From Myxococcota bacterium (GTDB lineage Bacteria > Myxococcota_A > Bradymonadia > UBA4248): a stretch of DNA of 62,778 bases. How positions within the stretch are numbered: the stretch's first letter is position 1; each line of letters begins with the position of its first letter. The stretch is from contig JAZUKH010000265.1 of assembly GCA_045643185.1 (NCBI GenBank), forward strand, positions 1-62,778, read 5' to 3'. Below are positions 1-62,778 of the stretch, piece after piece. The notes under the pieces are model-generated. The model had not been told where the DNA came from. It did not search any database and worked only from the letters and a program-made list of their open reading frames with translations. The position numbers and the translations under genes were made by a program.

Positions 1-256
1 ATTTAGGTGCAAAAAACAGCTAAATCCTAATTAACTAAATCCTAATCCACTAACAGGATTTAGGAGCTAGGATTTAGGATTTAGGATTTAGGTGCAAAAA
101 ACAGCTAAATCCTAATTAACTAAATCCTAATCCACTAACAGGATTTAGGAGCTAGGATTTAGGATTTAGATGCAAGAAACCAGCTAAATTCTAATCCGCT
201 AATTAACTAAATCCTAATCTACTAAATCCTAATCCACTAATCCACTAAATCCTAAT
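1..256. repeat. Array built from the heptamer AAATCCT (as CTAAATCCTAAT) and its complement AGGATTT. The ~85-bp unit occurs twice (1-85, 86-169), followed by a forward-only degenerate part (170-256).
   Basis: Direct reading. 1-85 and 86-169 are near-identical. CTAAATCCTAAT starts at 20, 35, 105, 120, 207, 222 and 245, with a variant at 184. (AGGATTT)x3 lies at 69-89 and x2 at 154-167. The array is cut by the window edge. Confidence 0.9.
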
Positions 257-366
257 CAGCAAGCAGGCGCGTATCGGCGTAGCCGATAGCGACTGCGCGG
301 GCGCGTATTGAGCGACAGCGAGAAGCGCCCGCCCCCCAAAAAATAAATATAAAGAGGATCTAAAAT

Positions 367-3300
367 ATGTCGAACGTCAATTATATCCATGATGGTTTTC
401 AGGTATTGCTTCCCGTTCTGCATCGTCTCATTCGCAGTGTTTTTAAGGGAAAATACGGCGATAACTGGTTGATTGAGCTGAACGAAGCTTATCCGCTTAG
501 CAATCGCGAACAGGGGATGCAGACGGTCAGCACGCCTGATGAAGTGCTGGATGCGTGTGATATGCAGATGACGATCACGATCATCGATAAACTGTGGAGC
601 ACGTATTTTAAGGCGACGAATCTGTCGCGTTCGTATTTGAACGAGGTGCGCGAAGTGCGCAATCGCGCGGCACATATTGGCACGAGTGATTTTAGCGACG
701 ACGATACCGTTCGAGCACTCGACACGATGGCGCGCATTGTCGATAAGCTTGAACCCGAAAAGAGCGAAGGGATTCGCGCCATGATTCGTGATTTGCGCTA
801 CACCGATCCCGGGGCATCGCAGCTGCCGATGGCAAGCAAAGCGCGGACTAAACGCGAAAATGAGGCGATCGTCGTCAATGGGCAGCTTCCTGCGTGGCGC
901 AACGTGATGAAACCGAATGCCGATGTTGCGGCAGATCGCTATAAAAATGCTGATTTTGCGGCCAATCTGGGCGAGGTAGCCAATGGCACGGGGGCGCAGG
1001 AATATGCCGATCCCGTCGATTTTTTCCATAAGACGTATTTGACGCACGGCATGAAACAGCTGCTGATTCAGGCGATTCGCCGAGTAACGACGGGCAACGG
1101 CGATCCGGTTATTCAGCTCAAAACCTCATTTGGCGGCGGCAAAACGCATACGCTGTTGACGCTGTATCACTTGATGCGCCAGATGGTGCCTGCTGACAAA
1201 ATGCGCGGCGTTGCGGAGCTACTCAATGATGCCGGCGTGGATAAGATGCCGCGCGTCAACGTGGCTGCGCTTTACTGCGTCGATTTTGAACCGACGAAAT
1301 CGAGGCGTCCCGCCAATTTGCCCGGTGTAACTGTCAACACGATGTGGGGTGAAATTGCGGCGCAACTTGCGATATCTGCAGGACGGCCGGAATTGTACGA
1401 TTTCGTCAAAGAATCCGACAAAAAAGGCGTATCGCCTGGGCGCGAAGTGCTTCGCAATTTGCTGGATGCATGCGGACCATGTATGATTTTGATCGACGAA
1501 TTCGTCGCGTATGCACGTAAATTATATAAAAAAGACGGGTTGCCTGCGGGCTCGTTTGACAATTTGATGACCTTTGTGCAGGAACTGGCAGAAGCTGCGG
1601 CGACGAGTAAAAACAGCCTCGTCGTGGCCTCAATTCCCGAATCGGATGTCGAAATTGGGACAGAAGAAGGCGGCAAAATTGCGCTTCAAAGTATTGAAAA
1701 ATATTTTGGACGTCTTGAATCGGTATGGACGCCGGTTGAACCGACCGAGAGTTTTGAAATTGTGCGCAGACGTCTGTTTCAATCGTGTGATGATAATGTG
1801 GCACGTGAACTCGTGTGCGAAGAATTCAGCAGGATGTATGTCGCGCAGAAAGATGATTTCCCGGCAGAAGCACGCGAGCTGAATTATAAAAAACGTCTGA
1901 TTGATTGTTATCCGATTCATCCCGATGTTTTTGATAAATTATATCAAGTTTGGGCGACGATTGAGGGATTTCAGCGCACGCGCGGTGTTTTGCGCTATAT
2001 GGCAGGTGTCGTTCATTATTTGTGGGAAATTGGGGATGCATCCCCGCTCATCATGCCGTGGTCGATGCCGTTTTGCGATGTACAGGTCAGCGGCGAACTC
2101 ATCAAACATCTGGGGGCAAATAATATCTGGCAGCCGATTATTTCTAAAGAAATCGATGGCAGTCAGTCGATTCCGAACGAGCAGGACAACAAGGATTTCC
2201 GCCTGGGACAGCTCAATGCATCGCGTCGTGTAACGCGCATGATCATGTTTTCGACGGCACCGTCCGTTCGTTTTCAAAAAGTTCGCGGTATTACTAAAAA
2301 AGAAATTCACCTGGGTGTTTGTATGCCGGGGGAATCGATGGCGGCCTATAACGATGCGCTCGAGCGCCTCACCGAAAAGCTTGCCTATTTATACAGCGAT
2401 ACGATGGCGGATACGCATTACTGGTTTGATACGCGTCCTACGCTTCGCAAAATGATGCAGGATCGCATGGCGCAGATTGATGCAGATGCCGTCGTGGACG
2501 CCATTCGCGGCATGATGCAGAATTACACGAAAAAAACATCGACGTTTGATGTGCATGTATTTCCCGGAGAACGCGATAAAGTCACCGATGATCAGAAGCT
2601 TCATCTCGTCGTGCTCAATCCTTCGCAAACGCATTCTGGGCGCGATTCCGGGCATTTAAGAGCCGTTAATGCCGCCAAGTATCATTTGGATAATTGTGGC
2701 AATTCACCGCGTCGCAATAAAAATATGCTGTTGTTCCTCGCACCAGACAATGAATCCATCGAAACGGTTAAAATAAATATATTGCAAAAGCTGGCGTGGG
2801 AATCGATTCGCAGTGATTCTGATAAAAATATTATCAATTTAGGTAAAATAGAAATCGAAGAAATCTCTAAAAATATTAAAAAATTAAATGATGTTATCGA
2901 TTCGAGTCTGAGTGAAGCCTATTCGTGGCTGCTCGTGCCCGAAAACGATGAATCGAGCAATGAACTTCATTGGGAAAATTATGACATTCGCGGGCAGCAG
3001 GCATTAATGGATCGCATCTCAAAGCAAATCAGCGAAAATGAAATTGCATTGACGAACTGGGCGCCGCGTTTTCTCAACGATTTGTTGAATAAATTATATT
3101 GGCGCGATGATCGAACCGATCTGGAAATAAAGACACTTTGGCAAAATATGACGAGCTATTGTTATATGAAACGCCTCGTGAATTTCGACGTGCTCAAAGC
3201 CTGTATAGAAAAAGGTATTGGCGATTATTTCGGGTATTCGTCCGGTTCAAAAAATGAGAATGGTCAATATATTGGTCTGACACTCGGCAAAACGCCGATT

Positions 3301-3780
3301 GATGCAAGTGGATTTATTGTCAAACTCGATGTCGCCTCAGCGCAGCTAGATGCCGAGCGCCTGAAGCGCGAGGCGGAAGAACGCAAACGTCGTGAGCGCG
3401 AGGGGCTGACAGATTCTGGTGGTTCGGGCTCAACAAACACGGGCAATAACGACAATCCCCCTGCAACATCTGGAAATGGAACGTCCAATGGTAATGGAGA
3501 TAGACCTTTTGTGGTTCCCAAGGCTCCACCAGTGAAAGTGACCGAATATTATGCGTCGAAAAAGATCGATTCCGCGAGGTTGTCGCGCGAGCTCAAAGCG
3601 GAGTTTATTCGCCAGGTCGTCGAAGAAATCGTGGCAAATCTCGAAGGTGAAGTCGACGAGCCCATTGAAATAACGCTCGATATCAAAGCGAGCAATCAAC
3701 GCGGTTTCTCTCAATCGACGGTGCGCGTGATTACAGAAAATGCGCGAGTACTCGGTTTTGATACGAGCGAGTTTGAGTGA
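367..3780 (+). CDS. Large P-loop ATPase of the DUF499 (defence-island) type with an N-terminal HEPN-like head
   Basis: 1137-aa ORF. The helical N-terminus carries R98-x4-H103 (EVRNRAAH, nt 658-675). Walker A is FGGGKTHT (G256-T260) and Walker B-like is MILIDEF. A G/S/N/T low-complexity linker lies near the C-terminus. The layout matches DUF499-type ATPases as I remember them. Confidence 0.8.
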   Translation: MSNVNYIHDGFQVLLPVLHRLIRSVFKGKYGDNWLIELNEAYPLSNREQGMQTVSTPDEVLDACDMQMTITIIDKLWSTYFKATNLSRSYLNEVREVRNRAAHIGTSDFSDDDTVRALDTMARIVDKLEPEKSEGIRAMIRDLRYTDPGASQLPMASKARTKRENEAIVVNGQLPAWRNVMKPNADVAADRYKNADFAANLGEVANGTGAQEYADPVDFFHKTYLTHGMKQLLIQAIRRVTTGNGDPVIQLKTSFGGGKTHTLLTLYHLMRQMVPADKMRGVAELLNDAGVDKMPRVNVAALYCVDFEPTKSRRPANLPGVTVNTMWGEIAAQLAISAGRPELYDFVKESDKKGVSPGREVLRNLLDACGPCMILIDEFVAYARKLYKKDGLPAGSFDNLMTFVQELAEAAATSKNSLVVASIPESDVEIGTEEGGKIALQSIEKYFGRLESVWTPVEPTESFEIVRRRLFQSCDDNVARELVCEEFSRMYVAQKDDFPAEARELNYKKRLIDCYPIHPDVFDKLYQVWATIEGFQRTRGVLRYMAGVVHYLWEIGDASPLIMPWSMPFCDVQVSGELIKHLGANNIWQPIISKEIDGSQSIPNEQDNKDFRLGQLNASRRVTRMIMFSTAPSVRFQKVRGITKKEIHLGVCMPGESMAAYNDALERLTEKLAYLYSDTMADTHYWFDTRPTLRKMMQDRMAQIDADAVVDAIRGMMQNYTKKTSTFDVHVFPGERDKVTDDQKLHLVVLNPSQTHSGRDSGHLRAVNAAKYHLDNCGNSPRRNKNMLLFLAPDNESIETVKINILQKLAWESIRSDSDKNIINLGKIEIEEISKNIKKLNDVIDSSLSEAYSWLLVPENDESSNELHWENYDIRGQQALMDRISKQISENEIALTNWAPRFLNDLLNKLYWRDDRTDLEIKTLWQNMTSYCYMKRLVNFDVLKACIEKGIGDYFGYSSGSKNENGQYIGLTLGKTPIDASGFIVKLDVASAQLDAERLKREAEERKRREREGLTDSGGSGSTNTGNNDNPPATSGNGTSNGNGDRPFVVPKAPPVKVTEYYASKKIDSARLSRELKAEFIRQVVEEIVANLEGEVDEPIEITLDIKASNQRGFSQSTVRVITENARVLGFDTSEFE

Positions 3781-3876
3781 GGATAGGATTTAGAAGATAG
3801 GATTTAGGATTTAGAAGATAGAATTTAGGAGCTAGAAAACAACTAAATCCTAATTAACTAAATCCTAATCCGCTAA
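3781..3876. repeat. Intergenic copy of the AGGATTT / CTAAATCCTAAT repeat family
   Basis: AGGATTT lies at 3785, 3799 and 3806, with a degenerate copy at 3820. CTAAATCCTAATTAACTAAATCCTAATCC at 3843-3871 is an exact 29-mer also present at 20-48 and 105-133. It ends 8 nt before the helicase RBS (AAGGAG, 3879-3884). Confidence 0.9.
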
Positions 3877-3891
3877 ACAAGGAGCAGAAAC

Positions 3892-6800
3892 ATGATACAA
3901 ATAGCTGATATAAAACCAGGCATTCGCGTGACAGGCATTACGCTAAATCAAGCGACGCAAATACTCAGTGCAGAGGCGTGTGATGGTTCTGTTTCGATTT
4001 TAGGACGAAATGACGACGGCACGACTGTTGATACCATTCTATTTGAGGACCAGCTCGATACGATTGAAATTGCATCGCAAGCGATGAGCTGGACATTTAC
4101 TGCGGACAGTGAGAGCTATCGACTTGCATCAGAAGCGTATCGCATTAAGCTGGCGTGGCTGTTCGATCCGATGATGGCGGTACATACGTCGAATGTCGAG
4201 CCGTTGCCGCATCAGATCACGGCTGTTTATGAGGCTATGCTGCCTCGTCAGCCGCTTCGTTTTATTTTGGCCGACGATCCGGGCGCCGGTAAAACGATTA
4301 TGACGGGGTTGCTGCTCAAAGAGTTAATTATTCGTGGTGATGTCAAACGATGTCTGATCGTTTCCCCGGGATCGCTTTGTGAGCAGTGGCAGGAGGAACT
4401 GTCGAATAAATTCAATCTCGAATTTAAGATTTTAACAAATGAAGATATCGAGGCGTCGCTTGGTAATATCTTTGATAAAACGCCTTTTTGTATCGCCAGA
4501 CTGGACAAATTGGCGAGGTGTATCAAATCTGATGAACAGGGACAAACAACACAAATCAGGCTACGAAAACTGCTTGAACAGAGCGAATGGGATTTAATTG
4601 TATGCGATGAAGCACATAAAATGTCCGCATCATGGTTTGGTGGAGATTTAAAAAAGACAAAGCGCTTCCAACTAGGCGAGATGTTATCCGGATTAACTCG
4701 TCATTTTTTATTGCTGACGGCGACACCGCATAATGGAAAAAACGATGAATTTGAATTGTTTTTATCACTCGTCGATGCAGAGCGCTATGCGCAGATGAAG
4801 CCTTCTCAGAAACAGAATACTGATAAAAACGGTGATTACTCTGACATCATGCGCAGACTGGTTAAAGAAGAGCTTATTCGATTCGACGGTACACCGCTTT
4901 TCCCGGAACGCATTGCGCAAACGCTGAATTATGATCTATCCAGCGACGAGCTGCTGCTGTATGAAGAAGTGACGGAATATGTACAAACGCAATTTGATCG
5001 TGCTGAAAAAGTGACGAAAAAGCGTTTCAATACCGTTGGGTTTGCGCTCACGATTTTGCAGCGACGATTGGCGTCTTCACCAGAAGCGATTTATCTTTCG
5101 TTATCGCGACGCCTGGAAAGACTCGAAAGAAAACTCAAAGACATTGAAATGCATCGCGATAAGCTGGCTAGCGCATATTCAGAAATCGACTGGGATGATA
5201 TCGACGATATGGATGCAGCAGAAGTCGAAGAGAACGAGGAGGAATTACTCGATCAGTCTACAGCGTCGACATCTATTCCTGAACTCAGAGATGAAATCGA
5301 AACGCTGCGAAGACTCAAGGCTAGTGCAGAACGCATCAGGAATTCTAATAAAGATAAGAAATGGGAAGAGTTATCTAATCTGCTGATCGAAAATGAAAAA
5401 ATGTATATCGAATCCGAAGGGGAATTTGCGAGAGAAAAGCTGATTATCTTTACGGAGCATCGCGATACTCTGAATTATCTGCTTAGAAAGATCGGAATTT
5501 TACTGGGGAACAATCGTATTGTGACGATTCACGGTGGTATGCATCGCGAGGAACGTCATCAGGCAGAAGCTGAGTTTAAAACCAATCCCGATATTACGGT
5601 ATTAATTGCTACGGATGCCGCAGGCGAAGGCATCAATCTTCAGCGTGCTCACTTAATGATCAACTACGATCTGCCGTGGAATCCGAACAGACTTGAGCAG
5701 CGTTTTGGGCGAATCCACCGCATTGGCCAGCGTTCGACGTGTTATCTGTGGAATCTTGTCGCTAATAATACGAGAGAAGGCGCAGTATTTCAGCGGTTGT
5801 TTGAAAAATTGGAAATGGAACGCGAGCGCCTTGGTGGAAAAGTCTTTGACATACTTGGCAAAGTGACGTTCGACGATGGCAAACCATTGCGTGATCTGCT
5901 TTTGGATGCCATTCAACGCGATCAGTCTCCTGAGAGCAAGGCTTATTTTGAGCGCATCGTTGATACTGCTTTTGATGCAAAGAAGATCAAAGCGCTATTG
6001 GATGAGAGGGCATTAGCAACGGACGTTTTAGATGCGGCCAGTGTCGAACGCATTCGTGAGGAAATGGATCGTCTGGAAGCGCGCAAGATGCAGCCGCACT
6101 TTATTTCGAGTTTCTTTTTGTCGGTATTTAAATCTCTTGGGGGACAATACCGCAAACGTGCCAATCAGCGTTGTTCACTCTTGCGAGTGCCCAAAGCGAT
6201 TCGGGAAGAAGCCAATATATTGGATAGCACGCAACCTGTTTCAGAAAAATATGAATATATCTGTTTTGACAAAGCCTCAAAAGTGATTGATGGCATGCCA
6301 GAGGCAGAACTCGTATGTCCTGGTTCATCGCTTCTCAATGCAGCTGTTTCATTAACGCTCAAAAATCATTTTCATCGATTTAAAGAAGGTACCATTTTTG
6401 TCGATGATACCGATTTTGGCACAGAACCGAAATTATTATTCTATATTGAATCGACCATGATCAATGCAGTCGTCCGTCAAAATGTGAATGAAGTGATATT
6501 TAAACAGGTAAATTATATCTTCATGTACCAGGATGGACATGCACAAAACGCTGGTTATGCGCCATATCTTGATTATCGCGCACCCAATGATGATGAACTT
6601 TCAAAGGCTAAAGAATATGTTAAATCGCAAACATGGCTGACAAAAGATATCGAACAGAAAGCAGTTCGTTATGCAGTTTCCAATATCATTCAGAAGCAAT
6701 TCAGACAACTGAGAGAAGAACGAAAATTGCGCTATGAAAAGATTGAAGCACAGGTTAAGAGCCGGTTGTGTTGTGCAATCAATTACTGGGATGCGAAAGC

Positions 6801-7452
6801 AAACGACCATGAGGAAAAGGCCATTAAAGGCTTAAAAAATGCGAACTCGAATGCAGCCCAGGCAAGGGCAAAAGCTGATAAACTGAGAATACAGCAGGCA
6901 AATCGGCTTAGAGAACTCGAGTTGGAAAAACAGGTATTTTCAGGCCAGCCCCAAATTACAGGTGCTGCAGTCGTCATTCCCGTTGGGCTAATGAATCTAC
7001 TTTGCGGAAAATCTGTCGATTCAGAAATCAGTCATGACAAGAAAACAATGGAAATGGCGGGAATGAATGCTGTTATGGCGATTGAAAAGCGACTTGGTTT
7101 TGCGCCCGTCGATGTCAGTTCGGAAAATTGTGGTTATGATATCGAATCGAAAATCCCGGTTGAGCGCAGAAATGACGGCAATGCTCTCAGGCTTATCGAA
7201 GTCAAGGCACGAAAGGCAGATGCTGATTTTGTCACACTAACACGTAATGAAATTCTGACTGCACGTAACTGCGAAGAGAACGGAAATTACATTTTGGCTG
7301 TTGTCATGGTTGACGGCGAAAAGACAGAAACGACCTATTTTGAGCATATACATTTCAACGAACCGGATGTATCCATGCGATCCTGTAATTACTCGATTCA
7401 GGATTTAAAACAGCAGGCTGAAAGCAAATTGCAGAATGTTTTATCACATTGA
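3892..7452 (+). CDS. SNF2/SF2 helicase with a C-terminal DUF3883-like (restriction-endonuclease-fold) domain
   Basis: 1186-aa ORF with RBS AAGGAG. Helicase motifs: I DDPGAGKT, II VCDEAH, III LLLTATPHNG, V-VI ATDAAGEGINLQ...NPNRLEQRFGRIHRIGQ. The C-terminal part GYDIES...LRLIEVKAR...TLTRNE resembles DUF3883. Confidence 0.85.
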   Translation: MIQIADIKPGIRVTGITLNQATQILSAEACDGSVSILGRNDDGTTVDTILFEDQLDTIEIASQAMSWTFTADSESYRLASEAYRIKLAWLFDPMMAVHTSNVEPLPHQITAVYEAMLPRQPLRFILADDPGAGKTIMTGLLLKELIIRGDVKRCLIVSPGSLCEQWQEELSNKFNLEFKILTNEDIEASLGNIFDKTPFCIARLDKLARCIKSDEQGQTTQIRLRKLLEQSEWDLIVCDEAHKMSASWFGGDLKKTKRFQLGEMLSGLTRHFLLLTATPHNGKNDEFELFLSLVDAERYAQMKPSQKQNTDKNGDYSDIMRRLVKEELIRFDGTPLFPERIAQTLNYDLSSDELLLYEEVTEYVQTQFDRAEKVTKKRFNTVGFALTILQRRLASSPEAIYLSLSRRLERLERKLKDIEMHRDKLASAYSEIDWDDIDDMDAAEVEENEEELLDQSTASTSIPELRDEIETLRRLKASAERIRNSNKDKKWEELSNLLIENEKMYIESEGEFAREKLIIFTEHRDTLNYLLRKIGILLGNNRIVTIHGGMHREERHQAEAEFKTNPDITVLIATDAAGEGINLQRAHLMINYDLPWNPNRLEQRFGRIHRIGQRSTCYLWNLVANNTREGAVFQRLFEKLEMERERLGGKVFDILGKVTFDDGKPLRDLLLDAIQRDQSPESKAYFERIVDTAFDAKKIKALLDERALATDVLDAASVERIREEMDRLEARKMQPHFISSFFLSVFKSLGGQYRKRANQRCSLLRVPKAIREEANILDSTQPVSEKYEYICFDKASKVIDGMPEAELVCPGSSLLNAAVSLTLKNHFHRFKEGTIFVDDTDFGTEPKLLFYIESTMINAVVRQNVNEVIFKQVNYIFMYQDGHAQNAGYAPYLDYRAPNDDELSKAKEYVKSQTWLTKDIEQKAVRYAVSNIIQKQFRQLREERKLRYEKIEAQVKSRLCCAINYWDAKANDHEEKAIKGLKNANSNAAQARAKADKLRIQQANRLRELELEKQVFSGQPQITGAAVVIPVGLMNLLCGKSVDSEISHDKKTMEMAGMNAVMAIEKRLGFAPVDVSSENCGYDIESKIPVERRNDGNALRLIEVKARKADADFVTLTRNEILTARNCEENGNYILAVVMVDGEKTETTYFEHIHFNEPDVSMRSCNYSIQDLKQQAESKLQNVLSH

Positions 7453-7819
7453 CGAAGCAGTTCTTGTAGCTCATCTTGAGCTCTTTTGAGAAGTCCTGGG
7501 ACAGCAGTGGTTTCAAATGATTTTTTTGACCTCCGTCGTCGATCCACTGGTTGATTAGTTAATGCCTACATGTAGGTGTTAATACATCCCCCTTCTTTAT
7601 ATATTGCCAACGAGTTTCAAAATGTGACGGATTATTTCGTAAAATGTTCTGAAATCGTTGTGGTGTCATAACATCCATACTGATGTGTTTTCTCGAAATA
7701 GCTAGGGATGAAAAAAAATTGAAAAAAAATGTCACGTTTTTCGACCTGAAGGGGAATTCTTTAGGGCTAGGGGAAATGGGTCTCTTAGCCTCACAGAACT
7801 TTCAAGGAGGAAAAAGACC

Positions 7820-10273
7820 ATGTTATTGAGAAAATACAGTATGAGTTTGATGATGATCTGGGCATGGATGGCTGGTTGTGCAGATGTTGCGTATGAAGCC
7901 GGTGACAGATCGTGTGAAGGCCTTGGCTGTGAAGGCGCAAAACTCGAGTTGGTGCGACTGGTGAATGAGGATGCTTGTCCGGATGACCCTGACAAGCTGG
8001 AGCCTGGAGAATGTGGTTGTGGCGAGTTAGATAAGGATTCGGATGGGGACGGGGTGTTGGATTGCAATGATGCCTGTCCGGAGGATTCAGATAAGGTTGA
8101 GCCGGGCGAAGTTGGCTGCGGGCAAAAAGACGAGGACTCAGATAAGGACGGGGTGCCTGATACGCTCGATGAATGCCCTTTTGACGCAGACAAATCGACG
8201 GCGGGACTTTGTGGGTGCGACCAGGTCGATTCGCCTCAAAACACCTCGGATGATGACGAGGATGGTGTCATCAACTGCCTGGACGGGTGTCCAAACAATG
8301 CGACCAAGATCGAGCCACTCGAAAATGGCTGTGATGTCGACGATCGGGATCGTGATGGGTACGATGACGAGGCTGATGCCTGCCCTACAAACCCAGAGAT
8401 CCAAACGGCTGAACAACAATATCCAATTTCGAAGAATGTTCAAAAATGGGCTGAAACTCAGTTGGAAATTTCAACAGATAAAGACATTGTTGAATTTGTT
8501 GAGACGATTTTGAAGGCTGAACGATGTTTGATCGATAGTGACAGAGTCTATCACGTGTTTGATGCCTCAGACTTGGTGGCTTTGCCTGTGTCGGTTGAGG
8601 TGAAGACCGTTCGTTTTGAGGCGGATATCGACCTGAATAACTGGAATGAACAGGCGACAAATAAGTGCCACGAGGCGTTTAGTGGAAAATTGTATGACGA
8701 GCCGATCGAGTTGGATGGTGGTGGACGAACTTTGTCTTTCTCGGCGCCCGATGGCACGCGTTGTCTTCGACACAACGCGTTGTTTGGACAACTCGTCAAG
8801 GCACACGATTTGACGCTGGATCTTGATTATGAGGGCCAATTTCGCGCTGTTCTTGCCGAAGAGGCGACAGGCGAATTGAGTAATTTGATCTATCGTGGCA
8901 CCGCGTCGAGCGGTGAGCATTACGTCGACCCTGCTGTGGGCGGCATCTTTGGGCACGTGCATGACTGCGTGTTGAAGGATGTCGTGGCAGATCAGGCTTC
9001 GTTTTTTGTGAACAAAGCGTGGTTGGGTGTCATCGCTTATTCGATCGAGCGCTGTCGCTACGAGTATACGCGCCCAAACCACGTCAGGACGTTGCGTGTG
9101 TTGGACGGACAGGCCAGTGGTTTTGCCGATTCCGTGGACGAGATTTACGGCGTTCATAACATCGTTGATCAGATGTCTGGCTCGGTGAATGGTCTCGTCA
9201 ATACGGCACAAAAAGTGAGTCATGTGATCAACGAGGTCGGTGAGGCCGATGGGGGCACGGGACTGATGGGCACGTGTTGGGAGTGTGTGGTCGAGGCCGT
9301 GAAAAACACCGTTGGCGAAATGCGTCATGGCAGTGCCCTGTTCGGTACGATCTGGGGGCGGGCTACGAAGTCACCGGCCGTCATGACGGATATTTTGAAC
9401 GAAGTCACGGGGACGTTGGAGAACAGCACCGCATTAGCTGAAAAAGTAACGGTCATTGGACCTGAGATCGGGTGTGGCAGCGGTCGGAGCCTGGTTCAAT
9501 TTGAACGGGTCGAGAGCAAAGTTCAGCAATTTCGTTTGAATGGGGAGGACGATAGCCCCCATGGAGCACTCATTGGTGTGTTGGATCACGAACAGATCGT
9601 CAATAGCTGGACGAAATCGTGTGATTTGGACTATTTGCCCCCAATGGTGTCGTTTGACAAAGTAATCGCCAGGTTTCCGCATATCGAGGCGTCTGCGAAC
9701 AAACTCGGTATATTGATCGGTAAAATGACGCTTAATGAAGGGTCAGACTGCGACAATGACATCAACTTCATGGAACGGCCGCTCACGACGACGCTTGGGC
9801 TCAAGTCTGTGTATTTGCTGTCCGATGTCTGGTCGGATGCCTATCAGTCGGTTGCGCAATTTGCGCATTCCATTTTGGCGAATCGCATGACGGATACGTG
9901 CAATACCGCGAAAGTCTATAATTTGCCACAGTATCCTGACTGGAAAATATTGGATGCCGATCACGTGATGGTCGCGTCCCGTCTTCATCTGAATGAATAC
10001 ACGTCGGCTTGTTTTGACATGTTTCAGGTACGCTCGCCAAAGGATCTGGGCGTCTCACACCACGCAGTGAGTTCTTACAACCTGGCAGAGGAGTTTTGGG
10101 AGTCAAACGGCACTGAGTTTTCGTATCTTTGTCGTGCTTTGTCCTCTGAAAGAATTCCGTATTACCTGGATGGGCTGAAGGAGGATGATACGACCTGGAT
10201 CAGTGAGAAGCCGTTTGAGGATGATCCGTTTTGGGTGACGTTTGTGCCTGAATTTGAGCGGGTCGAGCCATAA
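7820..10273 (+). CDS. Secreted/lipoprotein with N-terminal thrombospondin-type-3-like Ca-binding repeats
   Basis: 817 aa, RBS AGGAGG. Signal peptide ends in MAGC. Repeated D-x-D-x-D-G-x-x-D-C-x-D-x-C-P motifs are present (DSDGDGVLDCNDACPED, DSDKDGVPDTLDECPFD, DDDEDGVINCLDGCPNN, DRDRDGYDDEADACPTN). Confidence 0.75.
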   Translation: MLLRKYSMSLMMIWAWMAGCADVAYEAGDRSCEGLGCEGAKLELVRLVNEDACPDDPDKLEPGECGCGELDKDSDGDGVLDCNDACPEDSDKVEPGEVGCGQKDEDSDKDGVPDTLDECPFDADKSTAGLCGCDQVDSPQNTSDDDEDGVINCLDGCPNNATKIEPLENGCDVDDRDRDGYDDEADACPTNPEIQTAEQQYPISKNVQKWAETQLEISTDKDIVEFVETILKAERCLIDSDRVYHVFDASDLVALPVSVEVKTVRFEADIDLNNWNEQATNKCHEAFSGKLYDEPIELDGGGRTLSFSAPDGTRCLRHNALFGQLVKAHDLTLDLDYEGQFRAVLAEEATGELSNLIYRGTASSGEHYVDPAVGGIFGHVHDCVLKDVVADQASFFVNKAWLGVIAYSIERCRYEYTRPNHVRTLRVLDGQASGFADSVDEIYGVHNIVDQMSGSVNGLVNTAQKVSHVINEVGEADGGTGLMGTCWECVVEAVKNTVGEMRHGSALFGTIWGRATKSPAVMTDILNEVTGTLENSTALAEKVTVIGPEIGCGSGRSLVQFERVESKVQQFRLNGEDDSPHGALIGVLDHEQIVNSWTKSCDLDYLPPMVSFDKVIARFPHIEASANKLGILIGKMTLNEGSDCDNDINFMERPLTTTLGLKSVYLLSDVWSDAYQSVAQFAHSILANRMTDTCNTAKVYNLPQYPDWKILDADHVMVASRLHLNEYTSACFDMFQVRSPKDLGVSHHAVSSYNLAEEFWESNGTEFSYLCRALSSERIPYYLDGLKEDDTTWISEKPFEDDPFWVTFVPEFERVEP

Positions 10274-10308
10274 ACCTGTTATCAGCTTAGTGGGCGCGCC
10301 CAGATTCG

Positions 10309-11280
10309 TCACATTGGACTGCGGCTGCGGTTCAACGCGTTTGGGCGCAGCTCCGTCGTCAGGGCTGTGGGGTGCGAGCCATTCGTGTTGGCATTCAGGC
10401 TTCGGACGCGTTCGCAATCCTCGTTGAGTTGTTTGATGAGTGCGTCTTTGGAGCAAAACACCATTTCATCGCGTAAAAAAGCATCGAAAGCGACGCGGAT
10501 CTTGTGGCCGTAAATGTCCTGGTGAAAATCGAGGATATGCGTTTCGACCACGGTTTCGACGTTGCCGAACGTGGGCGTCTGGGTGACGGCTGTCATGGCT
10601 GGCAGCCATGGCGCCGCGTTATCGAGCTGAACGCGTGTGGCGTAGGCGCCAAGTTTGGGAATCACTTGTTCGGGCGCGTGGATGTTGGCGGTTGCAAAAC
10701 CGAGCGTGTGACCACGATGGGCACCCGATTCAACATGACCGTACAGCGAGTAGGGTTCGCCAAGCATCGCCGTGGCTTCGACGATGTGACCGCTTTGAAG
10801 CGCATGGCGAATGCGCGTCGAACTCACGGGGGCATTCTGATACGGTTTCATAATGAGCGAGTGCAAGGCGACATCGTGATCGGCGCACATACGACGAAGT
10901 AGGCGAATGTCACCGGCTTTGTCGGCGCCGAAAATGAAGTTTTCGCCCAAAACGATGGCTGCTGGTTCGAGCGGTAGCAGAATGTTGTTGAAGAATTCGA
11001 CTGGGCTGAGGTGACGAATGCTTGAAAACGGCAGGTAGAGCACTTCATCAAGGCCAAACGAGCTTAAAAGCTGCTCTTTTTCGAGTTCCGGGCGTAGAAA
11101 AAAATGTGGCGTCGGATGAAAAAACTGTTTCGGATGCGGCGTAAACGTAATGGCGACCGCGCGGCCGCCCCAGCTGTGAGCCAGATCGATCGTTGTCTGG
11201 ATCAGGTGACGGTGACCGATATGGACGCCGTCAAAGTTGCCGATGGTCAAAACGTTAGAAAACTCGTTCATTTTGCTCAA
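10309..11280 (-). CDS. ribF: Bifunctional riboflavin kinase / FMN adenylyltransferase
   Basis: 323 aa. The N-terminal GNFDGVHIGHRHLI nucleotidyltransferase motif and the C-terminal riboflavin-kinase part (GHTLGFATANI) are present. Confidence 0.9.
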   Translation of the reverse strand: MSKMNEFSNVLTIGNFDGVHIGHRHLIQTTIDLAHSWGGRAVAITFTPHPKQFFHPTPHFFLRPELEKEQLLSSFGLDEVLYLPFSSIRHLSPVEFFNNILLPLEPAAIVLGENFIFGADKAGDIRLLRRMCADHDVALHSLIMKPYQNAPVSSTRIRHALQSGHIVEATAMLGEPYSLYGHVESGAHRGHTLGFATANIHAPEQVIPKLGAYATRVQLDNAAPWLPAMTAVTQTPTFGNVETVVETHILDFHQDIYGHKIRVAFDAFLRDEMVFCSKDALIKQLNEDCERVRSLNANTNGSHPTALTTELRPNALNRSRSPM

Positions 11281-11285
11281 ACAGT

Positions 11286-12134
11286 TTACTCCATGGCATT
11301 GAAATCAAAGCGGATACCGATTTGGAAATCGACGCAGGCATCGGGTTGGATGAGGCTCGTGACGATATTGCCGCCGGTCTGCGTTTCGTGATTGATGCGC
11401 GTTTGTGTGTCATCCGGCACTTCGGTGAGCAGAAACAGGATCTTGGCATTGAACTCGACCCAGACGAGTGGACTGAGGCGGTAGGCAAAGCCAAGCATGG
11501 TGTCGATGTCGGCGCCAAACCAGGTTTCGGACTGAATCGTCGTGGTGATGGCCAGTCCCAGATGCAGTGCGACAAAGATTTTCCAGTCTTCTGTTTCAAA
11601 AAAATTGTAACGTGCCCCGGCGGTGATCAAAAAGAACCAGAGGCTTGCGCGTTCATCGCCCGAGATGTCTTCGGTGGCGTTATAGCTTGTGGTGTTGCTT
11701 GAAAAACAGGCCTCGTCTTTTAGCGCGGTATTAAGGGGAAAATACTTGGCACTCGCGTCGTTGAAGGTGCCGTTATAGACGTCGACGGGCGAACATGTGG
11801 TGTGCGTGATCCTGGACTTTTTCCAACGAAGTCGAGCGATGTCAAAGCGAATATCGATCTCGTCGACGATGCCGAGGTCGTCCATGGGCAAAAGCACGTC
11901 GGCGTGCAGATGCAAAGAGCCCGGGGCATTTTCGAGAGTTTTTAAGACGGGATAGTAACCGGGTTCTGGATAAACGCGGTATTCTCGGTCGACTTCGTTC
12001 GTGAAATAGTCCATGAGCGGAACGCCAAGTCCAAAGCCGATACCGAGCGATTGTGCGGCGGCGACAGAGGGAAAAAGCCAGACGAGGGCGCAGAATAAAA
12101 ATGCTGCGAAACTGAACCCACGAATGATTTTCAT
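11286..12134 (-). CDS. Hypothetical signal-peptide protein, possibly an outer-membrane beta-barrel
   Basis: The track ORF 11286..12323 runs through a tRNA gene, so it was trimmed to the internal ATG (12132-12134), giving MKIIRGFSFAAFLFCALVWLFPSVAAAQS. Alternating hydrophobic strands run through the rest. Its stop lies 6 nt upstream of the ribF start. Confidence 0.6.
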   Translation of the reverse strand: MKIIRGFSFAAFLFCALVWLFPSVAAAQSLGIGFGLGVPLMDYFTNEVDREYRVYPEPGYYPVLKTLENAPGSLHLHADVLLPMDDLGIVDEIDIRFDIARLRWKKSRITHTTCSPVDVYNGTFNDASAKYFPLNTALKDEACFSSNTTSYNATEDISGDERASLWFFLITAGARYNFFETEDWKIFVALHLGLAITTTIQSETWFGADIDTMLGFAYRLSPLVWVEFNAKILFLLTEVPDDTQTRINHETQTGGNIVTSLIQPDACVDFQIGIRFDFNAME

Positions 12135-12180
12135 GACGTTACGACGAAGTCCGTAAAGCAGGGTTGAAAAGTGTAAGGCA

Positions 12181-12207
12181 AAAAAAAAGGCGACCGAAAA
12201 GGTCGCC
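12181..12207 (-). terminator. Rho-independent terminator downstream of the tRNA
   Basis: On the minus strand: GGCGACC-ttttc-GGTCGCC followed by T8 (the A-run 12181-12188 on plus). Confidence 0.8.
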
Positions 12208-12214
12208 TTTGAAA

Positions 12215-12288
12215 TAGCAACGAGTGGACTCGAACCACTGACCTGACGGGTATGAGCCGTCTGCTCTAACCAACTGAGCCACGTTGCC
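12215..12288 (-). tRNA. tRNA with CAT anticodon (elongator Met, or Ile2 if lysidine-modified); CCA not encoded
   Basis: Hand-folded cloverleaf of 74 nt. Acceptor GGCAACG/CGTTGCT (G1-U72 wobble), D stem GCTC/GAGC, anticodon stem GACGG/CCGTC with loop CTCATAC, T stem AGTGG/CCACT with loop TTCGAGT. Confidence 0.9.
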
Positions 12289-12335
12289 AGGAGTTCTTCG
12301 AGAATCTCGTTTGAGGTTCCCATCGAACAAGGCGG

Positions 12336-12364
12336 CTTTTACGCTTATTGAGGGTGGCGGTCAA
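12336..12364 (-). promoter_or_regulatory. Candidate sigma70-type promoter for the tRNA
   Basis: Minus strand reads TTGACC-N17-TAAAAG, preceded by a long A/T-rich UP-like tract (12365-12400). The -10 is weak. Confidence 0.35.
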
Positions 12365-12449
12365 GAACTTTTTTTAAATAATTACTTTTTTTTTAAAATC
12401 CGTCGTAAGTCAGGGGGGCCTGGTTTGCATGTAGGTGCACAATCCGTTA

Positions 12450-12458
12450 AGATATAAT
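12450..12458 (+). promoter_or_regulatory. Candidate -10 element (AGATATAAT)
   Basis: Consensus TATAAT at 12453-12458, 36 nt upstream of the ATG at 12494. The 12-mer GATATAATGTTG is shared with 23079-23090. No convincing -35. Confidence 0.35.
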
Positions 12459-12493
12459 GTTGTTTTTTGGTCATTGAAGATGAGGAGTGACGC

Positions 12494-15400
12494 ATGAAAT
12501 ATCGTGAAATCGTTTTGTTTTTGACTGCCGCGTCGATTTTGACGAGTTGCGGAAGCGCGGACGATTTTTTCGAAGTCCACTATGTTGAACCGGACGATCC
12601 TCCTGTGACGAAACCTGACAAGCCACATTCCACGACAGACATTGATCCGGGACAACCGGGTGAAACGATACTGCCTGGTGGTTCGAAAGGCGTTGAGGGA
12701 GATCCGGAAGATGATTTTGGTGATGTGGACCCTTCTGGTGTCGTCGTGACGGAACCGTTTTCTTTGTCTCTGGTGGATCCGGCGAGTGGGCGAATCGAGG
12801 GCGGATATGAGATAAGAGTGCAGGGCAAACAGATCGGATCGCATGCCCGCGTGATGATCGGCAATGTCGAAAGTCCTCAGACCACGTTTGTGACCTCGTC
12901 ACTCGTCAGAGCTTTGGTGCCGCCTGGAAAACGCGGTTGTGTCGATGTCTCAGTCGTTCAGGAAGATGGCGAGCGTGTGACGCTCGAAAAGGCGTTTTGT
13001 TATACGGAACGACTCGGCGTTGACGCGGTTTCACCGGCACAGACCGTCGAAGGTCAGGTGACTCCGATTCGTTTGATGGGGCATGGGTTTTCAGATCAGA
13101 CGCATTTTTATGCGCGCGTCGGCAAGGATGTTCGTCCGCTCATCGATGTAACTCGCCGCGGGGATGGGTTTGAAGCCATTTTACCGGCTTTTGATGCCGG
13201 CGCGGTCGATATTTTGGTGAATTCCGACAGCGACTATGCCGAAAAACTTGCGGCAATGGTCATTATGCCGGCGATCGAAGTTGATCGTCTGTTGCCGCGC
13301 GTCATCCCGGCACAGACGGCGACGGCGTTGACGTTGACAGGGAAAGCCTTTGGCCGCGACAACATGGCGGTGCGTATCGGCGGTGCGTCGGCGACCGTGG
13401 ATCAAGCGACGTCCACGACGTTGAACGTGACGACGCCCAAACTGGCTGCCGGCTGCTATGCGGTGCTCGTCTATGACCAGTGGCGCCAAACTCAGGTCGA
13501 CGGTGGCCTGTGGGTGAACGATGATGTGACGACGACGCAGTTGCTTGGCGTCTGGCCTGACCGGTGTCCGACGACTGGTTGCGAAGCGACGGTCATGGGC
13601 GTCGGTTTGAACGCGTCCGCGCCGAAATTCGGCAGCGCGACCGCAGAACTGATCGATGCGACCGATACGGCGCTGCACGTCCAAGTGCCAGCCGCTGTCG
13701 CCGGCTCCGTCGATGTGTCGCTCGCCGACGCGTCGCTCACCTCAGCTTTTACATACGTCCAAATGCCGTCTGCCAAAAGCCTGGAACCCAATACTGGCTC
13801 GGCTGCGACACTGGTCACCTTGCATGGCAATGGCTTTGACGACTCGTTGCGCGTGTTCGTTGACCAGTTTGAGGCTGCAAACGTCGACGTCATCGACGCG
13901 CAGACGGCCGTGGTCACCATGCCTGAAGGAAGTGGCTTGGCTACTTTACAGCTCGTTCAACAAGGTTTGACGCAGCCAACCACGCTGACTTTCCAATATG
14001 TTGATAATCCGTCAGTCATTGGCATTGATCCCAGACAGGTCGCGACGATCGGGGGCTCTACGACGGCACTTTATGGCACGGGCTTTTCCGATAACATGAC
14101 CCTTTGGGTCGATGGGGTCGAAGTCACCAGCTTTACGCGCCGTTCACCCGGTCAGATCGAATTCATGGTGCCGCCACACGAAGTGGGGGACGCCGTCGTC
14201 GAACTCAAAAATAACGGAAAAAGTGTCGGAACTCAGACGATCCAGTACTTTGAACCGGGGAGCCGTAATACGAACGTGTCGGGCGGTATGCTCGATGGAC
14301 GGATTTACGTCACGGTGCTTACGGTCGATACGAACGAGATCATTCCCGATGCGGAAGTCTTTGTCGGAACGGACAAGGGAAACTATTTGAGCGGAAAGAC
14401 CAACGCGGCTGGACAGATCGCTTTTGAAAATGATCAACTCGTGGGGGCTCAGAGCCTGTATGCTTGTAAAGCCGGTTATTCCTGCAACACGTTGCAGTCG
14501 TTCGACGCAAAAAATGTCACCATTTATCTCCAAAAATGGGAATGGACTGATCTAAACTCGAAGACGCATGTCGAGACTGACATCACGCCGCCGCCGCAGG
14601 ATGGTGAATTCACGATCAACCCCGTTGATGTGACGATCGAAAAAATGCCTGAAAACACCTATTTTACTGGTCATGTCAGCGGTTTTGGCAAAGTCACCCT
14701 CGAATCGGATCCCGACGTCGTGCGCGCGGCGGTCGTCATTCAGTCGCAGCTCAGTCCCTATCGGACCTACGATCAGAATGACATCTATATGATCTTTGAG
14801 GAACAGGGACAGTATCGCATCAAAGCACGTAAGGGCGAAGTCGCCCTCGGACTCGTGTGTGGGCTCTATCATCGCAAGACGGGGGCCTTTGATCCACGAT
14901 ACTTCGGTCTCAAATCCGGGTTTTATGTCACGAATGGACAGACGATCCAGGCCGATCTTACCTGTCCGTTGCCGCTCAACCAGACGCAGCGCGTCAAGTT
15001 CCTGAATCTGCCTTATGCCAGTTATGCGACGTCACTTTATTCGACGGCCTATCTCAATTTGGGAAATGCCGGTTACATCGGCGGATTCATGACGGGGTAT
15101 TCTGAAAATGACTACGTTGTCATTTCCAAAGTGCCGCCCCTTCGCGGCGATCTGGAAAACGCGACGTTTGCCATTCAGACGCAGCTTTCTGTCAATGGGG
15201 CTGGCGTGGGGTCGATCTATTCGTATGATGTATCCAAGGATGAATCGACGGTCGAAATAGGACCGATCGTTTCTTGGCCCCGCTTAGACCGATTGCCCGA
15301 TGAGAATTATTTCCGACAGGAGGGCGTTGAACGCACGCACAATGCCAGAGCGTTGTTGGAGCGTGGCATCGTCACATGGTCTGTCGACCATCCGGAATAC

Positions 15401-15727
15401 GTCGATTTTTATGACATGACGATCCGTGGCTACTATTACATTAAAAATAGCAATGGTGTCGTCATGGCTGTTGACAAGCAGCTGCTTTGGCAATTCTACC
15501 TGCCGGGGAACGCGACGAGCGCTGAGTTTGCGCCGCGGGATTATGCGCGTGAAGATGGAAGTGAGCCGGAATACATCTATATTACGCTCACGGCTTACAA
15601 GACCATTCGAAATGGCTACGATTTTAACCAGTTTACGACGCTGGATACCAAAAATTACTACATCGATTCGGCCATCTCGACGACGCTTTATGTGCCCTGG
15701 CAAAATATGAATGTCATGAATCCTTAA
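12494..15727 (+). CDS. Large lipoprotein with about six IPT/TIG-like repeats
   Basis: 1077 aa, RBS GAGGAG, lipobox LTSC. Repeated ~85-aa modules follow the IPT/TIG pattern (P..G...GG..I.I.G..F......V.IG...A.....S...L.V..P). Confidence 0.75.
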   Translation: MKYREIVLFLTAASILTSCGSADDFFEVHYVEPDDPPVTKPDKPHSTTDIDPGQPGETILPGGSKGVEGDPEDDFGDVDPSGVVVTEPFSLSLVDPASGRIEGGYEIRVQGKQIGSHARVMIGNVESPQTTFVTSSLVRALVPPGKRGCVDVSVVQEDGERVTLEKAFCYTERLGVDAVSPAQTVEGQVTPIRLMGHGFSDQTHFYARVGKDVRPLIDVTRRGDGFEAILPAFDAGAVDILVNSDSDYAEKLAAMVIMPAIEVDRLLPRVIPAQTATALTLTGKAFGRDNMAVRIGGASATVDQATSTTLNVTTPKLAAGCYAVLVYDQWRQTQVDGGLWVNDDVTTTQLLGVWPDRCPTTGCEATVMGVGLNASAPKFGSATAELIDATDTALHVQVPAAVAGSVDVSLADASLTSAFTYVQMPSAKSLEPNTGSAATLVTLHGNGFDDSLRVFVDQFEAANVDVIDAQTAVVTMPEGSGLATLQLVQQGLTQPTTLTFQYVDNPSVIGIDPRQVATIGGSTTALYGTGFSDNMTLWVDGVEVTSFTRRSPGQIEFMVPPHEVGDAVVELKNNGKSVGTQTIQYFEPGSRNTNVSGGMLDGRIYVTVLTVDTNEIIPDAEVFVGTDKGNYLSGKTNAAGQIAFENDQLVGAQSLYACKAGYSCNTLQSFDAKNVTIYLQKWEWTDLNSKTHVETDITPPPQDGEFTINPVDVTIEKMPENTYFTGHVSGFGKVTLESDPDVVRAAVVIQSQLSPYRTYDQNDIYMIFEEQGQYRIKARKGEVALGLVCGLYHRKTGAFDPRYFGLKSGFYVTNGQTIQADLTCPLPLNQTQRVKFLNLPYASYATSLYSTAYLNLGNAGYIGGFMTGYSENDYVVISKVPPLRGDLENATFAIQTQLSVNGAGVGSIYSYDVSKDESTVEIGPIVSWPRLDRLPDENYFRQEGVERTHNARALLERGIVTWSVDHPEYVDFYDMTIRGYYYIKNSNGVVMAVDKQLLWQFYLPGNATSAEFAPRDYAREDGSEPEYIYITLTAYKTIRNGYDFNQFTTLDTKNYYIDSAISTTLYVPWQNMNVMNP

Positions 15728-15984
15728 TCGTTACTACTCAGGTGAAGTAAGGAAGTTTTAATAGAGAGCGCATGGACGCAAGGCGTTCGAAGCGCGTGTT
15801 ATAAAACGAAAAATGCGCGAACAGTATGAAAAATAGGCGGCTGGAAGCCGCGCACCGGCAATGCCGGTGCTTGCGTACCCTTGCCTGTCGAAGCCGAAGG
15901 CAAGACGGGCACGGTTGATTCCAGCTTCCTGAACGAAGTTGGAAAACCTGTCGTGAATCATTGATGAAAATGGAATGGTGAACC

Positions 15985-16995
15985 ATGAAAAAGCTTTTTT
16001 TGTGCATGGTGTTGGTCGCCGGCGTGGGACTGACCGCTTGTGACGACGGGGAATCTCAGAATGAAACCGTCGTGTGTGACCCGTCGACGTGCAACAACGG
16101 CAAACACTGCGACAAGGGCGAGTGCGTTGCCGACACGGTTTCTTGCGACGCGTCGACGTGCAACAACGGCAAACACTGCGACAAGGGCGAGTGCGTCGAC
16201 GATGCGGTTGGCGGTGACGACCCCTGTCAAAACGTGAAATGTACCGAAGGCGTGTGCAGTGAAGGCGTCTGCGTAACGGATGCGATGAAAAAGTTGGCCG
16301 CCGACACGATCTGTGATCCCGAAACTTTTGTCGATTTCTGTGACGGGTCGACCGTGGTTTATTGCGACAACGCGGCTGGAACTGTCATGCGTGGAAACTG
16401 CAACGAAGGCTGCGCCGTCTATGTCGACACGGCGCGTGGGCGCGCGGTTCAAAAAGCCGGATGTATCGACGGCGGCGCCTGCACGACGCTCAATGAGCTC
16501 AAGTCGGAATGCCAATATGACAAGGCCGAACAGGTGGCGGGCGTTTTCGTCACCGCTTGTCAAAAAACAACACGAAATACCCTCAGATACATTAGCGTGG
16601 ACGGCTACTACTGCGAGGGTGTCTGCAATGCCACGAATGACGCGTGCGAAGCCCTTGAAAACACATGTGATCCGTATCGCTATAAGCCCTCGTGCGATGG
16701 CGATATTCTCACGACTTGCTTTTTGACTTCCAACCTCACGCCGGTCCTGCGTGATGAGTATTGTAAGGGCGCTTGCACGACCGTCGACGGCGTCGCGATG
16801 TGCGGAATGGCTGAATGCACTGAGGAAGGCACACGAAGGTCGTTCTGCGGCAGTTTCGATTCTACCAGTGATGAAGATGCGATCGACACCGTCTGCGTCA
16901 AAGATGATCAAGGCAAACGCTACCAAGTTCGCACCGGGCAACACGATTATTGCCCGAACGGTTGCAATAGCGCGACAGGAGAATGCATGCCATGA
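15985..16995 (+). CDS. Cys-rich lipoprotein
   Basis: 336 aa, lipobox LTAC followed by DDGES. Many C-x-x-C / CxxGxC spacings and an internal duplicated 23-aa module. Confidence 0.75.
   Translation: MKKLFLCMVLVAGVGLTACDDGESQNETVVCDPSTCNNGKHCDKGECVADTVSCDASTCNNGKHCDKGECVDDAVGGDDPCQNVKCTEGVCSEGVCVTDAMKKLAADTICDPETFVDFCDGSTVVYCDNAAGTVMRGNCNEGCAVYVDTARGRAVQKAGCIDGGACTTLNELKSECQYDKAEQVAGVFVTACQKTTRNTLRYISVDGYYCEGVCNATNDACEALENTCDPYRYKPSCDGDILTTCFLTSNLTPVLRDEYCKGACTTVDGVAMCGMAECTEEGTRRSFCGSFDSTSDEDAIDTVCVKDDQGKRYQVRTGQHDYCPNGCNSATGECMP
16075..16212 (+). repeat. In-frame 69-bp tandem duplication (x2) inside the Cys-rich lipoprotein gene
   Basis: Units are 16075-16143 and 16144-16212. They share a 46-nt identical core GTCGACGTGCAACAACGGCAAACACTGCGACAAGGGCGAGTGCGT, encoding STCNNGKHCDKGECV twice. 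Confidence 0.9.
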
Positions 16996-17834
16996 TGGAA
17001 ACAAATTCGTCTGAATGCCCCAAAGTGGCGGTCATTCCCGTGGCGGGCAAAGGCACGCGTTGGTTGCCGGTCACGCGAACGGTGCCCAAGGAACTCTTGC
17101 CTGTCTGGCGCCGCACCAGTGCCAGCTACGCGTTCGAAGAGGCCGTCGTCGCCGGGTGCGAAGAGATCATCTTCGTCATTTCGCCAGACAAGGCTGACGT
17201 GCTACAACACTTTTTGCACTTCGATTCGACCGATCTTGGCCCCGGTTATAGCGAACGCTCGTTTGAATCGCTGCGTGAGCGCGTCAAAATTCGTGCCGCG
17301 TTGCAGGAAGAGCCGCGTGGCCTTGGGCATGCCATTTTGTGTGCACGCAAGGACGTCGGCGACCGCCCGTTCGCCGTTCTGTTGCCCGACGAAGTGCTCA
17401 TGGAAAACGGCATGAGCCTGTTGTTGCCCTCGACGCCGTCGTTGCTGCTCATGGAAGTGCCGTTCGCACAACGTCGTCATTACGGCATTGTCAAAGCAAC
17501 CAGGCAGGGTGACGATTATCTCATCGAGGATATGGTTGAAAAACCTGAACCGGCACTCGCCCCGTCATCCCTCGCCATTACCGGGCGATACGCTTTCACG
17601 CCCGAGATTTTTGACGAACTCGCCTCGCAAACGCCCGGTTATAACGGCGAGATACAGTTGACCGATGCCATGCGGCGTTATAATCGAAAACATCCTATGA
17701 AAGGCATCCTTTTTCAAGGCACTCGCCATGACGTCGGACAGCCGCTCGGACTCCTCACGGCGTCACTCGCTTTCGCTATGAAAGATCCAAACGTCGCTGA
17801 ACAACTGCGGGAACACCTCAAAACTCTGATTTAG
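16983..17834 (+). CDS. galU: UTP-glucose-1-phosphate uridylyltransferase
   Basis: 283 aa with VIPVAGKGTRWLPVTRTVPKELLPV. The real start may be ATG 16992, which forms an ATGA overlap with the upstream stop (16993-16995). Confidence 0.85.
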   Translation: MHAMMETNSSECPKVAVIPVAGKGTRWLPVTRTVPKELLPVWRRTSASYAFEEAVVAGCEEIIFVISPDKADVLQHFLHFDSTDLGPGYSERSFESLRERVKIRAALQEEPRGLGHAILCARKDVGDRPFAVLLPDEVLMENGMSLLLPSTPSLLLMEVPFAQRRHYGIVKATRQGDDYLIEDMVEKPEPALAPSSLAITGRYAFTPEIFDELASQTPGYNGEIQLTDAMRRYNRKHPMKGILFQGTRHDVGQPLGLLTASLAFAMKDPNVAEQLREHLKTLI

Positions 17835-17949
17835 GCCCCGCCAGGCGAAGGGGTAGCGGCGTATTGGTGGCGATTTGTAGAGACGCAAAATTTTGCGTCT
17901 CTACATAAATCGCCACCAATAGCCGCGTAGGGGGAGACTTCCCCCTCCC
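17834..17949. repeat. REP-like nested palindromic element, copy 1 (forward orientation)
   Basis: GGCCCCGCCAGGCGAAGGGGTAGCGGCGTATT - core TGGTGGCGATTTGTAGAGACGCAAAATTTTGCGTCTCTACATAAATCGCCACCA - AATAGCCGCGTAGGGGGAGACTTCCCCCTCCC. Confidence 0.9.
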
Positions 17950-18100
17950 TATCCAAAGACGTGTTCGTTATTCCCAAAAAAGCGTTTGTTTCAAAAAAAA
18001 GTTGAATAGAAAGCCCGCATTCGCGTTTTGAGCGGCGTTTTTTACGATGTCTCTGTGGATAGTCTCCACAGAGACTTACTTTTGATTAGGGCTTTTTTGG

Positions 18101-19654
18101 ATGAGAAAACTTAAATACGCATTATTGGGATTGTTGCTTGGTGCCAGCGTTTCGTCTGCGGCTGTGGCTCAGGATTTTTCGTACAAGGGCTACATTCTCA
18201 GCGATCTTCGCATGACCGTGGGTGGTCAGGATAGACCGAAAGACGTTCCGGCTGTCCGCTTTGAACGTTCCGATAACACGGTCGGTTTTACGGGCGCCTT
18301 TAACTTGGGCAAAGTCGATGCCGTTGCGGATATCGCGTTGACCTACTCCGGCCAGTCTGAAGTCGATGAACTCGACTCGCTGCATTTCCGTTCGCGCGTC
18401 GATCCCTTCTATATCGAGAGCGAAGCGCTCTACGTTCGTATCAATGACTTCATTATCGACGGTTTGGACGTGCGTTTGGGGCGTCAGATCCTTGACTGGG
18501 GTACGGCAGACCGCTTTAATCCGACGAACGTCATCAACGGACTCGACCTCGAAGACTACCAGGATTTTGGTCGCCGCGTCGCCAATGAAATGATCAACAT
18601 CAACTACTCCCCGGATTGGGAAGTGCTCTCGGATGAAGGCGATACGATCTTCGCCGATTTCCATGTTCAGTTGGTCGTGGTGCCCAAATTCAAATCCGGC
18701 CTCGTGCCTGAGTCGTCTGACTATGCCTTCGGCGAGCCGAACGAATTCCGTCGTTTTGTCAAATCCCAGACGCTGTTTAACCTGATCGACCTTCAGGAAC
18801 TCTTTTTGGAATATGGCGGTACCGTCATTTATGACGTTCACGTGAAAGAGCCCGATTTCAACATTAAAAATACGCAGGTCGGTCTGCGTTTTGGCTTCAA
18901 CCTTTTGGGCGTCGACCTCGACTTTATGGCCTATCACGGCTACGATCACAACATGCAGCCCAAGGACGTTCAGGTCAACGCGACCTCAACGCGTGCGGAC
19001 GTTCAGGAAGCGATCGATACGAATATTCACATGGTCGCCGGCAGCAAAGAGGATCGTGACGGCCTGATGGACATCATGCGTGCGTTCAGTTACGATGGTA
19101 TTTCGACGCTGACCGGTTATACGCACGTCGATGTCGTCTATCCTGAAGTCTGGGTCGTCGGCGCCGACTTCGCGACGAGTCTCGATTGGCTTTATGGTAT
19201 CGGTCTTTGGGGCGAGATCTCGTTCACGTACCATGATGATGTGCCCATCAACATCGACATCAATGGCACCGAAATTCACGAAAAACAGGTCGACAAAGGC
19301 TGGTTCGTGAAAGCGGTTCTTGGTTGGGATAACTCCTTCACGAGCTGGTTCTATCTCAACATGCAGTACATCTACGGCTTCGTGGATGAATTTGGTGACA
19401 ACGACCTCGAACACTACCTCATGCTCAACGCCGACTTCAAAATGCTTCAGGAACAGATCCTTTTGCGTATGTCGGTGGTCATGAACCTGACAGATGCGAG
19501 CGCGATCTTCATGCCCAGCTTGAGCTTCGGCTTCTGGCAGGGGCTCTCGCTCGTTGCTGGCGGCCTCTTCCACTTCGGCGAGGATGATTCGACCTTCGGT
19601 AACCGTACCACGGGCCCGAACTACGTCTTCCTTCAGGCCAAATACTCGTTCTAA
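18101..19654 (+). CDS. Putative outer-membrane beta-barrel protein
   Basis: 517 aa. Signal peptide ends AAVAQD. Amphipathic strand pattern throughout, and the C-terminus ...FLQAKYSF ends in Phe as in OMP beta-signals. Confidence 0.6.
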   Translation: MRKLKYALLGLLLGASVSSAAVAQDFSYKGYILSDLRMTVGGQDRPKDVPAVRFERSDNTVGFTGAFNLGKVDAVADIALTYSGQSEVDELDSLHFRSRVDPFYIESEALYVRINDFIIDGLDVRLGRQILDWGTADRFNPTNVINGLDLEDYQDFGRRVANEMININYSPDWEVLSDEGDTIFADFHVQLVVVPKFKSGLVPESSDYAFGEPNEFRRFVKSQTLFNLIDLQELFLEYGGTVIYDVHVKEPDFNIKNTQVGLRFGFNLLGVDLDFMAYHGYDHNMQPKDVQVNATSTRADVQEAIDTNIHMVAGSKEDRDGLMDIMRAFSYDGISTLTGYTHVDVVYPEVWVVGADFATSLDWLYGIGLWGEISFTYHDDVPINIDINGTEIHEKQVDKGWFVKAVLGWDNSFTSWFYLNMQYIYGFVDEFGDNDLEHYLMLNADFKMLQEQILLRMSVVMNLTDASAIFMPSLSFGFWQGLSLVAGGLFHFGEDDSTFGNRTTGPNYVFLQAKYSF

Positions 19655-19661
19655 TTTTTGT

Positions 19662-19730
19662 GAGGGGGAAGTCTCCCCCTACGCGGCTATTTCCCCATGA
19701 TGATGGGGAAATACGCCGCTACCCCTTCGT
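19662..19730. repeat. REP-like element, copy 2 (reverse orientation, minimal core)
   Basis: GAGGGGGAAGTCTCCCCCTACGCGGCTATT - TCCCCATGATGATGGGGA - AATACGCCGCTACCCCTTCG, between convergent genes. Confidence 0.9.
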
Positions 19731-19781
19731 CAACCATGACCGTTTAGGGATCACATGGTGTGAAAATGCCGCTGACCAGTT

Positions 19782-20384
19782 TTAGGCTGACTTGGTGTCG
19801 TTTTCCTTCGCTTTTTCACCTGTGATCGCAGCTTGGTTGTTCGATTGAGTCGTTTGTTGCGTCAAGGCCGGTTGGCGATGCGTGCATTTTTTGACGACGG
19901 CGCTGGTCAACCAGGCGAGTAACGCACCCATGACGGCACCCAAAAGCACGTCCGTGGGAAAATGCACAAACAGGTACATGCGTGAGAAACCGATCAGGGC
20001 TGCGATGATCAAGACGACGATACCGGGCTTTTTAAAATAGCAAAAGATCGATGTCGCCGCGGCAAAAGCCCAAGCGGTGTGGGTTGATGGACACGAATAG
20101 CTCGACGGGCATTTGACGAGCATCGTCACGGTTTGGTCGAGCTGACAGGGTCGGGCACGGGCGATGAGGTCTTTGAGACCAAATTGGCCCACGACAAACA
20201 CGAGGGCGTATGAGATCAATATGGCTAGACCGCACCAACGCGTTTTTTTGGGAATCAACAAGGCGATGGCGACGACGAGCCATATTTGTCCGTAACCACC
20301 CATGATGGTCGTCATGGCGTGAATGACGGCGTTAAGCCAGTCCGCATGTGTATTTTGAATCTCGTATAAGATCTGAAAGTCCAT
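19782..20384 (-). CDS. PAP2-family membrane phosphatase
   Basis: 200 aa. Shows the three PAP2 motifs KDLIARARP, CPSTH and SRMYLFVHFPTD, plus several TM helices. Confidence 0.8.
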   Translation of the reverse strand: MDFQILYEIQNTHADWLNAVIHAMTTIMGGYGQIWLVVAIALLIPKKTRWCGLAILISYALVFVVGQFGLKDLIARARPCQLDQTVTMLVKCPSSYSCPSTHTAWAFAAATSIFCYFKKPGIVVLIIAALIGFSRMYLFVHFPTDVLLGAVMGALLAWLTSAVVKKCTHRQPALTQQTTQSNNQAAITGEKAKENDTKSA

Positions 20385-20407
20385 GATGGCTAACCTGATA
20401 CTTGATA

Positions 20408-22681
20408 TTAATAATCGTCGTCATCGTCCATGGGGATCCCGTTGGGCAGATCCATGAGCGGCAGATCCTGCGAGATGAGTGGTCGGTGGCTGGCGTCGTA
20501 TTCTTCCTGTGAGAGTGGCGGTAAGCCTTTTTCGGCGCGGAGTGCGTTGGTCAGTGGTCGCGGCAGGTTGTCGTTCATGAGCATTCCGAGTTCGCGGCAT
20601 TCCGAAATGGTGGCCTCGGCGAGTTGGGCGAGTCCGATGGGGCAGTTATCGCGCTTGGCGTAGAATGCGGCTTTGAGTACAGCCTGTTTGATGTGACCGC
20701 CTGAGATCTCGAACTGCTCGCCGAGCAGGTCGAATGGGATGTCGTCGCGGATCGGTGCGCCTTTTGGGATCGAGGATCGGAAGAGGCGTCCGCGTGTTTC
20801 GCCATCGGGCATTGGAAAGTAGATTCTGTAACGAATACGACGTTTGAAGGCATCGTCGATGCTGCCTTCGAGGTTTGTCGTCAAAACGGTGACGCCTTCG
20901 AAATTTTCCATACGCTGCAAGAGGTAAGCGACTTCGAGGTTGGCGTATTTGTCGTTTGTGGATTTAACTTCGGTACGTTTTCCGAAGAGTGAGTCGGCTT
21001 CATCGAATAGGAGCATGACGCGTCCGCGTTCAGCTTCGTCGAAGACGCGGGCGAGGTTTTTCTCGGTTTCGCCGACATACCGGTTCATGATGCGTGAGAG
21101 GTCGACGCGGAAGAGGTCGAGGCCAAGGTAGTTGGCGATGATGCTTGCGGCCATGGTTTTACCGGTGCCGGGAGGACCATAAAAGAGCACGCTAAGGCCA
21201 CGTCCGTACGGGAAACGCTCGCTGAAGCCCCAGTCGCTGTAGATCGTGTCATGGGCGTCGGCGTAGAGCAGGACTTCGTCGAATTTGACGCGTTCGGCGG
21301 GCGGCAAAATGAGCTGATCGGGTTTGAACGTTGACGGTGGCACCATGTCGGCAAGGTCGCTCAGTTTGTGGGCGAAATAGGTTCGGCAGGCTTTGTCGAG
21401 GTCGTTGAGGTCGATCTTTTTGCGTCGCGAAATGAGGCTGAGTCGTTTGGCTTCGCCGGCCGCCTGACGGATCTGTGGTGCGGACATCTCGTATCGGCGA
21501 GAGATGGCATCCATGGCTTCTTCGGTCGGAATGCGTTTTTCGCCATCGAACGCTTCCTTCCAGAGTTCGAGTCGGTGTGGCTGATCGGGCAACGGAATGG
21601 CGACTTGTGGCCAGCCGGTCGTCAGTTGGACCATCCACATCGTCATGGATTCGCAGCCGACGATGAACTGCTCGCGACGGAAGTAGGTCTCGAGCACGAT
21701 CTGTTGGGAACCCATGATGAATTCGGGCAGACGGGCACAGCGAAAATACACGAAATCGTTGCCCAGCTTGGCTTCGCGGAACAGGTCGCTCAGACGAGCC
21801 TGAAGCGTTTCGGCGTCGAGGTTGAGCAGACTGGGCAGGTCAGCGCTCAACAAATTTTTGTTCATGAGCGTCGCGATGCCGTTGGCGACTTTTTCTTTGC
21901 CAGCGCCGGACGGGCCGGTCAGAGCGGCCGGGAAGTTTTGGGAGCGCACCAGTTGCAGCACGGCCGACTGGACGTACGGCGCGAGGTGCAGTTTGTCGAG
22001 GTCGACGTTCGTCGTCGTGCGCGTCGCGTAAGCCGAGATCGCTTCGTCGACCGGCATGTCGGGCTGGTTCGGCGCTTTGATGAATTCCAGAACGCGGTCG
22101 GCCACGATGGCCTGGCGGTTGATCAGGTTGCGTTCAAAGCCATTGAACGGATGCACGCGCTTTTCGATGCTGATCAGGCAGTTGCGGCGCAGCGGCTGAT
22201 TGTAGGCAAAACGGTCGAGGTAGAGGTCGATCTTGCGTTGGTTTTGATTCGCCAGAATGCGGCATACGGCACCGACGGTGATCGAGGTCTCACCGTGGTC
22301 GGCAACGGCAAAGTTACAAAGTTCACGCACCGCCGGGTTGATGCCCACGCCGGCCAAAAATGCCAGAATTTCGATATCTTCGATGCTCAGATCGAAGCGC
22401 GCAAAGAGCTCGGCGAGTCCAATGAAGTTTTCTTCCGGATCCTCGACCCATTTGATGACGTAGGAACGAAGACCGTCGTCGTATTTGGGAAGTCCCAAAA
22501 AGAGTGAGCTATCGACTTTTTTGAGTTCGCGAGCGGCTTCAGCCGCCGACATGCCGAAATTCGACGCCACGGCATCGTAGTTGTCCAGCTTCTTGTCCGC
22601 TGTCTCTAAATAGATGCGGATCTTGAGCTGCACGAAGGTCACGAGACTCATCAAATTTTGCGTTACGACATTTTCTTTCAT
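20408..22681 (-). CDS. Two-module AAA+ ATPase
   Basis: 757 aa. The C-terminal classic AAA module has FYGPPGTGKT, LLFDEADS and TTNLEGSIDDAFKRRIRYRIYF. The N-terminal degenerate P-loop is LTGPSGAGKE. Confidence 0.85.
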   Translation of the reverse strand: MKENVVTQNLMSLVTFVQLKIRIYLETADKKLDNYDAVASNFGMSAAEAARELKKVDSSLFLGLPKYDDGLRSYVIKWVEDPEENFIGLAELFARFDLSIEDIEILAFLAGVGINPAVRELCNFAVADHGETSITVGAVCRILANQNQRKIDLYLDRFAYNQPLRRNCLISIEKRVHPFNGFERNLINRQAIVADRVLEFIKAPNQPDMPVDEAISAYATRTTTNVDLDKLHLAPYVQSAVLQLVRSQNFPAALTGPSGAGKEKVANGIATLMNKNLLSADLPSLLNLDAETLQARLSDLFREAKLGNDFVYFRCARLPEFIMGSQQIVLETYFRREQFIVGCESMTMWMVQLTTGWPQVAIPLPDQPHRLELWKEAFDGEKRIPTEEAMDAISRRYEMSAPQIRQAAGEAKRLSLISRRKKIDLNDLDKACRTYFAHKLSDLADMVPPSTFKPDQLILPPAERVKFDEVLLYADAHDTIYSDWGFSERFPYGRGLSVLFYGPPGTGKTMAASIIANYLGLDLFRVDLSRIMNRYVGETEKNLARVFDEAERGRVMLLFDEADSLFGKRTEVKSTNDKYANLEVAYLLQRMENFEGVTVLTTNLEGSIDDAFKRRIRYRIYFPMPDGETRGRLFRSSIPKGAPIRDDIPFDLLGEQFEISGGHIKQAVLKAAFYAKRDNCPIGLAQLAEATISECRELGMLMNDNLPRPLTNALRAEKGLPPLSQEEYDASHRPLISQDLPLMDLPNGIPMDDDDDY

Positions 22682-22738
22682 TTTTGGGACCTCTCATTCA
22701 CCCGCATGACGTGGCAAAACCGGGGGCGATGTTCAAAA

Positions 22739-23047
22739 TTAGAACAATTTGGAGCAGACTTCGGGCTTAGGCGCCGAACAGGGTGAGGTTTCGATATCCT
22801 GCAGGCAATGGCGCGCGACTTCGCGGTTGTAATCGGGTTCGTAGGCTTCGCAAATGCGGAAAAAGTTTTTCTGGCAGTCTGCTTCGTTGGTGACATCGGT
22901 CAGACCACACGCGGCAAAGCTGCCGCACGTGGCGCATTTGGCGCACAATTTCGTGCTCGCTTGTTCGCAGAAGCTCGCGTGTTCATTCAAACAGCCAGTC
23001 AGGCCAATCAAAAGACCCAAACTCAAAAGTATTTCTAAGCGTCTCAT
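22739..23047 (-). CDS. Small Cys-rich lipoprotein
   Basis: Trimmed to the internal ATG (23045-23047), giving MRRLEILLSLGLLIGLTGC (lipobox LTGC). About 12 Cys in 102 aa. First gene of the minus-strand lipoprotein-AAA-PAP2 string. Confidence 0.6.
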   Translation of the reverse strand: MRRLEILLSLGLLIGLTGCLNEHASFCEQASTKLCAKCATCGSFAACGLTDVTNEADCQKNFFRICEAYEPDYNREVARHCLQDIETSPCSAPKPEVCSKLF

Positions 23048-23077
23048 AGCGCTCTCACTCCCCAAAACGAGTTTATC

Positions 23078-23086
23078 TGATATAAT
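23078..23086 (+). promoter_or_regulatory. Candidate extended -10 promoter (TGATATAAT) for rapZ
   Basis: TGnTATAAT match 58 nt upstream of the rapZ ATG. It is followed by the hairpin GCGTTGC-aacgg-GCAACGC (23091-23109) and TTTTA. Confidence 0.45.
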
Positions 23087-23143
23087 GTTGCGCGTTGCAA
23101 CGGGCAACGCTTTTACCACAGAACCCCGTCACAGGTCTCTAAA

Positions 23144-23989
23144 ATGAATTTGATCCTTATTTCCGGAATGGGTGGAAGCGGTCGCACAACGGCGCTCCAT
23201 ACGCTTGAAGACCTTGGTTTTTACTGCATGGATAACATGCCTGTCATTCTTCTCGACGAATTGTTGAAGCATTTGACAGCGCATCCTGAGATCCGACGGG
23301 TGGCGATCGGCATCGACATTCGTGACCGCGTTTTTTGGGAGCAAGTGCCGAGTGCACTCGACCAGCTCAAAGCTTCGGGCTACGTGCCCAAACTGCTGTT
23401 TTTGGATGCGGATGACGAAGTTTTGCGTCGTCGTTACAAAGAGACGCGTCGTCAGCATCCACTTGACCGCGCAGGAGACATTGCTGAAGCCATTCGTCGT
23501 GAACGCAAAATGCTCGAATCCTTGGCGCCATACATCAATACGCGTCTCGATACCTCCGAAATGACGCCGCACGAACTGCGCGCGTGGATGACGGCTCACT
23601 ACGGGTTCAAATCGAACAAAATGCGCGTTTCTTTCGTGAGTTTTGGTTACAAACACGGCATTCTGGACGACGCCGATCTCGTTTTCGACGTGCGTTTTCT
23701 CAAAAATCCGTATTTTGTGCCCGAATTGGCGCACAAGACCGGGTTGGATCAGGCTGTTCGTGATTACGTCTTTGAAGACCCCGATGCCACCGAGTTTTTG
23801 AACAAGACGCGTGACCTGATCATGTTTTTGTTACCGCGCTACCAGCGTGAGGGCAAATCCTACCTGACGATCGGCATCGGTTGCACTGGCGGACAGCATC
23901 GAAGCGTGACGCTTGCTTTGGCGCTCTACGAGTCGCTCAAAAACTGTGATGATTACGAATGGAACTGCGTGCATCGCGATGTCCGATAA
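23144..23989 (+). CDS. rapZ: RNase adapter / nucleotide-binding protein RapZ (YvcJ family)
   Basis: 281 aa. N-terminal MNLILISGMGGSGRTTALHTLEDLGFYCMDNMP and C-terminal IGCTGGQHRSV are typical of the family. Confidence 0.9.
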   Translation: MNLILISGMGGSGRTTALHTLEDLGFYCMDNMPVILLDELLKHLTAHPEIRRVAIGIDIRDRVFWEQVPSALDQLKASGYVPKLLFLDADDEVLRRRYKETRRQHPLDRAGDIAEAIRRERKMLESLAPYINTRLDTSEMTPHELRAWMTAHYGFKSNKMRVSFVSFGYKHGILDDADLVFDVRFLKNPYFVPELAHKTGLDQAVRDYVFEDPDATEFLNKTRDLIMFLLPRYQREGKSYLTIGIGCTGGQHRSVTLALALYESLKNCDDYEWNCVHRDVR

Positions 23990-24119
23990 GCAATTTGCCG
24001 TCATAAGCAATATCCGCTAAAAAGCACGTGGTTTTGTAGCGGATACGGTCAAATGAGGTCGTGGCTGAGTTTGGACGTGATTGGTTTTGATGCGTCTGGT
24101 TCGTTTCCAGGTTGGTGCT

Positions 24120-26000
24120 ATGAAGAGACCAGGTTTTGCGGTCGTCTTTGCCTGTTTGGTGGCCATAACGAGCGCATGTAGTGAAGACAGCACTTCTCCA
24201 TCCTGTATGCCGGTTTGCGGTCACAGTGAGTGCGGCGCCGACGGCTGCGGCGGCGTCTGTGGCACGTGTGGCGCCAACTCGACGTGTTCTTCGACCGGCG
24301 TTTGTGAGCCCAACTGCGTGCCGCGTTGTGACGGCCGTGAGTGCGGCGCCGACGGCTGCGGCGGCGTTTGCGGCACGTGTGGCGCCGATTCGACGTGTTC
24401 TTCGAGCGGTGTTTGTGAGCCCAACTGCGTGCCGCGTTGCGACGGCCGTGAGTGCGGTGACGACGGCTGCGGCGGCGTCTGCGGCACGTGTGCCGACGAC
24501 GCGTTTTGTAGCCGTCAGTTCGTTTGTAAACCTTTTGACCCGGCTTGCGTGCCCGACTGTGACGGCCGCGAATGCGGCTCCGACGACTGTGGCGGCTCGT
24601 GCGGCGATTGTGGCGAACTGGCTTGTGGCGTCGACGGCATTTGTCAATTTTATCAGCTCGCCGGACGCATCTTGTATGAAGAACAAACCATCGTGCTCGA
24701 TGAACAGCCATTGGTCGCCGATTCTCAGACGGGCGCTTCAACGGCGACTTACAAAAAGCCAACATTTGGAGACATCGTTGAGCGACCCGCACCAGGAATG
24801 TTAGTCACGCTTTTTGACGCTTCGGGCGAATCTTGGCTCGGACAGACCGAGACGCTCGACGACGGCTCGTTTCAAATGGAAGTCGAGCGGGCGCCGCTGC
24901 CGAGTGACGTGTTATACGTTATGCCCGTTTGGATGCCTCGAAATGAACCACTGGTGGCCGTCGTCAGAACTGAAAAGCAACAGATCGCTCAGGACTGGTA
25001 CACGGGCGACGTCTGGACGTGGTCAGTGCCGATCGACGACTATTTGATGGATGATCAGGACGCCATGCACGACATTGTCATCTCGGTCGACGAGGGCAGT
25101 GGCGCCATCCATTTGCTCAAGACGGTCAAAAAACTCTACCAGGGCATGCTCGACAACGCGTTTGTGAGCTCGGAGCTGGCGTTTCCAAGCATGGCCATTG
25201 TGTGGAAACCAGGTCAGTCATGGAGCTGCGGGACGTGCTATCGTCGGTCGCGTTCGATCTCGATCAGCGATGTGTACACGCTCTCAAAAACGATCGAAGT
25301 CGATGGTACGCTCGGCAACGGGTCCGCCTGGGAAACCGTGACCGTCATGCACGAATTTGGGCACATGATCATGGGGCAACGGCGCGACGACACGCCCGGT
25401 GGCTCACACTCTATCCGTTCTGCGTCCGATCCTCGACTTGCCTGGTCTGAAGGCTGGGCTCACTTTTATTGCGAATATGCTCAAAGCGTCGAAGCTGGGC
25501 GCTACGTCAGTGACTATTGGCGTCTGATGGGAAGCAACGCCAAGTCTGTAACTTATTGGCTCGATTTCGACGCCATTCACGAACGCGACATGGTCTTGTT
25601 CAATAAAGACGCGTTGAAGCCTGGTGTCGTCGAATGGCCCGATCCAAAAGCCGATCACCCCATGCTGCAAAATCTTTCCGAAGGCTATGTCGCCTGGATG
25701 TTGCTGCAACTTTGGGATGGCTCTGAATTTGACGACACGGGGAGCCTCGCTGATCCGTTGAACATTCCGATCACCGACTTTTGGACGGCACTCAAGAGCG
25801 ATCGCTTCAAGAGTGAAGAGCGTTACAATGCCGGCGACTCGGAACAAACCACAAAAAGACATGGTGAGGGCGTTGAACTGGTCGACTTTTTGGACGCGTT
25901 GGCGTGTCAGGAACTCGTCAATGCGTCGGAACTGGCTCAGTGGCTCGATTCCGTTGAGGCGTTTCCTTACGATGGCAAGCCAGTCTGCTCGATTCAGTAG
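24120..26000 (+). CDS. Secreted protein: four Cys-rich 37-aa repeats plus a C-terminal HExxH metalloprotease-like region
   Basis: Trimmed to ATG 24120 (MKRPGFAVVFACLVAITSAC). The repeat C-x-x-ECGxDGCGGxCGxCG occurs four times. HEFGH lies in VTVMHEFGHMIMG. Confidence 0.7.
   Translation: MKRPGFAVVFACLVAITSACSEDSTSPSCMPVCGHSECGADGCGGVCGTCGANSTCSSTGVCEPNCVPRCDGRECGADGCGGVCGTCGADSTCSSSGVCEPNCVPRCDGRECGDDGCGGVCGTCADDAFCSRQFVCKPFDPACVPDCDGRECGSDDCGGSCGDCGELACGVDGICQFYQLAGRILYEEQTIVLDEQPLVADSQTGASTATYKKPTFGDIVERPAPGMLVTLFDASGESWLGQTETLDDGSFQMEVERAPLPSDVLYVMPVWMPRNEPLVAVVRTEKQQIAQDWYTGDVWTWSVPIDDYLMDDQDAMHDIVISVDEGSGAIHLLKTVKKLYQGMLDNAFVSSELAFPSMAIVWKPGQSWSCGTCYRRSRSISISDVYTLSKTIEVDGTLGNGSAWETVTVMHEFGHMIMGQRRDDTPGGSHSIRSASDPRLAWSEGWAHFYCEYAQSVEAGRYVSDYWRLMGSNAKSVTYWLDFDAIHERDMVLFNKDALKPGVVEWPDPKADHPMLQNLSEGYVAWMLLQLWDGSEFDDTGSLADPLNIPITDFWTALKSDRFKSEERYNAGDSEQTTKRHGEGVELVDFLDALACQELVNASELAQWLDSVEAFPYDGKPVCSIQ
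24195..24650 (+). repeat. In-frame ~111-bp tandem repeats (x4, the last one diverged)
   Basis: GAGTGCGGCGCCGACGGCTGCGGCGGCGT recurs at 24228 and 24339, with variants at 24450 and 24570. The period is 111, 111 and 120 bp. Confidence 0.85.
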
Positions 26001-26174
26001 CGAAATTCGTCAGTCTGGGGCTGAAGCGCCGTCACGGGGGCCGCGCGTCTCCACTTCTTCTAGTATTCTGCGTTGTTTGTGATGATGCGTATTTTGGGGT
26101 AAGATAGCGCGTTGCCAAAAGGATTTGGCGTATTAATATGGCAAAAAAAAGCCACTGAAAGGGTGATATCAGTC

Positions 26175-29100
26175 ATGTCAGAAAACCGCATTGAAGGCCT
26201 TCCTGAGTATTTCATTCCGATTCGCCGGCTTGGAGAAGGTGGCATGGGCGTCGTCTGGTCTGTTCGCGACACGCGTGTCAACAAAGTGGGCGCGCTAAAA
26301 GTCATTCGTCCACAGACTGGTACAACCGAATTGGCGCTCAAGCGATTTGAGCGCGAGATCCGTAACTTTGCACAGCTCATTCACCCGTACATTGTCCAGG
26401 TCTATGACGTGGGTAAGATGGAAACAGGCGAGCCGTACATTTTTATGGAAGAGGTCCACGGTAAGCCGATCTCGGCGGCGTTGTTGAAGGGCAAGCCGTT
26501 TGACGAGATCATGCAGCTGATCGACCGCATTTTGGAAGGCCTCGACGAAGCGCACTGCAACCACATCATTCATCGTGACTTGAAGCCCGATAACATCCTC
26601 GTGACGGTGGACGAGACTGGCTCGTTGATGCCTAAGCTCATGGACTTTGGTCTGGCTTTGCGTGCAGATGAGCGCGACATGCGTATCACGGTGGATGGCA
26701 TGGTCGTAGGCACGCCAGTTTATATGGCGCCGGAACAGGCGTGCGATGATCACTACCTGATTTGTCCGGCGACGGACTTTTACGGCATCGGTTGCATTCT
26801 TTACGAACTGTTTTGTGGGCGTCCGCCGTTCGATGGCAAAAACGCGATCGCGATCATGACGGCGCAGGCTCGTGATACACCCAAGCCGTTTGCGCCCTTG
26901 CCGGAATTCGCGCCGATGGCGCGACTGGCTCCCATCATTAACCGACTTCTCGAAAAAGATCCCGATCGTCGTTACGAATGCGCCGCTGACCTGCGTGCCG
27001 CTTTCCGAAAGTATTTCCTGATCCGTGATGGCGCGCAATTCTCGCTCAGTGCCCTGAATCACGACGAAGACACGCTGCTCGACATCAGTCGTGAAGAATC
27101 TACGCCGTTTTTGGCGAACGAGCTGGCCCCAAAGACCTATCAGGCAATTCTGCCCGACGTCGAACAGTGCAACTACAACTACTCCGTGCTTTCACTCCGT
27201 CCGGCACTGTTTATTGGTCGAACGAGTGCCAAACACATCCTCGAAACGTATTTGCGCGACGTCTATAACTGTCGCCGCACCTCCGTGACGCTGATCACCG
27301 GGCGCCCCGGTGTCGGTAAGTCGCGTTTCGTCGATTCATGCGTCCAGGATTTTTATAAAAAAGGCATTGCAAACGCCCTCGTCGTCGATGCGTCGCGCAA
27401 TGTGTCGTTGCGAAAATCCATATACTGCGCCGTTTTCAACAAACTTTTGCTCAAAACGCTCAAGGATGATCAAGTCAATCTGGCCGTCGAGCATTTCTTC
27501 CGTGTTACGGGTTCAGGCGATCCACGCGTGCGCCACCTGCTCGAACTTTGGGAAGAAGAACAGACGGGGAAGGCTCAGGTCATCCGACCGGATATGAAAG
27601 ACATTGCCGCTCGACACGCGGTTCAGCTCTTCAACGACGTTTTTGTGGCTTTGACGCGCACGCGACCGCTCGTTATGAGCATCGATCACCTCGCGGCTGC
27701 TCAGCGCGACGAACTCGTCAGCATCATTCACGAGCTCTCGGAGGGCGGCATGCGTTCCGTGCCCGTCCTCATCACCGTCATCAATGCCACGACCAATGAT
27801 ATGCCCACCGACACCGAGCTCGCTTTTGGTAACGACGCTTCGATCTGGCTGAGGCGCGGCATCACCATCGAACCGCTTTCAAACAATGACATGCGCGCCC
27901 TCATTCGGCAGGGACTCGGCGTCTGTGAAGAACTTTCGCTCTATATCGAAAACCTTTCGGCTGGTTTGCCCGAGATCGCTTGTACACTCGCCCGACAGTG
28001 GCAGCTCGCCGGATTGCTCATACCCACTGAAAATGGCTACGCAAGCACATGTCCGCCCGAAAATCTCCCCATTCCGCGTGACGTTCACGAGGCCATTCTG
28101 CATCAGGTCTATCTGACCTTCAGCGACTACGTCGGACATGCTTGGATCCCCGTCGCTTCGCTCGCTGCCGTCTGTGGTGAGCAATTCACGCCCGCGCTCA
28201 TTCAAAATGCCATCGAATTCATACCGACGACCGATCGACTCATTCGGCATAGTACCTTCATTTCGCTCGGACTCGCTGGCGGCGTCTTGAAAACCATCGA
28301 CGAATCCACGCTCGCTTTCAACAATCCGCTCATCCGAACCGCGCTCATCAACAATATCGATCGCTACAAAGTCGTCGATTACCATCGCGCCGTCGCCGAG
28401 GCTTTAAGAAAAGAGCCACAGTCCATCGATAATGACCTCAAAATCGCGCAGCATCTCGCTGCCGCGCATCAATTCTATGAGGCTTACGAGGCCTACCTCA
28501 TTATGGCTCGACATGCTATGCAGCATGGCGAATTCGATGCTGCCGCAAAATACGTGGATTGTGCTGAAAACGATCTCGTGCAGCACATGGGATTCGTGGA
28601 TGCCAGAACCCCCGAACTCGCTGAGATCAACTTCATAAAAGCTGAGATCGCTCTCGAAAAAAATCGAATGGAGGATGCGCAGAACTATATCCAGACGCTG
28701 GAATATGCCTGCCGATTTATCATCAATCCAGAAAAACAGGCCTATTTTCAGATGATCCGCGCGCGCTTCTTTGCCAGAACTGGACACGATGATCACGCAC
28801 AGGAAGCGCTCTCGATCGCAAAACAGTTCCTCAATACGATTCAACCTCCACTCACGCGTAGTCAACTCGAGGTTAAATTCTATTACCTCGCCCAGTGTGA
28901 GCAGAATGATCCGAACATGCACCAGGAATTGCTCGATACCGCTAAGGCGCTTAACGATATGCTCTTTGTCGGCAAAGCGTTTTTGGCCATCGCGATCCGA
29001 AATCTCAAGACTTTCGATACTGGAAAAACCGTTCGGATCCTCAATTTGGCCGTCGACACGGCGCACAAAAACAACGATTTTAAAACGGAAGCGGAAGCCT

Positions 29101-29303
29101 TGCTTTTGCTCGCTAAAATTCAAACCGATGCGCCCGAAGTGCAGCTCCAGACCTTGCGGGATGCTCTCGGCTGTTACGAAAAACTCTCCGACTTTCCAAA
29201 GGTCGCAAAAATTCATCTCGAAATTGCGGAAGTCCTTAGACCATGGGCTCCCGACGAGGCTGCGATCCACGCCAATTGGGGAAGCCTGCTCGCCGATATT
29301 TGA
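26175..29303 (+). CDS. Ser/Thr protein kinase fused to a STAND-type P-loop NTPase and TPR-like repeats
   Basis: Trimmed to ATG 26175. Kinase motifs GEGGMGVVW, HRDLKPDNIL, DFGLA and APE. P-loop LITGRPGVGKSRF. Helical-repeat C-terminus. Confidence 0.85.
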   Translation: MSENRIEGLPEYFIPIRRLGEGGMGVVWSVRDTRVNKVGALKVIRPQTGTTELALKRFEREIRNFAQLIHPYIVQVYDVGKMETGEPYIFMEEVHGKPISAALLKGKPFDEIMQLIDRILEGLDEAHCNHIIHRDLKPDNILVTVDETGSLMPKLMDFGLALRADERDMRITVDGMVVGTPVYMAPEQACDDHYLICPATDFYGIGCILYELFCGRPPFDGKNAIAIMTAQARDTPKPFAPLPEFAPMARLAPIINRLLEKDPDRRYECAADLRAAFRKYFLIRDGAQFSLSALNHDEDTLLDISREESTPFLANELAPKTYQAILPDVEQCNYNYSVLSLRPALFIGRTSAKHILETYLRDVYNCRRTSVTLITGRPGVGKSRFVDSCVQDFYKKGIANALVVDASRNVSLRKSIYCAVFNKLLLKTLKDDQVNLAVEHFFRVTGSGDPRVRHLLELWEEEQTGKAQVIRPDMKDIAARHAVQLFNDVFVALTRTRPLVMSIDHLAAAQRDELVSIIHELSEGGMRSVPVLITVINATTNDMPTDTELAFGNDASIWLRRGITIEPLSNNDMRALIRQGLGVCEELSLYIENLSAGLPEIACTLARQWQLAGLLIPTENGYASTCPPENLPIPRDVHEAILHQVYLTFSDYVGHAWIPVASLAAVCGEQFTPALIQNAIEFIPTTDRLIRHSTFISLGLAGGVLKTIDESTLAFNNPLIRTALINNIDRYKVVDYHRAVAEALRKEPQSIDNDLKIAQHLAAAHQFYEAYEAYLIMARHAMQHGEFDAAAKYVDCAENDLVQHMGFVDARTPELAEINFIKAEIALEKNRMEDAQNYIQTLEYACRFIINPEKQAYFQMIRARFFARTGHDDHAQEALSIAKQFLNTIQPPLTRSQLEVKFYYLAQCEQNDPNMHQELLDTAKALNDMLFVGKAFLAIAIRNLKTFDTGKTVRILNLAVDTAHKNNDFKTEAEALLLLAKIQTDAPEVQLQTLRDALGCYEKLSDFPKVAKIHLEIAEVLRPWAPDEAAIHANWGSLLADI

Positions 29304-29312
29304 TAAAAATAG

Positions 29313-29382
29313 GGCCGCGGGCTATTCGCTTTGCGAATACGCCCGACGGGCGCGGGCTATTCGCTTTGCGAATACGCCCGAC
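29313..29382. repeat. 35-bp tandem duplication of a mini-hairpin related to the REP arms
   Basis: GCGGGCTATTCGCTTTGCGAATACGCCCGAC at 29317-29347 and 29352-29382. The GGCTATT / AATACGCC arms are the same words as in the REP family. Confidence 0.85.
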
Positions 29383-29436
29383 ACTAACAAAACCAGCTTT
29401 ATTCACACGTAACGTCACGAAAATGCCAAAGGGGTC

Positions 29437-29703
29437 ATGATGATGCCAACACGCTTTCAGGATGGTATTTCAATGGAATTGCTTCAGTGGAGCTTGTCTG
29501 CTGACGACAACGATACGAAGAATATCTTGATTCGTTTGAATGACGAGGAGATGTTCGATGTGATCGCTCATAATTTGGTGAACGCTGGCTTGGAACAGAT
29601 CGAAATACGTTCCCACATGTGCGTTACTGGGTGCATCAAAGCCGCATTCCTAAAGGATATTGCACTTTGTCCCGGCGTTGTTTCTGTTTCTGAGCTGCAT
29701 TAA
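29437..29703 (+). CDS. Hypothetical small protein (88 aa)
   Basis: ORF with an upstream AAAGGGG. It is followed by an 11-bp hairpin CAGGGCTTCGA/TCGAAGCCCTG (29717-29746). No recognisable motif. Confidence 0.35.
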   Translation: MMMPTRFQDGISMELLQWSLSADDNDTKNILIRLNDEEMFDVIAHNLVNAGLEQIEIRSHMCVTGCIKAAFLKDIALCPGVVSVSELH

Positions 29704-29837
29704 AATTCATATTCTTCAGGGCTTCGAGGTTTATTTCGAAGCCCTGGAACGACGCGTTGCTGTGGCTCATAGCGCATGAGCGCTTTAGGCATCGTAGCGT
29801 CGAACGACGATTCATGACGTAAAAAGGAAGTAAATAT

Positions 29838-30728
29838 ATGACACTAAATTGGCACGGTGCGTGGGCCGCGATCCCCACGCCGTTTGAGCACGACAAGCCT
29901 GCGTTGGATGCGCTCGAACGTCATCTGAAATTTTTGTTGAGCCATGGCATTGAAGGCATCGTCGTGGTGGGCACCACCGGTGAAGCCGCCACCATGACCG
30001 TGGATGAAAAAGCCGACGTCGTCCGTAAAACGGTCGAAGTGGTCGATCACAAAGTGCCCGTCATTGCTGGCGTTGGCACCAATGACACGCGTACGACCAT
30101 CGAAAACGCACGTCTGGCAAAGAGTTGGGGCGTGGACGGGTTACTCGTCGTCGTGCCGTTCTATAACAAACCCAATCAGGAAGGCCAGTACCGACATTTC
30201 ATGGCCGTTGCGGATGCGACAGACCTGCCGATGCTCATTTACAACGTCCCGAGCCGCACTGGCACCAAGTGTTTGCCAGAAACACTCGGACGACTCGCCA
30301 AACATCCGAACATCGTTGGCACCAAGGACGCGACGGGCGACATGGTCTTTGCAAGCCGCACGCGCATGGCTGCTGGTGACGATTTCCTGATGTTTTCAGG
30401 CGATGACGCCACGGTGCTGCCGTTCGTGGCTTGCGGCGGCGTGGGCGCCATCAGCGTCGTCGCCGACGTCGATCCACAGTGCATGCACGACATCATCGCA
30501 CTCACCCAACGCGGTGAACTCGCCAAGGCGCGCGTCCTCAACCAAAAAATGCTCCCGCTTGGCGACGCGCTCTTCTCGACCACTTCGCCGATCCCTGTCA
30601 AGACCATGCTCTCGCGCGGACAAATTGGTTTCCCAAGCGAATTGCGTCTGCCGCTCTGCGAAATGATGAAAGAAGACGCAGATAAGCTCTGTGCGCCGTT
30701 TTCAGAGATTATTAATAATATAAAATAA
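29838..30728 (+). CDS. dapA: 4-hydroxy-tetrahydrodipicolinate synthase
   Basis: 296 aa, RBS AAGGAAG. Contains VVVGTTGEAATMT and YNVPSRTG. Confidence 0.9.
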   Translation: MTLNWHGAWAAIPTPFEHDKPALDALERHLKFLLSHGIEGIVVVGTTGEAATMTVDEKADVVRKTVEVVDHKVPVIAGVGTNDTRTTIENARLAKSWGVDGLLVVVPFYNKPNQEGQYRHFMAVADATDLPMLIYNVPSRTGTKCLPETLGRLAKHPNIVGTKDATGDMVFASRTRMAAGDDFLMFSGDDATVLPFVACGGVGAISVVADVDPQCMHDIIALTQRGELAKARVLNQKMLPLGDALFSTTSPIPVKTMLSRGQIGFPSELRLPLCEMMKEDADKLCAPFSEIINNIK

Positions 30729-30761
30729 CGTTATGAAATGATAATTCATAAGGAAATTGGA

Positions 30762-30871
30762 GAGGGGGAAGTCTCCCCCTACGCGGCTATTTCGTATTTT
30801 GTAGAGTCGTGTGGACGACGCGTCTCTACAAAAATACGAAATACGCCGCTACCCCTTCGCCTGGCAGGGCC
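30762..30871. repeat. REP-like element, copy 3 (reverse orientation), between dapA and dapB
   Basis: GAGGGGGAAGTCTCCCCCTACGCGGCTATT - core with TTGTAGAGTCG...CGCGTCTCTACAA - AATACGCCGCTACCCCTTCGCCTGGCAGGGCC. Confidence 0.9.
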
Positions 30872-30920
30872 AGGTGACGTGCTGTGTCACGGCACGGCGC
30901 TGTTTTGTGGAGACTAAAAA

Positions 30921-31688
30921 ATGATTAGAATTGCTATATTGGGTGCCGGCGGTCGTATGGGCCGCATGATCACCGATGTTTTTGGACGCGCGGACGACGT
31001 GGAGATCGTGGCCCGTATTGAAAAATTCGACCCCGACGCCATCGCGTCATGGCACGTGTCGCCCGTGTTGCCCAGTCTGGACAACGCGCCGGAATTTGAC
31101 GTCCTTGTTGACTTTTCGGCACCGTCAGCCAGTTTGGCTGCCGCCGACCAGGTCGCCAAACGCGGCGCCGCGTGGATACTGGCGACGACCGGACTTAGTG
31201 ATGACGATAAGGCGCTCATTCGTCAAAAATGCGCGCACTGCGCGCTGTTTGAAGCCTCAAACACGTCGTTCGGGGTGGCGCTCATGAACCGGTTGGCATG
31301 CCTGGCTGCGCGTGCGCTCGCTGACTGGGATTGCGAGATCGTCGAGACCCATCATCGCAACAAAGTGGATGCTCCGTCCGGCACCGCGCTCACGCTCGCG
31401 AAAAACATCGCGGCGGCGCGCGAACGTGACTCAAACTTTGTTTACGAACGTCAGTCCAAACGGGCCGCACGCGACGTCAATGATATTGGAATCTCGTCGT
31501 TGCGCGGCGGGTCGGTCGCCGGGGAACATGTCGTGACGTGGTTTGGCGATCAGGAACGCTTTGAAATCAAACATGTTGCCGAAAATCGCGCCATCTTTGC
31601 TCACGGCGCTTTGAAGATCACACGTTGGCTCGCAAATCAACCGGCTGGTCGCTATGACATGGGCGATATTGTGGCCACGATCTGTTAA
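30921..31688 (+). CDS. dapB: 4-hydroxy-tetrahydrodipicolinate reductase
   Basis: 255 aa. Contains IAILGAGGRMGRMI and ETHHRNKVDAPSGTAL. Confidence 0.9.
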   Translation: MIRIAILGAGGRMGRMITDVFGRADDVEIVARIEKFDPDAIASWHVSPVLPSLDNAPEFDVLVDFSAPSASLAAADQVAKRGAAWILATTGLSDDDKALIRQKCAHCALFEASNTSFGVALMNRLACLAARALADWDCEIVETHHRNKVDAPSGTALTLAKNIAAARERDSNFVYERQSKRAARDVNDIGISSLRGGSVAGEHVVTWFGDQERFEIKHVAENRAIFAHGALKITRWLANQPAGRYDMGDIVATIC

Positions 31689-31724
31689 GGCTATTGTTTC
31701 GGCCATCGTTAATGTGAATATTCA

Positions 31725-31747
31725 ATCGGCTGGAAGCCGATGTTTTG
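31725..31747 (+). terminator. Rho-independent terminator after dapB
   Basis: ATCGGCT-gga-AGCCGAT followed by GTTTTG. Confidence 0.6.
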
Positions 31748-31852
31748 CATAACCAGGCGCATGGCGCCGGTGTAGTGCATCCCCGAGATGGCGACTGGAT
31801 GCCGCTGCTATGGAGTTTCTATAATTATAACTATAGTTCAAAGGATATTAAT

Positions 31853-32902
31853 ATGAAAAAGAATATGATTTCGCTGATGGCATTGATGACGCTTGGTTTG
31901 ATCGCGTGTTCTGAGGATAAATCTGATGAAAAAGATAAATCTGATGAAAAAAATGCCTGCGATGTCCTGTGTGCGGCTGACCAAATTTGCGCTGTTGTGA
32001 ATAACAAGCCGATCTGTACGCATGCCTGCACGAAAGATGTGCATTATTGTGAAGAAATGAATGGTACCGCCTACAACGTCACTGAAAAATGTGTCGATGA
32101 TGATGCGCATTCGCTCAAGTTTTGGGATGGTCACCAGGTCATGGAAAGTTGTAGCAGCTCGGCCAAGTGTGAACAGGGCAAAGAAGAATGCGTTGAAAAG
32201 GTTGAAGAAAAGGTGGATCGCGAGCAGGAAAAGCTTACGTTTTGTCAGGATCCTGAGACGCATGAACCCATTTGTTTAGATGGGTATAATTGTGAGATCG
32301 TGGTGATCGAGGATAAGCCCGAGGCGATCTGCGTGAAACCTGAGGATACTTGCACCAACGTGGGAGACGTGACTGAAACGTGTGAAACGCTGGAAGATGG
32401 TTCTGCACAAATCGTGAGCAAGACCTGCACGCTTCATTATTATGACGATGAACCAAACTATATTTTCACGTGGAACATTCCTTGTTCAGAAGACGAGATA
32501 TGTGGTGAGGAGAATGGCAAAGAAACCTGTGTCAGAAAAGATGTGCCAGATCTACCTGATCCGCCGGCGCCGGTTGACCAGGGTGAGTGTGGCAAAGACT
32601 TTGTGCCCACGTGTAATGCGGATGGCACGACCAGATCGTGTATCGATGGACAGATCGTGATCGCGGACGCTACGTCTGGCTATTGTCACGTGTTTGCAGA
32701 GGCTCAATTGGCGCAATACATTCTTGAAGCGTCGTGTACGGTCATTGAATTGCCGAGAGAGTCCTGTATTGATGTGGGTGGTTTCGCCGGTTATACAAAA
32801 CAAGTTTGTGGAAAAGCAGAGGATGGCAAATATTACTGGTATTTGGCTGACGCTGCTCAATGCGCCAATGGTTGCAAAGACGATAAAGTTTGTAACGACT
32901 AA
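31853..32902 (+). CDS. Cys-rich acidic lipoprotein (AT-richer gene)
   Basis: Trimmed to ATG 31853 with RBS AAAGGA, giving MKKNMISLMALMTLGLIAC (lipobox LIAC). KSDEKDKSDEK duplication and many Cys pairs. Confidence 0.7.
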   Translation: MKKNMISLMALMTLGLIACSEDKSDEKDKSDEKNACDVLCAADQICAVVNNKPICTHACTKDVHYCEEMNGTAYNVTEKCVDDDAHSLKFWDGHQVMESCSSSAKCEQGKEECVEKVEEKVDREQEKLTFCQDPETHEPICLDGYNCEIVVIEDKPEAICVKPEDTCTNVGDVTETCETLEDGSAQIVSKTCTLHYYDDEPNYIFTWNIPCSEDEICGEENGKETCVRKDVPDLPDPPAPVDQGECGKDFVPTCNADGTTRSCIDGQIVIADATSGYCHVFAEAQLAQYILEASCTVIELPRESCIDVGGFAGYTKQVCGKAEDGKYYWYLADAAQCANGCKDDKVCND

Positions 32903-33172
32903 TTCAGGGCAAAAGCGTTGCGCGTGGTGATTTTGAGTTAGCTTGGAATGCCACGCGTGCTTGGGGCGTTTGATTTGTAACATTAGTTAATCGTAAGTTG
33001 GCGTGTCAGTTGTATTGGTATATAAAATATGCTAACAATGCAATTGTAGATCAGCCGTTGCTCTGGCGCCATTTCGAACGCGTTACGACGGCGAGCTCTT
33101 CAGAGGGCGGCAGGGATCATGAGCAGTATTTAGTTGGTATGACAGCATGGGGTGCTGGGCTAAGGAGATAAA

Positions 33173-34447
33173 GTGAAAGAGCGATTTTTAGTTTGTTTTT
33201 TGGGGCTGTTTGCTTTGACTGCACTGGCTTGTGATGACGATAGCGAAGCGAAGAAGTTTTCGGCGAGTTATTATTGCGAGGTCTTTGATATCTGCGGCGG
33301 TTATGAAAAATGGCATTTTAAAAACAATGCCGATTGTACCAAACAGATTGAAGATCAGCTCTCGGTGTTTCGTCGTTGCGAAAAGCCGATGCAGGAATTT
33401 TTGTCATGTCGTAGCTCTTTGGATTGCAATGATGTGGGCGAAACATCGTTGGACAGGCTTAAGATCCTTTGTCCGGATGAGTATGAAGCGGTCGTTGACT
33501 GTGGTTATAAAGAATATCCTCATAAAGGAAACATTCTGGCAATCGACTTTTCCAAAATTGAATGTTCAGAGGATGAAACTCCGACTTGCGATGGAAATTA
33601 TATAAAATTATGCGTCGGCGGTGAATATAAATATGACAATTGTGGTGATAACGCAACGTGCGAAAAAGGCGTCTGCAAAGAGAATAAACGAATTTGTACT
33701 GAAAATGAAGCAAAATGCAAAAGTTCCACCACAGTGAGCGTTTGTCATAATAACCAATGGATCGACTCAGATTGTCCTGGTAACTATACTTGCAAGAATA
33801 ACCAGTGTAGCGCACCCGCCGGGACGTGTTTGGAGAACGATGCGTATTGCCTGGGTGATACGAGTATCAACATTTGTCACGGTGGTCAGTGGGTCAGCTC
33901 GCTCTGTCCTACCGGTTCGACCTGCGTTGTGAACGCGTGTCGTGGCTCAAGTAACCCTGGCACGCCGTCGTGTGACCTCTCTAATAATCAATATATCGTC
34001 AACGGAAAATGTACCGATATTGACGAAATGGCTGAAACCGCATGTAAGATCGTAGACGATGGCATGATATTGGATGTCCATGATGATCCGATTTACAACT
34101 GCTCTTTAGTATGCGATATTTCAAGCTCGTGGCAGTATTATGGTTGTAGCGATATTGAGAGTGTCTACGCTCAAGTTTTTTATGACACGGATGAACCTTT
34201 CTTTAGATCTTCTGATTATGCCAAGCCACGTGGTCTTTGCTCTGTACATTTTAAAGACAAAATGAAGACATCTGGCAAAGATTTATATGCCAAATTACTT
34301 GCTTGCATCATTCGTGCGAATAGTAAAGATCCTCGAGATCTAAGTTATCATGCTTGTCCTGGTTGTTCGGATGTATGCGATGAACCGCTAAGAACGCCAC
34401 ATCCGTGTGCTGCAGAAATCGAGGCAATTAAAGACTACGAAGATTGA
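33173..34447 (+). CDS. Cys-rich secreted protein/lipoprotein (AT-richer gene)
   Basis: 424 aa, GTG start 7 nt after AAGGAG. Signal peptide ends ALACDDD. Repeated C-x-N-x-QW-x-x-x-x-CP modules (CHNNQWIDSDCP, CHGGQWVSSLCP). Confidence 0.7.
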   Translation: MKERFLVCFLGLFALTALACDDDSEAKKFSASYYCEVFDICGGYEKWHFKNNADCTKQIEDQLSVFRRCEKPMQEFLSCRSSLDCNDVGETSLDRLKILCPDEYEAVVDCGYKEYPHKGNILAIDFSKIECSEDETPTCDGNYIKLCVGGEYKYDNCGDNATCEKGVCKENKRICTENEAKCKSSTTVSVCHNNQWIDSDCPGNYTCKNNQCSAPAGTCLENDAYCLGDTSINICHGGQWVSSLCPTGSTCVVNACRGSSNPGTPSCDLSNNQYIVNGKCTDIDEMAETACKIVDDGMILDVHDDPIYNCSLVCDISSSWQYYGCSDIESVYAQVFYDTDEPFFRSSDYAKPRGLCSVHFKDKMKTSGKDLYAKLLACIIRANSKDPRDLSYHACPGCSDVCDEPLRTPHPCAAEIEAIKDYED

Positions 34448-34458
34448 TAGAATGCGAC

Positions 34459-34507
34459 TGTGGAGACGTGCGGATCGTGTTTCATTTGGAGATCGCACGT
34501 CTCCACA
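34459..34507. repeat. Long hairpin immediately after the 33173..34447 stop
   Basis: TGTGGAGACGTGCGGATC ... GATCGCACGTCTCCACA, a ~17-bp stem with one bulge. The word GTCTCCACA also occurs in the hairpin at 18049-18075. Confidence 0.7.
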
Positions 34508-34520
34508 TTATGTCAGTGTG

Positions 34521-34634
34521 GGGCGCCGCAGGCAGAGGGGGTAGCGGCGTATTGGTGATTTTTGTAGAGGCGTGTTGTGACACGTCTCTACAAAAAGCAC
34601 AAATAGCCGCGTAGGGGGAGGCTTCCCCCTCCCC
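34521..34634. repeat. REP-like element, copy 4 (forward orientation), between convergent genes
   Basis: GGCGCCGCAGGCAGAGGGGGTAGCGGCGTATT - core TTTGTAGAGGCGTG...CACGTCTCTACAAA - AATAGCCGCGTAGGGGGAGGCTTCCCCCTCCCC. Confidence 0.9.
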
Positions 34635-34675
34635 GAAATATTCAAAATGTGTGAAATGTAATTTTATATGAATAT

Positions 34676-36355
34676 TTAGACGCTGTGGAAGTCGACGATG
34701 ACTTCGGGGACTTTTCCGACTTCATTTTTTATATATTTTAGAGCTTTGTGTCGGATGATTTCGGCCATGTCGCCGTGGTGAGCGGAGCTCGTGATGGTTC
34801 TGAGGAGTTCGGGTTCAAATTCATCGAGCCATCCGGTATTTACGGCAATGCCGCAGCAATGGACGGCGAGTTCTCCGACGAGGTTTTCGTCGGCATCGAG
34901 TGCCCCGTTGATGACGACGACGCCGTTGTGGGCGAGTACTTTCTTTTGTTTAACGATGTCGTTGTCGAGCCCGTCAGCAATTTTTCCGACGACGTAGCGA
35001 CGTGAAGGTTCAAAGCCGTCGTGGATCTCGTGGTGATCCGGGAAGAGACAGATGCACTGGCCTTCCTGTAGGACTTCTGTGACGGTGCGGCTTTCAACTT
35101 TTTTGGCGAGTTTTTCATGTAGGGCGAGTCGTTTGAAGTCGCCGTGAATGGGGATGAAGATCTCTGGGTCGATGAGTTCGATGAGGAGTTCGAGTTCGCG
35201 TTGATTGCCGTGCCCGGAGCTGTGGAGGTGCAATTCGGGGGCGTCGATGATCGTGGCGCCCTGGCGGTAAAAGCCGTTGATGATGGCGCCGACGCGGCGT
35301 TCGTTGCCGGGAATTTGGCGAGCCGAGTAGACGAGCATATCGCCTTCATGGAGTTTGATTTTGGGGTGCAGGCCTTGTGAGATTTTGTAGAGCGATGCGG
35401 CGCGTTCGCCTTGCGAGCCCGAGACGACGACGATGAGGTTGTCGCCTTCTTCCTGGATCTTTTCTTCTGGGACGATCTCGAGGTTGGGCGGCACGACGAG
35501 GTAGTCGAGTTCACGTGCCAGAGCCATGTTTGTGGTCATGGAACGACCACAAATGGCGAGTTTTCGGCCGATGTTGGCTGCGGCATAGATGAGTGACTGC
35601 AGACGGCCGATGTTTGAGGCGAACAGCGTGACGAAGACGCGGCCGTGAGCTTCTTTGAGGCATTTTTGCAGGTCATTGAAGACGTCGAGTTCGCTGGTGA
35701 TGTTCGTGTTGTCGACTTCGACGTTGGTCGAATCGCTGAGGAAGAGTCGCACGCCTTCGTCGCCGAGCGTTTCGAAGCGTCCGAGGTTGGTTTTTGCGCC
35801 AGACATGGGTGTGTTGTCGATGCGCCAGTCACCCGAGTGGATGATTTTGCCACAGGGTGTGTCGAAGGCGAAGGCCAGGCTGCCGGGGATGGAGTGGCAC
35901 ACGTCGATGTATTCGACGGTGACGTCGCCAAACTTGTCTTTGCGTTTTGACGAAACGATGTTGAGGTCGACCGAGCCTTCGAGGTTGTGTTCCTGAAGAC
36001 GTCGTTTGATCATCGCGATCGTGAAGTTGGAGCCGTAGATCGGCAGTTTTTTGTTCAGACCGGCTTTTTTGAGTGCCATGACGAGGTAGGGAATGGCGCC
36101 GACGTGGTCTTCGTGTGCGTGAGTGACGAGCAGTACGTCAGGCGCATCGGCTTCCAGGACGCTAAAGTCTGGCGTGATGAGGTCGACCCCGAGGTCTTCG
36201 TCGGCGGGAAAAAGCACGCCGCAGTCGATCAGTATTTTTTGTTTGGGTGAGCGGATGAGCAGGCAGTTCATGCCAAAGACGCCCGTTCCACCGATCGATA
36301 GGATCTTTACACAAGGTTGCGCGCCGTTCGTCGGCGCGGCATTAAATTCTGTCAT
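34676..36355 (-). CDS. rnj: Ribonuclease J (metallo-beta-lactamase / beta-CASP)
   Basis: 559 aa. HAHEDHVGAIPYL (HxHxDH) is present with a beta-CASP-like middle part. The ATG overlaps the upstream stop (ATGA at 36352-36355). Confidence 0.85.
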   Translation of the reverse strand: MTEFNAAPTNGAQPCVKILSIGGTGVFGMNCLLIRSPKQKILIDCGVLFPADEDLGVDLITPDFSVLEADAPDVLLVTHAHEDHVGAIPYLVMALKKAGLNKKLPIYGSNFTIAMIKRRLQEHNLEGSVDLNIVSSKRKDKFGDVTVEYIDVCHSIPGSLAFAFDTPCGKIIHSGDWRIDNTPMSGAKTNLGRFETLGDEGVRLFLSDSTNVEVDNTNITSELDVFNDLQKCLKEAHGRVFVTLFASNIGRLQSLIYAAANIGRKLAICGRSMTTNMALARELDYLVVPPNLEIVPEEKIQEEGDNLIVVVSGSQGERAASLYKISQGLHPKIKLHEGDMLVYSARQIPGNERRVGAIINGFYRQGATIIDAPELHLHSSGHGNQRELELLIELIDPEIFIPIHGDFKRLALHEKLAKKVESRTVTEVLQEGQCICLFPDHHEIHDGFEPSRRYVVGKIADGLDNDIVKQKKVLAHNGVVVINGALDADENLVGELAVHCCGIAVNTGWLDEFEPELLRTITSSAHHGDMAEIIRHKALKYIKNEVGKVPEVIVDFHSV

Positions 36356-37746
36356 TCATTATCCTTTTTTTCGGTCATTCTGGTCACAATGACCTTATCA
36401 ATTCTAAGTTTGTCCATTTTTTCGACGCGAAAGCGCAGACCAGCGTGTTCAATGGTGTCGCCGGATTTTGCAATGCTTCCGAGTTTTTCCATAAAGAAGC
36501 CGGCGACGGTATCGCTTTCGCATTCAATTTCGTCAATTTGAAACGCTTCACAGAACTCACTGAGGAGTGTGACGCCGTTGACGAGCCAGTCGTTATCTTG
36601 TTTGACGATGTTTTGTTGTGGTTCCGGGTCGAATTCGTCTTCGATATTGCCGACGAGGCGTTCGATGGCGTCTTCGATGGTCAAAATGCCGGAAGTGCCG
36701 CCGTATTCGTCAACGACGACGGCGATGTGTGCGCGTTTGGATTGCAGTGTTTCCAAAACACTTGTGATCGTGGCCGTTTCTGGAATGTTGACCACTTTTC
36801 TGGCCAACGAGGCCAAGGTCGGCATGGTTTTGAGTTCGGTCGAGCGTGTTTTGGCGCCGTCCTGGCTTTTTCGCGTGACGGCTCCGTTTTCTCCACTGGT
36901 CATGTAATTTGGATTGACCTTGTGGAGTGCTGCGACGACGTCTTTGATATGAACGACGCCGAGGATATCATCGAGGTTTTGGCCGTAGATCGGGTAGCGC
37001 GAGTGACCGGATCGCAGGGCATCGACCAGGAAGCTCTCGAGCGAGGCGTCGGCGGGCATGGCCACGACGTTGCCGCGTGGCACCATGATCTCTTTAGCGT
37101 TCAACTCGGTGAAGCTGAAGACGTTGTCGAGCAGCGTGCCTTGTTCTTTGGTGATGGTGCCGTCGTTCGACGAGTGCTGGGCGATGATGCGCAGTTCTTC
37201 GGCGGTCACGCCAGCCGAGTGGTCGCCGCTCACCGGTGTGACGTGAAGTAGCTTCAACAAGCCGTTACTGGCCACGACCAGCAAGAGCATGATCGGGTTG
37301 AACACCGTGTGAAAGATGCGCATAGGGCGAGCGACGAACATCGCTACTTCAAGCGGTTTCGCGATCGCGATGCTTTTTGGCGTGATCTCGCCAATGACGA
37401 TGTGAAGGAACGAAGCAAGGGCGAAGGCAATGGCTGCACTAATGCCGTGTGATAACGTCTCGGATAGCGGTAAGGCGATCCAGTCAAAAAACATCATCAG
37501 GTAGCGGTTGATCGCCGGTTCAACGAGCCAACCTAAACCGAGGCTGGCGATCGTCACACCCAGTTGAACAGCAGATAGATATGAGTCTATCTTTTCCAGG
37601 ATCATTAAAACCTGAGTGGCTGATTTGACGCCGTCATTTTTGAGTCCCTCAAGCTGAGAAACGCGGACGCGTACGAGTGAAAACTCGGCGGCAACAAAAA
37701 ATGCGTTCATCAAAAGAAGGAGAATTACGAGTATTACTTGAATCAT
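36352..37746 (-). CDS. CNNM/TlyC-family membrane protein (DUF21 + CBS pair + CorC_HlyC)
   Basis: 464 aa. The N-terminus is LLLMNAFFVAAEFSLVRVRVSQLE, followed by a CBS region. The C-terminus is TVAGFFMEKLGSIAKSGDTIEHAGLRFRVEKMD. Confidence 0.85.
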   Translation of the reverse strand: MIQVILVILLLLMNAFFVAAEFSLVRVRVSQLEGLKNDGVKSATQVLMILEKIDSYLSAVQLGVTIASLGLGWLVEPAINRYLMMFFDWIALPLSETLSHGISAAIAFALASFLHIVIGEITPKSIAIAKPLEVAMFVARPMRIFHTVFNPIMLLLVVASNGLLKLLHVTPVSGDHSAGVTAEELRIIAQHSSNDGTITKEQGTLLDNVFSFTELNAKEIMVPRGNVVAMPADASLESFLVDALRSGHSRYPIYGQNLDDILGVVHIKDVVAALHKVNPNYMTSGENGAVTRKSQDGAKTRSTELKTMPTLASLARKVVNIPETATITSVLETLQSKRAHIAVVVDEYGGTSGILTIEDAIERLVGNIEDEFDPEPQQNIVKQDNDWLVNGVTLLSEFCEAFQIDEIECESDTVAGFFMEKLGSIAKSGDTIEHAGLRFRVEKMDKLRIDKVIVTRMTEKKDNE

Positions 37747-38417
37747 GACCTATTGCGTGTGACCCCCTGGGGTGGCTTCATATCAAACGCCCTCTCAAAA
37801 AAGGGGCGTGCTATTATTCTAAACTATTATATATGCGCAAGCCTTTTCGACAATTTTGGAGATCGTACACGAAGATTTTTGTTACTGTTCAGCTGGGGGA
37901 CTTTCATTTGTTTCTACATTTATTCCTAAGAGTTGGTTTTTTGGAGCAGGCCTGGGCCTGCGGTGCGCAGGGGGCCGCTAGCGCTCGGCCCCCTTGCATC
38001 CCCCAGCGCTTTTTTGTCGGCCGTGTGGAACTCGCTTCGCTCAAACATGCCACACGGCCGTATCAAATTCAGGAGCAGTTAGGGTGGATCATCGTAAACT
38101 AAATCTTGGAGTCGGCGGTCGCGAACTTGCCTTCGGCTTCGAACAAATCGCGCCCGCTCGCCCAATCTCAGCCTGCTTGCCTTCGGCTTCGCTACGGCTG
38201 AGCTTTTGAATTTCTGATCGGACAATGCTTACTCCGCTAAGTTGTAACAGATTTTTTTCGGATATGGCATTTTTTAATTGATTTAGGCCCCTATATTTCG
38301 GTAGACACGCCCGCCAAAATTTGACTGGCATGTAAATTGCTCGCTTCAGAACAGCTTTTGGTTGCGCCAAAGCCTGTGCGCGCATGAGCCACGGACGTTT
38401 CGCTATGGAGGCATACC

Positions 38418-38621
38418 ATGATTATCCCCGATTATCTCATCATTGATGAAATCAAACGGCGCGAAGAAAAAAAATGGCAGCCTGAGTCCCAACAGATCCC
38501 GCTGTACATTCCAGATTCGCCCGAACCCCAGAATCATGACAATCCTAAATCTGACGATAAACGTCATAAACGCGAGAATGGCGCGATCATATTGAACCTT
38601 CTCGGAGATACGACCATTTAG
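38418..38621 (+). CDS. Hypothetical small charged protein (67 aa)
   Basis: GGAGG lies 7 nt upstream of the ATG, and a strong terminator follows directly downstream. No recognisable motif. Confidence 0.5.
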   Translation: MIIPDYLIIDEIKRREEKKWQPESQQIPLYIPDSPEPQNHDNPKSDDKRHKRENGAIILNLLGDTTI

Positions 38622-38632
38622 TTCGGATTTTT

Positions 38633-38686
38633 GGCGTATCGACCACGGTTTCAGACTTTATGAAATCTGGTTGATACGCCTTTTTT
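38633..38686 (+). terminator. Rho-independent terminator
   Basis: 13-bp stem GGCGTATCGACCA / TGGTTGATACGCC (one G-U pair) followed by T6. Confidence 0.8.
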
Positions 38687-38916
38687 GTGTCTGCACCGCG
38701 TTTGTTTGCCGCGATTAGGTGTGGCGTCGGCGTTTGGAAAGAGGCAATCATGTCTGATTCGGACGTTGTTTGTTGATTGGTTTATGCCTCGAACGATGCT
38801 GCGTTACGCGATTGAATCATTTCTTGAAGCGCAACGACAGGCATATTGAATCGGTTGGCATAATAAAGCAAGGACGTGCCGTCATAGCACGTCCTTACTA
38901 AATTAAGTTATGTGAA

Positions 38917-40332
38917 TTAGTTCTTCATAGCTGCTTCGACGAGGGCGTCTTTGACGCGGCTGAACGGCGTCGCGTTGAGGAGCAGGTTAAGGTTGTCAGG
39001 GTCGGCCAGGCGAGGAATGACGTAATTACCGATCGCGATGGCTGTGTCAGGAGAGGCGTTTTTGATGATCTCAGCCGCATCACTCGCGTAGAGTTTATCG
39101 TTTCCGAGGAGATATTTGACCTGGCTTACGTAAGTACGGTCAAAGACGAACTGCATTTTTGAGTGGATGTCCGAAACGACTCTGGCTCTGTAACGCATAT
39201 CTTTGGGGTGATTCATGATGTCTTGGTAGCCTTCGTTGGCGACGGCGATCAACGCATCGGGGTCATCCACTTCTTTCAGCATGATGTAGGCATTTTCATA
39301 GTCTGCAATGCGTGAAATAAGGTAGAGGGCGACGTCTTTGTCGACGCGGCTGAAGGGCACTTTTTCGAGGATCCTTTTGGCATCAGCAGCCTGGATGTAT
39401 TTGTTTCCGAGGTAGAGCTGGACCTGTTTCAGGACGTTATCGGGGTTGGAGTAGTCAATTTTGCTGCTGATGTCGTTGGCGATGTTCTGGGAAGGAACTG
39501 GTTGCTGAGGGATGGGAGCAGCCATGCCTGGACCCATGGGCGGCATGGGTGCGCCGGGTTTTCCAGCGGCAGGCGGTATGGGTGCCGTGGGTGCACCGGG
39601 TTTTCCAGCGGCAGGCGGTATGGGCGCCGTGGGCATTTTGGGCGGTTCAGGCACGCGAACGAGTTTTTGAACTTTGTTTTTCGCGTTTTTGTTGTTCATC
39701 AGTTTCAGGAATTGATCGGCGTTTTCGGGGTCCGCGAGTTTGGGGGCGAGGTAGGTGCCGACTTTTTCCTGTTGGCTGTTGTTGAGCTGTTTCATGATGC
39801 AGGCAACGTCAGATGACATGACGAGGTCGTCGTCTTTGACGATGCGTTTCGTCTGAACGTATGGGCTGTTGTTCTCTTTATATTTTTTGAGTTGCAGCTG
39901 TCCACAGAGGTCACGGACGACTTTGTCGTGTCCCATGTTGGGACCGTGTCCGTCGTGATGATTATCGTGTTTTGCTTTGTCAGCGAGTTCCTTTTGATAG
40001 TCATCAGCGGCTTTTTGGATCTTTGAACGCGTGTTTTTATCTTTCACGGCATTCAGCATCGTGTCGAGCTTGTTGGGGTTATCGAGGTGCTTTGCGAGGT
40101 AGGTGCCGACCTTTTCCTGACGGTCTTTGCCCTGAACTTTTTTGAGGATGCAGGCTGCGTCTTTAGCGGTGACGGTATCGTTTTTACTGATCTTGCTCGT
40201 GACCTGGTCGTAAACTTTATCGGGCCTGGCAAAATTGATCTGATCGCAGACATCGGCGAATGCCAAAGCTGGCAAACTGGCGAAGCAAAGCGTGGCGAGT
40301 AAAGATGTGATTTGTTTTTTGAGGCTACACAT
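38917..40332 (-). CDS. Secreted protein with four ~90-aa helical repeats (DUF4476-like) and a central Pro-rich linker
   Basis: 471 aa. Signal peptide ends ALAFAD. The modules share the pattern ...SD(A/V)A.I(L/M)K.....EKVGTYLA..L.(D/N)P.N...(L/M)L(N/K).... The DUF4476 assignment is from memory of the family pattern. Confidence 0.6.
   Translation of the reverse strand: MCSLKKQITSLLATLCFASLPALAFADVCDQINFARPDKVYDQVTSKISKNDTVTAKDAACILKKVQGKDRQEKVGTYLAKHLDNPNKLDTMLNAVKDKNTRSKIQKAADDYQKELADKAKHDNHHDGHGPNMGHDKVVRDLCGQLQLKKYKENNSPYVQTKRIVKDDDLVMSSDVACIMKQLNNSQQEKVGTYLAPKLADPENADQFLKLMNNKNAKNKVQKLVRVPEPPKMPTAPIPPAAGKPGAPTAPIPPAAGKPGAPMPPMGPGMAAPIPQQPVPSQNIANDISSKIDYSNPDNVLKQVQLYLGNKYIQAADAKRILEKVPFSRVDKDVALYLISRIADYENAYIMLKEVDDPDALIAVANEGYQDIMNHPKDMRYRARVVSDIHSKMQFVFDRTYVSQVKYLLGNDKLYASDAAEIIKNASPDTAIAIGNYVIPRLADPDNLNLLLNATPFSRVKDALVEAAMKN
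39548..39631 (-). repeat. 42-bp in-frame tandem duplication (x2) encoding PTAPIPPAAGKPGA twice
   Basis: Units 39548-39589 and 39590-39631 differ at about 3 positions. Confidence 0.85.
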
Positions 40333-40615
40333 AGTGAAATCTTCCTATTCAAAAGTCAAAATAAAATCGAGCGCATCCAAGCGCTTTTGAGACTGAAATC
40401 AAAATCTGTGCCAGATTTTATGTCAAAAAAATATCGTTATCAATCAAATTTGATTCTGTAAATATGGGCGCGTAGAGACGTGGGGTTCGCACGTCAACTT
40501 GCAATAGTTGATTGTCGACTCAAAAAAGCGGATAAGGGCTTTTACGCGATGTATTTCTGATCGATCTGTGAGATGAGGGCGTCGCGTTCATTTTTTTGTA
40601 TTAAGGAGTTAAATT

Positions 40616-41266
40616 ATGAGTAACCAGTTTTTGAAATTGTTCGCCATCGTTGGGATGGCTGCTGGTTTGATGTGTGCCTGTTCTGACGACGATAAAGACG
40701 ACAAGGACGGTCAAAAGGCTGAATGTGAAGCCAACCAGATCAAATGCGAAAACGCGATCTCCTACAGTTGTTCGTTGCTTGGTAAATGGGAAAAAGTCGA
40801 AGAATGCGCACTTGGTTGCGATGATCTGAACCAGGCTTGTAAGACTGCTGAGAGTGGTTGCGACGCCGGTTCGGTGCGTTGCAATGGCGATACCGTTGAG
40901 GAATGCAAGTCGAATGCATGGACGAAGAGGGAAACTTGTACCGATGGCTGCGTCAAAGGTTCCTGCCAGGTTCCGGCGGCAGACATTAACCCGGCACGCG
41001 GTATCGATATTGGCGCGCCGTGCGTTGATGCCGATGTCACGTATTGCATGGGCGACTACATGGTCGTTTGCAGCGGTGGAAGCATCAAAGCCAAGTATGT
41101 TAAAGACGGCAAAGTGCAGAAATGTGCAGATCTGAGCAGCGACCTGACGATCTCTTGTGTCAGCACCATGGTGGCGCAGGATCTCTACGAGGGTGGTTGC
41201 AAAATCGATTGTGGCAACGACGTGAAAGTCGATTACGTCGATGCCAACACCAAGTGCAGTGAATAA
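40616..41266 (+). CDS. Cys-rich secreted protein/lipoprotein
   Basis: 216 aa, RBS AAGGAG. Signal peptide is followed by CACSDDDKDDKDG. About 24 Cys. Confidence 0.7.
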   Translation: MSNQFLKLFAIVGMAAGLMCACSDDDKDDKDGQKAECEANQIKCENAISYSCSLLGKWEKVEECALGCDDLNQACKTAESGCDAGSVRCNGDTVEECKSNAWTKRETCTDGCVKGSCQVPAADINPARGIDIGAPCVDADVTYCMGDYMVVCSGGSIKAKYVKDGKVQKCADLSSDLTISCVSTMVAQDLYEGGCKIDCGNDVKVDYVDANTKCSE

Positions 41267-41479
41267 CATTTAGGTTATGTCCCGTCACTCGCTCAAACCG
41301 GCAGGCTTTTCTCCGCGAGAGAAGCTGTCAGCCTGGTGGACTGACGGGCAAAAACTTGTTGTACGCGCTCGGTTCAGTGGCCATTTCGTTGTCGAACATA
41401 AAAACGAATGTCTAACCCCCGTTCGACGCGCAAAATGACGTTCATTCGCCCAAATGGCGTTTAACAAGCGTACAAAAAT

Positions 41480-41516
41480 AAACCCCGTTTGAGGATCGCT
41501 CAAACGGGGTTTTGTG
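41480..41516. terminator. Bidirectional terminator between convergent genes
   Basis: AAACCCCGTTTGAG-gatcg-CTCAAACGGGGTTT, flanked by an A-run upstream and TTTTG downstream. Confidence 0.8.
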
Positions 41517-41532
41517 TCATGACGGAATTAAA

Positions 41533-42342
41533 TTAGAAGCGGATCTGGAAAGAAGCGCTGGTAAGGGAAGCGCTGACTTCAGCTTCGACCTTGTTGCCGT
41601 ATTTGTCGTTCCACTTCATAAGTTTTTTTGCACCCAAACCGGTCATGACGCCGCCAGCGATCGCGACCATGGCACTGGGCAGAACGAAGAATTCGGGGAG
41701 CCACTTCTCGTATTTGGTATTTTTTGAATATTCGTTGGGATCGTAGGTGATCGTGCTGGGGTTATCCTCGGTGGGTTCGCGCCAGGTGTCGTCATCGTAG
41801 GTGGCGGTGTAATAGATTGAGGTGACGAGGCCGCCGACGCCAGCGGCGAGGAGGACGATACCGACACCCAGTTCAGCCTGGTAGAGGGCTTTGTCGTCGC
41901 GTTTCACCGAGATCGAGCTGTAATCGTCGTCATCATCGAATTCTTCTTCGTCGCCATAGATGTTTTCGGCGCTGGTGCCATCGTAAGCGTAATCGGTGGT
42001 GTTATCGGCATAGGCGTCGGCATTTTCATCGGCGACGGCATCGTTGTTTTCGGCATTCTCATCGACGACAGCGTCGTTACCTTCAGCGACGTTTGCGTCT
42101 GCGACCATGCCTTCAGACGAGGCTGCGTTTTCGAGAGTCATGGGCGCGGGGGCGCTGGTGTCTGCCGACGTATCCGTGGAGACGGCCGCGCCGTCCGCCA
42201 CAGCGGCGGTTTCAAGCGTCATGGGTGCAGCAGCGGCTTCGGGCGCAGCTTCGGTCGCCGGAGCGGCTTCCTGTGCCATGAGTTGAGCCGGGAATAAGGC
42301 CAGACTGCAAAAGGCGAGAGTAAGACGACGAGTAAAAGACAT
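41533..42342 (-). CDS. Secreted acidic low-complexity protein with C-terminal hydrophobic segments
   Basis: Trimmed to ATG 42340-42342 with RBS AGGAG, giving MSFTRRLTLAFCSLALFPAQLMAQE. APMTLE(T/N)AA is repeated. D/E/A/N-rich middle part. Ends ...FQIRF. Confidence 0.6.
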   Translation of the reverse strand: MSFTRRLTLAFCSLALFPAQLMAQEAAPATEAAPEAAAAPMTLETAAVADGAAVSTDTSADTSAPAPMTLENAASSEGMVADANVAEGNDAVVDENAENNDAVADENADAYADNTTDYAYDGTSAENIYGDEEEFDDDDDYSSISVKRDDKALYQAELGVGIVLLAAGVGGLVTSIYYTATYDDDTWREPTEDNPSTITYDPNEYSKNTKYEKWLPEFFVLPSAMVAIAGGVMTGLGAKKLMKWNDKYGNKVEAEVSASLTSASFQIRF

Positions 42343-42672
42343 GTGAACTCCTGATATCACTTCGAAAGCATGTTCTTGAGCAATAAAAAATAATCGCGTC
42401 TGACGCCAAAATTTGGGTGAGGCTTTGTGCCTCGTGCCCGTTTTGACGCACGCAACAAACCGGGCCATAAACGTGAGTTTCCTAACCTTATTCAACTCGA
42501 TTGCAAATTTGTCGTAACTATTTTCTGAAAAACGGTTCGCGAAAGGTTTTGTTTTGGCAGCAAAGTAAGCTAAACTTTTTTTCCTTTCGCGCTGAATAGA
42601 AAGAAAAATTGCGTGAAGGGACATCTCACACCAGAAAATGATTCGTTTGGAAGTTTGGAGTCGATCTGTCTC

Positions 42673-45252
42673 ATGAAGCGCACTCAGTCGATTTTGTGTG
42701 TCGTTGCCGTCGTGTCTTTAACGGCGTGTAGTCATGCTCAAGTAGAACCCGTCACGGTCGTGGAAGCACCGGTGATCGTGACTGTCCCTCCATCCGACTG
42801 TGTGCCGAACCGGGATGGCGTGCCGATGTGTGGCGACGCGCCGTTCGTGGTTCAGTGCGGTGAGCTCGGTTTGAGCGAACTGGCGGAAGAAGGCGCCGTG
42901 TGTGAGCGTCAGGGCGATGGCAAGCGCATCGTGCTTCGCGGCGACGTGTTGGCGTTTGATCGCACGTATGCCGGCGGCAGCGTCGTGATCGAAGGTGACC
43001 GCATCGTTTATGTCGGTTGCTCGCCTGATCTGACCGACGCCAGTGTGATCACGTGTCCCGATTCCGTCATCAGTCCGGGGTTGATCAACGCCCATGAACA
43101 TCTAAATTACTCGAATGCTCGTCCGGCCGTGTGGGGCGACGAGCGTTTTGACCATCGTCACGACTGGCGCAAGGGCTTGAACGGCCACACGCTCGTGCCT
43201 GGCCCTTCGACCGACCATAACGATGTGCCTGAGATGCGCGCGCTTTTGAGCGGTACCACGTCCATCTTTGGATCTGGGTCCGAAAAAGGTCTGGTCCGCA
43301 ATCTCGACAAAGAGTCGCCAGTCGGTGATGATACGCATCTGCCGATCTACCAGACGTTTCCGCTTTCCGACCACACGGGCATGCAGATCGAGTCAGGGTG
43401 CGGTTACTCGAAATACGCCAATGATGACCGCGAATCATGCCCGTACGGGCCGCATATCGGTGAAGGCATTAACGACGCGGCGCGCAATGAACTCGTGTGT
43501 TTGAGCAGCGACGAAGGGCGCGACATTTTTAAGTCCAACCTGGCTGTGATCCACGGCGTGGCGGCGACGTCCGAACTCATCGCCAAAATGGCGCAGAATG
43601 ACGTCAAAATGGTGTGGTCGCCGCGCACGAACATTGCGCTTTATGGCGACACGGCGCGCATCACCGCGTTTGACGAACTCGGTGTGACGATCGGTCTTGG
43701 CACCGACTGGATCTACTCGGGTTCGGCAAACATGCTTCGTGAACTTCGCTGCGTGGATGACCTCAACCGCGACTATTTTGGACATCATTTTAGCGATTAT
43801 GCGCTGTGGCTGATGCCGACCGTGGGTTCGGCTGCGGCGCTCGGCGTTTCGCACGTGCTCGGTCGTCTGGCTCCGAACTATGTGGCGGACATCGCGATGT
43901 TTCGCAAGACACCCGACAAACAGGCGCATCGCGCCGTGATCGCAGCCGACAACGCGGACGTGCTGCTCGTCATGTTGGGCGGCAAAGTGGTTTACGGCGA
44001 GTCGTCTGTGATGACGAGTGGCCGTTTCATGGATGTGTGTGGCATTGAAAAGAAGTTCGATAACATAGCCGCACGTTCGGAGGAGTTTGACACGATCGAG
44101 TCGTATGCGGCCTATCCACTGTATTTTTGCGCGGAGCCCGAGGATGAGCCGACCTGTGTGCCGCAGCGCGTTCGTGAGGCTGACACGACGGCGCAGGATC
44201 TGCCGATCTACACGGGCGTGGCGAGCGGCGCAGCCGACGTCCTCGACCGTGATGGCGACGGCGTGCCCGACTCGGTCGATAATTGTCCGGCCGTGTTCAA
44301 TCCGATCCGTCCGACCGACCACCCGCGCGTTCAGTCCGACCTGGACGGCGACGGCGTTGGTGATGCGTGCGACGCCTGGCCCACGTGCAGTGAAAATACG
44401 GCATCCTGTCTCACTTTGAACGCGCACGACCGCGACAATGACGGGGTGCCCAACTTCTTTGACAACTGTCCCAACGACGTTAATCCCGACCAGGCTGACC
44501 GCGACCGCGATGGGCTTGGCGACGCGTGTGACCCCTGCGACGACGCGACTGACCAGGATGGCGATGGCATTGGCGACGCGTGCGACCCCTGCCCGCAGGA
44601 TGGCCAGAATGAAGACGGACTGGGCTGCTCTTTGCCCGTGACGCCCATTTCTGAGATTCGCAACACCCATATCAACGGCACGCTCAAAGAAGATCTGATC
44701 AAAATTCAGGGCGTCGTGACGGGCATCGCGCCGCGTCTGGGCGGCATCGGCGGCATCTTCGTTCAGGATCTGCACGAAAACGTTGCGGTCATGCTCTATC
44801 ACCCTGAAGATGCCCAGAATGTGCGCATCGGCGACCTCATCGAAGTCAAAGGTTCTACCTCGGTCTATTACAGTCTCGTTCAGATCAAACCCACGTCGAT
44901 CAATATTCTTTCCTCCGACCACGCGCGTTTGCCGTTGACCATGACGGCTGAGCAGGCGACGGCCAACACGACGCCCGAAGTGACGCAAAACGCCTTCGAC
45001 AGCGTTCTCATCACGGTTCACGGGCTCACGCTCGACCGTTATGACGAGACTCAGCGCATTGGCGAGTGTTATATGGCCCATGATTCGGAAGGCCATGAAC
45101 TCTGCGTCGACGATTATCTCATCGGCACGGGAAAACTTCAAAATGTGCTCGAAATGAACAAAACGTACGATATTACAGGTATTCTTCTTTACGACTACGG
45201 CCGTGAAAAGCTTGCCCCTCGCCAGCGTGACGATATTTCGGTTTCGCCGTAA
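42673..45252 (+). CDS. Lipoprotein: amidohydrolase-superfamily domain + thrombospondin-type-3 repeats + C-terminal beta-rich module
   Basis: Trimmed to ATG 42673 (lipobox LTAC). GLINAHEHLNYS (HxH metal site) and GLGTDW are present. TSP3-like DRDGDGVPDSVDNCPAVFNP, DLDGDGVGDACD, DRDNDGVPNFFDNCPNDVNPDQADRDRDGLGDACDPCDD. Confidence 0.75.
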   Translation: MKRTQSILCVVAVVSLTACSHAQVEPVTVVEAPVIVTVPPSDCVPNRDGVPMCGDAPFVVQCGELGLSELAEEGAVCERQGDGKRIVLRGDVLAFDRTYAGGSVVIEGDRIVYVGCSPDLTDASVITCPDSVISPGLINAHEHLNYSNARPAVWGDERFDHRHDWRKGLNGHTLVPGPSTDHNDVPEMRALLSGTTSIFGSGSEKGLVRNLDKESPVGDDTHLPIYQTFPLSDHTGMQIESGCGYSKYANDDRESCPYGPHIGEGINDAARNELVCLSSDEGRDIFKSNLAVIHGVAATSELIAKMAQNDVKMVWSPRTNIALYGDTARITAFDELGVTIGLGTDWIYSGSANMLRELRCVDDLNRDYFGHHFSDYALWLMPTVGSAAALGVSHVLGRLAPNYVADIAMFRKTPDKQAHRAVIAADNADVLLVMLGGKVVYGESSVMTSGRFMDVCGIEKKFDNIAARSEEFDTIESYAAYPLYFCAEPEDEPTCVPQRVREADTTAQDLPIYTGVASGAADVLDRDGDGVPDSVDNCPAVFNPIRPTDHPRVQSDLDGDGVGDACDAWPTCSENTASCLTLNAHDRDNDGVPNFFDNCPNDVNPDQADRDRDGLGDACDPCDDATDQDGDGIGDACDPCPQDGQNEDGLGCSLPVTPISEIRNTHINGTLKEDLIKIQGVVTGIAPRLGGIGGIFVQDLHENVAVMLYHPEDAQNVRIGDLIEVKGSTSVYYSLVQIKPTSINILSSDHARLPLTMTAEQATANTTPEVTQNAFDSVLITVHGLTLDRYDETQRIGECYMAHDSEGHELCVDDYLIGTGKLQNVLEMNKTYDITGILLYDYGREKLAPRQRDDISVSP

Positions 45253-45494
45253 TCACGATCTTTGCTACAAATCAACCATACAGCGCAAGGAATCATCTGA
45301 AAATGCTGTATTTGTTAAGATTTAAATCAATTCTGTGCTAAATTTGTTCATGTCACCCAATCCTCCATATTTGGTTTTTCAGCAATACCCAACATGCAGG
45401 ATTTGGGTGACAACTTAAATCACTTTTGCGAACTTGATCAGACGCTATCCTACGAATTTTTCGTGAGACAGCAATGTTCACATATTATATTAAT

Positions 45495-46010
45495 CTATTT
45501 ACATTCGCCTGATTTTTCTACACAACTATTTGGACATTTTTTGACGTCGAAAACATCATATTTATTCGTTTGATAAAAATAGTGCATTTCATTATTTGTC
45601 GTTTCTTCACAAACCTTGGTATATCGCACGTAACCGCCATCTGGATCAGTTTCACAAACAAATACTTTTTCTCCCGCTTTCGTGCATGGATCTTTTGGGG
45701 TGCAACGAGCTCCCGAGGTCTTACCGGTTAAACACACATTATCTTTCTTATCTGTCAAATTAACAGCGTCAGAGCAATCCAGCGCAGAAACATTAGAAAC
45801 AGTAACATATTCGCCAACATCGCAGAATATAAGATAGTTGTCTACGCAATAGGCAGATTTTTTAGTGCATTCACTTCCTTCTTCCGGCACGATCTTTTTG
45901 CAAGCCGTACCGTCACAATTGTGTATGCAATACTCAATCTCACCTGCATTCATTTCGTTTGGATCATAGCCGTATATACCGTTTCCTTTTATACAAATTG
46001 ACGCAGTGTG
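45495..46010 (-). pseudogene. 5'-truncated fragment of a Cys-rich secreted-protein gene (very AT-rich)
   Basis: The reading frame is open for 19 codons upstream of the first Met (HTASICIKGNGIYGYDPNE-MNAGEIEYC...). It has no start codon, RBS or signal peptide, unlike all paralogues in the window. Sampled 60-nt blocks are 27-43% GC. Confidence 0.5.
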
Positions 46011-46065
46011 TTAATGGTCAGGCAGTATTTTTATTTCAAATATGAAATTTTTATAATTAAATTTT

Positions 46066-46275
46066 GGTGGCGCCGCCTATTGCCGTTGGCAATACGGCGG
46101 ACGCGCGGCGGCTTCTCCCTCGTAAGAGACGCAATATTTTGCGTCTCTACTCGGTCAATACGCCGCCGCTTCTTGGTTTTTTGCGTCCACCGTGGCTGTG
46201 TTGAATGCTACGGAGCTACATGGAAACATCGCTCCTGTTGACGCCCCGCTACGCCTTCGCCTGGCGGGGGCGTCA
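46066..46275. repeat. Composite/degenerate cluster of REP-like modules
   Basis: Contains AAGAGACGCAATATTTTGCGTCTCTAC, AATACGCCGCCGC, GCTACGGAGCTACATGGAAAC (the module also found in copy 6) and CGCCCCGCTACGCCTTCGCCTGGCGGGGGC. Confidence 0.7.
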
Positions 46276-46292
46276 GCAAGGTCCCATTAAAC

Positions 46293-46321
46293 TTGACAAA
46301 GTATGGCTAAATATAAATAAT
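46293..46321 (+). promoter_or_regulatory. Candidate sigma70-type promoter of the vWA/tubulin-like operon
   Basis: TTGACA (46293-46298) - N17 - AATAAT (46316-46321), 76 nt upstream of the ATG at 46397, in an AT-rich tract. Confidence 0.45.
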
Positions 46322-46396
46322 TGCTAATAAATTAACAACGGTGTTGTTAAAGCCAGGATGGCCTTCAATCATTAATTAATTAGTTAGGATAAAACG

Positions 46397-48685
46397 ATGA
46401 AAAGACTGGCGATTTTAGGAACGGCAGCATTGGCGTCGATGTGCATGTGTGGCATGGCGTATGCGGATACCTATGTTCCTTCACGGACGATCAGTCTTGT
46501 GTATGACGATTCCGGAAGTATGTCGAACCTTGGCACGATCCAGTCGCCGACCTGCGTTGACACGTGGAGCCAGGCTCGCTATGCCATGGAGATCATGGCG
46601 TCGATGTTGGACGAACGGGATCAGCTCAACATCTATTATATGAGCGATTACGAGACGTCTCAGGATGCGCCGCCTCGTCTTCGCCTCAAAGGCAGCCGCG
46701 ATGCGCACGAGATCGAACAGAATGTCGAGCGCGTCCACCAGACGCTCACGCGTGCCGGTGAAACGCCCTTCAACAGCGTTCGCAAAGCCTATAAGGACTT
46801 GGCACATACGGCTTCGGACGAAAACTGGCTCGTCGTACTTACCGATGGTGAGTTTCAGGGCGTCAACGGGCGTATCGAGGACGAGTTCCATAAATACACC
46901 AAGAATCGCCGCGTCAAAGTGATGATGCTCGCCATGGGCGAACAGGCGTCGTTGATCGAAAGTGATGAAGAAAACGGCATCTATTTCGAACATGCCGTGA
47001 CCTCTAAACAGATCCGTTCAAAGCTGACCAAGCTGACGAACCGCATCTTTCAGCGCAACGCGCTGCCGCAAAAGAACGTGGCGACGGTGAGCTTCGACGT
47101 GCCGATGCGTGAGCTCATCGTGTTTGCCCAGGGTAAAGACGTTTCGATCACGAGTTTGTCGACGGAGGGCAAGACCGTGACCCCGTCGTCGAACATTCAC
47201 GCGATGTATTCAAAACAGGCTGCGGAACCGCGTCCGACGTGCAACGTCTTTGACGAGTCGCTGAACGGCAAAGTGGCGACGTTTGACGGTGACTTTGATG
47301 CCGGTACTTATACGATCAACCTCACTGGTTCGCCGGACTCCATCGAGGTCTATTACAAGCCCAATGTCGACGTCCAAATGTATTTTTATGACGGCGTTGG
47401 TAAAGACGTGACCGATAAAGCCAAGTTGAGCAATGGCAAGTACCGTGTTGGTTTTGGCTTTGTGAAGGCTGGCACGAAGGACGCCGTGCCAGCATCGCCG
47501 TTGCTCGGTAATGCGGAATACACGGCCAAGCTCGTCAACAATGACGCTGAACCTGTGACGGTGCATGACGGCGATGTGATTACGATCAGCGAGGGCACGC
47601 TCGTCGGTGACTTCGAAGCGACGTTTTTGAAATATAACCAGGTGCACACGCAGCTGGCGCCGCGCACCATCTTTTTTACAAACGAACTGGTCTGGCAGGT
47701 CGCGTCCCAGGCTCAGCCGCTGGTGCTGACGGCTGATGGCGTAAAAAGTGGCAACGGTGACCTCACGGCACACGTTCGCATGAAGAATAACGAAGGCTCC
47801 GTGAGCGAGCTGACGGACGCGCAGTGGCAGGCCGTCGAGTCGGTCGATGCCGTCGAGATCTTGCCGCCGCCTGACAAGCCACAAAAAAGTCACAGACACA
47901 AGAAAAAGCCCAAAGAACAGCCAAAACGTTTTGTGTTCCAGGCGAACAAGGGCGCCGCAAACGGTGATGTGGCCCTCGACGCCGTTTCGCAGGGCGATCC
48001 CATGATGTTGTGTATGCCCAAAGCCTGGTCGATCACCAAAGCTTTTAAGATCTGGCGCGGTATCGATATTTGCGAAAACGAAAAATTCGTTTATCGCGCC
48101 TGCACCGAGTTTGCGATGGGCGAATCGACCGCTTACGGTTGTTCCGAAGACACACAGGTTCAGGTCAAAAATGGCCTGTCCGGCTTCAGCTTCGTTTTGC
48201 GCTTTTTCCAGGACTGGTGGGGAATGCTCGTCGCCTTGTTCCTGATCTTTGGCTGGGTCAAAAAGCACTGGATGCCTGCGATCGATCGTCGCGTCAAAAT
48301 TCAGATGAAGTCTCAGAATTTCACGACGCGTGACCAGGAGACGAGCGGTCGTTATCAAAGATGTTGGCTCAACTTTTTGCCGTATCGAGACAGTACGGGA
48401 ACGGTGTCGTTAGGCGGCAGCGTCAAAGCAGATGTGCCCAAAACGTTGGAATTGCGTTCCATGGGCGGCAGTAAGTTGAATTTGACCAATGCGTCTAAGT
48501 TTGCTGGCAAAAAGCAGATCACTTTCAATTCGAAAAATGTGGATGAGAGCTACGGCGCCAAGGCGGGTAAAAAACGCGCCAAAAAGCCGTTCGCATTCAA
48601 TACAGAGCAACCCATTGTCATTAAATCAAAAGATTTTACCTATTCATTTGTGCTTCACTCGAAGAAGCTCAGACGACGTAAATAA
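46397..48685 (+). CDS. Exported von Willebrand factor A (vWA) domain protein with a C-terminal TM anchor and basic cytoplasmic tail
   Basis: 762 aa. Signal peptide ends AYA|DT. MIDAS residues: DDSGSM (DxSxS), T in GETPFNS, D in VVLTDGE. One TM helix (WWGMLVALFLIFGWV) lies about 130 aa before the C-terminus. Confidence 0.8.
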   Translation: MKRLAILGTAALASMCMCGMAYADTYVPSRTISLVYDDSGSMSNLGTIQSPTCVDTWSQARYAMEIMASMLDERDQLNIYYMSDYETSQDAPPRLRLKGSRDAHEIEQNVERVHQTLTRAGETPFNSVRKAYKDLAHTASDENWLVVLTDGEFQGVNGRIEDEFHKYTKNRRVKVMMLAMGEQASLIESDEENGIYFEHAVTSKQIRSKLTKLTNRIFQRNALPQKNVATVSFDVPMRELIVFAQGKDVSITSLSTEGKTVTPSSNIHAMYSKQAAEPRPTCNVFDESLNGKVATFDGDFDAGTYTINLTGSPDSIEVYYKPNVDVQMYFYDGVGKDVTDKAKLSNGKYRVGFGFVKAGTKDAVPASPLLGNAEYTAKLVNNDAEPVTVHDGDVITISEGTLVGDFEATFLKYNQVHTQLAPRTIFFTNELVWQVASQAQPLVLTADGVKSGNGDLTAHVRMKNNEGSVSELTDAQWQAVESVDAVEILPPPDKPQKSHRHKKKPKEQPKRFVFQANKGAANGDVALDAVSQGDPMMLCMPKAWSITKAFKIWRGIDICENEKFVYRACTEFAMGESTAYGCSEDTQVQVKNGLSGFSFVLRFFQDWWGMLVALFLIFGWVKKHWMPAIDRRVKIQMKSQNFTTRDQETSGRYQRCWLNFLPYRDSTGTVSLGGSVKADVPKTLELRSMGGSKLNLTNASKFAGKKQITFNSKNVDESYGAKAGKKRAKKPFAFNTEQPIVIKSKDFTYSFVLHSKKLRRRK

Positions 48686-48697
48686 AGGAGAAAACAG

Positions 48698-51600
48698 ATG
48701 ATAGCACCGACATTGTTGATTGGTCTTGGTGGTACGGGATCAAAGATCGTTTGCCGAGTCTCAAAGATGGTTACAGAAGAACAGCGCCGTCGCATTGGCT
48801 TCGCTGTTTTTGATACGGACGTCAACGAGCTTCGTGAGATTCAGGAAGCCAATCCGTTTATCGCAGTGATCCAGACGTCGACGAAGTTGAGCGTGGGTGA
48901 GTATTTGAACATCGACACGTACGCTAGGGACAACTGGTTCCCGGTGAACTCGATCCTGAACAGCAAAACATTGACGGAAGGCGCTGGTCAGGTTCGCGCG
49001 ATCTCACGTCTGGCGCTCGACACGGCGATCCGTGCCAACCTGATGACGCCGTTGCACAAATGCATCGAGAACCTTTACAAACTCGAAGAAGATCAGACGA
49101 GCCAGGCTTTGCGCGTGATCATCGTCAGCTCACTCGCCGGCGGCACCGGTTCGGGCTTGATCTTGCCCGTCGCGCTCTATCTGCGTAATTACTTGGCGAC
49201 GCGTTTTCAGCAGAGTGCCAACATTACACGCGGTTTCTTCATTTTGCCCGAGGTGTTCTACGAAGTCATTCACGGCTCGGCTGAACAAAATAATCTCAAG
49301 TGTAATGCCTACGCGACGTTGCGCGAACTCGACGCGTTTTTGATGAAGGGCGACGGCACGCTGCCGGCGCGTTTTGAAAAAAGCGTGCGTTTGGAATTCC
49401 CGCGCACCGGTTCCGAAAACCACGAAGAATATCAGGTCCGTCCGTACGATTTCTGCTTCCTGTTCGATGCCCAGAACACCGAAGGTAAGAAACTCAATGA
49501 CTTTAACCAATATTTGGATCACGCAGCCAACTGCATCTATGCGCAGTCGATCGGGCCGATGAACAAACGCAGCAACTCGAGCGAAGACAATACGATCCGT
49601 GCTTTGGCGCGCGAACATGGGCGTAACCGCTATGCCGGTGCTGGTTGCTCCATGCTCATCTACCCGTTCGAGGAAGTGCGCGAATACGTGGCCATCAAGT
49701 GGACGCAGCAATGCGTTTCAAACGAGTGGCTGCGTTTCGATAAAATGTACTCCGACAAAAAGAACAAACAGTCGGAAATGCGCGAACAGGGCATCTTGGT
49801 CGGTGATACGATCCGCGGCGATGACTACATCATGACGATCGAATCGCTCGCCAATCAACGTGATCCGTTTGCCAAAACCATGCAGAATCAGTGTATGCGC
49901 TATGGCAACGACGGGTTGGAGGTGCTTGGCAACAAGTGGGATGAATACATCCGTGAATTGAAAAAATTCGTCGAAAACGAAGCGAAGAATCAGTCCGACC
50001 TGGATAGTCAGCGCGATGCGTCACTCGCGCGTCTTTCGGATGTCGAAGGTGATCCCGATACCTATCCCAAGCTTCAGGACGCCATTCGCGAAATTATGAA
50101 ATATTACAACATGGTCGAACGCAAATGCGATGACAAGGCTTCGACCATCGCTTACACGATCTTTCAGGGGCAATCCACCAACGTCACCGCTGAAAGCCGC
50201 GGCTATCAGCTCGAAAGTTATTTGCGCGACGGTTCGGGGGCGTTTATGCATCCGAATGCCGTGCGATACTTCCTCTACCAGGCTAAGAATCGATTCGTTC
50301 AGGAACAGAAAGTGAACGACAACCGCCTCAAAGAGCTGAACGACGCCTTTGGTAAGGACGGGATCGAAGCGATTCTCGATGATCCCAATACGGACGAAGT
50401 GGAGAATATCGACAATCTTGCCGACCGTAAGCGTTCGCTGCGCGACAAATTAAAGAATGCCATGGGTAAACTGACCGACGATCAGGAAGACATGAAGGCG
50501 TCTTTCCAGGGCTTGATCACGAAAGCTGACGAACTGCGCGTTGTGGGCATTCTGAAATATGTGTTCAAAGAAGGTCTGGATTATTTGAACGGCTTGATCG
50601 AAGCCTTCGAGCGCTTTTATGACAACTTTGAACAGAAGGTCAACGGCATGTCGAAGCGACTCGCTGAGATCTCGAAAAAATGCACGAATCAGCCAGGGAA
50701 AACGACGCGTTATGTCTGCTCATCGACGATCTGCTTGAATCGCATGGTCGAAAAACTGGCTTACAAAGGCAGCGTCGTGTCTGTGGACAGCCGTCTGGCC
50801 GACGAGATCTACTCGAAGGTCCGTGGCTATGCCATGGCGAAAGACAAACCGAAAAATGCGTTTGAGACGATCTTTGATGAAGGCATCATCGGTTATTTCA
50901 AAAAACAGATGATGGAGACTTATGGCTCGAAGATCGACATGAACATCATGGACGCGTTGGAACGCGAGGTCGAGTTGGAATCGGGCGAAACCGATATGCC
51001 GCAGGTCATGCTGGATCAGCGCGTGAAGCAGATCATCGAAAATACGCGCGACATGTCGAAGCCGTTCATCGAACGTCCAATGGGTGAAGAAGTGGCCCCG
51101 ATCTCGGCGTGTACCTACAACCCAAGTTTGGACCCGAAAGACGACTCGCCGCGTTCGTCGTTCATTCATCGTGAACTGTCAAACTACGGCGGCACGCCGG
51201 ACGACGATATTTCGCGTTACACGATCATGTTTTACCAGTCGATCTACTCGTTACGCGCGAATCGCCTGTCGAAATTCAGCCCGTCGATCAGCAGCGTGGA
51301 CGGACAAGCGGGCGAGTATTTCAGAGCGTATTATGAACTGGTGAACCAGATCACGCCGATGTCGAACAAGACACCGGTCATTACGCCGCATATCGACTGT
51401 CGTTGGCACGTCGTGGCGAACATGCCCGACCTGGACGATGGCAACCAGAAACGCATTGAAACCCGTATTTACAAGGCATTCATGCTCGGCTTGTTGTATC
51501 ACGTGATCGACTGTGGCAAGACAGCGCGTGGTCGCATTTTGTACAAGCTGCGTTTGAGCGGTTGCGCGCCTGAAGAGTTCGTGGTGTCGAACAAAACGCC

Positions 51601-52264
51601 GTGCGACGAATTCTACGAAGTGCTGGATGCGTTGACGATCAACCCGGTCATCGTGAACCAGATCATGGAAGACGCCGAACGTCGTTTGAAACGTGAGATC
51701 ATCGCCAAGACCTCGTTTGAGCGTTCCATGCTGTATAAGATGATCAAAAGCCTCGTGCTTGAACAGTATCCGATGTTCAAACAGATCACGTTGTTCGACC
51801 TTTGCACGTTGTTGAAAGTCTCAACGCCGTCGGCGAACTTCGACAATGCGACCGGCATCGACATCATGCGTGCCATGTTCGACACCGTGTATGATTACAT
51901 GACGAAGATCATGCCCCAAAGCGAAGTCGAAGTGGCTTATGGCAAATTCCTGAATGAGCAATACAACCTGTTTGAAAAGAACCTGGTGAATTATCGCAAC
52001 ATTCAGGACTGTGAAGGCGTCGCCACGGATTGTCTCAAAAATTGCGATTTTGTCGATTTCGTCGATGATATGGTGTTGGCACTCAATCACATTCTCGAAA
52101 CGCTGGAACTGGATTCGACGCGTGACGAGATCGAGACGCGTTGGCATCTGAAAAAGCGAGGCATTCGTGAGTTGACTGAGCCTGCAGAGTCGAGTGAAAG
52201 CGTGCTGAACTCGTCGGATGAAGCCGCGTTGAACCTCAACCCGGACGATGGTTGGCAAGTCTAG
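48698..52264 (+). CDS. Giant tubulin/FtsZ-superfamily GTPase-like protein (N-terminal ~230 aa) with a ~950-aa helical extension
   Basis: 1188 aa, RBS AAGGAG, start 12 nt after the vWA stop. It has collinear FtsZ-like motifs: T1 LIGLGGTGSKIV, FAVFDTDVNEL (cf NTDAQAL), T3 TEGAGQVRAISR (cf GLGAGA), and the T4 tubulin signature AGGTGSG (aa 147-153, nt 49136-49156). After T4 comes FFILPEVF...NAYATLRELD. Confidence 0.8.
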   Translation: MIAPTLLIGLGGTGSKIVCRVSKMVTEEQRRRIGFAVFDTDVNELREIQEANPFIAVIQTSTKLSVGEYLNIDTYARDNWFPVNSILNSKTLTEGAGQVRAISRLALDTAIRANLMTPLHKCIENLYKLEEDQTSQALRVIIVSSLAGGTGSGLILPVALYLRNYLATRFQQSANITRGFFILPEVFYEVIHGSAEQNNLKCNAYATLRELDAFLMKGDGTLPARFEKSVRLEFPRTGSENHEEYQVRPYDFCFLFDAQNTEGKKLNDFNQYLDHAANCIYAQSIGPMNKRSNSSEDNTIRALAREHGRNRYAGAGCSMLIYPFEEVREYVAIKWTQQCVSNEWLRFDKMYSDKKNKQSEMREQGILVGDTIRGDDYIMTIESLANQRDPFAKTMQNQCMRYGNDGLEVLGNKWDEYIRELKKFVENEAKNQSDLDSQRDASLARLSDVEGDPDTYPKLQDAIREIMKYYNMVERKCDDKASTIAYTIFQGQSTNVTAESRGYQLESYLRDGSGAFMHPNAVRYFLYQAKNRFVQEQKVNDNRLKELNDAFGKDGIEAILDDPNTDEVENIDNLADRKRSLRDKLKNAMGKLTDDQEDMKASFQGLITKADELRVVGILKYVFKEGLDYLNGLIEAFERFYDNFEQKVNGMSKRLAEISKKCTNQPGKTTRYVCSSTICLNRMVEKLAYKGSVVSVDSRLADEIYSKVRGYAMAKDKPKNAFETIFDEGIIGYFKKQMMETYGSKIDMNIMDALEREVELESGETDMPQVMLDQRVKQIIENTRDMSKPFIERPMGEEVAPISACTYNPSLDPKDDSPRSSFIHRELSNYGGTPDDDISRYTIMFYQSIYSLRANRLSKFSPSISSVDGQAGEYFRAYYELVNQITPMSNKTPVITPHIDCRWHVVANMPDLDDGNQKRIETRIYKAFMLGLLYHVIDCGKTARGRILYKLRLSGCAPEEFVVSNKTPCDEFYEVLDALTINPVIVNQIMEDAERRLKREIIAKTSFERSMLYKMIKSLVLEQYPMFKQITLFDLCTLLKVSTPSANFDNATGIDIMRAMFDTVYDYMTKIMPQSEVEVAYGKFLNEQYNLFEKNLVNYRNIQDCEGVATDCLKNCDFVDFVDDMVLALNHILETLELDSTRDEIETRWHLKKRGIRELTEPAESSESVLNSSDEAALNLNPDDGWQV

Positions 52265-52312
52265 TTACGCCGTGCCGGTGCACGGCGAGTGATGGCATAT
52301 CACGCCGTCGTG

Positions 52313-52447
52313 CGTGCCGTAGGCAGAGAGGGTAGCGGCGTATTGGCGATGGCGATGTTTCCATGTAGCGCCGTAGCATGCTACGGCGTTACATGGAAAC
52401 GATAAATCGCCGCCAATAGCCGCGTAGGGGGAGACTTCCCCCTCCCC
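52313..52447. repeat. REP-like element, copy 6 (forward orientation), inside the operon between genes 2 and 3
   Basis: GTGCCGTAGGCAGAGAGGGTAGCGGCGTATT - core GGCGATGGCGATGTTTCCATGTAGCGCCGTAGCATGCTACGGCGTTACATGGAAACGATAAATCGCCGCC - AATAGCCGCGTAGGGGGAGACTTCCCCCTCCCC. Confidence 0.9.
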
Positions 52448-52523
52448 AAAAACACAAGAGTTCTTTGAAAACCGCTCACTTCGGGGCTCAAAGCGATCAC
52501 CCAAGTGAAAAAGGTTGAGGAAT

Positions 52524-54545
52524 ATGTACACCGTCATCATCGTCAACAAGCGCACTTCAGACTTTATGCAGTCGCATCGATTTTTGTTCGAGCCGTTTAT
52601 TCGCAACGGTGAGCTGGATATTTGCGACTGGAATGAGGGCGGAACGGACGTGAATTCGTCGATTCCGGATCTTTACAAGCTGATTCGCGGCAAGCGCATT
52701 TGGCGCGCGCTGATTTTGAATACGGATTCGCTTGTGGGGTATCATGGCTGCGCGATGCCGAAGCGCGATAATCCGTACGATTTTTCGGACCTGGATGATG
52801 AGATCATGCCGCATGAGAGCCCGATTCCATTGATTCGTCTGACGCACATTTTGGGCGGATACGCGTCGGCGCCGCAAAAATCGTTCGAGAAAGGCTTTGA
52901 ATACGTCGATCAGGAAAGCGGCGAAATCGTTCGAAGACTAGAAAGTGAGCTGTCGTTGGAGGATCTGAGCGAGTTGTCGGATCAGTACGGCGAGTCGCTC
53001 AAAGCCGTGTATATGGAAAAGCCTGAAGATGCGAGTTTTGCGCAGAAACAGGCGGAAATGGCCGAGCGATATACGTTTGACTCGGTTCGTCCGCGCGAGA
53101 TCATGCTTGTTTCGACGCGTCAGAAGAACGAAGAGAACGACCGTCGCAAGATCGTGGCGTCGTGGCTCGACCATTTGGAGACGGGCAGTTCGAGTTTTTG
53201 GGAACGCAATAAATACCCGAATTGTTGTCGCTTCATGTTTTGTGAGATCAGTCGCACGGACAACGCGCGGTATGAGCAGGACGTGTGTCAATTTTGGCTT
53301 GCTGTTCTGACGTTGGCGTTAAATCAGATCTCGCCGAGTTCGCTTCAGGCTTATCGCTTGTATAAATTGAGCGTGGATCTTTCGATGGAGGTGCTTCAGG
53401 CGCGTATTTGTCAGCACCTGAACCTTCTGGAGTCGGCGAAGCGTGTGGTCAATGACGCGTTGGCGCAGTTGCCGGAATACGATTTTGCGACGGACGAACA
53501 GGTCTTGGCGATCGAAAAGGTGCCTTTGGTCGTCGAAACGAAGGACGACGGCGAATCGCCTTTGGAAGTCAAGGCGGACGCGTACGTGAAACACGATGAC
53601 ACGTTGGGCAGCTACGCCACGATGCGCGCACAAAGTCAGAAAAACCTCGCCCGACAAATGCAGAACCCCCGGCGAGGTATCGATCGCGCGGCCAAACTCG
53701 TGCGAAGTAAGGCGAAAGGCTATTACGGCACTTATTGTGAACTGGATGAATTTCAGATCGATGATCTAAAAGAATCGGTCCGCGATTATGAGCTTAAGGT
53801 GTTCACGACGCGGCCTAAGAATATATATAATAAGAAAAAGACCATGGAAAAAGGCGCCGAGGTCGTTCGGAACCTTCAACTGGAGATTCCGGAGCCGATG
53901 ACGAGCTATCAGTTGATCGTCGCCGGTGTCATCGCGCTCGTCCTGGTGATTTTGGGCAATTTGACCTATTTGGTGGATTCGTATGACGCGGGGACGTTGC
54001 TCGAAGCGTTTTTGCTGACCGTCGCCATCGTTTTGGTGACCGCCATTGGCGGCATTGTGGCGCTCAAATGGCACCAGTCTGTCATGGAACAAAAAATTTC
54101 GGCGCTGCAAAAGCCCATTCGTGATCACGCCAACGAGATCCAAAAAAGCAATGCCCTGTTTGAAGACTATTTCACAAATGTTTGCACTTATATGAAAGGT
54201 CGCTCCATGCTGATCGGAACACAAATGTGTGACGATGACTGCACGACCGATCGAAAACGTTATAGTGCGCACCTCAAAGCCTTGTCAAAAGCCATTGAGC
54301 GCGATCAGAAATGGTTATTTAATTATGATATTAAGCGCATCAATGAAGAAAAAATATATAATATCGATAAGATCTTCGATGTGAACGAATTGCCCATTAA
54401 TAATAAATTATATTGGTTTGAACCGAATGAAGAAACGGATTCCATTGTGTTGAATGCGACCGGGGATACCTGTAACGCGCCGTACAAGTTCGTGACGCGC
54501 TTGTACGTTGAACGCGAAGAGATCTTTGATGATGCGGAGAAATAA
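52524..54545 (+). CDS. Hypothetical protein with a large N-terminal soluble part and a TM hairpin (no recognisable domain)
   Basis: The ORF track starts at TTG 52515. ATG 52524 is preferred but uncertain. Two adjacent TM helices are present (LIVAGVIALVLVILGNLTYLV, FLLTVAIVLVTAIGGIVALKW). I see no catalytic motif. Confidence 0.7.
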   Translation: MYTVIIVNKRTSDFMQSHRFLFEPFIRNGELDICDWNEGGTDVNSSIPDLYKLIRGKRIWRALILNTDSLVGYHGCAMPKRDNPYDFSDLDDEIMPHESPIPLIRLTHILGGYASAPQKSFEKGFEYVDQESGEIVRRLESELSLEDLSELSDQYGESLKAVYMEKPEDASFAQKQAEMAERYTFDSVRPREIMLVSTRQKNEENDRRKIVASWLDHLETGSSSFWERNKYPNCCRFMFCEISRTDNARYEQDVCQFWLAVLTLALNQISPSSLQAYRLYKLSVDLSMEVLQARICQHLNLLESAKRVVNDALAQLPEYDFATDEQVLAIEKVPLVVETKDDGESPLEVKADAYVKHDDTLGSYATMRAQSQKNLARQMQNPRRGIDRAAKLVRSKAKGYYGTYCELDEFQIDDLKESVRDYELKVFTTRPKNIYNKKKTMEKGAEVVRNLQLEIPEPMTSYQLIVAGVIALVLVILGNLTYLVDSYDAGTLLEAFLLTVAIVLVTAIGGIVALKWHQSVMEQKISALQKPIRDHANEIQKSNALFEDYFTNVCTYMKGRSMLIGTQMCDDDCTTDRKRYSAHLKALSKAIERDQKWLFNYDIKRINEEKIYNIDKIFDVNELPINNKLYWFEPNEETDSIVLNATGDTCNAPYKFVTRLYVEREEIFDDAEK

Positions 54546-57500
54546 ATGATGGATCAGATGTCTTTATTTCATTCGATTTTATGGTGTTTCGGTTTTTTGA
54601 TGATCAGCGTAGCGTGCATAGCGATCAATTTGCCGAAACCGAATCGCGGCCGCCAATTTTTGTTGCCGATCGTCGCGGTGATCTTCAGCATCGTGGCTAT
54701 GGTCGGTATTGAAGAGATCTCTGAAGAAGTTCAGGGCGTCATTGAGCAGTCGCCGCTGATCTTGTTGTTGATCGGCAATGTCGAGATCGGCGCAGCCCTG
54801 ATCTACGTGGTCAACATCGCTATCGTGGGCGCGTTCTTTTTGACCAAGGCTGTGCTTTTGCCCGTCGTTAATTTGATCTGGCGCAAAGAAGCCGTCATGG
54901 AACTCACGTCGGGCTATTTCTATGACCACATCGTGATTTCTTCAGCCAAACCAGCCAAGAATAGCGACGCGTCGGATGAAGACGAAGGGGAGGACGAGGA
55001 AGACAAGGTCGAATCGTCTGACCAGGAAGACGAAGACCAAAACGTCGAAGCCAAGTCGTCGAAGGAGGACGCTGACAAAAACTCGTCCAAGAAAGACGAG
55101 CCTGACGAAGAATGGATCGTCAAAAAAGAATTTCTGCAATTCAAGACCTATTATTGGGGCTTCTATGCCGCGTTGTTGGTCGTCATCACGACGATCTTTT
55201 TGCTTTCCCAGTATTTTCCGGATTGGGAAGTCTTTGAAGCGATCTTTTACCCGGCTTTTGCCGTGTTGATCTTGGGCGAAGTGGCGTGTTACCTGTCCGG
55301 TAAAGAAGAACGAACGCCGTTGCCGCCCGCGCCCGAGAAGGTCAAAAAGCCTGAACCTGTGCCGGAATATGACTTTTTGCGCAAGATCATGCGCGACTTG
55401 TTTGGTGATCGCGATCTGCATGACTGTGTGTTGATGCCTGAAGCCATAACGAGCGATGAACAGCGTCATTTGGATCGACTGAGTGCAAGTCCGGACGAGA
55501 CGGATAAACTCGTCTCGGCGTATTTTGAACGTTTGCAGCAGGAAGGCATTGGTCTGGATGAGAACGGCATCGACATGACGACGTGGCTCATGCACGGTCA
55601 CAGCGTGTTGGTGTGTAACCCGTTCTACAAGGATCTGACGCACTACTTGTTGATGCCGATGATCCACCACTTGATGGATTTTCACAAATGCCTCGTGGTG
55701 GTCGGGCGCGATTCGGCGGTTGACGATGTTAAAGCCTGGTTGGAACGCGGCATTCTCGATTTTTCGGGCACGAATAGCTTGTGGCACACCGAGGTCGTTT
55801 CAAAACTGGCTTGTGAGGCCGACGTGGGCGTGTTGCGCGCGTGCGACTTGTATAATCAGGAGATCATCGATAACAATCGCGCGTTTTGGTCGCAGGTCGG
55901 TTTTGTGTTTATCGTGGAACCGTCGCGCATTTTGGCGACGGCACAAATGGGTCTGAGCATTTTGATCAGCCATTGCGAGCGCGCCGACAAAGAGATCGTT
56001 TACTGTGCGTGTGATCGCAACTGCGACGGGCTTGTCGATAGCCTTTCACACGTGCTGCGCACGAGTTTGACCGAGGTCAGCGCGACGCCACTGGGCAACG
56101 CGTGCTCGTCACAGATGTTCTGGCAGGCCAACGGGGCTTTCATTCAACACCGCATTTTCCCCGCCATTTCACGTTACTTGGGCATGGGCACCGAGTTTGG
56201 GGCGCTCGCCCTCAAACATCACATCACGCCGACGACCTGGCTCAGTTGTGACAAGTTCCCCGTCGTGGACATGAAATGGGTGAGCGGTCAATACTATCGT
56301 CAGATCTGCCAGTTCACGGCTTTGCCCGTTAGCCAGGCTGAGTTCAACGCAGCATTTCTCGTGCAGCCAAATTTGTGGCACGAAGAAAAGCGCGAAAATG
56401 CCTACCTCACGGTGGAAGACGAGTTTCAAAACCTGTTCGAAGTGTCGCGCATCTTCATGTCGCGTGCGACGAAGCAGAGTTTTATCAACGTCATCAGCGA
56501 AAACTACTTTTTGCGAGACTACATGGTGGCGAATGTTCAGACGTTTATGGGCGACATGAAAGCGCTTCCGACGATCGTGCCGGACTTCGCACGCACCGAA
56601 CGCAACGTCGTGCTTAAGCTCGTCATGATGATGTTGAACGGGGTCGTGCGCGATGACATCATCGAGCGCGAGTTTAGACTTTGTGGCATCGCTTATCACG
56701 ACATTTACACGAAGCTCGTCGAGCTCATCGCCAAACACTGCGGTGTTGAAGATCCAAGGCTGAGCGTGCACTTTGATGAGGAAGTGGTTGAAAACGCGTT
56801 GGAATCGCGACAGATCCGTTCGTACGACATCAAAGACAACGTTGCGTTGTCGGCATACGCTCGGACGCTTCAGACGGCGTATTTTGTGGCCGAAGACGAG
56901 GTGGATGCGAGCCATCATTTGGGCGCCAAACTCTATGGTCACGTGTTCCAGACGGTGTTGCCCGGCCAGTACATCACGTTTGAAGGCAAGTACTACGAAG
57001 TTTTGCGCGTGACGCCTGAGAGCAGCATTGTCGTGCGCCGCGCGGCGGATCATTTGAGCGACCGCGTTTATTATCGTCAACTTCGTAAGATCCACCTTCA
57101 TCGTTGGGTTGCCGACGAGGCGATGGGCGCCAACCGCGTGTTTTCGCAGATCGGTCTGACGCGTGGCTTCGTCGATTTTGACGTCTCGACCCTCGGCTAT
57201 CTTGAACTTTCGTCGTATGAAGATCTAAAGACCGCGCGCCGCGTCGTTGTGAGTGGCATTCCATCGCGTTCGTATGTCAACAAGAGCGCGTTGCGCGTTC
57301 GGTTGCCAGGTGTCAGCCGCGAAACGCTGTTCACGATCTGTTTGCTTCTCAACGAGATCTTCCGCACGACCTATCCGGATTCCAACCAGTTTGTGGCGGC
57401 GGTGCTGCCGACCGAGGCGTATGCGGATTCGGCGTTGAGCGAAGCCGTTTACGGCTTCGAGGGTGAGTGTGAACCTGACTGCTTTTATATTCTGGAAGAC

Positions 57501-58025
57501 AGCGTTATCGACCTCGGATTGGTCGTTTCGGTCGAGCGCAATCTCAAGCGTTACTTTGAGATCATCACCGAAGTTTTGGCCTGGCACCTCGAAAAACTCG
57601 TCGAAGTGCCTGAACCGACTGATTCGGATGAAGAAGCCAAGGCTCATGACGCGGCGAAAGACGAGCTCGTCGAAACCGCGGAAGTTGCCCCCGTTAAAGA
57701 AAAGATGGGGCTGTTTGCCCGCATCATCGCCTGGTTCAAGAACCTGTTCGTGGGGGGCGACCTCAAAAACGTGGCGGATGAATTGCCTGACGAGACACAA
57801 AACAAGGATACCGCCAAAAAAGCTGAAGAAAAGCCCGTGCTGAAACCGTTGCCCTATGCCGAACGTTGTTTCCTCAAATACGGTTTTGAGGCGTTCGATC
57901 CGATGTTAGACGTGGAACAAACGCTTGCCTATCTTTGCCAGTTTGGTTTTGAGCACAACGCCCTGGCTTCGGTGCGCGAAGCCGCGCAGTCGCGACAAAA
58001 AGAAGCAGGTCGAACGGCTGAGTAA
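54546..58025 (+). CDS. Hypothetical polytopic membrane protein with an acidic linker and a ~880-aa cytoplasmic region (no recognisable domain)
   Basis: 1159 aa. The ATG directly follows the upstream TAA (TAAATG). About 4 N-terminal TM helices, a D/E/K/S-rich stretch (DASDEDEGEDEEDKVESSDQEDEDQ...), then 2 more TM helices and a large soluble region without a P-loop. Confidence 0.75.
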   Translation: MMDQMSLFHSILWCFGFLMISVACIAINLPKPNRGRQFLLPIVAVIFSIVAMVGIEEISEEVQGVIEQSPLILLLIGNVEIGAALIYVVNIAIVGAFFLTKAVLLPVVNLIWRKEAVMELTSGYFYDHIVISSAKPAKNSDASDEDEGEDEEDKVESSDQEDEDQNVEAKSSKEDADKNSSKKDEPDEEWIVKKEFLQFKTYYWGFYAALLVVITTIFLLSQYFPDWEVFEAIFYPAFAVLILGEVACYLSGKEERTPLPPAPEKVKKPEPVPEYDFLRKIMRDLFGDRDLHDCVLMPEAITSDEQRHLDRLSASPDETDKLVSAYFERLQQEGIGLDENGIDMTTWLMHGHSVLVCNPFYKDLTHYLLMPMIHHLMDFHKCLVVVGRDSAVDDVKAWLERGILDFSGTNSLWHTEVVSKLACEADVGVLRACDLYNQEIIDNNRAFWSQVGFVFIVEPSRILATAQMGLSILISHCERADKEIVYCACDRNCDGLVDSLSHVLRTSLTEVSATPLGNACSSQMFWQANGAFIQHRIFPAISRYLGMGTEFGALALKHHITPTTWLSCDKFPVVDMKWVSGQYYRQICQFTALPVSQAEFNAAFLVQPNLWHEEKRENAYLTVEDEFQNLFEVSRIFMSRATKQSFINVISENYFLRDYMVANVQTFMGDMKALPTIVPDFARTERNVVLKLVMMMLNGVVRDDIIEREFRLCGIAYHDIYTKLVELIAKHCGVEDPRLSVHFDEEVVENALESRQIRSYDIKDNVALSAYARTLQTAYFVAEDEVDASHHLGAKLYGHVFQTVLPGQYITFEGKYYEVLRVTPESSIVVRRAADHLSDRVYYRQLRKIHLHRWVADEAMGANRVFSQIGLTRGFVDFDVSTLGYLELSSYEDLKTARRVVVSGIPSRSYVNKSALRVRLPGVSRETLFTICLLLNEIFRTTYPDSNQFVAAVLPTEAYADSALSEAVYGFEGECEPDCFYILEDSVIDLGLVVSVERNLKRYFEIITEVLAWHLEKLVEVPEPTDSDEEAKAHDAAKDELVETAEVAPVKEKMGLFARIIAWFKNLFVGGDLKNVADELPDETQNKDTAKKAEEKPVLKPLPYAERCFLKYGFEAFDPMLDVEQTLAYLCQFGFEHNALASVREAAQSRQKEAGRTAE

Positions 58026-58081
58026 CCGTATCGCAGGTGACATCACCAGTTATGAAAAGTCGAGATGCTGGTGATGGTCGA

Positions 58082-58109
58082 TTTGAGCGCGCGAAAAGGC
58101 GCGCTCAAA
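58082..58109. terminator. Hairpin terminator between the convergent operon end and the ankyrin gene
   Basis: TTTGAGCGCGC-gaaaag-GCGCGCTCAAA (11-bp stem), followed by CGCATTTTGTG. A second hairpin CATCACCAG/CTGGTGATG lies at 58043-58078. Confidence 0.6.
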
Positions 58110-58138
58110 CGCATTTTGTGTTTGTGTGCGATCACGCG

Positions 58139-59035
58139 TTACTTTTTTTCAGTTTTGGGCGCGGCACTGAGGACGTCGAGGATCGCCTGGTTGCCGTCGG
58201 GCAAATGATAATCGGTGGCCTGAATGACTTGGCTGGGCGTGATACCGTCGTTGTCTTTGAGCTGGGCATCAGCGCCAGCCGCGATCAGCGCCGACGTGAT
58301 CTTGGGGTCGAGGGCAAAAAAGATCGGTGAGCGGCCACGACTGTCGGTTGCATTGACGTCGGCGCCGCCCGCGATCAGGGCTGTCACAAGGTCGGCATTG
58401 AGTGTGCGATACACGACTTTGGCGTCGTACGTGTTGTTTGGATTCACGACGTGGTCTTTGGTGTGCACCGTGTAGGGATTTGGATCGGTCAGGTCGATGA
58501 CGTTCTGAATGACTTTTTGCTGGTCACCCTCGATCAGGTTCTGGTGTATCGAGGTGGCGTAGTGCAGTGCCGTATAGCCATTGATGTCGCGTTTGGTCAG
58601 GTCGGCTTTGCCGGCAATGAGTTTTTGCACGACATCGAGGTCCTGATGGACAATGGCGAGCATGAGCGCTGTGACTTCGGGACCGACCTGGACGTCAAGA
58701 TCGGCGCCGGCCGCGATGAGCAGGTCGATCGTGTCGTGATTGGCAAAGAAAATGGCCGTCTTGCCGTCAAATGACGGCAGATTGACATCGGCTTTGGCCG
58801 TGATCAGGGATCTCACCGACGCAGCGTCACGAGCAACCATGAGCGGCGTCAGGCCTTCGTGGTTTTGCGCGTTGATGTCGCTGTTCAGAATGATGGCGTC
58901 GACATTGGTCGAGTCGATATAGCAATTGGATTGCGGCCATTGCTTACAGGCGGTCGGGGCGGGAACGCTCGTGGACTGGCAGGCACTCAAGAGCGTGAAA
59001 GCCAACATGGATGAGAGAATGAGTGACTTTTTCAT
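58139..59035 (-). CDS. Ankyrin-repeat lipoprotein
   Basis: 298 aa, lipobox LSAC. Several ANK-like units are present (GLTPLMVA...LI.AKADVN, GYTALHYA, GRSPIFFA...LIAAGAD). It starts 20 nt after the dnaE stop. Confidence 0.8.
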   Translation of the reverse strand: MKKSLILSSMLAFTLLSACQSTSVPAPTACKQWPQSNCYIDSTNVDAIILNSDINAQNHEGLTPLMVARDAASVRSLITAKADVNLPSFDGKTAIFFANHDTIDLLIAAGADLDVQVGPEVTALMLAIVHQDLDVVQKLIAGKADLTKRDINGYTALHYATSIHQNLIEGDQQKVIQNVIDLTDPNPYTVHTKDHVVNPNNTYDAKVVYRTLNADLVTALIAGGADVNATDSRGRSPIFFALDPKITSALIAAGADAQLKDNDGITPSQVIQATDYHLPDGNQAILDVLSAAPKTEKK

Positions 59036-59055
59036 GGCGAATCAGCGTGTGCAGG

Positions 59056-62000
59056 TTAGGCGGTGAACGTCGAGGTGACGCGTGGTTTAAGTTCGTAGTG
59101 TTCGACGCCGAGAAGCGAGTCGACTTTTTTGAGAAAATCGTCGGTGAGTAAGACCGAGCGCATCGCGCGAACATCGGCCTGTAGGTCGTTATGGTAAATT
59201 CTGAGATAGCACTGTGTCGGGCCGGGGTTTTGTTGAATATACTCGGCGAGTCGTTGGGCATCCTGGACAGAGTGTTCTTCGGTATTGAATTTGAAGAGGA
59301 CGTGGGCGATGCGATCACGTCGGAGCGTTTCGACCGAGTCGAGTGAGTCGATCATGACTTCGGCTTTTCGTGCGTCCTCATCGCCGGTGATCGAAACGCG
59401 TCCGGTCAACACGACGGGGCCTTGTAGCTGGAATTTGTCGTATCCAATGCGTTCAAGTGTCTTGTTGAAGCCGACGAAGCCGATCTGGCCCGTGCGGTCT
59501 TCAATGATGCCGGTCACCATCTTGGAACCGGATTTGAGCATTCGAATGTTGACGCTCTTAAGGATGCCGCATAGCGCGATCTTGGTTCGGTCGGGCAACT
59601 CGTTGACATCATTCGTTGGCGTGTCGGCAAAGAGTGACGATTCCTGGACGTAGTGATCCATCGGGTGGCCCGAAACGAAGAAGCCGAGCAGGTTAAACTC
59701 GTTTTCGAGCACGATATTTTCGGGCCAGGCGGGCGCCTCGTCGTATTTGTCTTTGAGCGCTTCGGCTTCTGGCGACGCCGCACTGAACAGGTTGAAGAGC
59801 GAGGTCTGTCCGCTTTCTTTGTCGGCGCGGGTCGATTTGCTTCGCTCCATAGCTTTTTGGACGGTCGCGAACATTCTGGCGCGTGCGATACCAATGTCGC
59901 GGATATTATTGAGCGGCTTTTCCCAGGTCGAGTCGAAAGCGCCGCACATGATGAGGGCTTCAATGGACTTTTTGTTGACGCGCTGCGTGTCGATACGGGC
60001 GCAGAAATCGAACAGCCCTTTGAACGGACCTTCTTTTTTGCGATTTTCGAGCACGGGCTCAAGGACGGCTGAACCGACGCCTTTAATGCCAGCCAGACCG
60101 AAGAGGACCGCGTTGTTGACGACGCTAAAGTTGAGTTCCGAGGCGTTGATGTCGGGCGGCAGGACCTTGATGCCTGACTGACGCGCGTCGGTGATGGTGC
60201 GAATGACCTTGGCCGGGTCATCCTGGTCGCAGGTCATAAGCGCGGCGTCGAGTTCGACGGGGTAATGGCATTTTAGCCACGCTGACTGATAGGTAATGAG
60301 CGCGTAAGCCGCCGAGTGGGATTTGTTGAAGCCGTAACCGGCGAATTTTTCGATGAGGTCGAAGATATAACCGGCCTGTTCACCGTCGACGCCGAGTGCC
60401 ACAGCGCCTTCGACGAAGCCGACGCGCTGTTTGGCTAGCAGTTCGGGCTTTTTCTTACCCATAGCACGTCGCATGATGTCTGCACGACCGAGCGAGAAAC
60501 CGCTCAACACCTGGCCGGCCTGCATGACCTGTTCCTGGTACACGAAAACGCCGTAAGTCTCTTTCAAAATGCCTTCGAGACGCGGGTGCGGGTAGTCGGC
60601 CGTTCGCTTGCCGTGTTTGGTTTCAACAAACTGGTCGATCATACCGGAGCCCATCGGGCCTGGTCGGAACAGGGCAACGGCTGCAACGACGTCTTCAAAA
60701 CAGCTCGGTTTGAGGTTCATCAGCAGCTTCTTAAAGCCATTGGATTCGAGCTGGAACACGCCGGTCGTTTTGGCTGCCGAGATCATCTGATACACTTTGG
60801 CGTCGTCCAACGGGATCATATCGGCTTCGATGGGATCTTCACCGCGCAACGCACGCGTGTGGTTCACGTGACGGAACGCGTGTTGAAGCACCGTCAGCGT
60901 TTTGAGGCCCAAAAAGTCGAATTTGACCAGGCCGGCTTCTTCAACTTCGGCTTTCGCATACTGCGCGACGATTTCACCGTTGGCGCCACGAAATACCGGC
61001 ACGTAGTCCCAAAGCGGTCCTTCTGAAATGACGATACCGGCGGCGTGCATACCCGTCTGGCAGAACAGGTTTTCGACCTGTGTCGACAGATCGTACAGCA
61101 GGTTGACGCGTTCATTCGTGTCGACGAGTTCCTTGAGTTTGGGCTCAACCTGGTAGGCGACCGAAAGCGTCATGTGGGCGGCATCCACCGTTTTGCCGTT
61201 CAGCTCGGCTTTGTCGGGCACAAGTTTGGTGATGATCGATTTTTCAGCTGGCGTGAAGCAAAGCACACGGCCGACCGCGTTGATCGCGGCTTTGGCCTTG
61301 AGCGCGCCAAACGTGGCGATCTGAGCCACGTTGTATTTCCCGTATTCTTCCGACACGTATTTGATCGTCTCGGTACGGCGGTCCATGCAGAAGTCGACGT
61401 CGAAGTCGGGCATACTGACACGTTCGGGGTTCAAAAATCGTTCAAAGAGCAGCGAAAATGCCAGCGGGTCAAGGTCGGTGATCGTCATGGAGTACGCGAC
61501 GAGTGAGCCTGCGCCCGAACCACGGCCCGGACCTACGGGAATGTCGTGCGTCTTGCTCCAGTGAATGAAGTCCCACACGATCAAAAAGTAGCCGGGGAAG
61601 TCCATCTGCGTGATGACGCCGATCTCGCGTTCGAGGCGTTTCCAGTAAAGGTCGCGGTCAACGTGCTTGCCAATTTTTTCAAACGCGGCCAGACGCTTGA
61701 CAAAACCGGCACGTGCGACTTCTTTGAAGTACTCGTGTACGCCTGTTTTGGGGTCGTCGATGTGGTTGACTTCCAAAAAATCCTTGGGAGTGTGGAACTG
61801 CGGCAAAAAGACCGGTCCGAGTCGAACCGGGCAATACACCGATTCGGCGATCTTCAGCGTGTTTTCGCAGGCTTCAGGCACATCCTTAAAGGCTTCCCAC
61901 ATCTCTTCGTCCGACTTGAGGTAAAAGTCATCGACGAGGGACTGTTTCAGCACGTCGAGGTCGATCTGCTTTTTCATGCCGATCATGACGTGCAGAGCCT

Positions 62001-62670
62001 GGGCGAGCGCTTCTTCTTTGGTGAGGTAATGGACGTCGTTCGTGGCGATGAGCGGAATACCGAACTTTTTGGAGGCCTCTTTGTAGTATGCGTTGACCTG
62101 TTTTTGCATCGAAAACGAGTTGTCCATGAGTTCAAAATAGAACTGCCCGTCCTCGAACGTATCGCGCATGATCTTGATGAGCTCTTCGGTGTGCTCGTTG
62201 CGAATGACTGACTGCGCGAGCTCGCTGCCCAGGTCGCCCGAAAAGATCGTCAGACCGTCGGTGTGGCCCTTAAACCACGAAAAATCGATGGTACCGACGC
62301 CCGCCAGCGCGTTGTAACCGGCCTGTGATTTACTGTCGTATTCTTCAAGATGCGCCTTCGAGATCAAATAAAGCGCATTTTTATAGCCCTGAAGCGTGCG
62401 GCAAATGCCGGTCAGGTGATAGATCTTTTCCTGACCATTGGGATGGGCATGCGTGACGTTGAATTCACAGCCCAGGATCGGCTTGATCGACATGCCCTTG
62501 GACTGGTCGATGAAGTCGACGGCGCCGTGCATGACCCCGTGATCTGTCATGGCGACCGCTTTCACGCGTCGATTCCCGATTTCGGTGAGGAGCGGCTTGA
62601 TGCGGCAGGCCCCGTCCAGGATGCTGTAGACGGTGTGAACATGTAAATGGACGAAACCCGGTGTGGTCAT
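59056..62670 (-). CDS. dnaE: DNA polymerase III alpha subunit
   Basis: 1204 aa. PHP-domain start [16 protein letters not shown]. Polymerase core [42 protein letters not shown]. Confidence 0.95.
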   Translation of the reverse strand: [1204 protein letters not shown]

Positions 62671-62748
62671 GTGAAATTCTCAACCAATAAAGAATTGTGC
62701 AGAAACAGAGAAATGGCCGTGTCGTCGGGATGGCGTTTGGGATTTTGG

Positions 62749-62778
62749 GAGGGGGAAGTCTCCCCCTACGCGGCTATT
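62749..62778. repeat. REP-like element, copy 7 (reverse orientation), truncated by the window end
   Basis: GAGGGGGAAGTCTCCCCCTACGCGGCTATT, identical to the left arms of copies 2 and 3. Confidence 0.85.

Follow-up and report, generated by a model that had tools for sequence, protein, structure and literature searches.

Operons centred on FtsZl1 proteins were predicted in 2010, and membrane remodelling was the function proposed for them; the FtsZl1 family carries neither recognisable T6-H7/T7 elements nor the C-terminal domain of FtsZ and tubulin (Makarova & Koonin 2010, PMC2875224). Additional file 5 of that paper lists the arrangement vWA-FtsZl1-"B5"-"B12" for Ruminococcus lactaris and "Bacteroides" capillosus. 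The catalogue did not recognise a helicase fold in B12, and it did not demonstrate strict synteny of the four genes (PMC2875224).

The operon described here lies in a stretch of 62,778 nucleotides, all of which was analysed (the window), and is almost certainly a chromosomal copy of the vWA-FtsZl1-B5-B12 cassette, one architectural type of these FtsZl1-centred operons. An earlier note on this DNA correctly pointed to the 2010 paper and the Pfam family Tubulin_2, and it presented the operon as an undescribed system; that description cannot stand, because the exact layout, with matching protein sizes, appears in Additional file 5. The R. lactaris type encodes proteins of 732, 1136, 678 and 1418 aa, compared with 762, 1188, 673 and 1159 aa in the window, in the same order and on the same strand. 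The R. lactaris and "B." capillosus type also resembles the window in having an exported, membrane-anchored vWA protein and a membrane-associated B12. A sequence bridge to R. lactaris is provided by locus L067, whose ORF sizes equal those of RUMLAC_01528-01531, and the window FtsZl1 protein is 60% identical to that encoded on a contig where the ORFs upstream have the sizes of RUMLAC_01529-01531. The two differ in that the zinc finger and zincin protease from which B12 was annotated in 2010 are missing from the window B12, and in that the window host is apparently a Myxococcota-like diderm whereas the 2010 type is a Clostridium. The search for an experimentally characterised counterpart was negative in PADLOC (none of the four proteins matched), NCBIfam and PDB sequence searches, in line with the earlier note.

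Organization of the operon

Four intact ORFs lie on the + strand: gene 1 (46397–48685, 762 aa), gene 2 (48698–52264, 1188 aa), gene 3 (52524–54545, 673 aa; the B5 equivalent) and gene 4 (54546–58025, 1159 aa; the B12 equivalent). The sequence reads TAA, 12 nt containing AGGAG and then the gene 2 ATG at the first junction, and TAAATG at the junction of genes 3 and 4. For gene 3, a TTG codon offers an alternative start (52515–54545, 676 aa), but the consensus start of the orthologues, MYTVII, matches at the ATG at 52524, which we therefore take as the start. A candidate sigma-70-like promoter, TTGACA-N17-AATAAT (46293–46321, + strand), lies 76 nt 5' of the gene 1 ATG; with 11 of 12 matches it is the top candidate between 45200 and 59100, judged by consensus match only. 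At the other end, a GC-rich terminator-like hairpin (58082–58109, + strand; 11 pairs, 7 of them GC) is located between gene 4 and a convergent ankyrin-repeat gene (58139–59035, − strand) and is common to both. The GC content of the operon (0.49–0.54) falls within the range of the window (0.42–0.57). Gene number and sizes, junctions, promoter candidate, hairpin and native composition are thus all as the earlier note had given them.

The 250-nt spacer between genes 2 and 3 (52265–52514) contains a perfect palindrome with arms of 22 nt (52357–52400) and a predicted RNA hairpin energy of −35.7 kcal/mol. Segments of this spacer recur at at least five other intergenic sites of the window, and copies of the dispersed repeat modules also lie 5' of the promoter candidate (46125–46270, with a half-site at 46207–46227), where they match 17836–17904, 30846–30865 and 52352–52400. 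The palindrome and the intergenic repetition bear out the description of the spacer as REP-like. Because the corresponding spacer in orthologous loci spans just 20–120 nt, the element is a lineage-specific insertion.

Architecture of the four proteins

Gene 2 belongs to the FtsZl1 family, matching Pfam Tubulin_2 with E = 4.1e-61, so that its earlier assignment as tubulin/FtsZ-like holds. The match to Pfam Tubulin (E = 2.5e-6) is under the gathering score of that model, and the ftsZ equivalog model of NCBIfam gives 12.7 bits against a cut-off of 295. The GTPase head spans residues 6–340 and contains the glycine-rich loops GLGGTGS (9–15) and AGGTGSG (147–153), which are invariant among the homologues; about 90% of the head columns are conserved. 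Beyond the head lies a conserved C-terminal region of ~850 aa. We counted 1858 homologues of gene 2. No TM segment was found in gene 2, consistent with the cytoplasmic location proposed before. That gene 2 polymerises, or assembles in a GTP-driven manner, is an assumption, because FtsZl1 proteins are without the elements for canonical filament formation.

Gene 1 is a transmembrane receptor-like protein. A hydrophobic N-terminal signal (signal peptide 1–23) precedes a divergent vWA domain (~30–220) and a beta-rich variable region, and hydropathy indicates a single TM helix (~603–625) followed by a basic tail of ~135 aa (~628–762). The MIDAS (DxSxS...T...D) is complete, with D37, S39, S41, T123 and D150 invariant across 27 orthologues. 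These features agree with the topology in the earlier note; the profile match to the vWA domain is weak, with VWA_2 at E = 0.0099, which fails the cut-off, and matched in just three of the 27 orthologues. Nowhere in the cassette is conservation lower than in this extracytoplasmic part; within gene 1, residues 451–600 are the least conserved.

The AlphaFold2 model of gene 3 (pLDDT 84) predicts a cytoplasmic alpha/beta domain (1–315), a long helical bundle with a membrane hairpin (~461–530) and a small C-terminal beta domain (640–665). The hairpin consists of two adjacent TM helices (~464–520), as the earlier note had described for an otherwise soluble protein. Neither a Pfam match for the family (93 homologues) nor a significant structural relative of the model was detected.

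Gene 4 consists of a membrane part (residues 1–250), with five TM helices and an acidic disordered loop, and a cytoplasmic part of ~900 residues. The earlier estimate of about six TM helices was therefore one too many, and that of ~880 cytoplasmic residues was close. In the AlphaFold2 model (pLDDT 82, pTM 0.72), residues ~276–1018 form a complete MrfA/YprA-like helicase chassis, which Foldseek aligned to 6znp_A with E = 1.3e-21 over 811 columns (TM 0.55 on target), 14 orders of magnitude better than to the next helicase family. The likeness is one of fold without sequence-level similarity: a profile search against PDB was negative, Pfam DEAD, Helicase_C and DUF1998 were unmatched, and the four-cysteine zinc site of DUF1998 is not conserved. 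Walker A is missing in all 40 homologues compared, with NPFYxDLT in its place; motif II is replaced by xEPS, with loss of DExH, and a DxNxDGxxD loop is kept in 40 of 40. On the basis of the model, B12 is a membrane-anchored MrfA/YprA helicase fold stripped of its ATP-binding motifs, recognised newly here. Most relatives end in a zinc ribbon and a zincin peptidase, the HExxH motif being present in 30 of the 40; the window copy has neither. P-loops are absent from genes 1, 3 and 4. The gene 4 family numbers 933 clusters at 50% identity, and genes 3 and 4 are not the orphans that they had been taken for.

Conservation and distribution of the cassette

Co-conservation of the four genes in other genomes had been named as a check of the operon. 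In every sufficiently long locus, from 59 species-representative genomes, the four genes are all present and their order is unchanged, and reciprocal look-ups starting from gene 4 also recover the four-gene synteny. The hosts are Clostridia, Proteobacteria/Myxococcota MAGs, Erysipelotrichales, Actinobacteria and a Treponema; gene 2 identity across them is 38–66% and the distribution is patchy. The cassette is passed on as a unit in at least five bacterial phyla, and among gut and rumen bacteria its four genes move horizontally together. The protein identity of 55–66% between the window cassette and those of gut Clostridia points to horizontal acquisition at some stage. One locus (L070) has genes 3 and 4 without genes 1 and 2, indicating that the four are not strictly obligate partners.

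Insertion sites are highly diverse, the 147 neighbour clusters representing 139 Pfam families. The neighbours of some loci include TIR-WD40, KAP NTPase, type III Cas7/Csm3, BrxB, PifA, QatA, PbeA and TOTE-primase genes, defence genes being a minority of the neighbours in this uncontrolled listing. The 3' end is modular: gene 4 occurs without extension, with a zincin or with a zincin and a transglutaminase fused, and some loci add an alternative fifth gene for a transglutaminase-like protein or an FtsK-like ATPase. The window operon is surrounded by housekeeping genes (DnaE, RNase J, CorC) and not by a defence island; the Hma system of the window is 39 kb away. No copy of the cassette was found in 2.9 million viral contigs, and plasmid records held distant FtsZl1 relatives only.

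Proposed mechanism and alternative explanations

We tentatively favour the reading of the cassette as a self-contained, envelope-anchored, GTP-switched surveillance or conflict module, a possibility to which we give less than even weight. Gene 1 would display the metal-dependent binding site of its MIDAS vWA domain on the outer face of the cytoplasmic membrane, and ligand binding could be relayed through the single TM helix to the basic cytoplasmic tail. Gene 3, with its hairpin and helical stalk, and gene 4, with its five TM helices and helicase-derived domain, would form a membrane platform, on which gene 2, the sole NTPase of the window copy, would bind GTP through its intact tubulin-type loops and assemble as a switch or scaffold. 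The cytoplasmic domain of gene 4, which in the model keeps the closed MrfA-type architecture (RecA1-RecA2-WH-OB-CON-MZB-like), is predicted to be unable to hydrolyse ATP and, when nucleic acid or some other polymer reaches the membrane, would most likely serve as its static clamp or sensor; we infer a nucleic-acid-binding role from the modelled fold. The output in most relatives would be the zincin peptidase at the gene 4 C-terminus, to which some may add the fifth gene product. Since the peptidase and the fifth genes are lacking in the window copy, where no recognisable effector domain was found, any output would have to come from an action of genes 3 and 4 at the membrane, unless this copy is a reduced variant. 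Circumstantial pointers to surveillance or conflict are the patchy distribution, the diverse insertion sites, the modular 3' end, the variable gene 1 ectodomain and the structural likeness of gene 4 to the YprA-family helicases; the blank PADLOC result, the lack of viral copies, the merely distant plasmid relatives, the housekeeping context, the small share of defence genes among the neighbours, the missing effector domain, the FtsZl1 lack of filament elements, the unconserved zinc site of gene 4 and the split locus count against it.

A close rival, itself rather doubtful, is a machine for membrane remodelling or vesicle biogenesis, an accessory of cell biology and not of immunity, in which the FtsZl1 GTPase assembles at the inner membrane and, with genes 3 and 4, bends, repairs or pinches it while gene 1 ties the complex to some part of the envelope. 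This reading is the prediction published in 2010; it accords with an FtsZ/tubulin superfamily GTPase whose partners are all membrane-anchored, with the housekeeping context in the window and with the only structural echoes of gene 3, which are to alpha-pore-forming toxins and a bacterial dynamin pair (E = 0.008–0.035, not significant). The reviewers of the 2010 paper, however, remarked that the hypothesis was founded solely on localisation (PMC2875224), and it leaves the helicase-derived domain, the zincin peptidase and the transglutaminase or FtsK fifth genes unexplained; the patchy, cross-phylum distribution at variable sites would also be unusual for a core function of the cell. One of the reviewers proposed transport or signalling roles (PMC2875224). 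In a non-immune signalling or regulated-proteolysis system, the ligand sensed by the vWA domain would belong to the host, the matrix or the cell wall, as in adhesion, and GTP-dependent assembly would activate the gene 4 peptidase to cleave a regulator. A vWA/MIDAS domain with a beta-rich ectodomain is characteristic of adhesins and receptors, the zincin module is widespread in the gene 4 family, and commensals of the gut and rumen are enriched among the hosts of the cassette. We nevertheless consider this improbable: the hosts are both monoderm and diderm, and in diderms the vWA domain would be periplasmic and external ligands therefore out of its reach; no conserved transcription factor or anti-sigma factor was found among the neighbour genes, and the window copy is wholly without the peptidase.

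In an apparatus for translocating nucleic acid or protein (in uptake, export or as a conjugation accessory), genes 3 and 4 would form a membrane channel, at which a polymer would be handled by the helicase-like gene 4, together with an FtsK/SpoIIIE ATPase in the loci that have one. An FtsK/SpoIIIE gene lies directly 3' of the cassette in eight loci, gene 4 shares the MrfA-like ring architecture, which surrounds ssDNA in the structure that has been solved, and its TM region echoes conjugation TM proteins in NCBIfam (E = 0.004–0.17). Those matches are far below the cut-offs, however, FtsK is missing from most loci and from the window, gene 4 has no ATPase motifs, and relaxase, pilin, VirB4-like and competence genes are not recurrent in the neighbourhoods, making translocation very unlikely. 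Equally little weight goes to a decaying remnant, in which the window cassette has lost its peptidase output and the REP hairpin uncouples expression of genes 3 and 4. This would account for a gene 4 of 1159 aa where nearly all relatives have 1320–1500 aa (1366 aa in the closest, L006) and for a strong spacer hairpin that orthologous loci do not have. Yet none of the four ORFs is disrupted, no residue invariant in the family has been lost, and short gene 4 forms recur independently in 10 of the 40 homologues (including L013, L038, P0172, P0173 and P0179), so that the short form looks like a viable variant. REP elements within operons, moreover, commonly leave co-transcription intact.

Comparison with known systems

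The envelope-anchored surveillance module that we tentatively favour has partial parallels among known systems. With FtsZ, tubulin, TubZ and BtubAB, gene 2 shares the N-terminal nucleotide-binding domain with its tubulin-type glycine-rich loops; it has no FtsZ_C or Tubulin_C domain, carries ~850 extra residues, and its setting is not one of division, segregation (TubR/tubC) or BtubAB. Like the bacterial dynamin-like proteins BDLP, DynA and LeoA, the cassette would be a large GTPase-centred membrane machine, and the helical stalk and membrane-inserting hairpin of gene 3 faintly resemble the dynamin stalk and paddle (5owv, E = 0.035, not significant); gene 3, however, has no GTPase domain or P-loop, and the GTPase of the cassette is folded like tubulin and not like dynamin.

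In TerY-P and other vWA conflict systems, a vWA/MIDAS protein partners a nucleotide-dependent switch. The cassette would share this partnership with them, and it has neither a PP2C phosphatase nor a kinase; gene 1 is exported and membrane-anchored rather than cytoplasmic, and PADLOC gave no match. In the membrane-anchored anti-phage systems Zorya and Kiwa, surveillance of the envelope by an inner-membrane complex is linked to a cytoplasmic component that handles nucleic acid. The cassette resembles them in concept only, as an analogy and not by homology: the PADLOC models for ZorA-D and KwaA/B did not match, the cassette includes neither a MotAB-like stator nor a nuclease, and its NTPase has the tubulin fold.

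The MrfA/YprA family includes MrfA in DNA repair, DrmA in DISARM and DruE in Druantia, with further members in ARMADA, BRIGADE and TALON. The abstract of a 2025 YprA census places the helicases of this family at the centre of DISARM, Dpd, Druantia and ARMADA, and the census does not mention the gene 4 family (bioRxiv 10.1101/2025.09.15.676423). Gene 4 differs from the DUF1998 SF2 helicases of the MrfA/YprA family by its fusion to five TM helices and has no associated nuclease, but its cytoplasmic part, as modelled, shares their whole-chain fold and domain order.

Organisation of the operon

The operon comprises four intact open reading frames on the + strand, encoding a probable vWA-type exported protein (g1; 46397–48685, 762 aa), a tubulin-like GTPase (g2; 48698–52264, 1188 aa) and two membrane proteins (g3 and g4). 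The g3 frame extends over 52515–54545 from a TTG codon (676 aa); the ATG at 52524 is the better start because g3 orthologues begin with MYTVII, which corresponds to that ATG and yields the ~673 aa proposed in the earlier note. The g4 frame occupies 54546–58025 (1159 aa), and the sequence at the g3/g4 junction reads TAAATG. The 12-nt gap between the g1 stop codon and the g2 start contains an AGGAG. Upstream of g1, TTGACA-N17-AATAAT (46293–46321) is the best sigma-70-like match in the region, agreeing at 11/12 positions, and a GC-rich hairpin (58082–58109) lies between g4 and a convergent ankyrin-repeat gene; as a candidate promoter and terminator, both are consensus matches only. These sizes, junctions and signals all agree with the earlier description from sequence. 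An Rfam scan of the operon region returned nothing above the gathering score. Below that score, Rfam gave one weak match inside the ankyrin-repeat ORF (58902–58967, − strand), to the Pseudomonas sRNA P10 (26.1 bits, gathering score 37, E = 0.0066), which probably arose by chance.

The g2–g3 spacer measures 250 nt and contains a perfect palindrome with 22-nt arms (52357–52400), for which the RNA hairpin energy is −35.7 kcal/mol. Segments of this spacer recur in the window at 17.9, 19.7, 30.8, 34.6 and 62.75 kb and upstream of g1, so the element belongs to a dispersed REP-like family, as had been suspected. The copies (17836–17949, 19662–19724, 30757–30865, 34525–34634, 46125–46270, 52316–52449 and 62747–62778) are GC-rich, palindromic, intergenic and composed of several modules, in the manner of REP or MITE elements. 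One of them fills the g2–g3 spacer and another is located upstream of g1. The g2–g3 gap in orthologous loci is only 20–120 nt, and the spacer element is therefore a late insertion.

The g4 protein is predicted to be a membrane-tethered helicase fold lacking ATPase motifs

A confident AlphaFold model of g4 (pLDDT 82, pTM 0.72) places five transmembrane (TM) helices and a disordered acidic loop within residues 1–250, followed by a cytoplasmic body. The best PDB match of this body in Foldseek is MrfA, a DUF1998 helicase (6znp_A, E = 1.3e-21, 811 aligned columns), and the next helicase families, Hel308, PolQ, Brr2 and Lhr, follow at ~1e-7. Its secondary-structure elements run in the same order as those of the published MrfA domains RecA1-RecA2-WH-OB-CON-MZB, and among them is a long three-stranded sheet at residues 842–919. 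The catalytic signatures of such helicases are missing. The Walker A motif (GxxxxGK[ST]) at the β1–α1 junction is absent from 40/40 g4 homologues, which have a conserved NPFYxDLT there; the motif II (DExH) position reads xEPS; and the four cysteines that form the DUF1998 zinc site are not conserved, with no column in residues 920–1020 carrying Cys in more than 23 of the 40 sequences. Searches of g4 against Pfam DEAD, Helicase_C, DUF1998 and PDB profiles gave no match at E ≤ 1. A profile search with the short forms of g4 recovered only family members among its best 150 matches, with no sequence bridge to true helicases. The main new result of this analysis is this modelled fold, which predicts g4 to be a membrane-tethered, motif-dead helicase of the MrfA/YprA type.

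Within the RecA1-like domain of g4, a DxNxDGxxD loop (residues 490–498) is present in 40/40 homologues and resembles a calcium-binding or EF-hand-type metal-binding loop. The poly-acidic disordered loop of ~50 aa between TM3 and TM4 (residues 134–185) is specific to the window lineage, as relatives are ~55 aa shorter at this position.

The g4 family contains 933 clusters at 50% identity (E ≤ 0.001), with 443 of them at E ≤ 1e-30. Most homologues are 1320–1500 aa long, and at their C-terminal end a zinc ribbon (CxxC...CxxC) precedes a zincin-like peptidase (HExxH...E); the ribbon is found in 32 and HExxH in 30 of the 40 homologues. Pfam matches to DUF6782, DUF6055 and BSP are weak but consistent (9–10 of 10 members). 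The g4 of the closest relative of the window locus (L006; 1366 aa) has the ribbon and the peptidase, unlike the window copy, in which neither CxxC...CxxC nor HExxH was found. The g4 proteins of a Myxococcales MAG (L013) and of a Leucobacter MAG are similarly short, as are several from metagenomes. Some metagenomic homologues (P0209, P0216–P0220 and P0226; 1821–1969 aa) carry an N-terminal extension with Cu_amine_oxidN1, subtilase S8 and Big_2 domains, which could reflect either a genuine fusion with an extracellular protease or two genes merged during gene calling.

The partner proteins of g4

The g2 protein scores 207.7 bits on the Pfam family Tubulin_2 (PF13809; cut-off 27, E = 4.1e-61), with residues 6–340 covering profile positions 1–355 of 356. 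Its glycine-rich GTP loops, GLGGTGS (9–15) and AGGTGSG (147–153), agree with the GGGTG(S/T)G-like signature of tubulin-type GTP binding and are invariant in eight diverse homologues. The proposal that g2 is tubulin/FtsZ-like is thereby borne out, and its sequence places it unambiguously in Tubulin_2, that is, in the FtsZl1 family defined by Makarova and Koonin in 2010 (PMC2875224). Within the 1188 aa of g2, the head domain is ~90% column-conserved among relatives and a C-terminal region of 850 aa is also conserved. Homologues are detectable in 1858 proteins, the best 120 of which cover ~95% of the length at 50–66% identity. The FtsZl1 family lacks elements needed for canonical filaments (PMC2875224). 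As no P-loop was found in g1, g3 or g4, g2 is the sole predicted NTPase of the window cassette.

For g1, hydropathy and sequence predict a signal sequence at the N-terminus, one TM helix around residue 610 and, on the cytoplasmic side, a basic tail of ~135 aa. Its match to VWA_2 spans profile positions 3–107 of 107 but stays below threshold (16.9 bits, cut-off 27, E = 0.0099), and no more than 3 of 27 orthologues have a match at E ≤ 0.01. The MIDAS residues (DxSxS plus a downstream Thr and Asp), namely D37, S39, S41, T123 and D150, are invariant in the 27 orthologues and show vWA-like spacing. The sub-threshold but full-length match and the invariant MIDAS suggest that g1 likely contains a divergent vWA domain. 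Within the cassette, sequence varies most in the membrane-proximal part of the g1 ectodomain. The g1–g2 pair is kept in all loci, and a g1-type vWA partner was also detected in a distant Bacillus FtsZl1 locus (HMM, E = 1.5e-38).

A confident AlphaFold model of g3 (pLDDT 84) consists of an α/β domain (residues 1–315), a long helical bundle tipped by a predicted two-helix membrane hairpin, and a small C-terminal β domain. No relatives of g3 were found in Pfam, PDB sequence profiles or structures, and Foldseek searches against PDB and viral structures gave nothing below E = 0.007. Echoes of α-pore-forming toxins and of dynamin were not read as homology. Sequence-profile searches of the PDB, run from alignments of each of the four proteins and of the zincin module, yielded no significant match, and NCBIfam gave nothing usable for any of the four.

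The four genes travel as one block across phyla

A cassette scan using one genome per species returned 59 loci. Every sufficiently long locus has g1-g2-g3-g4 in the same order and orientation, with absences only at contig ends, and the block is present in at least five phyla, so that the cross-phylum co-occurrence which the earlier note proposed to check is observed. The hosts are mostly gut or rumen Clostridia (Acutalibacteraceae, Lachnospiraceae and Oscillospiraceae), including the cultured carriers Faecalicatena contorta ET51, Dorea spp. and Butyrivibrio sp. FCS014. Copies most closely related to that of the window come from 'Proteobacteria' and Myxococcota MAGs (g2 identity up to 66%), and further hosts are one MAG each of Erysipelotrichales and Leucobacter and a Prevotella bin. 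Looking up divergent g4 homologues added a Bifidobacteriaceae contig with the full cassette and a Treponema contig on which g2-g3-g4 starts at the first base. Conservation decreases in the order g2 > g4 > g3 > g1.

The only exception to four-gene synteny seen is a Peptococcaceae-type metagenome contig (L070, 6988–12917), on which g3 and g4 lie side by side; the 9 kb upstream of the pair contain neither a vWA nor an FtsZl1 gene, but genes for aldehyde and alcohol dehydrogenases. Conservation of the block is therefore very strong rather than absolute, with g3–g4 the tightest pair, and this contig suggests that g3–g4 is a separable sub-module. The description of genes 3 and 4 as orphans does not hold; the g4 family is large, with an MrfA-like modelled fold, and g3 and g4 are syntenic in relatives.

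HMMs of g3 and g4 gave no match in the distant FtsZl1 loci of Bacillus sp. N5-665 and Azospirillum. On the Azospirillum ramasamyi plasmid NZ_CP029832.1 (528408–540013), the gene for a distant FtsZl1 protein (1146 aa) precedes those for two hypothetical proteins (710 and 1118 aa), after which comes a protein with a g1-like vWA N-terminus. The two hypotheticals resemble g3 and g4 in size but are not matched by the g3 and g4 HMMs; they may be partners that are analogous or very divergent.

Variation at the 3' end and genomic setting

Directly 3' of g4, three alternative fifth genes occur, each in a minority of loci: an unannotated protein with 4–5 TM helices (13 loci, e.g. L007:12898–14811), a transglutaminase-core protein (10 loci, e.g. 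L003:19548–20792) and an FtsK/SpoIIIE-family ATPase of ~1170 aa (8 loci, e.g. L022:19697–23212). The transglutaminase core is fused to g4 in some proteins, such as P0152. None of the three alternatives is present in the window, and the 'B13' gene of Ruminococcus lactaris did not recur in the loci compared.

A census of 147 non-redundant neighbour proteins found 139 different Pfam families, indicating very diverse insertion sites, and the neighbours include ordinary metabolism and sporulation genes. Defence genes encoding TIR-WD40 and KAP NTPase proteins adjoin the cassette in three loci (L003, L004 and L016). Type III Cas7/Csm3, BrxB, PifA, QatA, PbeA, TOTE primase and WYL proteins also occur as neighbours at other loci, the census giving plain occurrences. 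Phage carriage was rejected, as no relative was found in IMG/VR (2.9 million viral contigs), and plasmid carriage was rejected, as the plasmid records contain distant FtsZl1 proteins only. The single 'Bacteriophage sp.' match (L067, MT836542.1) is an unverified, unannotated 9.8-kb human fecal contig with the ORF sizes of the R. lactaris chromosome locus, and in all likelihood is a piece of bacterial chromosome wrongly labelled as phage.

In the window, the operon has a housekeeping setting; its neighbours are a TSP3-repeat amidohydrolase, a Cys-rich small protein, an ankyrin lipoprotein, DnaE, RNase J and a CorC-type transporter. Elsewhere in the window, large exported proteins with thrombospondin type 3 repeats, one of them amidohydrolase-fused, and with four TIG domains (42613–45252, 7820–10273 and 12494–15727, + strand), a DUF1302 outer-membrane-type protein (18101–19654) and a Ser/Thr kinase fused to AAA_16 (26112–29303) suggest a Myxococcota-like diderm host. 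A low-GC stretch (0.42–0.48) at 367–7452 (+ strand), 39 kb from the operon and not linked to it, gives near-full-length PADLOC matches to HmaC (367–3780, +; E = 1.7e-288, also HEPN_Swt1 and DUF499) and HmaA (3892–7452, +; E = 0, SNF2 helicase and NOV_C). This is a known defence system of the Hma type, possibly cut off by the start of the window.

Possible functions of the cassette

What the analysis shows of the cassette is its parts list, predicted topology and synteny, the loss of ATPase motifs, and the peptidase that is present in some copies and absent from others. We tentatively favour an envelope-anchored surveillance or conflict module, in which the four proteins would form one membrane complex, g2 would assemble in a GTP-dependent manner and g4 would bind a nucleic acid. 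This preference arises because the cassette is patchily spread across phyla, occupies many insertion sites, some of them in defence islands, exchanges its 3' modules and varies in its ectodomain, and because active relatives of the g4 fold are core to DISARM, Druantia and ARMADA, to which YprA-family helicases are central according to a preprint (bioRxiv 10.1101/2025.09.15.676423). Several observations weigh against a conflict role: no known defence model matches (PADLOC-DB v2.0.0 gave no match for g1–g3 and only JetB, at E = 0.35, for g4), the operon's surroundings in the window are of a housekeeping kind, no effector is evident in this copy, and FtsZl1 lacks elements for canonical filaments (PMC2875224).

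One specific form of the conflict reading, which we regard as somewhat unlikely, makes the cassette an unrecognised anti-phage or anti-plasmid immune system in which the tubulin-fold GTPase would act as an activation switch and the membrane-tethered, ATPase-dead YprA-like protein as a sensor of nucleic acid entering at the membrane. If true, this would mark the first time that a protein of the tubulin superfamily is seen to serve immunity, and would add a new membrane-anchored branch to the YprA helicase radiation behind DISARM, Druantia and ARMADA. A serious rival, unlikely in our estimate, is membrane remodelling, which was proposed in 2010 for vWA/FtsZl1 operons with lineage-specific membrane proteins (PMC2875224); the cassette would then offer a compact system in bacteria for studying how tubulin-fold proteins act on membranes. 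Non-immune signalling or proteolysis is improbable, and polymer translocation and local decay of the window copy are each very improbable.

FtsZl1 is among the most divergent branches of the tubulin superfamily, and one type of FtsZl1 operon is now sharply defined and testable as four genes travelling together. The cassette is very common in human and animal gut Clostridia, with a single sequence cluster found on more than 100 contigs, and its cultured carriers make deletion or heterologous expression feasible. The predicted pseudo-helicase would connect a cytoskeletal-type GTPase with a fold that elsewhere lies at the centre of anti-phage systems, which provides a concrete hypothesis.

Comparison with known systems

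Literature searches found no experimental data on FtsZl1 sixteen years after its prediction, and searches on tubulin- or FtsZ-like proteins with antiphage function, on DUF1998 and on the NCBI product name gave no relevant result. In a 2023 phylogenetic study, Tubulin_2 proteins served only as an outgroup and were treated as uncharacterised, and a 2025 census of YprA-family helicases makes no mention of tubulin, FtsZ, vWA or transmembrane forms. The cassette itself, which the earlier note took to be undescribed, already appears as a supplementary-table entry in Additional file 5 of the 2010 study, where two loci have a vWA-FtsZl1-B5-B12 layout, one in R. lactaris and one in 'Bacteroides' capillosus (BACCAP_04124–04121) (PMC2875224). 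The unverified fecal contig (MT836542) provides a sequence bridge from the window to this entry, because its ORFs of 269, 739 and 732 aa followed by FtsZl1 have the sizes of RUMLAC_01531–01528 and its g1 and g2 are homologous to those of the window (g2, 60% identity). From size, order and this bridge, we infer that g3 is B5 and g4 is B12.

Compared with the 2010 type, in which four co-directional genes encode vWA, FtsZl1, B5 (~660–680 aa) and B12 (~1400 aa), the window has an identical order and g1–g3 sizes within 5%. B12 is described there as a Zn finger fused to a zincin protease (PMC2875224), whereas the g4 of the window lacks both, and the window is thus a truncated-B12 variant. The locus is ordinary for its class, which is a well-defined, widespread cassette. 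Compared with canonical FtsZ and TubZ, g2 falls below the thresholds of the Tubulin and ftsZ models, scores 12.7 bits against a cut-off of 295 on the TIGR00065 equivalog and has no detected FtsZ_C or Tubulin_C domain, and its operon neighbours are not dcw or TubR-type genes. Compared with the MrfA/YprA SF2 helicases, the modelled g4 is alike in fold and domain order but lacks ATP-binding motifs I and II, the zinc cysteines and a sequence-profile match. The layout of the cassette was known already; what is new here is the identification of g4/B12 as a predicted motif-dead, membrane-tethered pseudo-helicase of the MrfA/YprA type.

Follow-up and report, generated by a model that had tools for sequence, protein, structure and literature searches.

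A divergent tubulin/FtsZ-fold protein of the FtsZl1 family in a conserved four-gene operon with predicted membrane partners

The window (the whole stretch of DNA analysed here, 62.8 kb) contains an operon of four genes, the second of which encodes an 1188-aa protein. By sequence, this protein belongs to the FtsZl1 family (Pfam Tubulin_2), and its most likely role is in a GTP-driven, membrane-attached assembly. The FtsZl1 ('FtsZ-like 1') family was defined by comparative genomics (Makarova and Koonin, Biol Direct 2010; PMC2875224) as proteins with an FtsZ-like head, an 'extended coiled-coil' and an alpha-helical tail. The gene order vWA – FtsZl1 – B5 – B12 is listed in Additional file 5 of that paper for Ruminococcus lactaris (RUMLAC_01529-01526) and Bacteroides capillosus (BACCAP_04124-04121) (PMC2875224). 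The family, its architecture and this operon variant have thus been known since 2010, pipelines annotate the family automatically, and the discovery value of the locus is low. What is new here is the apparent fold match past helix H5, the conserved motif NS-x-EDN, the exported MIDAS-vWA partner and a B12 protein without the zincin tail.

Structure of the operon

The four genes are read from the same strand and are flanked by a promoter-like and a terminator-like site, so that the set occupies positions 46397-58025:

46293..46321, plus strand: promoter-like site TTGACA-17-AATAAT, 11 of 12 consensus matches, about 75 bp 5' of gene 1
46397..48685, plus strand: gene 1, 762-aa divergent vWA protein (VWA_2 in orthologues, MIDAS residues)
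48698..52264, plus strand: gene 2, 1188-aa FtsZl1 / Tubulin_2 protein, the subject of this work
52265..52523, no strand: intergenic gap of about 250 bp with a REP/MITE-like repeat copy (AATAGCCGCGTAGGGGGAGACTTCCCCCTCCC) and a palindrome
52524..54545, plus strand: gene 3, 673-aa two-TM protein (family 'B5'; TM scan, orthologues)
54546..58025, plus strand: gene 4, 1159-aa polytopic membrane protein (family 'B12'; TM scan, orthologues)
58082..58109, plus strand: terminator-like hairpin, 11-bp stem with 7 GC pairs and a T-rich tail, 57 nt past the gene 4 stop

The promoter-like site, a consensus match only, is the top-scoring one in the region 45900-58300. A Shine-Dalgarno sequence, AAAGGAG, lies 8 nt upstream of the gene 2 ATG. 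The start of gene 3 is likely the ATG at 52524 and not the TTG at 52515.

Gene 1 is the counterpart of the vWA genes (COG2304) in the 2010 operons (PMC2875224). Its product is composed of a signal peptide (aa 1-23), the vWA domain, beta-rich middle domains, one TM segment and a basic tail of about 140 aa that is predicted to be cytoplasmic; the TM segment (aa ~597-617) comes from reading of the sequence and falls below the hydropathy threshold used in the scan. The match of this protein to VWA_2 reaches only 16.9 bits, and 9 of the 34 orthologues match the same model, with the best E-value of 2.7e-6. The MIDAS site is intact (D37-x-S39-x-S41, T123 and D150), and these residues are invariant in all 34 orthologues. 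The predicted topology is that of an exported, membrane-anchored vWA protein.

The other two partners are also predicted to be membrane proteins. In the gene 3 protein, about 460 aa on the cytoplasmic side would precede a two-TM hairpin (aa ~465-515), after which come about 150 C-terminal residues; no credible Pfam or PDB similarity was detected for the window protein, its 34 orthologues or, in the case of PDB, their profiles. In the gene 4 protein about five TM segments are predicted in the first 250 aa, followed by an acidic linker and then by about 900 aa on the cytoplasmic side. Its motifs CDRNCDGLVD and VEDEFxN are invariant, and searches of Pfam, PDB, NCBIfam and PADLOC gave no similarity. 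It lacks the Zn-ribbon and HExxH zincin tail present in most of its orthologues.

Conservation and distribution of the operon

The vWA, FtsZl1, B5 and B12 genes keep one order and one strand in each of 84 related loci of Clostridia, Actinomycetota and Myxococcota, as far as the contigs reach. The flanking genes vary among these loci and the taxonomic spread is patchy, and therefore the operon is an accessory, horizontally spread module and its FtsZl1 gene is not the cell-division FtsZ; Makarova and Koonin also argue that FtsZl1 is not the division gene (PMC2875224). The immediate neighbours of the cassette in the window encode an amidohydrolase/TSP3 protein, a small Cys-rich protein, an ankyrin protein and DnaE. 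By our count the family comprises thousands of clusters at 50% identity. It is frequent in gut Clostridia, Actinomycetota and Myxococcota, and among its cultured carriers are Faecalicatena contorta, Dorea ammoniilytica, Butyrivibrio sp. FCS014, Leucobacter salsicius and Microbacterium koreense. A phage origin was considered and rejected: the entry MT836542 is an unverified 9.8-kb virome scaffold, on which the upstream ORFs of 269, 739 and 732 aa mirror the chromosomal order of R. lactaris.

The resemblance to the 2010 operons is close. The HMM family, the architecture (1100-1200 aa) and the gene order are the same, and the R. lactaris operon encodes proteins of 732, 1136, 678 and 1418 aa, compared with 762, 1188, 673 and 1159 aa in the same order here. 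The locus in the window differs from the R. lactaris and B. capillosus operons in the absence of the Zn-ribbon/zincin tail from B12 and in the REP-like repeat inserted between genes 2 and 3, a gap that spans only about 30 bp in the orthologous clostridial operons. The host also differs, being probably a gut Myxococcota-like MAG and not a relative of Clostridium as for the closest 2010 operons.

Sequence evidence for a tubulin/FtsZ head

Translation of the ORF 48698-52264 (plus strand) gives 1188 aa, in which the earlier note had read four FtsZ-like motifs and two further segments. The four motifs lie at the residues it gave, and all six are present: LLIGLGGTGSKIV (aa 6-18), FAVFDTDVNEL (aa 35-45), LTEGAGQVRAISR (aa 92-104), IIVSSLAGGTGSG (aa 141-153), FFILPEVF (aa 180-187) and NAYATLRELD (aa 203-212). 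The exact tubulin signature that it reported, the PROSITE-type pattern [SAG]GGTG[SA]G, is present as AGGTGSG (aa 147-153), which is the single match across all six reading frames of the 62.8-kb window.

The protein matches Pfam Tubulin_2 (PF13809) with 207.7 bits (E=4.1e-61, cut-off 27), far above chance, and aa 6-340 cover positions 1-355 of the 356 in the model. The general Tubulin model (PF00091) scores 28.3 bits around T4, under its cut-off of 33, and no FtsZ_C or Tubulin_C match appeared in the Pfam scan of this protein; NCBIfam models match none of the four cassette proteins. At E<=1e-3 the family comprises 2679 cluster representatives, which keep full-length collinearity down to about 25% identity. 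The best identity to any protein found is 66%, and relatives carry the NCBI label 'tubulin-like doman-containing protein'. Among 129 diverse sequences the invariant residues are G9, G11, G12, G14, D39, G95, A96, R100, G148-G151, G153 and N203.

A profile-profile comparison of these 129 members with FtsZ aligned aa 3-191 with residues 11-141 of E. coli FtsZ at E=2.6e-4, the FtsZ profile being a thin one of three sequences, against which hhalign probabilities are only 42-60%. This alignment pairs T1, DTDVNEL with NTDAQAL, T4, and FFILPEVF with VVTKPFNFEG. For T3, the published PROMALS3D alignment sets GAGQVRA..ISRLA of a close relative against GAGANPE..VGRNA of E. coli FtsZ (PMC2875224), and the two alignments together agree with the pairings proposed in the earlier note. 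In PDB, a search with the single sequence produced no match, and the family profile only marginal ones, to gamma-tubulin (E=0.07, around T4) and FtsZ (E=7.7).

Predicted fold of the protein

The AF2 model and the conservation pattern divide the protein as follows:

48698..49732, plus strand: tubulin/FtsZ-fold GTPase domain, aa 1-345 (Tubulin_2, AF2 model, Foldseek)
49553..49594, plus strand: candidate T7/H8 'synergy' segment, aa 286-299, GPMNKRSNSSEDNT (conservation, position)
49733..51067, plus strand: helical stalk / coiled-coil, aa 346-790 (AF2: 71% helix; longest helix aa 594-661, 68 residues)
51068..51607, plus strand: conserved mixed alpha/beta region, aa 791-970 (conservation, AF2 model)
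51608..52177, plus strand: C-terminal helical domain, aa 971-1160 (AF2: 79% helix)

The quality of the prediction depended on the homologues supplied. An earlier AF2 model drew on 56 close homologues, all with 49% identity or more; in it the most conserved head loops had pLDDT below 50, and Foldseek found no significant match for it, dynamin 5oxf being at E=1.1. The model from 65 diverse homologues has pLDDT of 89.5 and pTM of 0.79, and for it the top 50 PDB matches belong to the tubulin superfamily throughout, with probability 1.00. They comprise γ-tubulin (E=1.5e-5), CetZ, α/β-tubulin, TubZ and FtsZ, and the alignments extend over 340-380 columns; in all, 168 PDB matches have E<=1e-3. The RMSDs are high (5-11 Å) and the TM-scores modest (0.34-0.48, normalised by target length). 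In the viral library, phage FtsZ, tubulin and PhuZ rank first. The modelled head thus has the tubulin/FtsZ-superfamily fold, and the match seems to run beyond helix H5, the end point of the 2010 alignment.

The predicted order of elements in the head is S1-H1-S2-H2-S3-[~40-aa insert]-H3-S4-H4-S5-H5-S6-H7-H8-S7-H9, mostly with pLDDT above 85. The phosphate-binding loops T1 (G9-G14, GLGGTG), T3 (G95-R100, EGAGQVR) and T4 (G148-G153, AGGTGSG) are intact, the insert of about 40 residues lying between S3 and T3, and the protein likely binds GTP. After S7 (312-321) and H9 (324-340) the model continues with helices and not with S8-S10, while the Foldseek alignments still cover nearly the whole length of FtsZ or CetZ. 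Since no contiguous S8-S10 domain can be made out following S7-H9, the longitudinal interface might be different or missing. The same doubt about the interface of FtsZl1 was raised by Makarova and Koonin, who were unable to align either T6-H7 or the C-terminal domain and considered that filaments are possibly not formed (PMC2875224).

The HMM match, the profile comparison and the fold search agree on a divergent tubulin/FtsZ GTPase head, and on a protein distinct from FtsZ, TubZ and BtubA/B, as had been proposed from the bare sequence; with a significant match to the tubulin clan and a tubulin-type fold both in hand, that reading stands. Its description of the tail as mostly helical holds for the whole of aa 346-1188 (61% helix, 6% strand in the 65-homologue model), but not for aa 791-970, a mixed alpha/beta region in which Y878, H898 and W903 are invariant family-wide and the motifs ITPHID and PDLD occur. 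The last ~24 residues are disordered and acidic. Similarity of the tail to SMC/Rad50 proteins was considered and rejected, the matches being non-significant and of the type commonly yielded by long coiled coils. The architecture, which had appeared unusual, is not unprecedented, having been the defining feature of FtsZl1 since 2010 (PMC2875224).

A candidate T7/H8 segment

No clear equivalent of the T7 synergy loop had been recognised in the earlier note. We found a strong candidate, NSSEDN (aa 293-298), between predicted H7 (269-285) and S7 (312-321). Among the 129 sequences, which range down to 24% identity, N298 is invariant and S294, E296 and D297 are each kept in at least 90%. The acidic residues E296 and D297 fall in DSSP helix H8, and the H7-H8 loop is only three residues long. 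A local profile alignment of the cropped region pairs the candidate with FtsZ PGLMNVDFADVRTVM at a weak, non-significant E of 0.19, and a greedy run (mact 0.05) meant to carry the FtsZ alignment beyond H5 continued it with zero confidence. Judged by position and conservation, NS-x-EDN is plausibly a T7-like acidic loop at the expected T7/H8 catalytic site, and the fold probably retains H7, this loop (NSSEDN) and H8-S7. The 2010 paper likewise saw no T7 (PMC2875224).

Comparison with known GTPases

With FtsZ the protein shares the fold, the collinear T1, T3, T4, DTD/NTD strand and S5, and possibly the T7-like acidic segment. It differs in the ~40-aa insert before T3, in an extra tail of ~840 aa, in the lack of FtsZ_C, of the C-terminal FtsA/ZipA-binding peptide and of dcw context, and in being encoded by an accessory, horizontally spread gene. 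The best structural neighbours are gamma-tubulin, alpha/beta-tubulin and CetZ (E from 1.5e-5 to ~4e-4 over 350-380 columns), the RMSD of tubulins to the model being 5-7 Å; however, identity to tubulins and CetZ is 10-15%, Tubulin_C is not matched here, and the operon and membrane context is unrelated. TubZ and PhuZ are likewise divergent prokaryotic tubulin-fold GTPases, and the matches include TubZ (2xka) and models of phage tubulin/PhuZ. They are proteins of 300-480 aa with centromere-binding partners on mobile DNA, whereas gene 2 is chromosomal and accompanied by genes for membrane proteins, with no such partners. The bacterial dynamin-like proteins offer a functional analogy only: they combine a large GTPase head with a long helical stalk, have membrane-protein genes alongside and have also been proposed as membrane remodellers, but their head has the P-loop GTPase fold and not the tubulin fold.

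Proposed mechanism and alternative explanations

In the role that we consider most likely, the tubulin-like heads would self-associate head-to-tail upon GTP binding, each subunit completing the GTPase site of the next with its acidic T7-like loop; polymerisation of this kind is plausible. The long helical tails would tether the assembly to the vWA, B5 and B12 proteins on their cytoplasmic side. The resulting GTP-regulated, membrane-attached scaffold would link extracytoplasmic events at the vWA/MIDAS domain with the cytoplasmic face and would serve either signalling or the remodelling of membrane or envelope. A more specific version, which we regard as rather unlikely, is a complete polymerisation-activated GTPase with NSxEDN as its T7/H8 loop, in which aa ~790-915 may complete or regulate the head and sub-membrane filaments are linked to the outside through the tail of the MIDAS-vWA receptor and B5/B12. 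If true, it would be a prokaryotic outside-in device of an 'integrin-to-cytoskeleton'-like kind, possibly an envelope-triggered conflict system.

A conflict or defence module, in which the vWA/MIDAS protein senses an invader or envelope insult, the tubulin-like NTPase acts as a switch or scaffold and the variable partners are effectors, is the main rival reading, though a rather unlikely one. It accords with the patchy presence of the cassette across phyla between unrelated flanks and with the variability of the downstream accessory genes, among which are the candidate effectors: an FtsK/SpoIIIE ATPase in 22 loci, an HExxH zincin peptidase-like gene downstream in 13 loci and fused to B12 in many others, RCK-type channel-like and TM proteins in 12 and 6 loci, a secreted GmrSD_C-like nuclease in 9 and a transglutaminase-like protein in 8. 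A TIR-HD protein adjoins the cassette in one locus. We take a pairing of MotA/TolQ-like with OmpA/MotB-like genes to be reminiscent of Zorya ZorAB. Genes of these two kinds occur in other FtsZl1 operon variants (PMC2875224). However, the locus in the window has neither putative effector genes nor the zincin tail, it lies outside any defence island there (an Hma system is ~39 kb away), the PADLOC-DB 2.0 models match none of the four cassette proteins, and the accessory genes of other loci match only generic ATPase or TIR domain models. The literature searched holds no phage-resistance phenotype, no defence link, no polymerisation data and no experiment on any FtsZl1 protein.

Alternatively, the head may not polymerise. 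It could be a monomeric or dimeric nucleotide switch, with NSxEDN serving an intramolecular or partner-binding role in place of T7, a reading that we hold to be unlikely. The doubts of the 2010 authors about T6-H7, the C-terminal domain and filaments (PMC2875224) favour it, as do the three-residue H7-H8 loop and the lack of a contiguous S8-S10 domain in the model, and the conserved aa 789-912 might touch the head in the same chain. On the other hand, the structural alignments reach well beyond the nucleotide-binding half, and a conserved acidic/amide cluster with an invariant residue occupies the exact T7/H8 topological position, as a polymerisation-activated GTPase needs. A canonical cytoskeletal protein, either a second division FtsZ or a DNA-segregation filament of the TubZ/PhuZ type on a plasmid or phage, is highly improbable. 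The superfamily fold is common to all of these, and a 60%-identical copy is present in a 'Bacteriophage sp.' record; but the protein has no FtsZ_C domain, the locus has no dcw context and no TubR/tubC-like partners, plasmid matches number only 7, all distant, and FtsZ and TubZ are only a third as long as the protein.

Within the tubulin superfamily, FtsZl1 ranks among the most divergent branches. Residues E296, D297 and N298 and the T4 glycines, to which the confident model and the conserved T7-like motif point, offer handles on the question of its polymerisation.

FtsZl1 family membership and loop correspondence

The open reading frame at 48698-52264(+), preceded by a good Shine-Dalgarno sequence, translates into a protein of 1188 aa, in which the earlier note had read FtsZ-like loops T1, T3 and T4 and the NTDAQAL strand. 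All six motifs quoted there were found in the translation at the residues given, and the tubulin signature (AGGTGSG, aa 147-153) is the sole match to [SAG]GGTG[SA]G across the six frames of the window. The Pfam model Tubulin_2 (PF13809) matched aa 6-340 with E=4.1e-61, covering model positions 1-355 of 356, while the classical Tubulin/FtsZ model PF00091 scored 28.3 bits around T4, under its cut-off of 33. At the level of sequence comparison, chance is excluded as the source of the tubulin-like motifs, and the protein fits the FtsZl1 ('FtsZ-like 1') family as defined in 2010 by Makarova and Koonin (PMC2875224), whose genes adjoin a vWA gene and membrane-protein genes. The 'FtsZ-like' group was equated with Tubulin_2 by Santana-Molina et al. 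(2023), and relatives carry the RefSeq label 'tubulin-like doman-containing protein'.

In a profile comparison of 129 FtsZl1 members with three FtsZ sequences, FtsZl1 aa 3-191 aligned to E. coli FtsZ 11-141 (E=2.6e-4, probability 42%).

Motif pairs in the profile comparison (FtsZl1, then FtsZ)
T1: GLGGTGS, GVGGGGG
Strand: FAVFDTDVNEL, FFAVNTDAQAL
T4: SSLAGGTGSG, AAGMGGGTGTG
After T4: FFILPEVF, VVTKPFNFEG

The collinear matches of T1, the NTDAQAL strand and T4 bear out the original pairing. T3 was misplaced here because the family carries an insertion of ~40 residues after S3; in the published PROMALS3D alignment it is paired just as the earlier note had proposed, GAGQVRA..ISRLA of the close relative BACCAP_04123 standing against GAGANPE..VGRNA of E. 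coli FtsZ and GAGNNWA of tubulin (PMC2875224).

Predicted fold and a candidate T7 loop

An AlphaFold2 model built from 56 close homologues had pLDDT <50 in the most conserved head loops and gave no significant Foldseek match. A second model, from 65 sequences with identity down to 23% drawn from an exhaustive representative search plus alignment, reached a mean pLDDT of 89.5 and a pTM of 0.79. Its top 50 Foldseek matches in the PDB belong to the tubulin superfamily only, each with probability 1.00 over 340-380 aligned columns. The PDB matches include gamma-tubulin (E=1.5e-5), CetZ1/2, alpha/beta-tubulin, TubZ and FtsZ (168 matches at E<=1e-3), and the best matches in the viral library are phage FtsZ, tubulin and PhuZ. 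The Foldseek alignments approach the whole-chain length of FtsZ and CetZ, whereas in 2010 the family could be aligned only to helix H5, and T6-H7, T7 and the C-terminal domain were not found (PMC2875224). Past H5 the head of the second model runs S6 252-256, H7 269-285, H8 289-305, S7 312-321 and H9 324-340. A clan match and a tubulin-type fold were thus both obtained, and from Pfam, profile comparison and fold search we judge the initial interpretation correct overall and the finding real.

Apart from T1, T3 and T4, conservation (129 sequences, down to 24% identity) is highest in the block P287..N293-S-x-E296-D297-N298, where N298 is invariant and S294, E296 and D297 are conserved in at least 90% of the sequences. 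In FtsZ and tubulin, T7/H8 bears the catalytic Asp or Glu, and in the predicted model the block lies at exactly this position. Cropped local profile alignment paired GPMNKRSNSSEDNTIRAL with FtsZ PGLMNVDFADVRTVM and RNRYAGAG with GYAMMGSG; this direct alignment is not significant (E=0.19), and NSxEDN is therefore termed a candidate rather than a demonstrated T7 loop. A second conserved module (PFIE, Y850, G872, Y878, ITPHID, W903, PDLD) lies 450 residues downstream at aa ~789-912, with strands predicted in the second model.

The four-gene operon and its membrane proteins

The operon encodes proteins of 762, 1188, 673 and 1159 aa, and its gene order is that of a variant tabulated twice in 2010, for R. 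lactaris (RUMLAC_01529 to 01526) and for B. capillosus (BACCAP_04124 to 04121; PMC2875224, Additional file 5).

Features of the operon
46293-46321, promoter-like site before gene 1
46397-58025 (+), four genes, beginning with the vWA gene
48698-52264 (+), gene 2, FtsZl1
52524-54545 (+), gene 3, 'B5'
54546-58025 (+), gene 4, 'B12'
58082-58109, strong terminator-like hairpin after gene 4, bracketing the four genes with the promoter-like site

The gene 1 protein carries a signal peptide and, towards its C-terminus, a single TM segment that leads into a ~140-aa basic tail. It has a divergent vWA domain (just 16.9 bits against VWA_2, a model that 9 of 34 orthologues match), whose MIDAS residues D37, S39, S41, T123 and D150 are invariant in all 34. 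The signal peptide, TM segment and invariant MIDAS thus place a predicted metal-binding vWA domain outside the cytoplasmic membrane. Gene 3 encodes a two-TM hairpin protein; gene 4, a protein with ~5 N-terminal TM segments and a ~900-aa cytoplasmic region bearing the invariant acidic motifs CDRNCDGLVD and VEDEFxN. Neither showed sequence likeness in Pfam, NCBIfam, PADLOC or PDB. Most B12 orthologues (1340-1450 aa) end in a Zn-ribbon and HExxH (HELTHIWQY) zincin-like module, which in some loci is a separate 285-aa gene; the window B12 stops before it, and no remnant was found in the window.

Repeats and other genes in the window

Between genes 2 and 3 lies a near-perfect 44-nt palindrome (GTTTCCATGTAGCGCCGTAGCATGCTACGGCGTTACATGGAAAC, 52357-52400), with a partial inverted copy at 46200-46232, upstream of the vWA gene beside the promoter-like site. 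One copy of an intergenic REP/MITE-like family, present in both orientations (AATAGCCGCGTA plus hairpin GGGGGAGACTTCCCCC), also lies between the FtsZl1 gene and gene 3; a second module, GTAGCGGCGTATTGG, often accompanies the repeat (17837, 34525, 52316). An Hma-type anti-phage system occupies 367-7452(+), ~39 kb away from the operon. Dense short repeats at 1-263 and 3785-3891 (CTAAATCCTAAT... and complement AGGATTTAGG...) lie on either side of HmaC and upstream of HmaA; the first region contains an exact 84-nt direct repeat (1-84 and 86-169). Thrombospondin type-3 repeats occur in two large proteins, 42613-45252(+) and 7820-10273(+), of which one also contains an amidohydrolase domain and an OB fold, fused to the repeats, and the other is weakly similar to TraB, the myxobacterial outer-membrane-exchange protein. 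Both accord with a host akin to the Myxococcota.

Other features of the window
367-3780 (+), HmaC-like ATPase; PADLOC 958 bits, DUF499, extra N-terminal Swt1-like HEPN domain (aa 10-126)
3892-7452 (+), HmaA SNF2 helicase; PADLOC 1365 bits, NOV_C C-terminal domain
20408-22681 (-), 757-aa AAA+ ATPase with winged-helix domain
26112-29303 (+), 1063-aa Ser/Thr protein kinase with AAA_16 (STAND-like) ATPase and TPR repeats
17918-17949, 19655-19691, 30757-30791, 34601-34639, 52415-52450, 62743-62778, REP/MITE-like copies

Distribution and possible function

A word-indexed search brought up 1810 homologues; its best 120 are full-length with 49-66% identity, and the few organism-named entries among these 120 are Clostridia or 'Proteobacteria' MAGs. 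Exhaustive search yielded 2679 cluster representatives (50% identity) at E<=1e-3, 505 of them at E<=1e-30, with full-length collinearity kept to ~25% identity. A one-genome-per-species scan gave 80 loci.

Carriers in the species scan
Acutalibacteraceae, Lachnospiraceae, Oscillospiraceae, Ruminococcus, Butyrivibrio, Faecalicatena contorta, Dorea ammoniilytica
Erysipelotrichales
Actinomycetota (Leucobacter, Microbacterium, Humibacter, Naasia, Actinomyces)
Several gut Myxococcota or 'Proteobacteria' MAGs, including the two closest relatives (65-66%); the window probably derives from an organism of this kind

As far as each contig extends, 84 of the 84 loci examined keep the four genes in the same order and on one strand, and the flanking genes are unrelated from locus to locus. 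The cassette is accessory and horizontally spread, and a role of FtsZl1 in cell division or DNA segregation is very unlikely. The sole 'phage' match, MT836542.1 ('UNVERIFIED: Bacteriophage sp.'), is a 9.8-kb human-faecal virome scaffold whose FtsZl1 gene is 60% identical; the ORFs ahead of this gene, of 269, 739 and 732 aa, stand in the chromosomal order of R. lactaris RUMLAC_01531 to 01529. The scaffold is probably bacterial, and a phage origin was rejected.

Recurrent downstream genes in other loci
FtsK/SpoIIIE-type ATPase, 22 loci
HExxH peptidase-like protein, 13 loci
RCK-domain membrane proteins, 12 and 6 loci
Secreted GmrSD_C-like protein, 9 loci
Transglutaminase-like protein, 8 loci

None of these five types accompanies the window cassette. 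In an Oscillospiraceae MAG (locus L004) a gene for a 1000-aa TIR and HD protein, 1922-4939(-), adjoins the cassette, which is followed by a 1171-aa ATPase, 19697-23212(+), of the FtsK/SpoIIIE family found directly downstream in the 22 loci.

The best-supported reading is that FtsZl1 binds GTP and forms an assembly, probably by polymerising or oligomerising: the heads would bind GTP and assemble, the long helical tail would tie the assembly to three membrane proteins, and one of these would display the MIDAS-vWA domain outside the cell. The main rival, a conflict or defence system, accords with the patchy and mobile distribution, the variable, effector-like accessory genes, the MotA/OmpA-type partners in other FtsZl1 operon variants and the adjoining TIR-HD gene of that one locus; however, PADLOC matched none of the cassette proteins, the window copy lacks every candidate effector as well as defence-island surroundings, and we found no supporting literature on FtsZl1 or Tubulin_2. 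The tethered assembly proposed here corresponds to the 2010 idea of a 'membrane remodelling machine', with a plausible catalytic loop added.

The family has been known for years by computation only, this operon variant was already tabulated, and the window protein is one more member. The remaining value lies in the family being known from computation alone and in its T7-like motif, which is open to testing.
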